Assembly: GCA_009602735.1 (NCBI GenBank) | Contig: WELA01001426.1 | Coordinates: forward strand, 154,338-210,704 | Length of the DNA stretch: 56,367 bases | Origin: Mesotaenium endlicherianum | Taxonomy: Eukaryota | Direction of reading: 5' to 3' | Shown here: positions 1 through 56,367 of the stretch, in pieces | How positions within the stretch are numbered: position 1 is the stretch's first letter | Layout of the letters: each line of letters opens with the position of its first letter | Made by a program: the position numbers and the translations under genes | Notes under the pieces: generated by a model | Database searches by the model: none | Told to the model about the DNA's origin: nothing | Seen by the model: only the letters and a program-made list of their open reading frames with translations

Positions 1-599
1 CACCCCTGCCCCCCACCCCCTCCGTGTTGTTGGATGGGCGCCACTCCCCAACAGAGAAACCAGCGTTTGCTTCTTCTTCTTTCATCTGTGTTTTTGCACG
101 CCCGCACGGTCGTCGATTACTGTATCCACGTGCCCGTGCCTGACTCCATAGTGGTAGCGCCGTAGGTTTATGTACCCGTTCTTGTCAATACGCATGCACG
201 GGTGAGCGTTTGCATGCTTGTGTGCGTGTGTGAGTGCTTTGACCGTTCACACTCGTGTGTGCATGTGCTGTGCATATATACATGTACTTTTACATCCCTG
301 CGCGAGTATATACATGTACCTTTACATCCTTGCTTACGTGTGTGTGCATCGGCTCAGCGCACAGCTGTGTTTCCGTTTGTGTCTGAGTGTTTGTGAGAGA
401 GAGAGGGAGAGAGTGGGTGTGTGCGTGTGTGGGAGAAAAAGAGAGCGGGTGTGTGCGCGTGCGTGAGAGAGAAAGAGAGCGTCTGTCTTTGTGCGAGGGA
501 GAGAGAGAGCGTGTATGTGCATGCGTGTGTGTGTGTGTGAGTGTGTGTGAATGTGACATAATGGAGAGGTTCAGGGAGGGGTGGTCCTGTTGCGTGCAG

Positions 600-1780
600 C
601 GAACCTGCCGCCCGAGGAGCTGGTCGAGGAGCTGACAGGCGTCGACCGTGGGGTCTACTTTGGCTGGGCCCAGCTGGCACCCGACGGCGACAAAAGCGAG
701 AGCGAGAGCAAGAGCAAGGGCGCGAGCGGCGTGGAGAAGGAGCAGAGGGAGAGGGAGAAAGAGGGGGAGGGGGAGGGCGAGGGANNNNNNNNNNNNNNNN
801 NNNNNNNNNNNNNNNNNNNNNNNNNNNNNNNNNNNNNNNNNNNNNNNNNNNNNNNNNNNNNNNNNNNNNNNNNNNNNNNNNNNNNNNNNNNNNNNNNNNN
901 NNNNNNNNNNNNNNNNNNNNNNNNNNNNNNNNNNNNNNNNNNNNNNNNNNNNNNNNNNNNNNNNNNNNNNNNNNNNNNNNNNNNNNNNNNNNNNNNNNNN
1001 NNNNNNNNNNNNNNNNNNNNNNNNNNNNNNNNNNNNNNNNNNNNNNNNNNNNNNNNNNNNNNNNNNNNNNNNNNNNNNNNNNNNNNNNNNNNNNNNNNNN
1101 NNNNNNNNNNNNNNNNNNNNNNNNNNNNNNNNNNNNNNNNNNNNNNNNNNNNNNNNNNNNNNNNNNNNNNNNNNNNNNNNNNNNNNNNNNNNNNNNNNNN
1201 NNNNNNNNNNNNNNNNNNNNNNNNNNNNNNNNNNNNNNNNNNNNNNNNNNNNNNNNNNNNNNNNNNNNNNNNNNNNNNNNNNNNNNNNNNNNNNNNNNNN
1301 NNNNNNNNNNNNNNNNNNNNNNNNNNNNNNNNNNNNNNNNNNNNNNNNNNNNNNNNNNNNNNNNNNNNNNNNNNNNNNNNNNNNNNNNNNNNNNNNNNNN
1401 NNNNNNNNNNNNNNNNNNNNNNNNNNNNNNNNNNNNNNNNNNNNNNNNNNNNNNNNNNNNNNNNNNNNNNNNNNNNNNNNNNNNNNNNNNNNNNNNNNNN
1501 NNNNNNNNNNNNNNNNNNNNNNNNNNNNNNNNNNNNNNNNNNNNNNNNNNNNNNNNNNNNNNNNNNNNNNNNNNNNNNNNNNNNNNNNNNNNNNNNNNNN
1601 NNNNNNNNNNNNNNNNNNNNNNNNNNNNNNNNNNNNNNNNNNNNNNNNNNNNNNNNNNNNNNNNNNNNNNNNNNNNNNNNNNNNNNNNNNNNNNNNNNNN
1701 NNNNNNNNNNNNNNNNNNNNNNNNNNNNNNNNNNNNNNNNNNNNNNNNNNNNNNNNNNNNNNNNNNNNNNNNNNNNNNNN

Positions 1781-1841
<61 letters not shown>

Positions 1842-2854
1842 TCTCGTGCGCTGCAGGAGGTGCACATCCTGCACAAGTACGACGAGGACTTCTACGGCAA
1901 GGAGGTGCGCGTGGTGGTGCTTGGGGCCATCCGCCGCGAGATGAAGTTTGCGTCGCTGGGTGAGCACCTGCACACGCGTCTCGCCACCTGTCGCCCGCCG
2001 GTGCCACACCTATCGGCTGCCGTTGCAAACCTGTCGCCGGCCGGTGCCCACTGCTCTCCTGCCCGCGGCACTTGTTGCCCGCCGCACCACCTGTCACCTG
2101 TCGCCCGCCGGGGTGGCACCAGTCGCCTGCCAATGGCACCTCTTGCCGGCCGCGGCGGTGACACCCATCTGCCGCTCTCTTGCCACCTGTCGCCGGCTGC
2201 TCCGCCTGTCTTCCCGACACGTCCCGCCAGAGCCCCCCCTCACCTTCGGGGTCGGCGTGACCGGTTGTGTCCTGATGCTCCGACAACTCCTGATGGAGGA
2301 TGGATGCGCATCAGTCAGTTGATATGGAGCCAGGCTAGTGCAGTGTCCGCCAGCCCCACGGAACCGGCTCTGCTTATGGACGCTTCTCTCCCTCCTTGCC
2401 GTTGCGCTGCGCCACCTGTCGCCGCGCATGCATGCGCTCCGGACCCTGGCTATGCAGCACCAGGTGCTGCTCTCTGGAGCTTTGGAAACGCAGACGATGC
2501 TGGCGGGGGTTCGACTGTTGCCTGCCGTGAGGAAGTGAGGAACTAGGCGCAGTCTTCCTGGACACGTGTTTACGTGTGCACATACACATATTTGTATATA
2601 TATATATATACGTCTCTTCGCCTGTCTCAATTGACCCTCGAGTGACCTTCGCCAGCTTCGCCCTCGCCCTCGGGCCCCCTCCCTTATTTTCCGATGCTCT
2701 TTCCAACGCAGACGAGCTCGTGCGGAGAATACACGCGGACATCAAGATCGCCGAGACGGAGCTGGCGCGCGACGAGGAGCTCGCCGGCTTCCGCCGCGAC
2801 CCCTTCTTCCTTCCTCCGGCGCCGGCGACGCCGCGGGGGGGAGGGGACGCGTAG
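600..2854 (+). CDS. RFK: Riboflavin kinase (flavokinase domain), partial spliced gene; visible exons 600-(784, runs into N gap), 1857-1959, 2712-2854; 5' exon(s) probably upstream of the window
   Basis: Exon peptides ANLPPEE..GVYFGWAQL, EVHILHKYDEDFYGKEVRVVVLGAIRREMKFASL and DELVRRIHADI match eukaryotic flavokinase motifs ((PT)AN, GVYFGWA, ExH...DFYG...GxIRxExxFxSLxxL...IxxDI). AG acceptors end at 599, 1856 and 2711. GT donor at 1960 gives an in-frame G|AC (Asp) join. The MVMSxGxNP motif is not seen and probably lies in the gap. Confidence 0.85.
785..1780. other. Assembly gap (N run) flanked by GA/TC microsatellite-like sequence
   Basis: 996 N; (TC)n follows at 1781-1838. Confidence 0.99.
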
Positions 2855-3295
2855 CTGTCGTCTTCTGTTTCTTGCTTTTTGCTTTTTTTTGCTCGGGAGC
2901 GGAAGTTGTTGTGTGCGCTGGCGGCGGCAGAAGGCACTCGAGAGAGTTGGAGAGGAGCTCGGGGTGTTCGGCCGTCTCTCTCAGGTCTCTCTCTCTCTCT
3001 CCGTTCAAATTTTGGGGTTGTGTACGACACTGTAGTTGGACGCAACAGCAGGGGACACACTCGACAGCTGGCGCCGACGCTGTGGGAGCTAGGTCTGGCG
3101 AGACGCCTCCCTTTCTTTGAATAATATACAGGCGAAGGCGGGGGTCGTGTAGCGGCCTCCCTCTTTGTATGTAAAACTTCCACGGTGGAAGTCTCTCAGG
3201 TCAGGTCCCTCTCTCTTTGTTCGGAGCTCGGAGTAGCGCACACGCAGCAGAGGACACAGAACAGGAGAGGTGTATGTACGATTGCTGAGGGGGGG

Positions 3296-3363
3296 GCGAT
3301 AGCAGCGATATAGCAGCGATATAGCGGCGATATAGCGGCAATATAGCAGCGATATAGCGGCGA
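3296..3363. repeat. Minisatellite, 11-bp unit GCGATATAGC(A/G), about 6 copies
   Basis: Direct reading: gcgatagca gcgatatagca gcgatatagcg gcgatatagcg gcaatatagca gcgatatagcg. Confidence 0.85.
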
Positions 3364-5715
3364 GGGCAGCAAAAGTAGCGATGGGAGCGATGGCAGCGAC
3401 AGCGGGGGCGTGGTGTAGGACAACAGAGGAGGCACCAGCAGTGGACATGATACAATGGCAGGGGACGCTTGACAGTTGGAGAGGAGCAAGGGAGAGGAGC
3501 GAGGGAGAGGCGCCTATGAGAAATAGGGCTCATTTTGCAACACCCTAGTTGTCCTCCGCAGGCGGGGGCTGTGTGGCTGTACCTTCCCCCCTTTGCCTGG
3601 GAGTTGCATCGATTGCATGTGTAGAGTATGCACGGAGACAGGAGGAACATGAATTTGAGGTTCTGCCTCGATGCATTCACTCCCGTTTGATTTGCCGCAG
3701 ACAGGACGCGGTCCCTTTAGTTGTATCTCTCGTTTCAAGAATCAGGTTGGTGGCGCAAGGCAGTGTGTGAGGTCAGAGGACACTCAGAAGCTTGACATGA
3801 TTTTTTACAAAAAAAAAACAGGAAAATGTAAAAACATGAAATATTGTAGAAACATACAGAACATTAAAAAAGCATGCGGCTTTGTCATGATTGCATCGGG
3901 ACGGCTTGATTGGAGTGAAGCACTAAGGAACTAGAGGGTGAAAGTCTGTTTTCTGGTAGATGTCGATTGTGCTCAGCGGGGCACTCTTCCTTCTTCTGGA
4001 ACAATGTCGTTGTTGATCTTCTGACATTGACTATATTTATAAGACGGTGAGACTATGTATAGCCCAGTACCCTATGGTAGTATGCCTGCTCTTGATCGGC
4101 TCTTTTTGTTCGTTGGTTTAATCCTAAACCCAGTGGAGAATGCACTGCAATATATGATAGTCCATACGATGGTTTATATTATCTCCATACAGTCCATAAG
4201 ATGGTTTATATTATGTCCATACATTATACACCCGCCATTGGTCCGCTGGCGCTTGCATTTATAGGCAAGCGGGATCAGGGCAACATGCAAGCAACAAAGT
4301 GACGTGCACTCATTGCATCTATAAAAGTGAAGACCTCAAAGAGGCAAAGACGGCCAGGCAAATGAATTGGAAATAATAGTTTTTCGACAAAAAGAATGGA
4401 ATCAAGGGGCATGCAATGGCAGCCTATCTCCTTTTTCAGCTAAAGGAAACGTAGAATCTGTGTGTACAGCCTATCTAGCTACTAAGAAACTGAAGCACGC
4501 ACCAACTTAGAAAGAGAGGGAGGAACGTACGAGCTGCTAAAGATTGAGAAACTAATGGAAAGCCTTATTTGGAAGCTATATTAAACAACTGTAGAAAGCC
4601 GACGAATGCGAGACAACAACTAACAAGGAAGGTCTCCATATCTCTAAGCTATGATCGCTTTTGAAAGTTCTCGGCCATCAGCCGTCAGCAGACTACATCT
4701 CACAGCGCCCTTTCCGCCAAAGCGGGGCCCGACGTGGAATTAAATCTTGCAAATTTGCTTAATTTGTGAAGTATTTAACCCTCCTACCCCCTCTTCCACC
4801 TGCTAAGACAATCTCTACTTGGGACTTTACATCACACCTATTTCATCAAATCAATCTTTAAGGAAGCACACTGGGAGCTAAGGCGGGAAGCGGAGATGAT
4901 CGAGTCTATCTACCTATTTGAAGACAGGCGGGTGATGGAGCCACGCATCCCGACTTCCCCATCTTCTCCTGCGCCGAGCCGAGCCCAGCCGGCCGCAGCA
5001 TTGCACGCCTCGTCTCAATCTCTCTCTTCCTTTCTCTTTCTATCTTTCTTTTTCTCGAACCGGGCAACAGCCTGCCAACAGCTAACAACAAGCACGGAGG
5101 AAGCATATGTACTCTATAGGGATAATGTACAGGCTACTGCACGCAGGTGCCCCCCCGAAGCCGAGCCCCACGCGAGCGAGAGCCCAAGGATGTCACGATA
5201 AGCGCAGCGGCACCCCTGGACTGAACGCCCTCATTGGCCCTCTTCCTTATCTTCCTCTCTCCCGCGGCACCTTTATATGATCGTATTCTACTGTTATTGA
5301 GATACCCGGGTGCAGAAGGTAGCAGACTCCAGATACTCAAAGCTTAACGTCCCGCCTTCTCCCTCTCTACTGGAGAGGTTGTTCTCCACACACTTCCCCC
5401 TCAACTACCCTCCCGCTCCCTATGATGCCGGAGAGGTCTCTCCACGCTCCCCCACTCCGCTACTAAGCCTCCTATATGAAGAGTCTTCTGGCAGAGAGCT
5501 CTGCTGCACGCATGCGCAGACGAGTGCTGCTGCTGCTCCTCCGCCGAAGCCGGCTCCGACTGGAAGCTTCTGGAATATAAGATTCAATCAGATCGAATCA
5601 GTCAGCCTCCTTCCCCCTCACTCCACCCGCCTTTGCTTCCCGTCTTCCCTCCCCTTCTCACTGCCGAGAGCGACTGCCAAGAGCGCGCTCACTTGTGCGC
5701 GCTCACTCCCCCCTC

Positions 5716-8700
5716 TCACTCGTGCACGTCGGGGTGCAGCTTCGCATTCGGGTGCAGCTGCGTGATGTCCGAGTGCGTGCCGACAAAGCGCAGCGGGTGG
5801 CCCTCCTCCGTGACGCTGATGAGCTTCCCGCGGTGCAGGAACCACCGGAACTCGCCGTCCTTGCAGAGCAGGCGCTGCTCGTTCACATACTGCTTCGTCT
5901 TGCCCTCCAGGTGCTTCTCGAGGTCCTCAAACGTCTTCTCGCGGTCCTCGGGGTGGAGCAGGCGGATCCAGTCGTCGAGCGTCGCGCCGATATCGCCGGC
6001 CTCGTACCCCAGCATCTGCTTCCAGCGCTCGCTGAAGTACATGCCGTTGTCGGGCACGCTCCAGTCCCACACGCCGTCGTCGCTGCCCGAAAGCGCGTAC
6101 GTCCAGCGCTCCTCGCTGAGCTTCAGCTTGGCCTCGTTCTCGAGGCGCTCGCATATGTCGTGGATCACCGCCACGTACGTCTCGTCCTCGCCAAAGAAGC
6201 CCTTGCTCGTCTTCGTGACGGCAATCTCAATCGGCACGATGCTGCCGTCGACGCGCAGCCCCGTCGCGTTCTTGTGCGTGTTGACGAGCGTGTCCAGGCC
6301 CGCATGGAGGTACTCCTCCTGGCCGCCGACGGCGATGACTATGTCCGACACCATCAGGTTCTCGGGCGGGCGCGGGAGCCCGCCGGGGCACTCGACGGTG
6401 ACGCACGCGGTGGAGTAGCCAAAGATCCCGCACGCCGCCGCGTTCATCGACTCCACCTGCCCGTTCTTCTTCAGCGTCATGATGCCCTCCTCCGCCGCCT
6501 GGATGATGCTGAACAGGTGCAGCTCGGCGTCCATGCGCCGCCGGCGCTGCGCGAACGCGTAGATGATGTCGGCCATGGCCTGCCCTAGGGGCTCCACCTC
6601 GAGGCCCACCTTCTGCGAGTAGCCGCCCTCGCGGTTGGCCAGACAGAACATGCCGATGAATTCGCCGCCCGCAAGGCCGCCCGAGACCATCGGGATGCCC
6701 ATGAAGGTGTTGAGGACGGGGTGGCCCTCGGGGAGCCCGCCGGCGCGCGGATCGTTGGCGGGGTCGTTGCTGATGACGGGGCGCTGCGTGTGCAGGACCT
6801 CGCCGAAGAGCGTCTTGGTGTTGGTGTGGACCACGCCCTGGGGGGCCATGCGCTTGTACCAGCTCAGCAGGTCCGGCGTCCACGTGATGTTGGTGATGGC
6901 TTGCATCTGCCACCCACATTGCGGCAAAAGGTCTGTCAGCCTTCTGCTAGCCATTCACCATAACAACGTCAGTGGGGAGAATGCCAGATGCCAGCGTGTC
7001 ACCAGCGTGGGTGCTCGCTCGCCTGCATCTGCGCGTGTGTGCGAGACGAGTTGGACACCAGCCCCCACTCCCCCCCCGGCCCCCTGACCCGCGCCGCCGC
7101 CCCCCGCCCCCCTCGCCTCTTGCCCCCATGACAGCAGCAGCAAGCAGGAAAATGCATTTGTTGGCCTCTGGTGCTACCCTGAGCATCCCGAGCGAGCGAG
7201 CGAGCGAGCGAGCGGGCAGGGCAGGGTATGCTCGAGCAAGCTACCAAGCGGGCAAGCAGACGGGGCAGGGTGCGCGCCAGCTAGCGAGCGAGCGAGCAGG
7301 CAAGCGGGCAGGGCAGAACGTGCGCGAGCGAGCGGATCGTACCGTGGTGTAAAGCTCGTGGTTCTCGTCCTGGTGCACCGATGCGATGAAGCCGTACGTG
7401 CTCTCCGTGACCTCCAGCAGGATGGTGATCATGGCGTTGAACATCAGGCGCGGCTTCTGCAGGGGCCGAGGGAAACACGAGATGAGGGGGGAATGTCAGC
7501 GGCGGTGGCAGCAGCAGCGACGGCAGGAGCAGCAGCAGCAGCAGGAGCAGCAAGGCAGCAAGGCAGCAAGGCACAGCAAGAAAGGCGAGGGGGGAACACT
7601 CCAACCAGGCATGGCAGCAAACCGCAATGACGGCAAGAAGGGGAAGAAAAAAGGACATGACCGCCACCAGCAGCAGCGACAGGCACGTGAACCAGGCCCG
7701 TACGTAGTACTACGACGGAAGAGCAGTAAAGCGCACAGGAGCACAGAGAAGCAAAGAAGCAGACAAGCACAGAATGACAGAAGCACAGAAGCACAGGAGC
7801 ACAGACGCACAGAAACACAGAGAGGCACAGGAGCAGAGACAAGGCAGAGAAAGCCAGCGAGCGTGCGCGGCAAGCGAGCGAGGAGGGACGTACGTGCTCG
7901 TTGACGTGGATGTTATGCACGCGGTGGATGGCCTTGAGCACGCGCTGCGCACGCTCGTCCGACCACGTGGGGTTGCGCGCGGGCGAGTCCGAGCCCGCCT
8001 CGCCACCTGGCGGCGGGAAGATCGCCCAGTTCGTCGGGGTCATGTACACGCCGTCCTCCCTCACGCTCCCGGGTAGGTGCTCCTTGTTGGAGCTCCAGGG
8101 GGGGAAGTTCTGGTGCGCCAGCTGGCTGCTGTAGTGGCTGTGATGCCCGGGGGACGACATGGGGGAGAAGCTGTGCAGGCTGTGGCCGCCCGCGCCGTGG
8201 GAGTGCGCGGACTTGGGGGTGTCGACGACGCCGGAGAGCTCGCGCTGGTGCTCCTTCTCAGTTCCGTGGTAGGGGAAAATACCCTGGGACTCCAGGAAGG
8301 CCCAGTTGAGGTTGTTGGTCTCCTTGCGCACGGTGGAGTGCGCCTCCATCTCACCCACGCTGCCGCCCATCACGGGGCAGGTGGCGCGGGGGGCCGGCGC
8401 GGGCGCATGGTGGTGCGAGGGGCTGTGGCGGTGTGCGGGGCTGCCGTGGCTGCCAGCATAGCTGCCAGCGTGACTGCCGGCGTGGCTGCCGGCGTGGCTG
8501 TTGCTGTGGCTGTGGTGGCCATTGCCGTTGTTGCCGGCGGCGTGGTGGCCGTTGCCGTGGCCGCCGTGCGAAGAGAAGTGGCCGCTGTGGCTGCCGCTGT
8601 CGCCGTAGATGGGTCCCGAGTGGCCCCCCCCTCCTCCTCCTCCGTATGTGCGCTTGGGAGAGCTGCACAGCGGTACGGCACACGCGCACACACACACACA

Positions 8701-10085
8701 CACACACACACGCAGTCACAGCAGGAGAAACGCGTGTCAGGAGGATGCGTGCGTGCTCCCAGAAATCAACAAGTGTCGGAGTCGCAATCGCAGTCGCGGG
8801 GCCCCGTCCCCGCCCTCAAAAAGTCCAGACTCTGCGAACAGGTAACCACCTATTGCATTCAAACCTGCTACTCATAATTCCTTCCGCGCTCCTATGTGCC
8901 GCCTCCCGACTGCACGACAGCGGACTGTTCGTTCGTATCTGCAGATAAAAATGAACAAACAGGTGTACGATGCCCCAGCCACACCACCACACCTCACCCC
9001 TGGTTGACGTGAGCGTGCACTGTGGGGGAAGAACACGCAGAGCATAGTAATGGGCGGGTGTGAGGGGCACCAGGACCAAGTTGATGTCCAGGCACGCTTC
9101 CAGTTAACCAGCAGCCGTCAACCCGCAACCAGAAACCAGCAGAAAGAGCAATGCATGCCGGGGGACCGGAGCAGAGGTGCAGCGGCAGCCGGCAGCGGCT
9201 CGTGCATGCTGTGAGCATATCACTCTTCCCCAATCAACGTGCGTCTCTCATGCAGAGAGGGACTGCTCACAGGGCCACAGATGACACCCACAGCATAGAG
9301 CTGCTCCCGCGGCAGCAGAGAAGTCAACACTGCGGCCAGCTCTGGTGCTGCTGCTGCAGGCGAGCAAGAGGGACCCCCCGACCTCCGCAACCCCGAGGCG
9401 GCTACACATGTCACGCGCGCACACACACACACACACACCTGTCGAACTGCGTGTGCACTCGGAGGGAGTCGAAGCTGGCGCGGCGCTCGTGGGCCTCGCT
9501 CTCGTCCACCTCAGAGGCGGGCTTCGAGCGGGGGGTTTCAAAGGAGCGCCGCTCAATGTTGGCGAACGAGGGGGTGGCGGAGCGGGTGGCGCTCGGCTTG
9601 GGGAGGCCGGACTGGTGGTGGTGCGACGACCCGGAAGTGACATATGGCGCGGGCTCGGCAGCGGCTGCCGTGGCGGCCCCCGTGGAGTAGATGGGCTTGT
9701 AGATCGACAGCGCGTTGTGGGCAGATTGCGCCGGCTCCTCCTTGGCCGCCTCGGGTGTGACGGCGGGGACCGCCACCTCTGTAGCGGTCGACCTCAGGTT
9801 GACAGTGGCGAGGCTGTTGGTTGGCGCCGCGGCGGGGACCACGTTGCCGTCGAGCGAGTATCGTGCCTTGGGAGCCACCGCCCCAGCGGCCACCGACTTT
9901 GACTTCTTGCTGTAGGCCGAGTGGATGAGCTTGGTGGTGTCAACGCCCAGGATCTTGGACGGAGCTGACGGCTCAGATATCGTCCCCCCGTGCGATCCAT
10001 GGCTGCCGTGGCTGCTGTGGCCGTGGCCGTGGCCGTGGCCGTGGTGGCTGTGCCTGCCTGGGTGCTTGACGTGCTGGTTTCCCAT
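5716..10085 (-). CDS. GAF-PAS-PAS sensor protein with long His/Gly/Ser-rich N-terminus, ~906 aa; exons 10085-9439, 8662-7894, 7456-7343, 6906-5716
   Basis: All three introns are GT..CAG and frame-consistent (phases 2,0,0; total 2721 nt). GAF: FNAMITILLEVTESTYGFI...AITNITW...TLFGEVL...PVISNDPANDPRAGGLPEGHP..FMGIP..ANREGGY. PAS1: IIQAAEEGIM..NAAACGIFGYS..GLRVDGSIVPIEIAV..VIHDICER. PAS2: DGVWDW..YFSERWKQMLGY..HPEDR..RLLCKDGEFRW..VGTHSDIT. Confidence 0.85.
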
Positions 10086-11863
10086 CTCGTCTCTGCGACG
10101 TTGCTGCTGCTTCTGCTGCTGCTCACCAGGTTACTTCCTCCTGTGCGTTCAAATGTCGCTCTTCCAAAAAAGAGTGACACTGTGTGTATAAAATTTTCTC
10201 CTGTCTCTGTTCTAGGTTATGAGAGGACTGTGCGCTAAGATAGTTATTCTTCGTTCAGCACTGAGCTATATGATAAGTTGTAGGCACTCAGTCGTTCTCG
10301 AAATATGAAATACCTAATCTCTCTGCTTAGAACTGCTCGAAACTGTCTGGACCAGTCTGGACTTGCACTTTACACATCAGATCTCCGCTGCTCCGCTGCT
10401 CTTCCAAACTCCGAACAGGCCTGGAATGATATCGCCAGCGGGAGTGCGCGAAGGTTATCTCGTCCCAATCGTTGCTGGGGCACCACCTTGGAGCGTTGGC
10501 CTGAGGGCCGGACGTTGGCATTGCTGGGTGCTGCGCTCGTGTTGCGCAATAAAGATGAACACCAGCCACCGACAGAAGACGATAAAAACTTATGGCATCC
10601 CAGGGACTTTATCCCCGCGTGACGACGGGTGCTCCCGAGGGCCAGGGGCCCAGGACTGGCCAGGGCCCGGACAGCAGTTGAAAGTAACGCGTGATGTGTG
10701 TGTCAGGTCGCGGATAAAGCTGGAACATCAGATCGAGACCAGCAGGGAATCTAGGGGGAACAAGTACATTGCATGAAGTCTTTGACGATGCCACTCGATT
10801 GCCGCCCATAGGTTGGCCGACCTGCAACGAAAGTGTTCGTGGACGGATTAGGAGCTTTGGAGTAATTCAAAGTCCCGACCAGTTCGGACGCGGACTGGAC
10901 CTTTCGAACGAGGCCGGAAGCTGAGCGACTCGCAGCCGCGTCTGTCAAAAAGTGTATCGGGATCAATCAAAGCCCACCTTGAAGTCCACCTATGTTTTGG
11001 CGTAAGTAAGCGTATGCAAGCGTCAGCAGAAGTGAATAACTGTTCACTTCACATGCCCAAACACGCGCCAGATGCCTTCTGCTGGCCATTTCTGCTGGCT
11101 TCTGCACTTTCTCTTGTCGGGACAATTGAGACGTTCAGTTCTCTTTAATGCCAAAATCCACCAGCTTTATCCTCGTGGAGGATTTGCTTGCCAAAAAACT
11201 CACGAGCCCCAATTCCCGAGTCGGAGTCCCGACTCTCGACTCCCAAGTCGAAAATGCTACTGTCGCAGTTTTCGAAACCTCCATAAACGTCCGATGTGCC
11301 GACTGGGGATCCACCCTAAAACTAAACAAGACAATCATCTGGATTATGGTGATGTCCAATCGCTGTCGAGCCTGGTCGACCCACTCGAACAGTAGAGAGT
11401 GGTAGAGAGGGTACCAGCTGGTACCAGCTTCAAGTGGCTTCAACTGGAGGACAACCAAAGAAAATCGACGGCCCGTCGACAAGCAGAAGCCAGAGACTAC
11501 CACGAACTAGCAAGCAAAACTTGGCTGACTTCAAATCGTTTGCTCGATAATCCTGGAGAATCCAATCGGTCCCGATTGCCCAGGCGTGGGCTCACTGGGC
11601 TGCCGGCAGTAATTGGATTCTCGTATCCGAGATTCCGAGTGGTATTGATACAGAAAGATATAACACGTCAGATTGTTGCCATGAGCCACTGTAAAGTGCT
11701 CCAGGTGTACGTGTTAATTTTCAAGACGAAGATGCCAACTTTGATGCCATGGATTGCCACAGATTGAGGGATGACTAGTCACTAACCGTCGCAACTACCG
11801 TCGACTGCATACGACCATTGAGGGTCTCGTGCGGTCGTATGATTTCTTTTTGGCATTTACCAA

Positions 11864-13710
11864 GCGGCAATTACGAACTAAAACTTCAAATCTGCTTAAT
11901 TACAAAAATCTAGTACTACTTCAAAACTTATTGCAAAACTAGTACCCAAACATGTAAAGCCACGTAGGACTTACGAGAAAGTGTGACGTGCCAAATAAAT
12001 TCGCACGCGAGCCCTCCTGACACGACAATCCTCTCGTTCGATTACAAATCATGGGGGGGAAACTGGGCGCTGGTTTTCCGAGATTTTGAATTCGGAGCCT
12101 TCAATTTTTGTATCTTGTCACTAGATTTTTTCAAATTTGATTTCAGGGCGCTATTAATACATCACTAATTCACTATACTAATTTCGACATTTTGATTTCA
12201 GGGCGCTGATTTAAAACCTTAATTTTTTGGCGCTATTTCACCCGGATTCTCGAAGAGAGTTTCCCCCCCATGTTACAAACTTTTCCACACCACTTTTCTC
12301 TCTGACCTATCTTCGGGTGACCAAACTTCCCAAGGACTCCAAACAATTTTCTCCACATGTATTTTTCATCCCCTTTCTTGCGCTTTTATTTTTTAAACCC
12401 TGTATGTTCACAAACTATATTCATCTCATTCTCCACTATTTCATGTAGGACACATCAAGCTATTATAGCGGCTGCAAAAAAAGGGGTTAATTCTAATGGC
12501 ACATTGCCATTGAGGTTGTCTGTGGATCTCCTTTCTTCTTTCTGTAGTGAAACAGATAGATAAAGTACTCAGTGATATATAATACTTCATTCATTCAAGA
12601 CAAGGATCTTTGAACACAAGTGGTAGCTTCTTGAAAGAGAGATGGCTTCTTGAAAGTTAATATATATCTGGAATTTTGGCAAGTACAAGAGTGATTCTAG
12701 AATGTCTTTCTATGTTCTAGCTCTTGTTTATATACTTGCTACATAAGTAGTGTCTAGGAAGGTGTATGGTGATGTGTTGGCACCCAACACGTCCCAAAAC
12801 TTGCCCTCTTTCTAGAATAATGAACGCATGTCCTTTTGACCTAAAAATGGCACATTTGACTTTTGCCACATGGAGTTCTTCTAGGTCCTTCCTCTAACTT
12901 TGAAAATGCCTTAGAAGGTTCAAAGGACATGAACCAAGTTACTAGAGTATCATTCACACTTGACTCCACGCAATACTACTCCAGATATATTCAAAAGCAT
13001 TGAAATATATGCAAACTAATATATTCTAACTCAAATCACTACGCTTTCTAAGCTTGTCGCACCGACTTTAACTGCGCATTCATGGGTACTCAAGGAATGT
13101 AGTTAGACTCCTATTCGGGTGGTGAAAGAATGTAGAGGTACTAAGCAAGTTCACCCCCCAAGCTTCATCCAGCTAGATTTATAAGAAGTAGTTTGTTGGA
13201 CCAATGGGTTAGGTCTTGGGTTTGCATCCTTTTTCAATTTTCGATATGAGAGGATGACCCTGCTACGTAAACCCTAACTCGTACCCCAAGCACTCAAAAG
13301 GGCTTGCCTAACCTGCCGCCGTTTAGACCAAGCTATAGAGTTATAAGTGTCGTCTTTGAACTGAAGGCGCGTCAAAGGGATTCAAGCCCTTGGAGAGTTT
13401 TGGAGTGTGAAAATGAAGGACAAAAGTGAGGTAGCAACAAGTGTGTCCACCCAAAAGTTGGCGTTTCTTGGGCACTTTGTTTTGTGAAACTTGGTCAGTT
13501 AGAAACGTGGTGTGGAATATTATGGTGCCGAAAGAGAGCAGGAGTGTGTCAGGAAGGCTCGCGTGCAAATTTGTGTGGCACGTCATACTTTCGCGTAAGG
13601 CCTACATGGACTAGCCTTACATGTGCGGGTACTAGTTTTGTAATAAGTTTGAAAGTAGTACTAGATTTTGTAATGAAGCAAATTTGAAGAACTAATTTTG
13701 TAATTTGCAC
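11864..13710. mobile_element. Non-autonomous DNA transposon with ~180-bp imperfect terminal inverted repeats (Mutator/MULE-like)
   Basis: 11864-~12040 is the imperfect reverse complement of ~13530-13710 (shared blocks such as attacaaaa(a)tctagtactact, aaaactagtaccc, tgacgtgcca, gcacgcgagcc.tcctgacac). Flanks tttaccaa(g)/tctaccaa(g) form a near-perfect 8-9 bp TSD. No transposase ORF. Confidence 0.75.
12543..13043 (-). mobile_element. Solo LTR, family B, inserted in the MULE-like element
   Basis: Reverse complement of LTR 32445-32947; TSD CTTTC at 12538-12542 and 13044-13048. Confidence 0.92.
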
Positions 13711-14910
13711 TCTACCAAGTCAAAAATGTCACATACATTTCTTGTGTCATTCAAGCATTTGAAAGTGCTGCAGACCCACATGAGAACCGAGTGAACTTAT
13801 TTCCCTCTCATCGACTTCTTTTTTGGTCATTACTTTGCGCTCAAGCTAAAAGACTCGGAAAGACCGACAATTCACAAGTTTATAGAGAAAAAGTGATGAA
13901 AATAGCTAGGATTTTTTCATCGCATGTGTCGTGATTCACACTCTTGTTACATGCACAAGATACTTGTACTTGTTTGCTAATGTACTTTCCCTCAGCAAAA
14001 AATCAAGACTTTAGCAGGTGTTAAGAAGAGTAACCTCTGAGTTCGTTATGGCATAGTAATATGATATATTAATTAAGATGTGAAGAAAGGACAAAGTCTT
14101 CAAGAGGTTTGGATGGAAATATGCATGGGACAATCCATGGCTTAACACCATCGTCAATTCCCCCTCCACCGGCCCAGTTTTACTCAATATTGATGATCTT
14201 TCAATCCAGCTTGCACGTACACCCACTCCCATACACCTGGATGCACTTGCGTATGCGATCCTCACATAACCTTGTAAAGGGTTTAGGAGAATGCTTATGT
14301 CCCCAACTTGTCATGCCATAGCGCCACAATAACATGTGGGACTCTGGCACAACTTGGAGGACGGCCTTCACCAATTATGACATTTACATCAGGTTGTCAC
14401 ATACGATACAATGAAATATTAGCCTCCATTATGTATGGGGAATTGAAAGCATGTGGAGGTAAGTGAAATTGAACAAATACCGAAGCGGCTCAAATTGGTT
14501 GACGCCAAAAGCGATGGATAGTGATCTTGTGTTGATCTAGATAGCTTCCAAGGTGTATATTTTTTGGTTCCTAATCTGTATATTAGGTAAGACAGTATTT
14601 CAAAATCATGGATATACCAGGCAGCTTGTAACTTAAATGAACGGCATATAGATTTTTACTCTGCAAGATTTCACGATTCGCAAAAGAGGTCGCAATTTCT
14701 CAATGGTCCTCGTGGTTTCAAAATTGCCAATAAACACAGATCACTGCATTTATTTGTTTGAGGAAAGTTTTCTGTCCGTTTGTCGTGGTACAATCTCCTT
14801 AAATAAGAAATTTAACACATATGAACAATTTACAATACATGAACAAAAATAGTATTTTCAATTCAATCCATTTTTGCTCCAATATTTTAAGTTCAATGTT
14901 TCACTCAAAT

Positions 14911-15632
14911 TGAAATGAATCGACTTACCAATTAGGCGATTAACAATTAATAAAGATCTTTAAATCAGCAAGTAATCTTTATGGTATTTTCCGTTAACTG
15001 GTTAAACGGCAAAGGACAATACACTAGCAGTGAATAGTACTCGTAAGTCAAACGCGAGTAAACTAGCATCAATAATGCAAATCAGTAAACTCGTACATAA
15101 GCAAGGTTAGAAGACAGTGCGTATCAATGGCTTCTCGCCTTGGATTCAGATCTCTCTCAGTAAGCTGTACAAGAGAGTTGGCCTCGTTTCCGAATGCCGA
15201 ACTCGAGAGCAATGCCTAGCATATGTACATGGAATGAGTTTACTGTTCAACGGCCAGTGCGATGGCACCGCCTACCCGGGAGTTAACCACGTTGGTAGGA
15301 CCTCGGTTAACCAAATCCACCGCCATCTCCCATCATCCCGAATCGCCATCCATCATAGGGATGTCATCTGGCCATTCATCTAGCATACCACACTTAGATG
15401 CATATCGAGGCAGTTCGCTGCTACCGAGTACGGAAGTCAGCTGGCTGTCAAAGAATGTGTCAACAAGCTGACTTAAGCTGACATCAGCCTGCTGCTTCCG
15501 GCTGAGTCATTAAACTGATATTTAAATATAACGTCCAGCAGACTGATCATTAACTAGAGTTCAGCAGGCTAAACTTATTTAACAATATTATTTAAATGAA
15601 TATTATGTCAACCAATATACTGATTCATTACA
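14911..15632 (-). repeat. 3' LTR of A1
   Basis: Near-identical to 23011-23726; adjacent PPT AAGTTGGAGGGAT on minus strand. Confidence 0.96.
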
Positions 15633-15717
15633 ATCCCTCCAACTTATGATGTTGTCGCCTCGACAACACTAACACTAATAACAGCGTGTTGTCCCTTCCG
15701 TCCCCAGCCTACTGCCA

Positions 15718-17385
15718 TTAGGAGGGAGATGTCCCTGAGGCCCTATACTCAGGGGAGCCAGACCTCCTCCTGTCTTGGGGTCTTCTGAAGCCTGTCAGAG
15801 AGGGAGGTTCCGTGTAAGGACCCGGCGGAGAACGCAGTAACTAGGCTGTTTCCTCCTGCACAGTCTGAAACTGAAGGGAGGCAGCCTTCTCCTGGGCAGC
15901 CCTCAAACTGACAGGTACGTATACCGGCATACCAGAAGGATGTTGCATGACATGAGCCAAGGGTACATGCCCTCTCTGCGAGGGAGATGCTGGCAGGCCC
16001 CTGGCTATCTCTCGAGCAGCCCTCCTGTCTGCCCTGTCTGACTGGGTCTTCGTGCCTGCAGATGGGCTCTGTCCTCTGGCAGTTCCCAGCCAAGTGATAT
16101 CCTCCTCTTCAACGAGTTGCTGCAGGGCCAACCCCGTCTTCTCCCTTACAGGGGATGTGGCAGGTGTCAGGATCACGGCGGGGCTAGTGTCCTCCTCCTT
16201 GCCTTCCTCCTCGTCTTCCTCTGACTCCTCCTCCTCGCCGTCCCCGGGTTCCTCTGAGACTTCTGGGGTCTCTTCTGTCAGCTGCTCCAGCTCTTCCCGA
16301 GAAAAAGAATATCCTACTGACCTTCCCCTTTTGGGTGCTGGTGGGGGCTGCTGAGTCCGGACCGCATAGAGGTCCTTTTCCCCCTGCTTACTTGCCCATT
16401 TGGCATAAGCGTGCTTCCCTTTGGAGAATGACTCTCGGGCCCTGCTTCTGTCCCCCTGCATCTCTTGGCTCATGCAGTCTCTGACTCCATCCAATCTTGG
16501 GTCCCAAGCCGCAATGTGAGGGGGCAATACTATGTTCCCCTTTAGGTCTGTCAGGAAATCCTCATCCGTCGCCCTGTCATTCTGCTGGTCCCTCATGTTG
16601 ATGGTCATCCACCGCCAATCAGTGGGCTTTTGGAAGAAGGCAGCGTCTGTCTTTTTAAGAGTACAAGGGTACCAGTGCCCTGCAAAGTCCAGCTGACTGG
16701 TTTCTCTGGCCAAGAATTCCCAGCTCCTCCTCTCCACCTCATTGTACATGGCCTTGAACCTGTTGTGGGGTGTTGAGTCCTTGAAGCTGTCCGCGTCCAT
16801 GGGGATCATCCTGATGACCCTATCTGCCCCCCAGATACCAGGAATCGAGACAGCTCCTGCTTCGTTCACCTGGGCCATTGCCTTGGCCTCTCCGATGGTA
16901 TATCCTACCATCCTGGCGTAATCGTGGTAGAGGAGGAGCCCTGTGCCGACCTCTATATACTTGTCAAAGTTTTCGGATGTCTCCCCTTCCTTCTGGAGGA
17001 TTTCCTTCTGCGACTCACTGCGACTTCTCTGGGCATACTTGAAGGCCTCCTCCAGTAGATCAAAGCCCTTGCCCAGCACCGTGTAGCGGTAGCTGCTGAT
17101 TCTCCTCTGTTCTTCTTCTTCAGCCTGCTGCTTCCGCTTCTCCTCAGCTTGCCTCTCCTCCTCTGCTTTCTTAACCTCCTCTGCAGCTTTTCTGTCCATT
17201 TCTTCTTGCCTCAGTCTGGCCTGTTCCTCCTCCTCCTTCTTCTTCTGTGCCTCGCGCTGTTGTTGGAGTCGTTGTGATTCCCGAGCGGAGATGGAAGATG
17301 ATTCGATGTCTCCACGGAAGTGCAAGTATTTTGCATGTGCCTCTTCCGCCCTTCTCTTCCTCTTGAGTTCCGACTTTTGAGTCAT
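15718..17385 (-). CDS. Family-A extra ORF3, type a (unknown function); ~555 codons with a probable premature TAG at 15841-15843
   Basis: ORF 15841-17394 in the track. ATG at 17385 follows a CAG|G acceptor. Similarity to type b continues past the TAG (LLRSPPGP..GFRRPQDR vs ILRSPRGP..FFRRPADR) to an in-frame TAA at 15718. Confidence 0.85.
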
Positions 17386-17708
17386 CCTGCTCAATCATAA
17401 ACACAATGCAGTTAGTGAAGTCATGATATTTTGCCGCTACTGAGTGCCCTTGATGAAGAGGAACGCGATCGAGAGAGTTCCTAGTGTGGAATACCTGGTG
17501 TGAGTGAATATAAGGGAAAATTGAGTTAGAGAGCAAGTGAGTGTGAGCGCAAGTTGAGTGTGTAATATGGTGATCAGAGAATACCACTCCCTCCAACTTA
17601 ATTTTAAAGGTGGGCTGCGTGTCACAACTGTTACTAACTGTCACATCCCCCTCCACTTATATGGAGACAGGACCTCCTGTCACCTTCCCATGTCTACTGA
17701 AGGGACAG

Positions 17709-20700
17709 TTAGGGCGATGCCCCAGCCGCCCGAAGGTGGAACCATTTCAACGCCCCTTTGGCATTGGTCAGCTGGTCTTCAAATTCCCAAGTGTCCCCAG
17801 AGGCATCGTAACCCTTCCATCGGATGAGGTACTTCATGACATATTTAGACAATCGACGGACCGAGCGTGCGTCTGAAATCTCATCGACCTCATATTCCTC
17901 AGGATCGCCGTGCCGGACAGCGGGGACCGGTCCCGGTTGGACAGGTAACCGCCCTGTGAACAATGAATCACCTTTGATGTATGGTTCCAGGAAGGAGACA
18001 TTAAAGACCGGGTGACCCTTGTAGTCAGCTGACATGTTCAGTTTGTAAGCATTCTGACCGACACGACGGACCACCGAATATGGACCGACCCAGACAGGGC
18101 CAAGCTTTTTCTTGACCACACCAGGGAGGTACAGGTGCTCAGAATGCAGTTTGACTAAATCCCCCTTGGAAAATGTCAGTTCCCGACGGTGTTGATTAGC
18201 GTATTTTTGTTGGTTTTCTTGGGCTGTGTGCAAGTTTTGTTGGACTTCTGACAGGGTGTCAGCAAACTCCTGAGTTAACTGGAGGGAGACCGGGTTGTCA
18301 ATCCCTTCAGGGTGAGTTAAAGACCCCCTCAGTACATCTAAAGGAGACTTAGGGACTCTACCCAGGCTGAGTTCAAAAGGAGTCGTGCCCGTTGACGTGT
18401 GCACCGCACTGCTGACCGCAAACTGAATTTGAGGCAACAGGTCATCCCAATTATCTTGTTTTTGGTTAATATATGCTCTCAGCACCTCCTGCAGAACTTG
18501 GTTAGTTTTTTCAGTCTGCCCATCAGTCTGAGGGTGGTTTGCTGTGCTGAGCAGCTGTTTGACTCCCATTAACCCCATTAAAGCTCTCCAGAACTTAGAG
18601 GTGAATTTTGAGTCTCTGTCTGAGATGATATTAGAAGGGAGCCCATGTTGGCATACTACATGGTTGTAAAACTGTCTCGCTGTTTCGAGTGCAGTCACTT
18701 TGACAGTTGTGGGGATAAAAATGACCATTTTTGTCAGTTTATCCACGACTACCAGTATTGAATCATGCCCGTTGGCAGTTCTTGGTAGTGAGACCACCCA
18801 GTCCATGGATATAGTTTCCCAGCGTCCCGCTGGGATGGGTAGCGGTTGCAAGAGACCTCCGGGTGGTGTGTGCCGAGACTTATTTCTCTGACACTGGTCA
18901 CAGGACTTGACATATTTCAAGACCTCCCGGGGTAACCCCTCCCAATGATAATGTTTTGCCAGTTTGCCAACAGTTTTGGCCTGCCCCAAATGTCCACCCA
19001 GGAGACTGTCATGAGCTTGACTCAGTAAGAGAGACCTTATTTCCAAATTATTAGGAATGACCAGCTTCAGCCTGCCTGAAGTGGTTTCAGTCACCCAGAC
19101 CCCTCCCTTGAGCTTATACCCGAGTGCAGTAGCACGACACACACCAGTAGTGGGGCTGGGCTCAAATGTTGGGTCAGAAAGGTAGGCTTTCCTAAGTTGT
19201 TCAAGGAAGGACTTTTTCACCTTTAGTGAAGTGAGTGCACACAGGACTTTATCTACAGCATGCTGACTAAAGTTCCTTTCTTGCAAGTCAGGTCTTCTAG
19301 AGAGTGCATCAGCAGGATTCAACTTCCCTGGTTTGTAGTCGATCTGGACTTGGAACTGCTCCAGCATCTGGCTCCAGCGGTTCTCCCTCCTCGACAGCTT
19401 GGACTTCTTCTGAAAGTGGGTCAGAGCTAGATGATCTGTAATCACCTTAAAAGCTTTACCATGTAAGTATGCTCTCCACTGTTTGAGTACATGAATGATA
19501 GCTAGCAGCTCTTTATCATGCACTGAGTAATTAATCTCCGCTGGATTAAATTTCATAGACTCGTACAACACAGGGTGCCACTCCTGCCGTACCTTACCAT
19601 CCTTTGTGGTCTTGTCAGCAGGCTGCAACAAAATAGCACCCATGGCAAAGTCAGAGGCATCAGTGACCACCTGCACGGGTTTGATGGAAACATACACGGC
19701 TAGCACTGGGGCAGAACAAAGGGCCTCTTTAAGGGTTTAGAAGGCAGCCTGCTGCTCTTCCCCCACACATACCCTATGTCTTTCTTAGTAAGGTCAGTCA
19801 GTTTACTGGCCTTTGTGGAATAATTCTCAATAAATCTCCTATAGTAGTTAGCCAACCCGAGGAAGGATCTAACTTCAGAGACAGACTGTGGTACTGGCCA
19901 GTCCCTTATGGTCTGGACTTTCTTAGGATCCACACTGATGCCCTCTTTACTGACAACGTGGCCTAAGAATTCAATACTTTCCTTAAAGAAATCACACTTG
20001 CTCATTTTAGCATACAAGTGATTTTTCCGCAGAGTGTCCAGCACTTTCTTTAAGTGTTCAGTGTGCTGAGCTTCATCTTTAGAGAAAATTAAAATATCAT
20101 CCAGGAAAACTTGCACAAACTTATCCAAATAAGGTCTGAAAATGTCATTCATAGCACCCATGAAGGTAGCAGGAGCATTAGTCAGTCCAAATGGCATCAC
20201 GTTGAACTCATAGTGTCCATAACGTGTGCGGAAAGCAGTCTTGTGTTCATCCCCCTCAGCAATTCTGATTTGATGATAACCACTCTTGAGATCTATCTTA
20301 CTGAACACCTTAGCGCCAGACAGGGTATCAAGCAAGTCCTCGATCCTGGGTAAAGCATACTTGTTCTTTACTGTAATTCTGTTCAGGGCTCTGTAATCCA
20401 CACACATCCGCATACTGCCATCCTTTTTCTTAACAAATAGGATGGGTGCACCATAAAGTGATTTACTGGGAGAAATATAACCATTTTCCTCAAGCTCTGC
20501 AATCTGTGTTTTCAACTCCTCGCTCTCCACATAAGACAAGCCATANNNNNNNNNNNNNNNNNNNNNNNNNNNNNNNCCAAGTACTAAATCAATCCTATGA
20601 TCTACTTCCCGCTTAGGGGGTAGTCCTGGAGGCATATTAAATACATCCGTGTACTGAGCAACAATGTTTGCAGCAGTAGGGTGTTCCGGAGGGTGTACCT

Positions 20701-21523
20701 TTTTCTCAACCACTTCTTCAGGTTGAGGAGGTACCTCTCTTAGCAGCAGACAGAACATTCTGTCTTCCTTCTAATTCCAGCTTTTGACGAACTCCATTGC
20801 ATTCAGCAACTTGCATCCTTCTGGAAGCCTCTTCTTTTCCTTCATTTGCCATCCACACAGGACAAGAGGAAGAGCACTGGTGGGTGCCAAGTCAGTCTGC
20901 CCATCACTGGCTCCTCTCACTTTAACTGTACCTCTGCTCCAACACACTTCAGCTTGATGTCTATTAAGCCAGGACCTGCCTAGCACGAGATCATAAAAGC
21001 CAGTGTTGAGTACCTCAAATGTAAGCGTTTCAGTTAGAACTGCAATGCCAGAATCTAACTGGACCTCAATAGGCTTGGTTATAACTCCTCCCGGGATACT
21101 TGAGGCATCTCTAAGGAATATTTTTCTAATCCCTTGGGTGACAGTAGGCAGCCTTAGCCGCTTAACTAAGTCCTTGTGGATAAAAGTATGTGACGCCCCT
21201 CCGTCAACAAATGCCCTCACCTTCCTACCTGCAATCATGCAATGCAGTAGGATAGGGGGGACTGTCTTTTCCTGACTTTTCCATTGTTCTCCTGACTTAG
21301 CAAAGAAATGTTGGACATTAGGTGGAACAAGAGCATCCAGAGTGTGCACTCTCTGGACGTCTATATTGTTGATGGTCTCCTTTATCTGGTTGTCAGGCAT
21401 GCATAGTGAATCCAGTTCAGCAGGACCCATATTACCTGCTACGAGGGCAGCTAGTGACGACTCACTATCTCTAGCATCCTCACAGTCAATAGACTGGATT
21501 ACCGACTGTTGTTGTCTTTTATA
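17709..21523 (-). pseudogene. pol: pol of A1 (protease, RT, RNase H, integrase, chromodomain), disrupted
   Basis: Motifs [35 protein letters not shown] integrase, [14 protein letters not shown]. In-frame TAG at 20771 and frameshift near 19760 relative to A2; small N gap 20546-20576. Confidence 0.93.
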
Positions 21524-22976
21524 GGCTGGTCTTTTCTCTCGACCTTCGGAAGGTGCTTGACTGGACACTGTTCTCTGTAGTGGCCCAACTGCTGACAATG
21601 GTAGCAAGTGGATTTTGCTGAGGCTGGTCTCGGCTTAGTCCTACCACCACCTCTACCATAGCGCCTCGAGAGGGACCACCTCTACCTCTAGACTGTATAG
21701 CATTGTACTCCTACTCATATTCATCACCCTGATCATCCTCAGCCTGGTCTCCTTCAATTGCATTGTAGGAACCGTGGGGCTTTTTGACAATCTTAGACAC
21801 CGAAGCATTACTCTGGCGCTTGTGATTGAACTGCTGCTGATCCCAGGCATCCGCATCCTGGATCAAGTCAGCGATTTTCTCATACTTTTTCTCAGCAAAA
21901 TGACCAGAGACTTCGGATTTCAAGCCATGCTTGAAGTATGCTATCCTATACCGTTCTGGCAAGTCTGGCTGTTTCATCATGTTCTCCTGGACCTTTTGAG
22001 CAAACTCAGCAACTGAAGTGGTCTGCTTCAGTGTCAGAGAGATCATCGCATAGATAGCTTTCTCCTGCTGGTTGATGACATCAAACTTCTCATGCAACTT
22101 CTCGACAAACTCTCCCCACGTAGAGTCACCGAGTTGTCGAGCCTTACGCTCTCCTTTCCAGTAAAGCCACCAGTCTTCGGCACTGCCTTTCAGTAGCGCA
22201 CCGGTGTGACTGACCTTCTCGTAATCTTGCAGTTCTGGGTAGTTCTCCAGCCACTGCTCAACATCCGCGAGAAACTTGATCAGGTAATATTTTCTGTTTC
22301 CCTCAGGATCATAGTCCTGGGGAGGTTTCGGCTTGGGCTTACTAGGCCCTCGGCCACCACCACTAGTGGTTTGAGACCCCAGTTGGTCTCTGTCCCGCAG
22401 TAGAGACATTATGATTCTTTTGTCCTCCTGCTGGGACTGATACATGGTCGCCATTTGCGACTGCATCTGAACGAACAATGCTCCCAAGTCTACATTTTGG
22501 GGTGGTAGCTTAGCAAATGCAGCAGCAGCATTGGCATCTACTCGCTGAGTAGTGTCCTCAACAATCCCTCTTGCTCCTGCAGCAGCAATTCCTGCCGCAT
22601 TCAGCCGGTCACGTATTTGACCTAGGGGTACATTGAGTTGTACGGCAGGAGGTGGGTTCAGAACATTGGCCCTTGATGCCATAAGTTCTTCAACAGTGCG
22701 CTCGTCAGCTGGCTGTCCTTCCCTCCTTTGTATATCTTCAGCGGCCTTTGCTACTTGTTCAGCTTCTAGTCTGGCTATCTCCTCCTCAGCTTGCTGAGCT
22801 GCGACTGAGGCAATAGCAGCTGCCTCATCTGCTGCCTCTCTAACTGCAGTATCTGCCACTGCTTTAGAATAGGTACGGGTTCCCGCTACATGGCTTTCCG
22901 CCTGGTTTTCGACATTCTCGTTATCCTGGTTCTCCATGTCTCGGGAGTTGCTAGTTTGAGACCTTGTCCTTACCAT
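21499..22976 (-). pseudogene. gag: gag of A1, premature stop at 21711 and 1-bp deletion near 21662
   Basis: Near-identical to intact gag 40107-41585; TAT>TAG at 21711. Confidence 0.92.
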
Positions 22977-22997
22977 ACAAAGAAGACTGTGCTAACT

Positions 22998-23009
22998 GCT
23001 CCGATACCA
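22998..23009 (-). promoter_or_regulatory. Primer-binding site (initiator Met tRNA type) of A1
   Basis: TGGTATCGGAGC one base after the 5' LTR. Confidence 0.9.
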
Positions 23010-23010
23010 C

Positions 23011-23726
23011 TGAAATGAATCGACTTACCAATTAGGCAATTAACAATTAATAAAGATCTTTATATCAGCAAGTAATGGTATTTTCCGTTAACTGGTTAAA
23101 CGGCAAAGGACAACACACTAGCAGTGAATAGTACTCGTAAGTCAAATGCGAGTAAATTAGCATCAATAATGCAAATCAGTAAACTCATACATAAGCAAGG
23201 TTAGAAGACAGTGCGTATCAATGGCTTCTCGCCTTGGATTCAGATCTCTCTCAGTAAGCTGTACAAGAGAGTTGGCCTCGTTTCCGAATGCCGAACTCGA
23301 GAGCAATGCCTAGCATATGTACATGGAATGAGTTTACTATTCAACGGCCAGTGCGATGGCACCGCCTACCCGGGAGTTAACCACGCTGGTAGGACCTCGG
23401 TTAACCAAATCCACCGCCATCTCCCATCATCCCGAATCGTTAATTATCATAGGGATGTCATCTGGCCATTCATCTAGCATACCACACTTGGATGCATATC
23501 GAGGCAGTTCGCTGCTACCGAGTACGGAAGTCAGCTGGCTGTCAAAGAATGTGTCAGCAAGCTGACTTAAGCTGACATTAGCCTGCTGCTTTCGGCTGAG
23601 TCATTAAACTGATGTTTAAATATAACGTCCAGCAGACTGATCATTAACTAGAGTTCAGCAGGCTGAACTTATTTAACTATATTATTTAAATGAATATTAT
23701 GTCAACCAATATACTGATTCATTACA
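23011..23726 (-). repeat. 5' LTR of A1
   Basis: TGTAATGAATC...GATTCATTTCA termini; followed by PBS and gag. Confidence 0.96.
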
Positions 23727-23941
23727 CAAATGAACTGAGGTTTACACTTCCACTCAAAGAATTGAGGTAAATTTCTTAAACACCAAGCCTAGTCTTACTC
23801 GCGTTTGATGATAACTTGAATGCCGTCGTCTATCCCTTGCTATGAGATGGGGGCAAGACTCTCAATTTCCTTTGCGGCCCTAAGTAGCTAGTATGTCAAA
23901 GTTAACTACTAGAATCTTTTAGGACTTCCTTAAGCTGATAG

Positions 23942-24643
23942 TCAAAGGGGCACAGTGCCTTAGTGGAAGCGTAGTGACTCACGGCAAATCAATCTCGTTG
24001 TGATCATACTCAAAAGTGCAGCGGCATGTCAATAAGAAAGCTATGCAAAATTGCTGAACATTTCAAGTAACAAGAAAGTGCTCACAAATGAAGTAGGATA
24101 AAAGGCCTTCTCATTGCGTACCCGTAAAAATTTACAGAAGTGAAAATTGATCAAACCGAAGAAGTTATGCCTATTTATAGTTTTCTACGACGATCGCTTG
24201 CCCCTAGGAGGGATGGCCGCTTAGCTTCAAAACTTCCAAGTGTTTGTCAAATTGTCCCTTCCTGAATATTTGAGTGTATGCCAGATCAACCTGATCTGAT
24301 GTGTCGGCCGATATGACGTCCACTACATGCATCGACATTTCTAGAATATTCTATCTTAGGCGCGCTAGGCTAATCCAAACTTCTAATTAATTCGACATGG
24401 TCGGCACTTCTCCTCAACCAAAATTACGTGAAGGTTCAAATTCACTCTAACTGCCCAGATTGCTCGACACTGTCAGTTTATTCAACGGTCACGCTCACCG
24501 CAATTTAAGGACAATTGTCGACTGACCTTAAAAGTAAAATTTCAGAAGTCCATAACTTTCTCAATACTTAACCAAATTAATTCGACAAACTTTATATCAA
24601 AATGACCACACAAAAATGCACTCTACAACCCTATGACCTCACA
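23942..24643 (-). mobile_element. Solo LTR, family D (diverged, small internal deletion)
   Basis: Reverse complement of 31571-32314; TSD GATAG at 23937-23941 and 24644-24648. Confidence 0.9.
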
Positions 24644-25139
24644 GATAGAATCGTCCCCAGATTTTATACGGATACAACTCTTGGACTTGTCGTCACAACA
24701 AGAACAATCACAGTCATCATCTTCCAACCTCGTGTGTGTGTCTGAACTCGGCCTTCCAACTTCGCTTAGCTCCACTCTTTCATGTGAGTCCACTCGTCCT
24801 TTTGGCTCAACAATACAAGGGCCCTGAGGAATGTCCAGCCCTTCAAAGTCCGATCTTGGCCCAAATTTTGCGACCCCATTAATTGTTTTTTACCTCCACA
24901 CTTAAGTCCCATCAAACACTAAATCTCTTGGCTTCTTATATCTTTAATCGGTGCTACACATTCCTAGACAAGAACCCTGCAGTACACGGATTCCACCCTT
25001 GCTAATCTCTTTCTCTTCTCTTATTAGGCGCCTTGGGCTCAAACAAAGTCAAAAGCATTAGTGGTCACTTGCACAAATTTGCTAGGGTCCTATATAGCTA
25101 GAGCAGGGGCACAACATGGAGCTTTCTTGACGGTATGGA

Positions 25140-26310
25140 AGGTAGTTGCGGCTCTTTTCCCCATACATACCCTATGTCATACTTTGTGAGGTCAATCAAT
25201 AAACGGTGATTTATTGAGTCATTTTTAATAAATCTTTTGTTGTGGTTAGCCAGTCTGAGAAAGACTTAAACTTCGGAGATAAATTTAACTATGGGCCAGT
25301 TCTTTATGATTTGGATTTTCTTTGTGTCTGCATATAATTAAATTTTTCCGGAAGTTTCCTTGTCTAACTTCAAGTGTTCAGCATGCTGAGCTTCATTCTC
25401 AAAGAAGATCAATATATTAACTAAAGAGACTTGCACTTGGAATAATTCTCCAACCACTACTCAACATTCCCAAAAGACATCTTATCAGGTGATACTTCTT
25501 GTTGCCCTTGGGATCATAATCTTGAGGCGCCTTTAGCTTAGGCGTATTTGGCCCTTTGCCAAAGCCACTCTGAATTACCACTTCAATTCCTTCCTTGTAC
25601 AAGCTCACGCATTCTCCTATTCACCAACTGAGATTGCATGACCATCATCAATTGCCTATGCATTTCTAGCATCATCATCTCGCCAGCATCTTAGGGGGGT
25701 AAATTAGCATTAACATCATAAAGGCAAACAACAGCAGCTTCCGCATTTCATGATACCACTGCTTTAGTCATTCCTGTTGTGCTTAGTGGCCTGCAAACAC
25801 TTGCTATTGGCACCACACGAGGTAGAGCATAAGGGTCATGGGGAAGAGTAGCCCTAAGTGTTGCATCCTTTTCTTGTGCATTGGCTTCAGCCATACGCCT
25901 TCTATCCTTAGCTTCATTCTCCTTTGCTTTTGCCAACCATTTTGCTTCCATTCCACTAGGCTCTTCGTCTGCTTGTTAAGCTACTACTGCTGCCAATGCG
26001 GTAGTTATTTCCTCAGCTTCTCTAGCTATAGCAACGGCAACTTCAGTGAGAGGACCAAAAACATTTTGTGGTTGACCTTCTATATCATCAATATTGCTAG
26101 CTTTAGACCTTGTGCTTACCAGTCAGAGTACGGAGATAAGAGCACCTATACCACTGAAATGAATTGAACTCTTCATTAAGCTATTAACTATTTATTTAAG
26201 ATGTTTATATCAACCAGTAATCATTATGGTGTTTTCTGGTTAACTTTCTAAGCAGCAAAAGTACGAAGCAACTTGCATAAGCAATTCTTAATAGTCAAAT
26301 GCAAGTACAC
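25140..26310 (-). mobile_element. Highly degraded family-A-related remnant (partial LTR from 26155, PBS-like site, gag start, RT fragment)
   Basis: tgaaatgaat LTR end at 26155; TGGTATAGGTGC PBS-like; peptides PQDYDPKGNKKYHLI (gag) and a DEAQHAEHL/DIGYVWG-like RT piece; boundaries approximate. Confidence 0.7.
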
Positions 26311-27936
26311 TCTGAGACTGGTCTAGTGGAACAAGTAGAAACTTTAAGAGTGAAAATGCCGGAGAAGTACCACTTCAATAGACCCCTCTACTTCTAGCTT
26401 GCAAATGAAGAAGTTACATGCATCTGCGTTTACTACTGACCAATCATAGCAGAAGTTACATGTATCATCTACGACATAACTGACCATTGAGAACACACTA
26501 TTCCGTGCACCAAATTTCAAGTCAAATGCCGCTGACCGTTTCCGAAAGCAAGAAGCTATCGACTTTTGAGAATTAAGTTGTTCTTGCTGCCGACAATCTG
26601 ACAAACTACATCCAAATTTGACTCTTTTTTTAATTGGCGGCTCTAGCCGCATCAAGATGCTTCAACCGACCCACAAAACGAGTCAACACGTGGATGGGTA
26701 TTGTCTGCGCGTGACAAATCAAGTGGCATAAGAATTCACTAAACGGTAAGAATGTGGAGTATGGACCCTTAATGAGACTTGTCTACGAAAGGCCATCCCA
26801 AGAAGCTGCCTTTATTTTGAGCATATTCATTTGCATTGTTGCTATTGGGTCATACGACTCTATTCCAATCAGTAGACATTAAGCACAACAAATGGGCTCA
26901 ATATATGAAACAATTTGGTGCCCACTTTAGCGGGCCTGTGTGCACAATGCTAACATTCTTGACCAGCCATGAAGGCACTTCACCTTCTTTTGCAGGTCTC
27001 TAGCTGTACTCATCTCCCCCTCTGTTTGCAGGCTCCACACGCTTCATCACTTTTTCTTCATCTTGATTTGCCACCAGGGGCTCATCTTCAGACTCCAGCT
27101 CTTTGTCACAAGTGTACTCTTCTGAATCTGAGGCTGAATTCTTCTTCCTCTTGTAGCTTTTGTTTGCTCTCTTCTGTGCACCCTCTCTTGCTACTAGCAC
27201 TCTATTTTCTCTTCTCCTCTCTATTGCAGCGCACGCTCATATCTGGCCCTTTATTTTGCAGCTTTATCTCTCCTCCAACTCGGTTCTAGAGGATCTACGA
27301 CTAAGTCCAATTTTGTCAGGCTTAAATACCTCTGCTTGAATTGTATCACCAACTTTTGGGGTGCTTTGAGTGACAGGTGTCAATTGAAATGCTCTAGTAC
27401 CAGGCTCTTGAGAAACATGGTTAGAAGAGGCCTCGACCCTCACAACTTCCTCATAATGAAAAAATAGAGATGGACTCTTCAAAGTGCTCTTTGGATTCTT
27501 GAAGAGCCCAACTCTTACTCCAATCCTTGTAAGGAGTCAATAATAACCTACCTACGCCTACTACAACTCTTGTAGTAGAAGGAGCCACGAAAGCCATGGC
27601 TGTTCTAATGTTAATCGAAAAAATAAAAGAGCGAGAAGATGCAATGTGGAGGTGAAAATTGAACCAAATTGAACATCGGAATTAGTTGGCATATTCAAGT
27701 ATCTCCGTCGGTACTTCTCTGTTTGACTTGTCTCTCACCTGCCGGTAGGGTTGAATTGTTAACGTTTGTAGGGAGCCCATCTTTGGACAATTTGGTTGAA
27801 ACAAAATATGATGAGGACCAGTAGAAAATGACCTACTAATGGGACAAGATTTGGTTCCACAACAAACAAAAGATTTACCCGAAAGCTAGGTTATGGCCTC
27901 CTAGGTAGGACATTCTAATCAAATCCACAACCATCT

Positions 27937-28670
27937 TGTAATGAGTTAGCATATTGGATAGATGTAATATTTACTTAATTATAATAGTTGGATAAGTTCA
28001 GTCTGCTGAACTTTATTTACTATTGAGCCTGCTGGATGTTTAATACTTAGTTTAATGACTCAATTGGGAGCAGCAGGCTGAAGTCAATTAGGTCAGCCTG
28101 TTGACTTACGTCAGCTTGCTGACACATTCTTTGACAGTCAGTTGACTGCCGTATTCGGTAGCAGCAAACTGCCTAGTTATGCATCTAAGCATGGTGTGCT
28201 AGATGAGTGGCCAGATGACACCCTTAAGGTGGATGGCGAGGCGAGATGATGGGAGGTGGCTGTGGATTTGGTTAGCTGGGGTCCTACCAACGTGGTTAAC
28301 TCCCAAGGAGGCGGTGCCATTGCACTTGCCGTTGAACAGTATACTCATTCCATGTATATATGTTAAGTATTGCTTTTGAGTTCAACATTTGGAAACGAGG
28401 CCAACTCTCTTGTATAGCTTACTGAGAGATATTTGAATCCAAGGCGAGAAGCCATTGATGCCAACAGTCTTCTTATCTTGCTTATGTACAAGTTTGCTGA
28501 TTGCATGACTGATGCTCGTTTACTTGCATTTGACTCGTGAGTATTGTCCACTGCTAGTTTTTATGTCTTGTGCTGTTAAGTTAGTGAGCAAAAAATATCA
28601 TAAAGATTGCTTGCTGATATAAGACATTTTATTAATTATTAAAAGTCAATTGGTAAGCCGATTCATTTCA
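27937..28670 (+). repeat. 5' LTR of element X
   Basis: TGTAATGAG...ATTCATTTCA, diverged family-A LTR followed by PBS. Confidence 0.9.
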
Positions 28671-31570
28671 GTGGTATCAAAGCTAGTTATCACAGTAGTC
28701 TTGTATGGTAAGGACTAGGTCTCAAGCTGTCAACTCTCGTGAAATGGAGGGTGAGGACAATGATAACATTGTGGAAGGGCAAGACGAAAATTGCGACTTT
28801 GGACCCCGTACTTACTTAGAAATGTTGCACGATGCAGGAGTTGGGGAGGCTGCAGAGAAGGCAGCAGCTCTTGCTGCGGTAGCAGCTCAGCTCACTGAAG
28901 ATGAACGTTTAGCAAAAGAGGTAGACAGGAGGAATCCTGAGGAAGGGACAACAAAGGAGCAAATGGCAGAGAGGGCCAATCTTTAAAACCAACCTCCTGC
29001 TGTGCCTACTCTTATACCTCTCCCTCGAATTTGCAAACAACTGAGTGCAACAAGCATAGCCGGAGCGGCAGTAATTGAGAATGCCAAAAGTGCTACTAAT
29101 TGAGCTAACGTTGCTGCTGCTGCGTTTGCCGAGCTACCACCTCAGAATGTAGATCTGGGGGCATTATTTGTGTGAATGCAATCGCAAATGGCGAGCATGT
29201 ATCAGTCCCAACAGGAGGACAGAAGGATCATGATGGCATTGCTACGTGACAGAGACCAACTGGGTTCTCAAACCACTGGTGGTGGTGGCAGAGGGCCTAG
29301 TAAGCCCAAGCCTCAGCCTCCCCAGGATTATGATTATGAGGGGAACAAAAAGTAATACCTGATCAAGTTTCTCGCTGATGTTGAGCAGTGGCTGGAGAAC
29401 TATCTAGAACTGCAACATTACGAGAAGGTCAGGTACATTGGTGCTCTACTGAAAGGCAGGGCAGCAGACTGGTGGCTGTATTGGAAAGGAGAGCGTAAGG
29501 CTCAACAACTCGATGACCCTACTTGGGTAGAGTTTGTCGAGAAACTGCATGAGAAGTTTGATGTCATCAATCAGCAAGAGGAAGCTATCTATGCAATGAT
29601 CTCCTTGACACTGAAGCAGGCCACTTCAGTTGCTGAGTTTGCTCAAAGATTCCAGGAGAACATGATGAAGCAGCCAGATTTGCCAAAGTGGTATAGGATA
29701 GCACACTTCAGGTATGGCTTGAAATCCGAAGTCTCTTGTTATTTTGCTGAAAAGAAGTATGAGAAACTGGCTGCCTTGATGCAGGACGCTGATGCTTGGG
29801 ATCAGCAGCAGTTTGATCACAAGCGCCAGAGTAATGCTTTGGTGTCTAAGATTGTCAAAAAGCCCCACGGTTCTTGCAATGCAATTGAAGGAGAATAGGA
29901 TGACGAGAATCAAAATGATGAGTATGAATATGAGTATAATGCTATGCAATCTACAGGGAGGGGTGGATACTCCCGAGGTGGCTATGGGAGAGGTGGTGGT
30001 AGGACTAAACCGAGACCAGCCTCAGCAAAATCTGTTTGCTTCCATTGCCAGGAGTTGGGCCACTACAAAGAGCAATGTTCTAGAAAGCTCCTTCCAAAGG
30101 TCGAGAGAAAGGATCAACCTTTAAAAGACAGCAACAATCAGCAATCCAATCTACTGACTGTGAGGATGCTAGAGATAGTGAATCGTCACTAGCTACCCTC
30201 GTAGCAGGAATTATGGTTCCTGCTGAACGAGATTCACTATGCATGCCTGACAAACAGATAAAGGAGACCAAAAGGAATATAGATCTTCAGGGAGTGCACA
30301 CTTTAGATGATCTTGTCCCACCTGATGTCCAACATTTCCTTGCTAAATAAGGAGAACAATGCGAAAGTCAGGAAAAGTCAGTCCTCCCTATCCTACTGCA
30401 TTGTGTGGTTGCACGCAAGAAGGTGAGGGCATTTATTGACGGAGGGGCGTCATATACTTTTATCCATAAGGACTTAGTTAAGCGGCTAAGGCTGCCTACT
30501 GTCACCCAAGGGAAAAGAAAAATAATTCCTTGAAGATGCCTCAAGTATCTCGGGATGAGCTATAACCAAGCCTATTGAGGTCCAGTTAGGTTCTGGCATC
30601 TAATTGAAACGCTAACATTTGAGGTACTCAACACTGGCTTTAATGATCTCGTGCTAGGCAGGTGCTGGCTTAACAGACATCAAGCTAAAGTGTGTTGGAG
30701 CAGAGGTACAGTTAAAGTGAGAGGAGCCAGCGATGGGCAGACTAACTTGGCACCCACCAGTGCTCTTCCTCTTGTCCTGTATGGATGGCAAACAAACGAA
30801 AAGAAGAGGCTTCCAGGATGATGCAAATTGCTGAACGCAATGGAGTTCATCGGAAGCTGGAACCAAAAGGAAGACAAAATGTTCAGTCTGCTGTTAAAAG
30901 AGGTACCTCCTCAACCTCAAGAAGTGCTTGAGAAAAAGGTGAGTCCTCCGGAGCACCCTACTACTACAAAAATTGTTGCTCAGTATACTGATGTTTTTAA
31001 CATGCCTCCAGGATTGCCCCCTAAGAGGGAAAAGGACCATAAGATTGATATATTACCTGGTAGTCAGCCACCTTGGCAACGCACATATGGCTTGTCTTAT
31101 GTGGGGAGTGAAGAGTTAAAAACACAGATTGCAGAGCTGGAGGAAAATGGAGATATTTCTCCTAGTAAATCACCTTGTGGCGCACCCATCTTGTTTGTTA
31201 AGAAGAAGGATGGCAGTATACGAATATGCGTGGATTACAGAGCTCTGAACAGAATTACAGTAAAGAACAAGTATGCTTTACCTAGAATTGAGGACTTGCT
31301 TGATACCTTGTCTGGTGCCAATAAAATGACTGACCTTACTAAGAAAGACATAGGTATGTATGGGGGGAAGAGCAGCAACCTTAAAGATCCAGACCCTTAA
31401 AGATGCTGTCTGTTCTGCCCTAGTCTTAGCTGTGTATGACCCCAGCAAACCTGTGGAGGTGGTTACTGATGTCTCTGGCTTTGCCATGGGTGCTATTTTG
31501 TTGCAGCCTGCTGACAAAACCACAAGGGTAAGGTAAAGCAAGAGTGGCACCCTGTGAAATTCAATCCAGC

Positions 31571-32314
31571 TGTAAGGTCATAGGTTTATAAAGTGCAATT
31601 TTGAGTTTCATAAAATTATGTTTTGATTGTACATTCATGTAGAGTGCATTTTTGTGGTCATTTTGATATAAAGTTCATCGAATTTGGTCAAGTATTGAGA
31701 GAGTTGCGGATTTATGAAGTTTAATTTGTTTTGAGGTCGGTCAACGACTGTCCTTAATTCGCGGTGAGCGCGACCGTCGGATTGGCCGACAGCGTCGAGC
31801 GATCTGGCCCGTTAGAATGAACTCGAACCTTCACGTAAGTTCGGCTGACGCGGAGTGCCGACTAGGTCAATTTACCTAGAAGTTTCGGTTTAGCCTAGCG
31901 CGTCTAAGATAGAATATTCTAGTGATGTCGATGCATGTATGTGGACGTCAATTCGGCCCGACACGTCAGATTAGACTGATCTGGCTTACTCACGAATATT
32001 CTGGAAGGGACAATTTGACGAACACTTTGGAAAATCCGTAACTTCCTCCTAGAGAGGAGCATATAGGCAGAAAATTATAAATAGGCATAACTTCTTTGTT
32101 TCTTATCAGTTTTCACTTATGTAAAATCCTACGGGTTTGTAATGACAAGGCCTTTCATCCTACATCATTTGTGAGCAGTTTCTTGCCACTCAAAATGTCA
32201 AGTAATTTTCCTAAGCTTTCTTAGCAATATGCCGCTGCACTCTTGAGTATCATTGCAACTAGCTTTGTTCCTCGTGAGTCACTACGCTTCCACTAGGGCA
32301 CTCTGCCCCTTTCA
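31571..32314 (+). mobile_element. Solo LTR, family D, inserted in the RNase H region of X
   Basis: TG..CA, 744 bp; TSD CCAGC at 31566-31570 and 32315-32319; TATA-like TATAAATAGG near 32076. Confidence 0.93.
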
Positions 32315-32984
32315 CCAGCTGAGATTAATGATTATGTACATAATAAAGAGTTGCTAGTTAATATTCATGTTCTCAAACAGTGGAGAGCATATTTACATGG
32401 CAAAGCTTTAAGGTGATTACAGATCATCTAGCTTTGACTCACTTTGTAGTGATTCGAGTTATTATATATTAGTTCGCATATATTTTAATGTTTTCAAATA
32501 TATTTGGAGTAGTATTGTGTGGAGTCAAGTGTGAATAGGTACTCTAGTAACTTGGTTCATGTCCTTTGTACCTTCCAAGGCATTTTCGAAGTTAGAGGAA
32601 AGACCTAGAAGAACTCCATGTGGCAAAAGTCAGATGTGCCATTTTTAGGTCAAAAGGACATGTGTACATTATTCTAGAAAGAGGTGGCAAGTTTTGGGAT
32701 GTGTTGGGTGCCAACACATCAACATACACCTTCCTAGAAATTACTTATGTAGCAAGTATATAAACAAGAGCTAGAACATAGAAAGACATTCCAGAATCAC
32801 TCTTGTACTTGCCAAAATCCAGAAATATATTAACTTTCAAGAAGCCATCTCTCTTTCAAGAAGCTACCACTTGTGTTCAAAGATCCTTGTCTTGAATAGA
32901 TAAAGTATTCTGTTTTACTAAGTACTTTATCTATCTGTTTCACTACAGTGGTATCGGAGCTAGGCACTTTGGTAGCACAAGAAG

Positions 32985-34265
32985 ATGGCCGATCCTCAAG
33001 ACCAACAGCAAGCTTTCGAAGGAAGCCCTTCCTCTCCAAGACACCCTCCTCCAGCGCCGATGGGAGAGCCCACTCAAGAAAATCTGCAACAACAAGAAGC
33101 ACCACAAGGAGGAGCACACCCTCCTCCAGCGTCGATGGGAGAGCCTACTCAAGGAAATCTGCAACAACAAGAAGCACCACAAGGAGGAGCACCGTCAAAT
33201 CCCGTGGCAGCCGCTATAGCAAAGTTGACCCCACCACAAGGAGTTCCCGCAAATGAGTGGGCAGCCTTCCTAATGACCGTCCACAACCAAGTGGGCTTGG
33301 CCACCTATGAAGCAACCGTGCAAGCGTCAAGAGAAGCTATGGCTGCCATGGTTGCCCCTATTGCGAGCAATGCTCAAAATCCAGCCCCGGCTCAAGCGCC
33401 TCCACAAGAGCCAACGAGAGCAAGGAAACTCATCAAGCCCGGCAAACCCGACACTTTCAACCCCGGGAAAGGTGCCAACCTGAATTTATGGCTCTACCAA
33501 GTGGAGACGTACCTCGCGTTCCTTGAAGTACCCGAGGAGGACTACGTTCCCTTTGCCGTTACCTTACTTAGAGGAGCAGCAACATCATGGTGGCGTAACT
33601 ATCAAGCGGCTATATATCAAGCTATGGCGCACCCCATGCTCGGCCAAGAGCCCCCACCATCATATGCAAGATGGGCAGATTTTCGTGAGGCCCTCAAGAA
33701 GCAATTCATGCCCATCAATGCGGAGAAGATTGCCCGAGGAAAGCTCCACCATCTCAAGCAAACGACGTCCGTTCAAGAGTATACATCCAGATTTCACGCC
33801 CTCACTCTTGAGATCCCCAACATGTCTCTCGAGGAGAAGATTGACCGTTACATCTTTGGCCTCAAACCCAAGGTGGCAAAGGAAGTGGAGTTACGCGACT
33901 TGACGGACTTCTCAAAGATCATTGAAGTGGCCCAAAAGGTGGATACCTTGGATTTCAAGCACTCCGTGCCTTCATCTTCACGGGTACCGACGACGCGGGT
34001 GTACGCAGCCCCTTCCACATCCGAATCTGGACCCACACCCATGGAAATCGGAGTTATTAAAAGGGACCCCGCGGCTGCCCGGAAGAGTGGAAGACCCTCC
34101 AATGACACTTATGATGCAAGAAACCAGCAAGGAGTGAAAGCAAGACTCTCCCCGGCTGAAAAAGAAGCTCTCATGACGGCTGGACTATGCTTCTATTGCA
34201 AGGAAAAGGGCCATCGTGCACTTTCATGCCCCAAAAAGTTGTCAAAAAACGGACAGCGCCGGTAG
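32985..34265 (+). CDS. gag: Gag of element B (retrotransposon gag domain, CCHC zinc knuckle)
   Basis: [42 protein letters not shown]. Confidence 0.95.
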
Positions 34266-37200
34266 GCCAGGAGCCTACCACCCCAAGACCCACTTCACGA
34301 GAAGGCAACACGCCAAGTGAGGTGGAGACCCCCGTTGAAGACGACGTTCCAGCCCCAATGAGTTTGAGAGGTTACCTTGGAGGAGAGAAGGTCCACATCT
34401 TGGTGGATAGCGGAGCTCAAGGCAACTTCATTGCTGCAGATTTTGCCACCAAGCACGGTATTACTATGCGAACTCTTGACCACGACGAGGAGATTATGAT
34501 GCCCGATGGATTCTCCTATACTACCCCTTCCAAGAAGACGTACCCCTTGGCACTCTCTATCAAGTCCTTCAAGGATAGAGTAGTGTTCTCCCCCATGCAA
34601 TTGGGCAAGTACGACGTCATCCTAGGGACGCCTTGGTTGACCAAGCACAACCCCCAAGTTGATTGGAGGACCGGTACTATCAAGATCAAGAATGACATCA
34701 CTTCAAGAATCTGTATTTTGCGCGCAATCCAGAATATCCAGACCCAAGACATCCAGAAGCCGGCACACGAGATACTATTGTCCGCCCTCCAACTCAAGAG
34801 ACTTGTGAGGAAGGGACACGAGCTTCTTTTGGCCTTGATCACGCCAAAAGACATCAAGAAAGACATCGAGAGTCAAGAAGGCAGCCCCGTTCCCAAGGAG
34901 ATACAAGAAGTCTTTGAGGACTACAAAGAAGTGTTCTCCCCGGAATTGCCCAAGGGCCTACCCCCCAAAAGATTCGTAGACCACAAGATAGAGTTGGAGC
35001 CCGGAAGCAAGCCCATCTCTCGGCCTACGTTCAAAATGTCATACACGGAGCTAGACGAAGTCAAGAAGCAAATCAAGGAGCTACTGGAGCATGGCTTCAT
35101 TCGACCTAGCAAGTCGCCATTTGGAGCCCCGGTGCTATTTGTCAAGAAGAAAGATGGTACCTTGAGGATGTGTGTGGACTATCGCGCCCTCAACAAGATC
35201 ACCATCAAGAATCGATACCCGCTGCCGCGCATGGATGAGCTCATGGACCGGCTGGTTGGAGCCAAGTACTTCACGAAGATTGACTTACGGAGCGGCTACC
35301 ACCAGATTCGCATCGCAGAACCGGACATAGAGAAGACGGCATTCAGGACAAGATATGGACATTTTGAGTTCATGGTCCTGCCATTTGGACTCACCAACGC
35401 GCCAGCAACTTTCATGACTATGATGAACACCATATTTCAGCCCATGTTGGACAGATTTGTGGTGGTATTCATCGATGACATCCTTATCTACAGCAAGACC
35501 CTTGAAGAGCATGCGAGACACTTGAAAGAAGTCCTTGAAGTATTGAAGCAAAACAAGCTGTTTGCGAAGGAGTCAAAATGCGAGTTTGCCAAACAAGAAG
35601 TGGAGTTCCTAGGTCTCCACGTGACTGCTGATGGCATCAAGATAGACCCCAAGAAGACCACGGTGGTGGAGGAATGGCCAACCCCCACGACCAAGAAAGA
35701 ACTCCAGTCATTCTTGGGATTTGCCAATTGGTACAGAAAATTCATCCAAGGCTTCTCGCACATAGCAGCCCCCCTGACAGATCTACTCAAGAAGGACAGG
35801 CTATATACATGGACCGAGAAAGAGGAAGAGGCATTTCAAGAGTTAAAGCGAAGATTGACCACATCCCCGGTGCTCACACTCCCAAGTCCAAACCCAGATT
35901 GGCCCTTCCACGTCATCACCGATGCATCTTCCTATGCAATAGGAGCAATCCTGCTTCAAGACCAAGGCAAGGGACTGCAGCCCATCGCCTACGAGTCAAG
36001 GAAGCTAAATCCAGCCGAGCAAAATTATACAACCACGGAGCGAGAGGCATTGGCGATTGTACATGCCTTGAAGGTTTGGCGCTGCTACGTTGAAGGACGC
36101 AAAGTACTGGTCACCACGGACCACGAGGCGTTAAAGCACCTCCAGACGCAGCCGTATCTCTCAAGGAGACAAGCAAGATGGAGCGGATACTTGCAACAAT
36201 ACAACATCACGATTCAGTACCAGCCCGGCAAGACAAACCCGGCTGACCCCCTCTCAAGACTGCAATTAAATGCAGTGATGGTATCCCTGAAGACAGATCT
36301 GGAAGCTCGATTTTCAGCCGCCTATGAAAGAGACCCTTACTACAAGAACGGAGAAGCAGCCTTGGACCCATGCAAGAAGCAAGAAGGCAATTATTGGGTG
36401 AGGCAAGATACGGGCCAGAGATGTGTTCCTAATGACTTAGACCTCCGGCTCTTGCTTCTACGAGAAGCACACGACAACCCTCTTGGAGGACACTTTGGAA
36501 TCCTAAGGACCACGGGCGTTCTAGCTAGGACTTATTGTTGGCCAGGCATGTCTAAGCAAGTCAAGGAGTACTGCAGGAGCTGTGACACATGCCAAAGAAT
36601 CAAGCCATCATCGCAAAAGGCGGGAGGACTCCTCCAACCACTACCAATCCCCGAAAGACAATGGACGGACATCTCAATGGACCTTATCGTGGACTTGCCC
36701 GTGACACCTCGAGGCCATAATGCAATACTCACGGTGGTGGACAGACTTACCAAGATGGCTCATTTTATTCCCACGACGACTAAGGCTACAGCACCACAAC
36801 TTGCAAGACTCATCTTTGACAACATCTTCCGACTCCATGGACTACCATCAAGAATTGTGTCAGATAGAGATCCAAGATTCACAAGCCATTTCTGGAAAAA
36901 TCTCTTCAAGAACTTGGGTACATCGCTGGATATGTCTACTGCCTACCACCCACAATCAGATGGGCAAACCGAGCGTATGAATCGTACCCTAAAGACCTCT
37001 CTAAAGGCCTACGTGTCTACCCTCGAGCAAGACTGGGACATGTACTTGACCCCCCTCGAGTTTGCCTACAACAACACTACGCAGGCCTCTACCCAAGAGT
37101 CCCCATTCTTCCTCAACTATGGCTTCCATCCGACCACGCCACTGAGCTTCACGGCTGGCCATGATGAAGTACCTGCAGCCACAGATTTTATGGAGACATT

Positions 37201-37852
37201 AGAAGCAGCCCTTACAGCAGCGAAGAAAGCTCTACAACACGCGCAAGATGCTCAAGCAAGAGTGGCGAACAGATCCAGAAGAGAAATTACGTACAGAGTG
37301 GGTGACAACGTGTTACTATCATCCAAGAACATTTCCCTGAACAACAGGCCTGCCGGCAGCAAGTTCTCTCCCAAGTATTTGGGACCCTTCAAGATTATCC
37401 AGCAAGTCAACCCCGTTGCTTTCAAGCTAGAACTTCCCCAGACTATGCACATCGACCCCGTATTCCACGCTTCCCTCTTCAAGCCATATGTGCAACCCGA
37501 CAACAAGTTCCCAGGACGTGTGACAACCCCACCAGCCCCAACAATAGTGGATGATCATTTGGAGTACGAAGTGGAAGACATAGTGGCTATGAGAAATTTC
37601 AGGAGACAGCAGCAATACTTGATCAAGTGGAAAGGATATCCAGATTCGGAGAATAGTTGGGTGGCGGCGCACTACCTTGACAAAGTTCAGAGAAAGTTGA
37701 AGCGCTTCCATGCCGCCAACCCCCATCTTGGACCAGCCCCAAGTCTCTCTACTAGAAGCCCGAAGACTTCAGGGAGGCAGCCTGCCACCATCAAGAAGCA
37801 GCAGAAGACCCCTTGGAGGCAGCCTGCAAGAACAAGAAAGAGGAAAAATTGA
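34244..37852 (+). CDS. pol: Pol of element B (PR-RT-RH-INT-chromodomain), in -1 frame to gag
   Basis: [75 protein letters not shown] open from 34187, start given at the slippery site. Confidence 0.96.
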
Positions 37853-38460
37853 CATTAGACACTCTTCTCTTCTCGCAGTTTCTGGACAGAAAACTAAAAC
37901 TGCTACTGGTAATAGGTCTCTGCATAATAAATTCTGAAAATTTACCTGGCTGTAGTCCATGAGTAGCCGGTCATTTAGAGTCCAAGTTTGCTCAATTTGG
38001 AGCACTGGTGAGAGAGATATGATGCTCTAAGTAGAAGGGGGTCAGGCTGCTGGCATTGTTAGGACAGAATATGCCTTCTGACATTGTGCCTTCCCCTGAA
38101 CTTGGAATGCTCTGAAACTCAAGACTCTGGTAGAACATCTTACAGCGCCCAGTTTGAGACTTAGTTTGCAGAATTTGGAGAAGTATAGAAGGACTTATGA
38201 TTTTCAGAAGTTTCTGCACAGATTTGGAGGAGTGCCTACTCTCTCAGCTCTCAACGACACTCCAGAAATGAGAATGCTCTCAAATTTGGTGACCCGGTAG
38301 AGTTCTCCGACGCGGTCCGTCTGGCACTCGAATTTTCAGATTTGGAGCAGTTCTGTGGCCGCTATGAATTTTTGAGTTCGTGGCAGATTCTGGGCCAACT
38401 TGTACAATTTTCTTTATCATTAAGGAGTAGGCTAGCCAATAAGGTCACACCACCTACGAC

Positions 38461-38588
38461 CTTGCCTAGTCTACCTTACATGTGTAGCACCTGACTTGGC
38501 GCCTTTGACTAGTCCTCTTCACATGTGTGGCATCTGACTTGAAACTGTTGACTAGTTTGCTCCACATGTGTAAGACCTGACTTGACGC
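38461..38588 (+). repeat. ~43-bp tandem repeat (about 3 copies) just upstream of the PPT of element B
   Basis: ACATGTGT....CTGACTTG units start at 38478, 38521 and 38564. Confidence 0.8.
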
Positions 38589-40106
38589 GCCGAGACGTCG
38601 CTTTTTCTATCGGGGGGGTGATGTAGTGATTTGAGTTATTATATATTAGTTTGCATATATTTTAATGTTTTCAAATATATTTGGAGTAGTATTGTGTGGA
38701 GTCAAGTGTGAATAGGTACTCTAGTAACTTGGTTCATGTCCTTTGAACCTTCCAAGGCATTTTCGAAGTTAGAGGAAAGACCTAGAAGAACTCCATGTGG
38801 CAAAAGTCAAATGTGCCATTTTTAGGTCAAAAGGACATGTGTACATTATTCTAGAAAGAGGTGGCAAGTTTTGGGATGTGTTGGGTGCCAACACATCAAC
38901 ATACACCTTCCTAGAAATTACTTATGTAGCAAGTATATAAACAAGAGCTAGAACATAGAAAGACATTCGAGAATCACTCTTGTACTTGCCAAAATCCAGA
39001 AATATATTAACTTTCAAGAAGCCATCTCTCTTTCAAGAAGCTACCACTTGTGTTCAAAGATCCTTGTCTTGAATAGATAAAGTATTCTGTTTTACTAAGT
39101 ACTTTCTCTATCTGTTTCACTACACACTTTCACAAGAAGTCCAAGTTGTTGAGAAGGAAGAACCGCTGGAGCCAGATGCTGGAGCAATTCCAAGTCCAGA
39201 TTGACTCCAAACCAGAGAAGTTGAGCCCTGTTGATGCACTCTCGAGAAGACCTGACTTGCAAGAAGGGAACTTTAGTCAGCACGCTGTAAATAAATTCTT
39301 GTGTGCACTTACTTCATTAAAAGTGTAATGAATCAGTATATTAGTAGATATAATATTCATTTAAATATAATAGTTAATTTAGTTAAGCCTGCTGAACTTT
39401 AGTTAGTAGTCAGTCTGCTGAACTTTAGTTAATAATCAGTCTGCTGGACTTTACATAATTATCAGTTTAATGACTCGGCCAAAAGCAGCAGGCTGAAGTC
39501 AACTTAAGTCAGCTTGCTGACACATTCTTTGACAGCCAGCTGACTTCCGTGCTCGGTAGCAGCGAACTGCCTTGATAAGCATCTAAGTACCACCTCTAGA
39601 TGAATGGCCAGATGACATCCCCATGATGGATGGCTATTCGGGATGATGGGAGATGGCGGTGGATTTGGTTAACCGAGGTCCTACCAACGTGGTTAACTCC
39701 CGGGTAGGCGGTGCCATCGCACTGACCGTTGAACAGTAAACTCATTCCATGTACATATGCTAGGCATTGCTCTCGAGTTCGGCATTCGGAAACGAGGCCA
39801 ACTCTCTTGTACAGCTTACTGAGAGAGATCTGAATCCAAGGCGAGAAGCCATTGATACGCACTGTCTTCTAACCTTGCTTATGTATGAGTTTACTGATTT
39901 GCATTATTGATGCTAGTTTACTCGCATTTGACTTACGAGTATTATTCACTGCTAGTGTATTGTCCTTTGCCGTTTAACTAGTTAACGGAAATACCATAAA
40001 GATTACTTGCTGATATAAAGATCTTTNATTTAATTGTTAATCGCCTATTNTTAGGTAAGTCGATTCATTTCAGTGGTATCGGAGCAGTTATCACAGTCTT
40101 CTTTGT

Positions 40107-41585
40107 ATGGTAAGGACAAGGTCTCAAACTAGCAACTCCCGAGACATGGAGAACCAGGATAACGAGAATGTCGAAAACCAGGCGGAAAGCCATGTAGCGG
40201 GAAACCGTACCTATTCGGAAGCAGTAGCGGATACTGCAGCTAGGGAGGCGGCAGATGAGGCAGCTGCTATTGCCTCAGTCACAGCCCAGCAAGCTGAGGA
40301 GGAGATAGCCAGACTAGAAGCTGAACAAGTAGCAAAGGCCGCTATAGATATACAAAGGAGGGAAGGACAGCCAGCTGACGAGCGCACTGTTGAAGAACTT
40401 ATGGCATCAAGGGCCAATGTTCTGAACCCACCTCCTGCTGTACAACTCAATGTACCCCTAGGTCAAATACGTGACCGGCTGAATGCGGCAGGAATTGCTG
40501 CTGCAGGAGCAAGAGGGATTGTTGAGGACACTACTCAGCGAGTAGATGCCAATGCTGCTGCTGCATTTGCTAATCTACCACCCCAAAATGTAGACTTGGG
40601 AGCATTGTTCGTTCAGATGCAGTCGCAAATGGCGACCATGTATCAGTCCCAGCAGGAGGACAAAAGAATCATAATGTCCCTACTCCGGGACAGAGACCAA
40701 CTGGGGTCTCACACCACTAGTGGTGGTGGCCGAGGGCCTAGTAAGCCCAAGCCGAAACCTCCCCAGGACTATGATCCTGAGGGAAACAGAAAATATTACC
40801 TGATCAAGTTTCTCGCGGATGTTGAGCAGTGGCTGGAGAACTACCCAGAACTGCAAGATTACGAGAAGGTCAGGCACACCGGTGCGCTACTGAAAGGCAG
40901 TGCCGCAGACTGGTGGCTTTACTGGAAGGAAGAGCGTAAGGCTCGGCAACTCGGTGACCCTACGTGGGTAGAGTTTGTCGAGAAGTTGCATGAGAAGTTT
41001 GATGTCATCAACCAGCAGGAGAAAGCTATCTATGCGATGATCTCCCTGACACTGAAGCAGACCACTTCAGTTGCTGAGTTTGCTCAAAAGTTCCAAGAGA
41101 ACATGATGAAGCAGCCTGATTTGCCAGAACGGTATAGGATAGCATACTTCAGGTATGGCTTGAAATCCGAGGTCTCTGGTCATTTTGCTGAGAAAAAGTA
41201 TGAGAAACTGGCTGACTTGATCCAGGATGCTGACGCCTGGGATCAGCAGCAGTTCAATCACAAGCGCCAGAGTAACGCTTTGGTGTCTAAGATTGTCAAA
41301 AAGCCCCACGGTTCCTACAATGCAGTTGAAGGAGACCAGGCTGAGGATAATCAGGGTGATGAATATGAGTATGAGTACAATGCTATTCAGTCTAGAGGTA
41401 GAGGTGGTCCCTCTCGAGGTGGCTATGGAAGGGGTGGTGGTAGGACTAAGCCGAGACCAGCCTCAGCAAAATCTACTTGCTACCATTGTCAGCAGAAAGG
41501 CCACTACAGAGAACAGTGTCCGGTCAAGCACCTGCCTAAGGTCGAGAGAAAAGACCAGCCTTTAAAAGACAGCAACAGTCAGTAA
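40107..41585 (+). CDS. gag: Gag of A2 (492 aa, CCHC knuckle)
   Basis: [23 protein letters not shown]-rich segment, [14 protein letters not shown]. Confidence 0.95.
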
Positions 41586-44500
41586 TCCAGTCTACTGACT
41601 GTGAGGATGCTAGAGATAGTGAGTCGTCACTAGCTGCCCTCGTAGCAGGTATTATGGGTCCTGCTGAACTGGATTCACTATGCATGCCTGACAACCAGAT
41701 AAAGGAGACCATCAGCAATATAGACGTCCAGAGAGTGCACACTCTGGATGCTCTTGTTCCACCTGATGTCCAACATTTCTTTGCTACGTCAGGAGAACAA
41801 TGCGAAAGTCAGGAAAAGACAGTCCCCCCTATCCTACTGCATTGCATGATTGCAGGTAGGAAGGTGAGGGCATTTGTTGACGGAGGGGCGTCACATACTT
41901 TTATCCACAAGGACTTAGTTAAGCGGCTAAGGCTGCCTACTGTCACCCAAGGGAATAGAAAAATATTCCTTGGAGATGCCTCAAGTATCCCGGGAGGAGT
42001 TATAACCAAGCCTATTGAGGTCCAGTTAGGTTCTGGCATTGCAGTTCTAACTGAAACGCTTACATTTGAGGTACTCAACACTGGCTTTTATGATCTCGTG
42101 CTAGGCAGGTCCTGGCTTAATAGACATCAAGCTGAAGTGTGTTGGAGCAGAGGTACAGTTAAAGTGAGAGGAGCCAGTGATGGGCAGACTGACTTGGCAC
42201 CCACCAGTGCTCTTCCTCTTGTCCTGTGTGGATGGCAAATGAAGGAAAAGAAGAGGCTTCCAGAAGGATGCAAGTTGCTGAATGCAATGGAGTTCGTCAA
42301 AAGCTGGAACCAGAAGGAAGACAGAATGTTCTGTCTGCTGCTAAGAGAGGTACCTCCTCAACCTGAAGAAGTGGTTGAGAAAAAGGTACACCCTCCGGAA
42401 CACCCTACTGCTGCAAACATTGTTGCTCAGTACACGGATGTGTTTAATATGCCTCCAGGACTACCCCCTAAGCGGGAAGTAGATCATAGGATTGATTTAT
42501 TACCTGGTAGCCAGCCACCCTGGCAACGCACGTATGGCTTGTCTTATTTGGAGAGTGAGGAGTTGAAAACACAGATTGCAGAGCTGGAGGAAAATGGTTA
42601 CATTTCTCCCAGTAAATCACCGTACGGCGCACCTATCCTATTTGTTAAGAAAAAGGATGGCAGTATGCGGATGTGTGTGGATTACAGAGCCCTGAACAGA
42701 ATTACAGTAAAGAACAAGTATGCTTTACCCAGAATCGAGGACTTGCTTGATACCCTGTCTGGCGCTAAGGTGTTCAGTAAGATAGATCTCAAGAGTGGTT
42801 ATCATCAAATCAGAATTGCTGAGGGGGATGAACACAAGACTGCTTTCCGCACACGTTATGGACACTATGAGTTCAACGTGATGCCATTTGGACTGACTAA
42901 TGCTCCTGCTACCTTTATGGGTGCTATGAATGACATTTTCAGACCTTATTTGGATAAGTTTGTGCAAGTTTTCCTGGATGATATTTTAATTTTCTCTAAA
43001 GATGAAGCTCAGCACACTGAACACTTAAAGAAAGTGCTGGACACTCTGCGGAAAAATCACTTGTATGCTAAAATGAGCAAGTGTGATTTCTTTAAGGAAA
43101 GTATTGAATTCTTAGGCCACGTTGTCAGTAAAGAGGGCATCAGTGTGGATCCTAAGAAAGTCCAGACCATAAGGGACTGGCCAGTACCACAGTCTGTCTC
43201 TGAAGTTAGATCCTTCCTCGGGTTGGCTAACTACTATAGGAGATTTATTGAGAATTATTCCACAAAGGCCAGTAAACTGACTGACCTTACTAAGAAAGAC
43301 ATCGGGTATGTGTGGGGGGAAGAGCAGCAGGCTGCCTTCCAGACCCTTAAAGATGCCCTTTGTTCTGCCCCAGTGCTAGCCGTGTATGACCCCAGCAAAC
43401 CGGTGCAGGTGGTTACTGATGCCTCTGATTTTGCCATGGGTGCTATTTTGTTGCAGCCTGCTGACAAAACCACAAAGGATGGTAAGGTACGGCAGGAGTG
43501 GCATCCTGTGTTGTATGAGTCTATGAAATTTAATCCAGCGGAGATTAATTACTCAGTGCATGATAAAGAGCTGCTAGCTATCATTCATGTACTCAAACAG
43601 TGGAGAGCATACTTACATGGTAAAGCTTTTAAGGTGATTACAGATCATCTAGCTCTGACCCACTTTCAGAAGAAGTCCAAGCTGTCGAGGAGGGAGAACC
43701 GCTGGAGCCAGATGCTGGAGCAGTTCCAAGTCCAGATCGACTACAAACCAGGGAAGTTGAATCCTGCTGATGCACTCTCTAGAAGACCTGACTTGCAAGA
43801 AAGGAACTTTAGTCAGCATGCTGTAGATAAAGTCCTGTGTGCACTCACTTCACTAAAGGTGAAAAAGTCCTTCCTTGAACAACTTAGGAAAGCCTACCTT
43901 TCTGACCCAACATTTGAGCCCAGCCCCACTACTGGTATGTGTCGTGCTACCGCACTCGGGTATAAGCTCAAGGGAGGGGTCTGGGTGACTGAAACCACTT
44001 CAGGCAGGCTGAAGCTGGTCATTCCTAATAATTTGGAAATAAGGTCTCTCTTACTGAGTCAAGCTCATGACAGTCTCCTGGGTGGACATTTGGGGCAGGC
44101 CAAAACTGTTGGCAAACTGGCAAAACATTATCATTGGGAGGGGTTACCCCGGGAGGTCTTGAAATATGTCAAGTCCTGTGACCAGTGTCAGAGAAATAAG
44201 TCTCGGCACACACCACCCGGAGGTCTCTTGCAACCGCTACCCATCCCAGCGGGACGCTGGGAAACTATATCCATGGACTGGGTGGTCTCACTACCAAGAA
44301 CTGCCAACGGGCATGATTCAATACTGGTAGTCGTGGATAAACTGACAAAAATGGTCATTTTTATCCCCACAACTGTCAAAGTGACTGCACTCGAAACAGC
44401 GAGACAGTTTTACAACCATGTAGTATGCCAACATGGGCTCCCTTCTAATATCATCTCAGACAGAGACTCAAAATTCACCTCTAAGTTCTGGAGAGCTTTA

Positions 44501-45370
44501 ATGGGGTTAATGGGAGTCAAACAGCTGCTCAGCACAGCAAACCACCCTCAGACTGATGGGCAGACTGAAAGAACTAACCGAGTTCTGCAGGAGGTGCTGA
44601 GAGCATATATTAACCAAAAACAAGATAATTGGGATGACCTGTTGCCTCAAATTCAGTTTGCGGTCAACAGTGCGGTGCACGCGTCAACGGGCAAAACTCC
44701 TTTTGAACTCAGCCTGGGTAGAGTCCCTAAGTCTCCTCTAGATGTGCTAGGGGAATCTTTAACTCACCCTGAAGGGATTGACAACCCGGTCTCCCTCCAG
44801 TTAACTCAGGAGTTTGCTGACACCCTGTCAGAAGTCCAACGAAACTTGCACACGGCCCAAGAAAACCAACAAAAATACGCTAATCAACACCGTCGGGAAC
44901 TGACATTTTCCAAGGGGGATTTAGTCAAACTGCATTCTCAGCACCTGTACCTCCCTGGTGTGGTCAAGAAAAAGCTTGGCCCTGTCTGGGTCGGTCCATA
45001 TTCGGTGGTCCGTCGTGTCGGTCAGAATGCTTACAAACTGAACATGTCAGCTGAATACAAGGGGCACCCGGTCTTTAATGTCTCCTTCCTGGAACCGTAC
45101 ATCAAAGGTGATACACTGTTCACAGGTCGGTTCCCTGTCCAACCGGGACCGGTCCCCGCTGTCCGGGACGGCGACCCTGAGGAATATGAGGTCGATGAGA
45201 TTTTAGACGCTCGCTCGGTCCGTCGATCGTCTAAATATGTCATGAAATACCTCATTCGATGGAAGGGTTACGATGCCTCTGGGGACACTTGGGAGTTTAA
45301 GGACCACTTGACCAATGCCAAAGGGGCGTTGACACGGTTCCACCTTCGGGCCGCTGGAGTCCCTCCATAA
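41561..45370 (+). CDS. pol: Pol of A2 (PR-RT-RH-INT-chromodomain), in -1 frame to gag
   Basis: [74 protein letters not shown]; frame open from ~41540, start given at the slippery site. Confidence 0.96.
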
Positions 45371-45637
45371 CTGTCATTTCAGTTGACACGGGAAGGTGAC
45401 AGGCGGTCCTGTCTCCATTTAAGTTGGAGGGGAAAATATATGACAGTTAGTGAGCGAGAGCGATAAAAACACACTCATACGTTTATGTGTAGCGCATCGC
45501 AACTACGTCAACTTTTAGCAATCATCCTGTAAGGTAAACAGCAGCGAAGCCACTATACTAAATACTAACATACTTCCTGCAATCCCTATGACAAAGGTCC
45601 ATATCCTACTAACTTGTGCCCTGGTTACATGTGCAGG

Positions 45638-47314
45638 ATGGCGCCCACCACACAAAAGGAGGACAGAAAGCGCAAGGCAGAAGAAGCCAGGAGGACAATG
45701 GAGCAATACCAGAAGGAGCTGGCGGCGACGTCCCTCACCAGGAGAGAACAAGAAAGGGTCCGCAAACAACAAGAGGCGGCAGAAGAGGCACAGAGGAAGA
45801 AGGATCAGGAAGCGGAAAACCTCAGGAAGGCTGAGGAGGAGAGACAGAAGAAACAGCAAGAAGAAGCGGCAGCGGCAGAAGAGGAGAAAAGAAAAAAGAT
45901 TGAAGCGGACAGACAGAAGAGCTTGGCCACTTACAGGTATACTGTGGTGGGTGGCCAAAACTTCGATAACCTGAAGGAAGCATTGCTGGCAGCCCAGGAG
46001 ATCAACAGGCTGGAACAGACAACACTGCTACAGAAGGAAGGAGCTACAGCACTGGACAGGTACATCGAGACACACACCGGCGTGGTCCTTTACGAAGATT
46101 ATGCTAAGATGGTGGGCTATACAGCAGAGCAGGCCCGGTATCTCGCAGATGATTCAGAGGACAAGCCGGTCCCCATACCGGGAATAGTGGGAGATCAGAG
46201 ACTCATCCGGATGGTGAGCATGCGGCCCGATAGCTTTAAGGATACGGTATTCTACCTCACACTCCTGCCAGCTTACAATGAAGTTGAGAGAAGGAGCTGG
46301 GAGTACTTGGCCAGGGAAGCAGGACAGCAGATGTTCTCTCCCCACTGGTTCCCGTGTAAACTGAGGAAGGCTGAGCACGGACCCCAGTACTACCAGCAGC
46401 CAACAGACTGGAGGTGGATGACCGTCACAAATAAGAAGCAGGAGTGTGACCGAGCCCAACCGGATGACTTCCACTATGGCCTAGACGGCTATCTCATCCT
46501 ACCACCTCACATTGCCCCTTGGGACCCCAGGCTGAATGGATGCCTGAGCAATATGAATGCAGAGACCAAGGAACATAGGAGGAGGGGAAGAGAGTACTTC
46601 TCTAAGGGAAAGCATGCCTTTGTCAAATGGGCAAAGAATGCAGGCCGGATAGATATCAGTAGGCTGAAGGCCAAGCAACCTCCAGCGCGCCCTAAGAAAG
46701 GGAGGTCGGTAGACTACTCCATGTCTACTAGGGAGCAGGACGACTTAGTGGACGAGACCCCTACTCTCTCCGAGGAGGAGGATGAGGAGGATGAGGAAGG
46801 AGAACAAGGCAGAGGAGAAGCATCAGCAGCAGGTACTCAGGATACCCAGCGAGAGGCAGTGGCACTTCCTAAAGAACCACGATCAGGTGTGTGGAATGTG
46901 ATCCCCGTTATGGCGACAACTGGACCCCGCGCTCGCTCCCCCAGCCCACCTGCCCAAGCAGGGGAAGAAGCTGATCTGACTGTACTGGGCAGCAGACACA
47001 GGCAGAAATCCCCAGAGGACAGGGGTGCCAGAAGAGGGACACGCGGGTGGGCCAGAGGTATGCCAGCCTCCCCCTCCGCTCAGGGGCATGTACCTCTAGC
47101 CAATGTATTTCAGCATCCTACTGGAATGCCTGTCTATGTGGGAATCAACACCCAAATAGTTGAAGAGCAGGCCACCATCCTCCGTTCTCCTCGAGGGCCA
47201 ACTTTAGAGCAAACAGGGTTCTTTAGAAGGCCAGCTGACAGACCTAGAGGGCTGTCCAGATCTAGGTCCAGATCTCCGTCCCCTGATCCTGAAGCCCCAG
47301 GAACCACCCCTTAA
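45638..47314 (+). CDS. Family-A extra ORF3, type b (558 aa, unknown function)
   Basis: Long open frame between pol and the 3' LTR; charged N-terminal coiled-coil-like region, aromatic-rich core shared with type a, acidic tract, Ser/Arg/Pro-rich tail; ATG directly after CAG|G. Confidence 0.9.
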   Translation: MAPTTQKEDRKRKAEEARRTMEQYQKELAATSLTRREQERVRKQQEAAEEAQRKKDQEAENLRKAEEERQKKQQEEAAAAEEEKRKKIEADRQKSLATYRYTVVGGQNFDNLKEALLAAQEINRLEQTTLLQKEGATALDRYIETHTGVVLYEDYAKMVGYTAEQARYLADDSEDKPVPIPGIVGDQRLIRMVSMRPDSFKDTVFYLTLLPAYNEVERRSWEYLAREAGQQMFSPHWFPCKLRKAEHGPQYYQQPTDWRWMTVTNKKQECDRAQPDDFHYGLDGYLILPPHIAPWDPRLNGCLSNMNAETKEHRRRGREYFSKGKHAFVKWAKNAGRIDISRLKAKQPPARPKKGRSVDYSMSTREQDDLVDETPTLSEEEDEEDEEGEQGRGEASAAGTQDTQREAVALPKEPRSGVWNVIPVMATTGPRARSPSPPAQAGEEADLTVLGSRHRQKSPEDRGARRGTRGWARGMPASPSAQGHVPLANVFQHPTGMPVYVGINTQIVEEQATILRSPRGPTLEQTGFFRRPADRPRGLSRSRSRSPSPDPEAPGTTP

Positions 47315-48461
47315 GGTGACAGGCTGAAAAGATAGTCAGTAAGGGAGGCTGGTCAGGGTCAGTTTCTTTATTTAAAGCTTTTGCAGTTTAATGTTGTCGA
47401 GGCGACAACAAGTTAAGTTGGAGGGATTGTAATGAATCAGTATATTAGTAGATATAATATTCATTTAAATATAATAGTTAATTTAGTTCAGCCTGCTGAA
47501 CTTTAGTTAGTAGTCAGTCTGCTGAACTTTAGTTAATAATCAGTCTGCTGGACTTTACATAATTATCAGTTTAATGACTCGGCCAAAAGCAGCAGGCTGA
47601 AGTCAACTTAAGTCAGCTTGCTGACACATTCTTTGACAGCCAGCTGACTTCCGTACTCGGTAGCAGCGAACTGCCTTGATATGCATCTAAGTGCGATATG
47701 CTAGATGAATGGCCAGATGACATCCCTATGATGGATGGCTATTCGGGATGATGGGAGATGGCGGTGGATTTGGTTAACCGAGGTCCTACCAACGTGGTTA
47801 ACTCCCGGGTAGGCGGTGCCATCGCACTGACCGTTGAACAGTAAACTCATTCCATGTACATATGCTAGGCATTGCTCTCGAGTTCGGCATTCGGAAACGA
47901 GGCCAACTCTCTTGTACAGCTTACTGAGAGAGATCTGAATCCAAGGCGAGAAGCCATTGATACGCACTGTCTTCTAACCTTGCTTATGTATGAGTTTACT
48001 GATTTGCATTATTGATGCTAGTTTACTCGCATTTGACTTACGAGTATTATTCCCTGCTAGTGTATTGTCCTTTGCCGTTTAACTAGTTAACGGAAATACC
48101 ATAAAGATTACTTGCTGATATAAAGATCTTATTTAATTGTTAATCGCCTATTGGGTAAGTCGATTCATTTCAAAAAGTCAAAAAGTCCTTTCTTGAACAA
48201 CTTAGGAAAGCCTACCTTTCTGGCCCAACATTTGTGCCCAGCCCACCTGATGATGTGTGTCCTGCTACTGCACTCGGTTATACGTTGAAGGGAGGGAACT
48301 GGGTAAGTGAAAATACTTCAGGAAGGCTCAAGTTGGTGATTCCTAATCACTTGGTCTTCATTATTGAGTCAAGCTTATGACAGTTTACTGGTGGGACATT
48401 TGGGGCAAGCCAAAGCTATTGGCAAACTGGCAAAACATTATTATTGGAAAGGGTTGCCTCG

Positions 48462-49207
48462 TGTAATGAATTAGTATATTGGATAGATATTATTTTCATT
48501 TAGATGTAATAGTCAAATAAGTTAAACTTGCTGAACTTCAGTAAATATTCAGTTTGCTGAATTTAAGTCTGCTGGATACTTAATACTTACTTCAAATGAC
48601 TCAGCCAAGAGTAGCAGGCTGAAGTCCATTAGGTCAGCCTATGGACTTGGGTCAGCTTGCTGACACATCCTTTGACAGTCAGCTGGCTGCCGTACTCGGC
48701 AGCAGCGAACTGCCTAGCTATGCATCTAAGTGTGGTGTGCTAGATGAGTGGCCAGATGACACCTTTAAGGTGGATGGCGATTCGGGATGATGGGAGATGG
48801 CGGTGGATCCGGTTAGCCGAGGTCCCACCAACGTGGTTAACTCCCAAGTAGGCGATGCCATCGCACTTGCCGCTGAACAGTAAATTCATTCCATGTACAT
48901 ATGCTAGGTATTGGTCTCGAGTTTGGCATTCGAAAACGAGGCCAACTCTCTTGTACTGCTTACTAAGAGACTGAATCTAAGGCGAGAAGCATTGATACGC
49001 ACTGTCTTCTAGCCTTGCTAATGTATGAGTTTACTGATTGCATTATTGATGCTCGTTTACTTGCATTTGACTTGCGAGTATTGTCCACCGCTAATATGTT
49101 TGTCTTTTGCTGTTTCATTAGTTAATAGAAAATACCATAAATATTAATCGTTGATATAAAGATTTTTATAGATTGTTAATCGCCTATTGGTAAGTCGATT
49201 CATTTCA
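48462..49207 (+). mobile_element. Solo LTR, family A (older variant), inserted in the integrase zinc finger of X
   Basis: TGTAATGAAT...ATTCATTTCA; TSD CCTCG at 48457-48461 and 49208-49212. Confidence 0.94.
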
Positions 49208-49399
49208 CCTCGAGAGGTCTTGAAATACGTTAAGTCCTGTGATCGGTGTGATCGGTGTCAAAAAAACAAGTCTAGACACACACCATCCGAAGGGCTACTA
49301 CAACCACTACCCATCCCAGCTAGACAATGGGAAACAGTATTCATGGACTGGGTGGTAAAACTATCTAGAACTGCAAATGGGCATGATTCTATCCTGGTA

Positions 49400-49550
49400 A
49401 CAGCAACAAGTGAGGCAAGCTTACGATGTTGTCATGTGCCGACAGGCTCAGGCGGCTGTGGACGCCCCGCCACCTGGGGCAGCTGCGGATCAGCTTGGAC
49501 CCGCAGAGCCATCGCTGAGCACCGGAGACGCCATCGAGAAGTACCAGCTT
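49400..49550 (+). other. 151-bp GC-rich non-retroelement insert in the integrase of X (host-exon-like)
   Basis: Absent from A1/A2 (…CTGGTA|GTCGTGGAT…); no TSD; reads ...AEPSLSTGDAIEKYQL. Confidence 0.8.
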
Positions 49551-51021
49551 GTTGTGGATAAATTGACAAAAATGGTCATTTTCGTCCCCACCAATGTCAA
49601 GGTAATTGCACTCGAAACTGCGAAACAGTTTTACAACCATGTAGTATGCCAACATGGGCTACCCTCCAATGTTATACCAAATAGAGACTCAAAATTTACC
49701 CCTCAGTTTTGGAAAGCTTTATTGGGGTTAATGGGAGTCAAACAATTGCTCAGCACTGCAGACCACCCTCAGACTGATGGACAGATTGAAAGAACTAACC
49801 GAGTCTCGTAAAAAGTGCTGAGAGCATATATTAACCAAAAACAAGATAAATGGGATGACCTGTTGTCTCATTTTCAGTTTGCGGTGCATGCGTTGACGGA
49901 AAAGACTCCTTCTGAACTCAGTCTGGGTAGAGTCCCTAAGTCTTCCTTAGATGTGTTAGGGGAGTCTTAAACTCATTCGGAGGGGATTGACAACCCGGTG
50001 TCTCTCCAGTTAACTTAGGAGTCTGTTGACACCCTGTCAAAAGTCCAACAGAACCTGCACAAAATCCAAGAGAATCAACAAAGTTATGCTAATCAACACC
50101 GTGGAGAGCTGACATTTTTAAAGGGCGATTTGGTCAAACTGCATTCTCACCACCTCTACCTGCCCGGTGTAGTCAAGAAAAAGCTTGGTCCAGTGTGGGT
50201 CAGTCCATATTTGGTGGTGCACCGTGTCGGTCAAAATGCTTACAAACTGAACATGTCGGCAGAATACAAGGGTCATTAAGTCTTTAATGTCTTTTTCCTA
50301 AAACCATACATCAAGGGTGACACACTGTTCACAGGTTGGTAACTTGTCCAGCCAGGACCGGTCCCAACTGTCGGGGAAGGTGACCCTGAGGAATATGAGG
50401 TTGATGAAATTTGAGAAGCTTGCTCTGTCCGTCGCTCATCTAAATATGTCATGAAATATTCCATCGCTCATCTAAATATGTCATGAAATATCTGGTCGGA
50501 TGGAAGGGTTGCGATGCCTATGGGGACACCTGGGAATTTAAAGACCATTTGACCAATGCCAAAAGGGCGTTGAAATGCTTTTACCTTTTGGGCGGTTGGA
50601 ACACCTCTTTAAATGCCATTTTAGTTGACATGGGAAGGTGACAGGGTGTCATGTCGCCATTTAAGTTGGAGGGGAAATGCGCCCAAAAGTGACAGTTGTG
50701 ACAGACAGCCCTAATAGTGACAGAAAGTGACAATAGGCGACAGTAAATGACAATTGTGACAGGCAGCCCACCTTAAAAATTAAGTTGGAGGGAGTGCGGT
50801 AACATCTCGGGAACCAGCCAATTGTCTTTACATGTCCATTCTCCACACTCAACTCCGCTCACACTCACTCCTCTCTCAAGCACACTCCCATTGTCCTCCA
50901 ACTTACGACAGGTATTGCATATCTCGTAACTCTCACTACTACGTTCTTATTGGTCAAAGTACTCAGAGATTGTGCACAATATCACGACTTCACCGACTCA
51001 ATTGTGTTATGTTTGAGCAAG

Positions 51022-52413
51022 ATGACCCAAAAGTCTAAACTTAAGAGGAAAAGAAGAGCGGACGTGGCCCAGGCGGAATACAAGGAATTCCACGGCGACA
51101 TCAAGTCGTCCTCCATCTCATTTTGTGAATCAGAGCGACTTTGACAGCAGCGGGAGGCTCAGAAGAAAAAGGATGAGCAAGAACAAGCCAGGTTGTGACA
51201 GGAAGAGCAGGACAAAAAAGCTACAGAGGAAGCCAAGAAGGCAGAAGAAGACAGGCAAGCTGAGGAGAGGCGGAAGCAGCAAGCTGAGGAGGAATAGAGG
51301 AGAATCAAAAGCTACCGCTACATGGTGATGGACAAGGGCTTTGATCTTTTGGAGGAAGTCTTCAAGTACGCCCAGAGGAGCAGAAGTGAATCATAGAGGG
51401 ACATACTGCAGCGAGAAACGTAGTCAGCCGAAGGTTTTGATACGTACATAAAAGTCAGCATAGGGCTTATGTTGTACCATGATTATGCTAGGATGGTGGG
51501 GTATACGGTCCGGGAGGCCAAAGCATAGGCCCAGATAGGTGAATCTGAAGCTGTGCCAATACCTGGGATCTGGGGCACAAACAAGGTCATCAGGTTGATC
51601 CCTATGCATACAGACAGCTTCAAGGATGCCACTTCCCACAACCGGTTCAAGGCCATGTATAACGAGGTGGAGAGAAGAAGCTGGGTTTTTGGCAAGGGAG
51701 ACCAGCCAGCTGGATTTCTGAGGACATTGGTATCCCTGTACCCTGAAGAGGACACACCTTGCTTTCTTTTTGTAGTCCGCTAACTAGCGTTGGATGACCA
51801 TCAACATGAGGGACCAGCTCAATGACAGAGCTGAGGAAGACGATTTCCTGGCAGACATGCAGGGAAAATAGTGCTGCCACCTCACATTGCAGCATGGGAC
51901 CCAAGACTGGATGGAGTCAGGGACTGCATGAGTTAGGAGACACACGAGGATGGGACTAGGGCCAGAGAATCTTTCTCTAAGGGGAAGCATGCTTATGCCA
52001 AATGGGCAAGTAAGCAAGGGGAGAAGGACTTGTATGCGGCCAGGACCCAACAACCCCCACCAGCACCCAAAAGGGGGAGGTCAGTGAAATACTCTTTTTC
52101 TCGGGAACGGCTGGAGGAGATGACTAGAGAGACTCCAGAAGTCTCAGAAGAACAGGAAGACAACGAGGAGGAAGGCCCAGGGGAGGAGTCTAGCCCTGCG
52201 GATGCAGAGACCCCTGCTACATCCCCCACGCTGCAGAAGATTAGGATGTCCTTGGCTCAGGCAGCCCTGCAGCAGCTTGGGGATACCAGTCCACCCAGAG
52301 ATGCAGATCTCCACTGGCTGGGAAGTTTTAACAGGAGGAGTATGACCCCAGGAGGTGAGATTCAATCAGACAGAGCAGACAGGAGGGCTGCCAAGGAGGC
52401 AACAAGAGGGCAG
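51022..52413 (+). pseudogene. ORF3 type a-like of element X, degenerate, interrupted at 52413 by A3
   Basis: MTQKSKLKRKRRA, IPGIWG..DSFKD..YNEVERRSW, QQPPPAPKRGRSV, QSDRADRRAA fragments with stops and frameshifts. Confidence 0.88.
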
Positions 52414-53239
52414 TGAAATAAATCGACTTACAAAATAGGCGATTAACAATTAATAAAGATCTTTATATCAGCAAGTAATCTTTATGGTATTTTCCGTTAA
52501 CTGGTTAAACGGCGAAGGACAATACACTAGCAGTGAATAATACTTGTAAGTCAAATGCGAGTAAACTAGCATCAATAATGCAAATCAGTAAACTCATACA
52601 TACAAGGTTAGAAGACAGTGCGTATCAATGGCTTCTCGCCTTGGATTCAGATCTCTCTCAGTAAGCTGTACAAGAGAGTTGGCCTCGTTTCCGAATGCCG
52701 AACTCGAGAGCAATGCCTAGCATATGTACATGGAATGAGTTTACTGTTCAACGGCCAGTGCGATGGCACCGCCTACCCGGGAGTTAACCACGTTGGTAGG
52801 ACCTCGGTTAACCAAATCCACCGCCATCTCCCATCATCCCGAATAGCCATCCACCATAGGGATGTCATCTGGCCATTCATCTAGCATATCGTACTTAGAT
52901 GCATATCAAGGCAGTTCGCTGCTACCGATTACGGAAGTCAGCTGGCTGTCCAAGAATGTGTCAGCAAGCTGACTTAAATGGACTTCAGCCTGCTGCTTCC
53001 GGCTGAGTCATTGAACTGGTATTAAATATTAAGTCCAGCAGACTGATTAATAACTAGTGTTCAGCAGGTTGAACTAAATTAACTATTATATTTAAATGAA
53101 TATTATATCTACTAATATACTGATTCATTACAATCCCTCCAACTTAACTTGTTGTCGCCTCGACAACATTAAACTGCAAAGCTTTAAATAAAGGAATTGA
53201 ACCTGCCTCCCCTACTGACTGCCTTTTCAGCCTGTCACC

Positions 53240-54917
53240 TTAAGGGGTTGTTACTGGGGCTTCAAGATCAGGAGACGGAGATCTGGACGTGGATCTGGAC
53301 AGCCCTCTAGGTCTGTCAGCTGGCCTTCTAAAGAACCCTGTTTGCTCTAAAGTTGGACCTCGAGGAGAACGAAGGATGGTAGCCTGCTCTTCACCCACTT
53401 GGGTGTTGATCCCCACATAGACAGGCATTCCAGTAGGATGCTAAAATACATTGGCTAGAGGTACATGCCCCTGAGCGGAGGGGGAGGCCGGCATACCTCT
53501 GGCAAACCCGCGTGTCCCTCTTCTGGCACTCCTGTTCTCTGGGGATTTCTGCCTGTGTCTGCTGCCCAGTATAGTCAGATCAGCTTCTTCCCCTGCTTGG
53601 GCAGGTGGGCTGGGGGAGCGAGCGCGGGGTCCAGTTGCCTCCATAACAGGGATTACATTCCAAATACCTGATCGTGGTTCCTTAGGAAGTGCCCCCTGCC
53701 TGCCCCTGAGTATCCTGAGTACCAGCTGCTGATGCTTCTCCTCTGCCTTGTTCTTCTTCCTCATCCTCCTCATCCTCCTCCTCGAAGAGAGTTGGGGTCT
53801 CGTCCACTAAGTCGTCCTGCTCCCTAGTAGACATGGAGTAGTCTACCGATCTCCCTTTCTTAGGGCGCGCTGGAGGTTGCTTGGCCTTCAGCCTGCTGAT
53901 ATCTATCCGGCCTGCATTCTTTGCCGATTTGACAAAGGCATGCTTTCCCTGAGAGAAGTAGTCTCTTCCCCTCCTCCTATGCTCCTTGGTCTCTGCATTC
54001 ATATTGCTCAGGCATCCATTCAGCCTGGGATCCGAAGGGGCAATGTGAGGTGGTAGGATGAGATAGCCGTCTAGGCCATAGTGGAAGTCATCCGGTTGGG
54101 CTCGGTCACACTCCTGCTTCTTATTTGTGACGGTCATCCACCTCCAGTCTGTTGGCTGCTGGTAGTACTGGGGTCCGTGCTCAGCCTTCCTCAATTTACA
54201 CGGGAACCAGTGGGGAGAGAACATCTGCTGTCCTGCTTCCCTGGCCAAGTACTCCCAGCTCCTTCTCTCCACTTCATTGTAAGCTGGCAGTAGTGTGAGG
54301 TAGAAGACCGTATCCTTAAAGCTATCGGGCCGCATGCTCACCATCCGGATAAGTCTCTGATCTCCCACTATTCCTGGTATGGGGACCGGCTTGTCTTCTG
54401 AATCATCTGCAAGGTACCGGGCCTGCTCTGCTGTATAGCCCACCATCTTGGCATAATCTTCGTAGAGGACCACACCAGTGTGTGTCTCGATGTACCTATC
54501 CAGTGATGCAGCTCCTTCCCTCTGTAGCAGTGCTGTCTGTTCCAGCTTGTTGATCTCCTGGGCTGCCAGCAATGCTTCCTTCAGGTTATCAAAGTTTTGG
54601 CCACCCACCACAGTATACCTGTAAGTGGCCAAGCTCTTCTGTTTGTCCCCTTCAATCTTTTTCCTTTTCTCCTCCTCTGCCGCTGCCCCTTCTTCTTGTT
54701 GTTTCTTCCGTCTCGCCTCCTCAGCTTTCCTGAGGTTTTCCGCTTCCTGATCCTTCTTCCTCTGTGCCTCTTCTGCCGCCTCTTGTTGTCTGCGGACCCT
54801 TTCTTGTTCTCTCCTGGTGAGGGACGTCGCCGCCAGCTCCCTTTGGTATTGCTCCATTGTCCTCCTGGCTTCTTCTGCCTTGCGCTTTCTGTCCTCCTTT
54901 TGTGTGGTGGGAGCCAT
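53240..54917 (-). pseudogene. ORF3 type b of A3, frameshift near 53700 and TAG at 53441
   Basis: Three ORF pieces (53682-54941, 53441-53773, 53240-53428) are collinear with 45638-47314. Confidence 0.92.
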
Positions 54918-55015
54918 CCTGTACATGTAACCAGGGCACAAGTTAGTAGGATATGGACCTTTGTCGTAGGGATTGCAGGAAGTATGTTAGTATTAGTATA
55001 GTGGATTCGCTCCTA

Positions 55016-55043
55016 TTTAGGGTTTTAGGGTTTTAGGGTTTTA
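55016..55043 (+). repeat. Short interstitial telomere-type array TTTAGGG-(TTTTAGGG)2-TTTTA
   Basis: Direct reading; absent at the homologous site of A2 (~45530). Confidence 0.85.
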
Positions 55044-55960
55044 CAGGGTGATTGCTAAAAGTTGACGTAGTTGCGGTGCGCTAAACATAAACATATGAAT
55101 GTGTTTGAGGGTGAGTTAAGTTCCTTCCTTCCGCTCAAGGTGCTTTATGTGGGCCAGGCTGTCCCCTCTATCACTATGCTGACACTTAGGATTCACGTAA
55201 TTGTCCCTTCATCGCTCTCGCTCACTAACTGTCATATATTTTCCCCTCCAACTTAAATGGAGACAGGACCGCCTGTCACCTTCCCGTGTCAACTGAAATG
55301 ACAGTTATGAAGGGGCTCCAGCGGCCCGAAGGTGGAACCGTTTCAACGCTCCTTTGGCATTGGTCAAATGGTCCTTAAATTCCCAAGTGTCCCCAGAGGC
55401 ATCGTAACCCTTCCATCAAATGAGGTATTTCATGACATATTTAGACAATCGACGGATCGAGCGCGCGTCTAAAATCTCCTCAACCTCATATTCGTCAGAG
55501 TCGCCGTCCCTGACAGCGGGGACCGGCCCCGGTTGGACAGGTTACCGACCTGTGAACAGTGTATCACCTTTGATGTATGGTTCCAGGAAGGAGACATTAA
55601 AGACCGGGTGACCCTTGTATCCAGCTGACGTGTTCAGTTTGTAAGCAGTCTGACCGACACGATGCACCACCGAATATGGACCGACCCAGACAGGGCCAAG
55701 CTTTTTCTTGACCACACCAGGGAGGTACAGGTGCTGAGAATGCAGTTTGACTAAATCGCCTTTAGAAAATGTCAGCTCCCGACGGTGTTGATTAGCGTAT
55801 TTTTGTTGGTTTGCTTGGGGTTTGCTTCTGTGCAAGTTTTGTTGGACTTCTGATAGGGTGTCAGCAAATTCCTGAGGTATCTGGAGGGAGACCGGATTGT
55901 CAATCCCTTCAGGGTAAGTTAAAGACTCCCCCAGCACATCTAGAGGGGACTTAGGGACTC

Positions 55961-56367
55961 TGTAAGGTCATAGGTTTATGAAGTGCATTTTTGAGTATCA
56001 TGAAAGTATGTTTTGATTGTATAGTAGTGTAGAGTGCAGTTTTGTGGTCATTTTGATATAAAGTTCATCGAATTTGGTCAAGTATTGAGAGAGTTATGGA
56101 TTTCCGAAGTTTAATTAGTTTTGAGGTCGGTTGACGACTGTCCTTAATTCGCGGTGAGCGCGACCGTCGGATTGACCGACAGCGTCGAGCGATCTGGCCC
56201 GTTAGAATGAACTCGAACCTTCACGTAAGTTCGGCTGACGCGGAGTGCCGACTAGGTCGATTTACCTAGAAGTTTCGGTTTAGCCTAGCGCGTCTAAGAT
56301 AGAATATTCTAGTAATGTCGATGCATGTATGTGGACGTCAATTCGGCCCGACACGTCAGATTAGACT
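55961..56367 (+). mobile_element. Family D LTR (truncated by window end), inserted in A3 integrase
   Basis: Begins TGTAAGGTCATAGG; near-identical to 31571 onward. Confidence 0.93.

Follow-up and report, generated by a model that had tools for sequence, protein, structure and literature searches.

Extra open reading frames (ORFs) beside gag and pol are known by the thousand from plant LTR retrotransposons. In the available parts of the REXdb survey, such eORFs of at least 250 codons are reported in 3372 Ty3/gypsy elements, and of the eORF proteins in REXdb just 21.4% had CDD hits; an eORF in sense orientation on the 3' side occurs in 18% of 782 Tekay elements (Additional file 5) and is not listed for Chlamyvir (44 elements) or Tcn1 (1500) (PMC6317226). 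Since sense ORFs following pol are thus already known, Tekay included, the architecture described here is not new, and the premise of the first-pass annotation of this DNA, that chromoviruses normally encode only gag-pol, was too strong.

Several described systems invite comparison with the gene reported here, ORF3. The aORF-3S or eORF-3'F genes of plant LTR retrotransposons, as far as the accessible text describes them, resemble it in position, orientation, presence in all copies and lack of a known domain (PMC6317226, PMC7264820). Group 2 Tekay elements of sunflower likewise encode a chromovirus accessory protein conserved across copies, for which a nuclear localization signal is predicted and a silencing-modulating role proposed; this aORF, however, is described as lying 5' of gag and as 92.5% predicted disordered (PMC11728184), whereas ORF3 lies 3' of pol and has an aromatic-rich conserved core of about 250 residues, a comparison made by description only. 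Maize Grande GENE23, which is reported to be nuclear and to have its own promoter (PMC7264820), and the TRP28 ORFs of Retand are accessory genes in the interval between pol and the 3' LTR, but they are antisense and belong to non-chromoviruses (PMC7264820, PMC11963269); ORF3 has no Transposase_28 or plant-mobile-domain match. A functional analogy is provided by the VANC proteins of Arabidopsis VANDAL elements, transposon factors that diverge between related elements and counter silencing through short non-coding motifs in tandem (compare the TGACA cluster below); they stem from DNA transposons and have no sequence link to ORF3 (PMC5735166). Modular capture of extra genes, as here, is described for bdelloid rotifer LTR elements, whose ORF3s are typically expressed from spliced messages (PMC5408684), and for algal chromoviruses with DAM or DNMT genes (bioRxiv 10.64898/2026.05.21.726589); the captured genes include recognizable enzymes or fusion proteins, whereas ORF3 of the copy described below as B matches no family.

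The stretch analysed (the window, 56,367 nucleotides) has host genes within 1-10,200, namely a riboflavin kinase and a PAS/GAF protein, and is a nest of LTR elements from about 12,500 onward. The PAS/GAF gene (5700-10100, reverse strand) has its relatives among histidine kinases from Mesen1 and Closterium, and its ORF ends after the last PAS at 5716; the best of 12 matches to its exon is a Mesen1 protein (83% identity), followed by a paralogue (61%) and Closterium proteins (52-53%). Mesen1 presumably stands for Mesotaenium endlicherianum. These matches make a zygnematophyte alga the likely host, probably of another species than Mesen1. A host intron at 1960-2200 contains repeated CCACCTGTCGCC-like words, the reverse complement of which resembles the element motif GGTGACAGG, and a further element fragment, in which a site at 25758 (reverse strand) resembles a PBS, occupies 24000-27900. 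The reference element, copy B, is complete (39324-48172):

39324..40072, forward strand: 5' LTR (TG...CA; 5-bp target-site duplication AAAAG; 98.5% identity to the 3' LTR)
40074..40085, forward strand: primer-binding site (PBS), TGGTATCGGAGC
40107..41585, forward strand: gag (Ty3 capsid, CCHC knuckle)
41540..45370, forward strand: pol (protease, RT, RNase H, integrase, SH3, chromodomain)
47428..48172, forward strand: 3' LTR

Copy B is a chromovirus of the Ty3/gypsy type, with TG...CA LTRs, a 5-bp target-site duplication, PBS and polypurine tract (PPT), gag, the order protease-RT-RNase H-integrase and a C-terminal chromodomain (pol residues 1216-1268; Pfam Chromo, E 2e-8), the cage positions of which we take to be occupied by the aromatic residues Y, W and Y. 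Its pol overlaps gag in the -1 frame and is probably reached by frameshifting at TTTAAAA (41561). The PBS, TGGTATCGGAGC, is presumably of the tRNA-Met type; in this, copy B differs from Tcn1 elements, described as mostly self-priming (PMC6317226). A quick RT-RNase H tree was computed with 47 rows (the query, the second chromovirus family of the window, matches covering at least 370 residues and at most 12 angiosperm rows), leaving out the REXdb reference elements (Chlamyvir, Tcn1, Tekay etc.); on this sampling copy B falls outside the angiosperm clade, among metagenome proteins without resolved position, with best identities of 57-61%. Together with the likely zygnematophyte host and the exchange of two old ORF3 types on one backbone (below), this placement distinguishes ORF3 from the plant aORF-3S genes.

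Copy A (14911..23726, reverse strand) is full length, with the target-site duplication ATTTG, a B-like gag-pol and a type-2 ORF3, and is thereby recombinant. Copy C appears to be an older element, about 83% identical and starting near 27936, within which copies B and D, a solo LTR and an element of the second chromovirus family apparently lie, the nest spanning 27936-55961; target-site duplications were checked for copy B and for the solo LTR (48462-49207, CCTCG). The second family (32445-39124) has an intact pol (34160-37852) and, downstream of it, no ORF of more than 97 codons, so that a post-pol gene is not required by every chromovirus here. In the four copies of the first family, ORF3 is found as follows:

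45638..47314, forward strand: ORF3 type 1 of copy B; intact, 558 aa, between pol and 3' LTR
15718..17385, reverse strand: copy A, ORF3 type 2; codon 515 of the 555 is a stop
51022..52413, forward strand: copy C, ORF3 type 2; decayed (10-25 stops in each frame) and truncated by copy D
53240..54917, reverse strand: copy D, ORF3 type 1; reading frame broken near codon 408, plus one stop

The first-pass annotation had described an ORF of about 555 codons in four copies; the sequence is indeed there in all four, but as an intact frame in copy B only. Both types share one layout: a basic cluster, a charged helix of about 90 residues, the aromatic-rich core, PK(K/R)GR, an acidic tract, a second conserved block and an S/P/R-rich tail. 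In type 1 the charged helix, with RKRK, covers residues 1-95 and the core about 96-345; PKKGR, the acidic tract (about 361-400), the second block (about 470-500) and an RS/SP-rich tail follow. In each type basic clusters occupy residues 8-13 and 352-356, and every core and second-block motif quoted beforehand was recovered in both. Being in sense orientation, at least 250 codons long, placed between pol and the 3' LTR and kept across copies, the gene belongs with the aORF-3S / eORF-3'F class. ORFs on the opposite strand over its start were dropped as low-complexity mirrors of the charged helix.

ORF3 is under purifying selection. By Nei-Gojobori counts, copies B and D differ over 556 codons with a dN/dS of 0.24 (41 synonymous and 34 non-synonymous changes; pN/pS 0.26, bootstrap 0.16-0.39), and of 0.14 in the core, for which a value near 1 had been named in advance as speaking against function; copies A and C give 0.12, over the first 217 aligned codons only. 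Between B and A synonymous sites are saturated, the core retaining 51% amino-acid identity at a pS of 0.72 and the second block 61%. With gag and pol of B versus A as controls (0.28 over 421 codons and 0.27 over 675 codons), the constraint on ORF3 is no weaker than that on the core genes. The earlier proposal that block-wise conservation reflects a selected folded domain therefore holds for selection; for a fold, the AlphaFold models of the two types give no support, with pLDDT values of just 42.5 and 36.0. In composition, CpG is depleted to an observed/expected ratio of 0.40-0.47 in gag, pol and ORF3 (ORF3, 0.40) against 1.13 in one host exon, and GC3 of ORF3 is 0.57-0.63, element-like, against 0.95 in one host exon; in both respects ORF3 resembles gag-pol and not the host exon tested, and is thus not a fresh capture.

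The two types are far more diverged than the elements that carry them. Between copies A and B, identity is 94-97% in gag-pol (dS 0.075 in gag, 0.064 in pol) and 93-95% in the LTRs, whereas in ORF3 DNA it is 58% (pS 0.75), compared with 78% between A and C; at the protein level the two types are 48% identical and the gag-pol proteins carrying them 95-96%. In 300-nt windows, B/A identity runs at 0.87-1.0 in gag-pol and falls to 0.45-0.61 over 45324-47423. Within ORF3, 302/306 informative sites join A with C and B with D, whereas at the 3' end of pol the informative sites divide 7/6/2, copy C being distinct at 78 sites. The switch between types extends from about 45452 (the B/A alignment ending near 45451) to 47387, delimiting a cassette of about 1.9 kb with a PPT at each side:

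45420..45431, forward strand: internal copy of the PPT, TAAGTTGGAGGG, exact; left edge of the exchanged cassette in copy B
47390..47425, forward strand: hairpin (z -3.3) and true 3' PPT; right cassette edge near 47388

Copies A and C each have two PPT-like sites at the left side of the cassette. That B and C share the internal PPT is, taken alone, weak evidence (chance about 0.11); the site may be a plus-strand primer or a scar of capture. The joining of a type-2 spacer to a B-like end of pol recurs as a loose end in X15, RNA reads from another study (7 reads at 45432), and in contigs of X1, which may itself be the source of the window. These patterns, which require at least one double crossover, show that ORF3 is an exchangeable cassette of two deeply diverged types, swapped at least once between near-identical gag-pol backbones. 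Template switching between co-packaged RNAs is an established route of exchange, and is the probable one here.

Upstream of ORF3, the spacers following pol contain a predicted intron in the 5' UTR (slashes mark splice points):

45534..45636, forward strand: predicted 5'-UTR intron of type 1, copy B; 103 nt, AG/GTA donor, CTAAC branch point near 45608-45613, CAG/G-ATG acceptor
17387..17494, reverse strand: predicted 5'-UTR intron of type 2, copy A; 108 nt, the same three signals

In each case the intron (about 105 nt) would end one base before the ORF3 ATG, with CTAAC about 25 nt before the acceptor; the corresponding prediction in copy C is 109 nt long, its acceptor decayed. Because type-1 and type-2 spacers otherwise align no better than shuffles (p 0.16), the like splice signals point to a separate spliced ORF3 mRNA. 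The combination of YAG-G directly before an ATG with CTRAC 15-40 nt upstream occurs at 3/1542 ATGs in the transposon part of the window, and these three begin ORF3 in B, D and A (expectation if independent, about 7e-4 per ATG); the pattern having been derived from the ORF3 copies themselves, these chance estimates are post hoc. Host introns have CTGAC upstream of three of five acceptors, picked by eye. A second possible donor, G/GTAAGT, is carried by the U5 end of the LTR. Copy D has AAAACCCT repeats in place of the donor, although D, like C with its decayed acceptor, is a broken copy; about three such repeats are seen at approximately 55040-55070 (reverse strand), where the donor is predicted. 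We take the AAAACCCT repeats to be of the TTTTAGGG type, an algal telomere unit, and they are possibly a telomeric insertion at a repaired break. Neither this shared 5' intron nor the exchange of two types had been noticed in the first-pass annotation.

Six raw RNA runs from three studies were scanned, 6-24% of each. Coverage of ORF3 is thin and patchy, mostly 0-7x per direction and zero over type 1 in X9, and the scanned portions contain no joint at the predicted ORF3 intron or from the LTR donor. Reads over the 5' part of ORF3 in the likely sense direction occur on type 2 in X10 and X16 (3-6x) and on type 1 in X15 (1-2x); in all three runs they are confounded by a rearranged, transcribed copy. 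That copy is indicated by an opposite-strand joint, 17323/18949, present in 4/4 runs (X10, X13, X15, X16), which suggests an inverted pol-spacer segment and would yield RNA antisense to pol; a bidirectional promoter, considered on account of antisense RNA over the 3' end of pol, was rejected on these grounds. The opposite strand also shows GT..AG joints at 19415-19622 and 19462-19622. Reads at 16205-16240, with loose ends on both sides, were set aside as off-target. Many first mates from three runs start at 15183-15196, in the 3' LTR of copy A, where LTR transcripts may be polyadenylated. On the splice signals, translation of ORF3 from its own spliced mRNA appears probable.

Searches for relatives support the earlier statement that ORF3 belongs to no recognized family. 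ORF3 gave nothing at cut-off in Pfam and NCBIfam, the best match of its core to PDB sequences had an E of 0.12, and exact look-up found 0/3 window proteins. With the core, phmmer yielded 0/4116 candidates (306-977 aa searched). A core profile built from three sequences, the second conserved block being left out and thus absent from the large-library searches, was run by hmmsearch against 1.84 billion cluster representatives; the sole match, a bacterial protein with short tandem C-terminal repeats that aligned in 6 stretches, was rejected as summed repeats. Neither search type gave a host-gene homologue, and for VANC or any other described accessory domain of transposable elements there was no Pfam family at cut-off and no true match among these representatives. 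In metagenome and viral contigs 0/212 and 0/57 candidates for the ORF3 core were confirmed, as were 0/2 viral candidates for copy B pol. Among 79 metagenome gypsy loci (from the best 80 of 584, in 6/64 collection parts), none had an ORF3 by tblastn or hmmsearch; at least 1.5 kb follows pol in 24 of them, 8/24 with ORFs of at least 200 aa, by eye mostly gag or pol of a following copy. One such locus (L018) has a 300-aa sense ORF 267 nt after its pol match, unrelated to ORF3 by tblastn. ESM Atlas gave no homologue, the best score being 0.84 for type 1 and nothing for type 2, which is a lead only. Foldseek of the ORF3 models against PDB and BFVD gave no E of 0.001 or below, and VIA a best Z of 4.4; the models are too poor for these outcomes to be informative. 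Profiles of captured enzymes (DNMT, DAM, AlkB/TET, DEDDy, GDSL) were likewise without Pfam or PDB sequence match to the core at E up to 10. The IPGIxG...FPC spacing in ORF3 is, we assume, DNMT-like; a DNMT reading was dropped, as no ENV-like motif follows and no profile matches. The literature searched contained no description of ORF3, subscription works such as Steinbauerova 2011 and part of the REXdb supplement lying outside its scope. By all these searches the ORF3 protein family is new, having no detectable relative in the libraries covered.

That ORF3 encodes some kind of functional accessory protein with expression of its own is very probable. Our preferred reading, to which we assign a probability of roughly 0.4, is that it is a selected, exchangeable accessory gene with its own spliced mRNA, the product of which is nuclear and counters host silencing or activates transcription of the element. 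ORF3 transcripts would arise at a promoter within the pol-ORF3 spacer or else at the LTR, via the U5 donor; removal of the predicted intron would place the ORF3 ATG right after the exon junction, and the protein would enter the nucleus through its conserved basic clusters, a nuclear location being likely from the motifs and in keeping with the suggestion made in the first-pass annotation. By analogy, the core may bind nucleic acid or chromatin, the acidic tract may recruit or mimic chromatin factors, and the two alleles may persist since host defence keeps changing. The activity itself is suggested by Grande GENE23 and VANC and by the CpG depletion of the element, which speaks for silencing pressure; the same depletion also counts against it, as the element is CpG-depleted although it carries ORF3, and neither sequence nor structure searches found a homologue or fold tying ORF3 to any anti-silencing or DNA-binding protein.

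It is possible, if rather doubtful, that ORF3 is instead a nuclear RNA regulator of the Rev/Rex kind, binding element RNA and controlling its splicing, export or packaging. The basic clusters and the tail of type 1 (7 RS/SR dipeptides in residues 506-558) would suit this role, as would the predicted splicing, and an analogy to retroviral accessory proteins is drawn in the available text of PMC7264820; the RS run is weak in type 2, however, with 2 dipeptides, no RNA-binding family is matched, and the hairpins that precede the internal PPT-like sites are no more stable than those of shuffled sequence (z -0.9 to +0.3). A cofactor of the particle or of integration, packaged with Gag/Pol and aiding import of the pre-integration complex or chromodomain targeting, is unlikely: the long charged helix, basic clusters and acidic tract are compatible with it, as is the nesting of element copies inside one another, but types only 48% identical that are freely swapped on one gag-pol speak against close co-evolution of ORF3 with a contact on Gag or integrase and would fit a partner outside the element better.

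Another proposal concerns timing, and holds that ORF3 is a stage-specific host manipulator, induced in the zygote by KNOX/BELL-type factors through TGACA motifs in the spacer and favouring transposition or inheritance at the sexual stage. TGACA is in excess in the four ORF3 spacers (4, 3, 8 and 3 copies versus 0.35-0.96 in shuffles), the eight being in copy C (about 50611-51021), together with its two PPT-like sites; the Chlamydomonas zygotic element, of which TGACA forms the core, is given as YGACAYGAC, and KNOX-BELL sites share TGAC (PMC4889651, in the part available). Low RNA coverage may fit. Against this, the spacers share part of their TGACA motifs by descent, and the full ZYRE is not enriched (4 in the window against about 1.7 expected by rough estimate; in 1/4 spacers, on the reverse strand), so that the TGACA cluster is a lead only; moreover, Spirogyra is reported to be without HD_TALE_BEL and KNOX2 (PMC13519894, as far as accessible), and not every zygnematophyte therefore has both partners. 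Such a role is quite unlikely, though it concerns when ORF3 acts and does not exclude the counter-silencing explanation.

An Env-like or movement protein for cell-to-cell spread is very improbable. Position and sense orientation between pol and the 3' LTR, and predicted splicing as described for env-like ORFs (PMC7264820, in part), would allow it, but the N-terminus is hydrophilic and neither signal peptide nor transmembrane anchor is present, the best 19-residue Kyte-Doolittle means being 0.73 and 0.88 in the two types, which bears out the earlier remark that this is no classical Env; the poor model gave no viral Foldseek match, and Flexi/Poty coat clusters in ESM Atlas (0.81) are at noise level and absent with type 2. 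That ORF3 is a neutral passenger, or a recently captured host gene without role for the element, is scarcely credible, for although 3/4 copies are broken and expression is low, its dN/dS largely refutes this, its composition is element-like and no host-gene homologue was found.

The counter-silencing reading in its most far-reaching form would make ORF3 a counter-defence protein of new fold, the first from any LTR retrotransposon, with two ancient alleles in a PPT-bounded cassette swapped by template switching and expressed from its own spliced mRNA, possibly zygote-timed via TGACA, in an alga sister to land plants; it is improbable that all of this holds together. New here are the ORF3 protein family and the unusual two-allele, exchangeable cassette, extra ORFs at this position being common. 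The gene arrangement itself is known, and what is added is a protein family without detectable relative among 1.84 billion cluster representatives, in a host that likely belongs to the class of algae standing nearest to land plants. The element offers a natural experiment on two open questions, whether counter-silencing factors are encoded by LTR retrotransposons themselves and which role the thousands of extra ORFs in plants have (PMC6317226, PMC7264820 and PMC11728184, in the parts available): its two alleles differ strongly while their backbones are nearly identical, one copy is young and intact, the borders of the cassette are clear, and splice sites are predicted.
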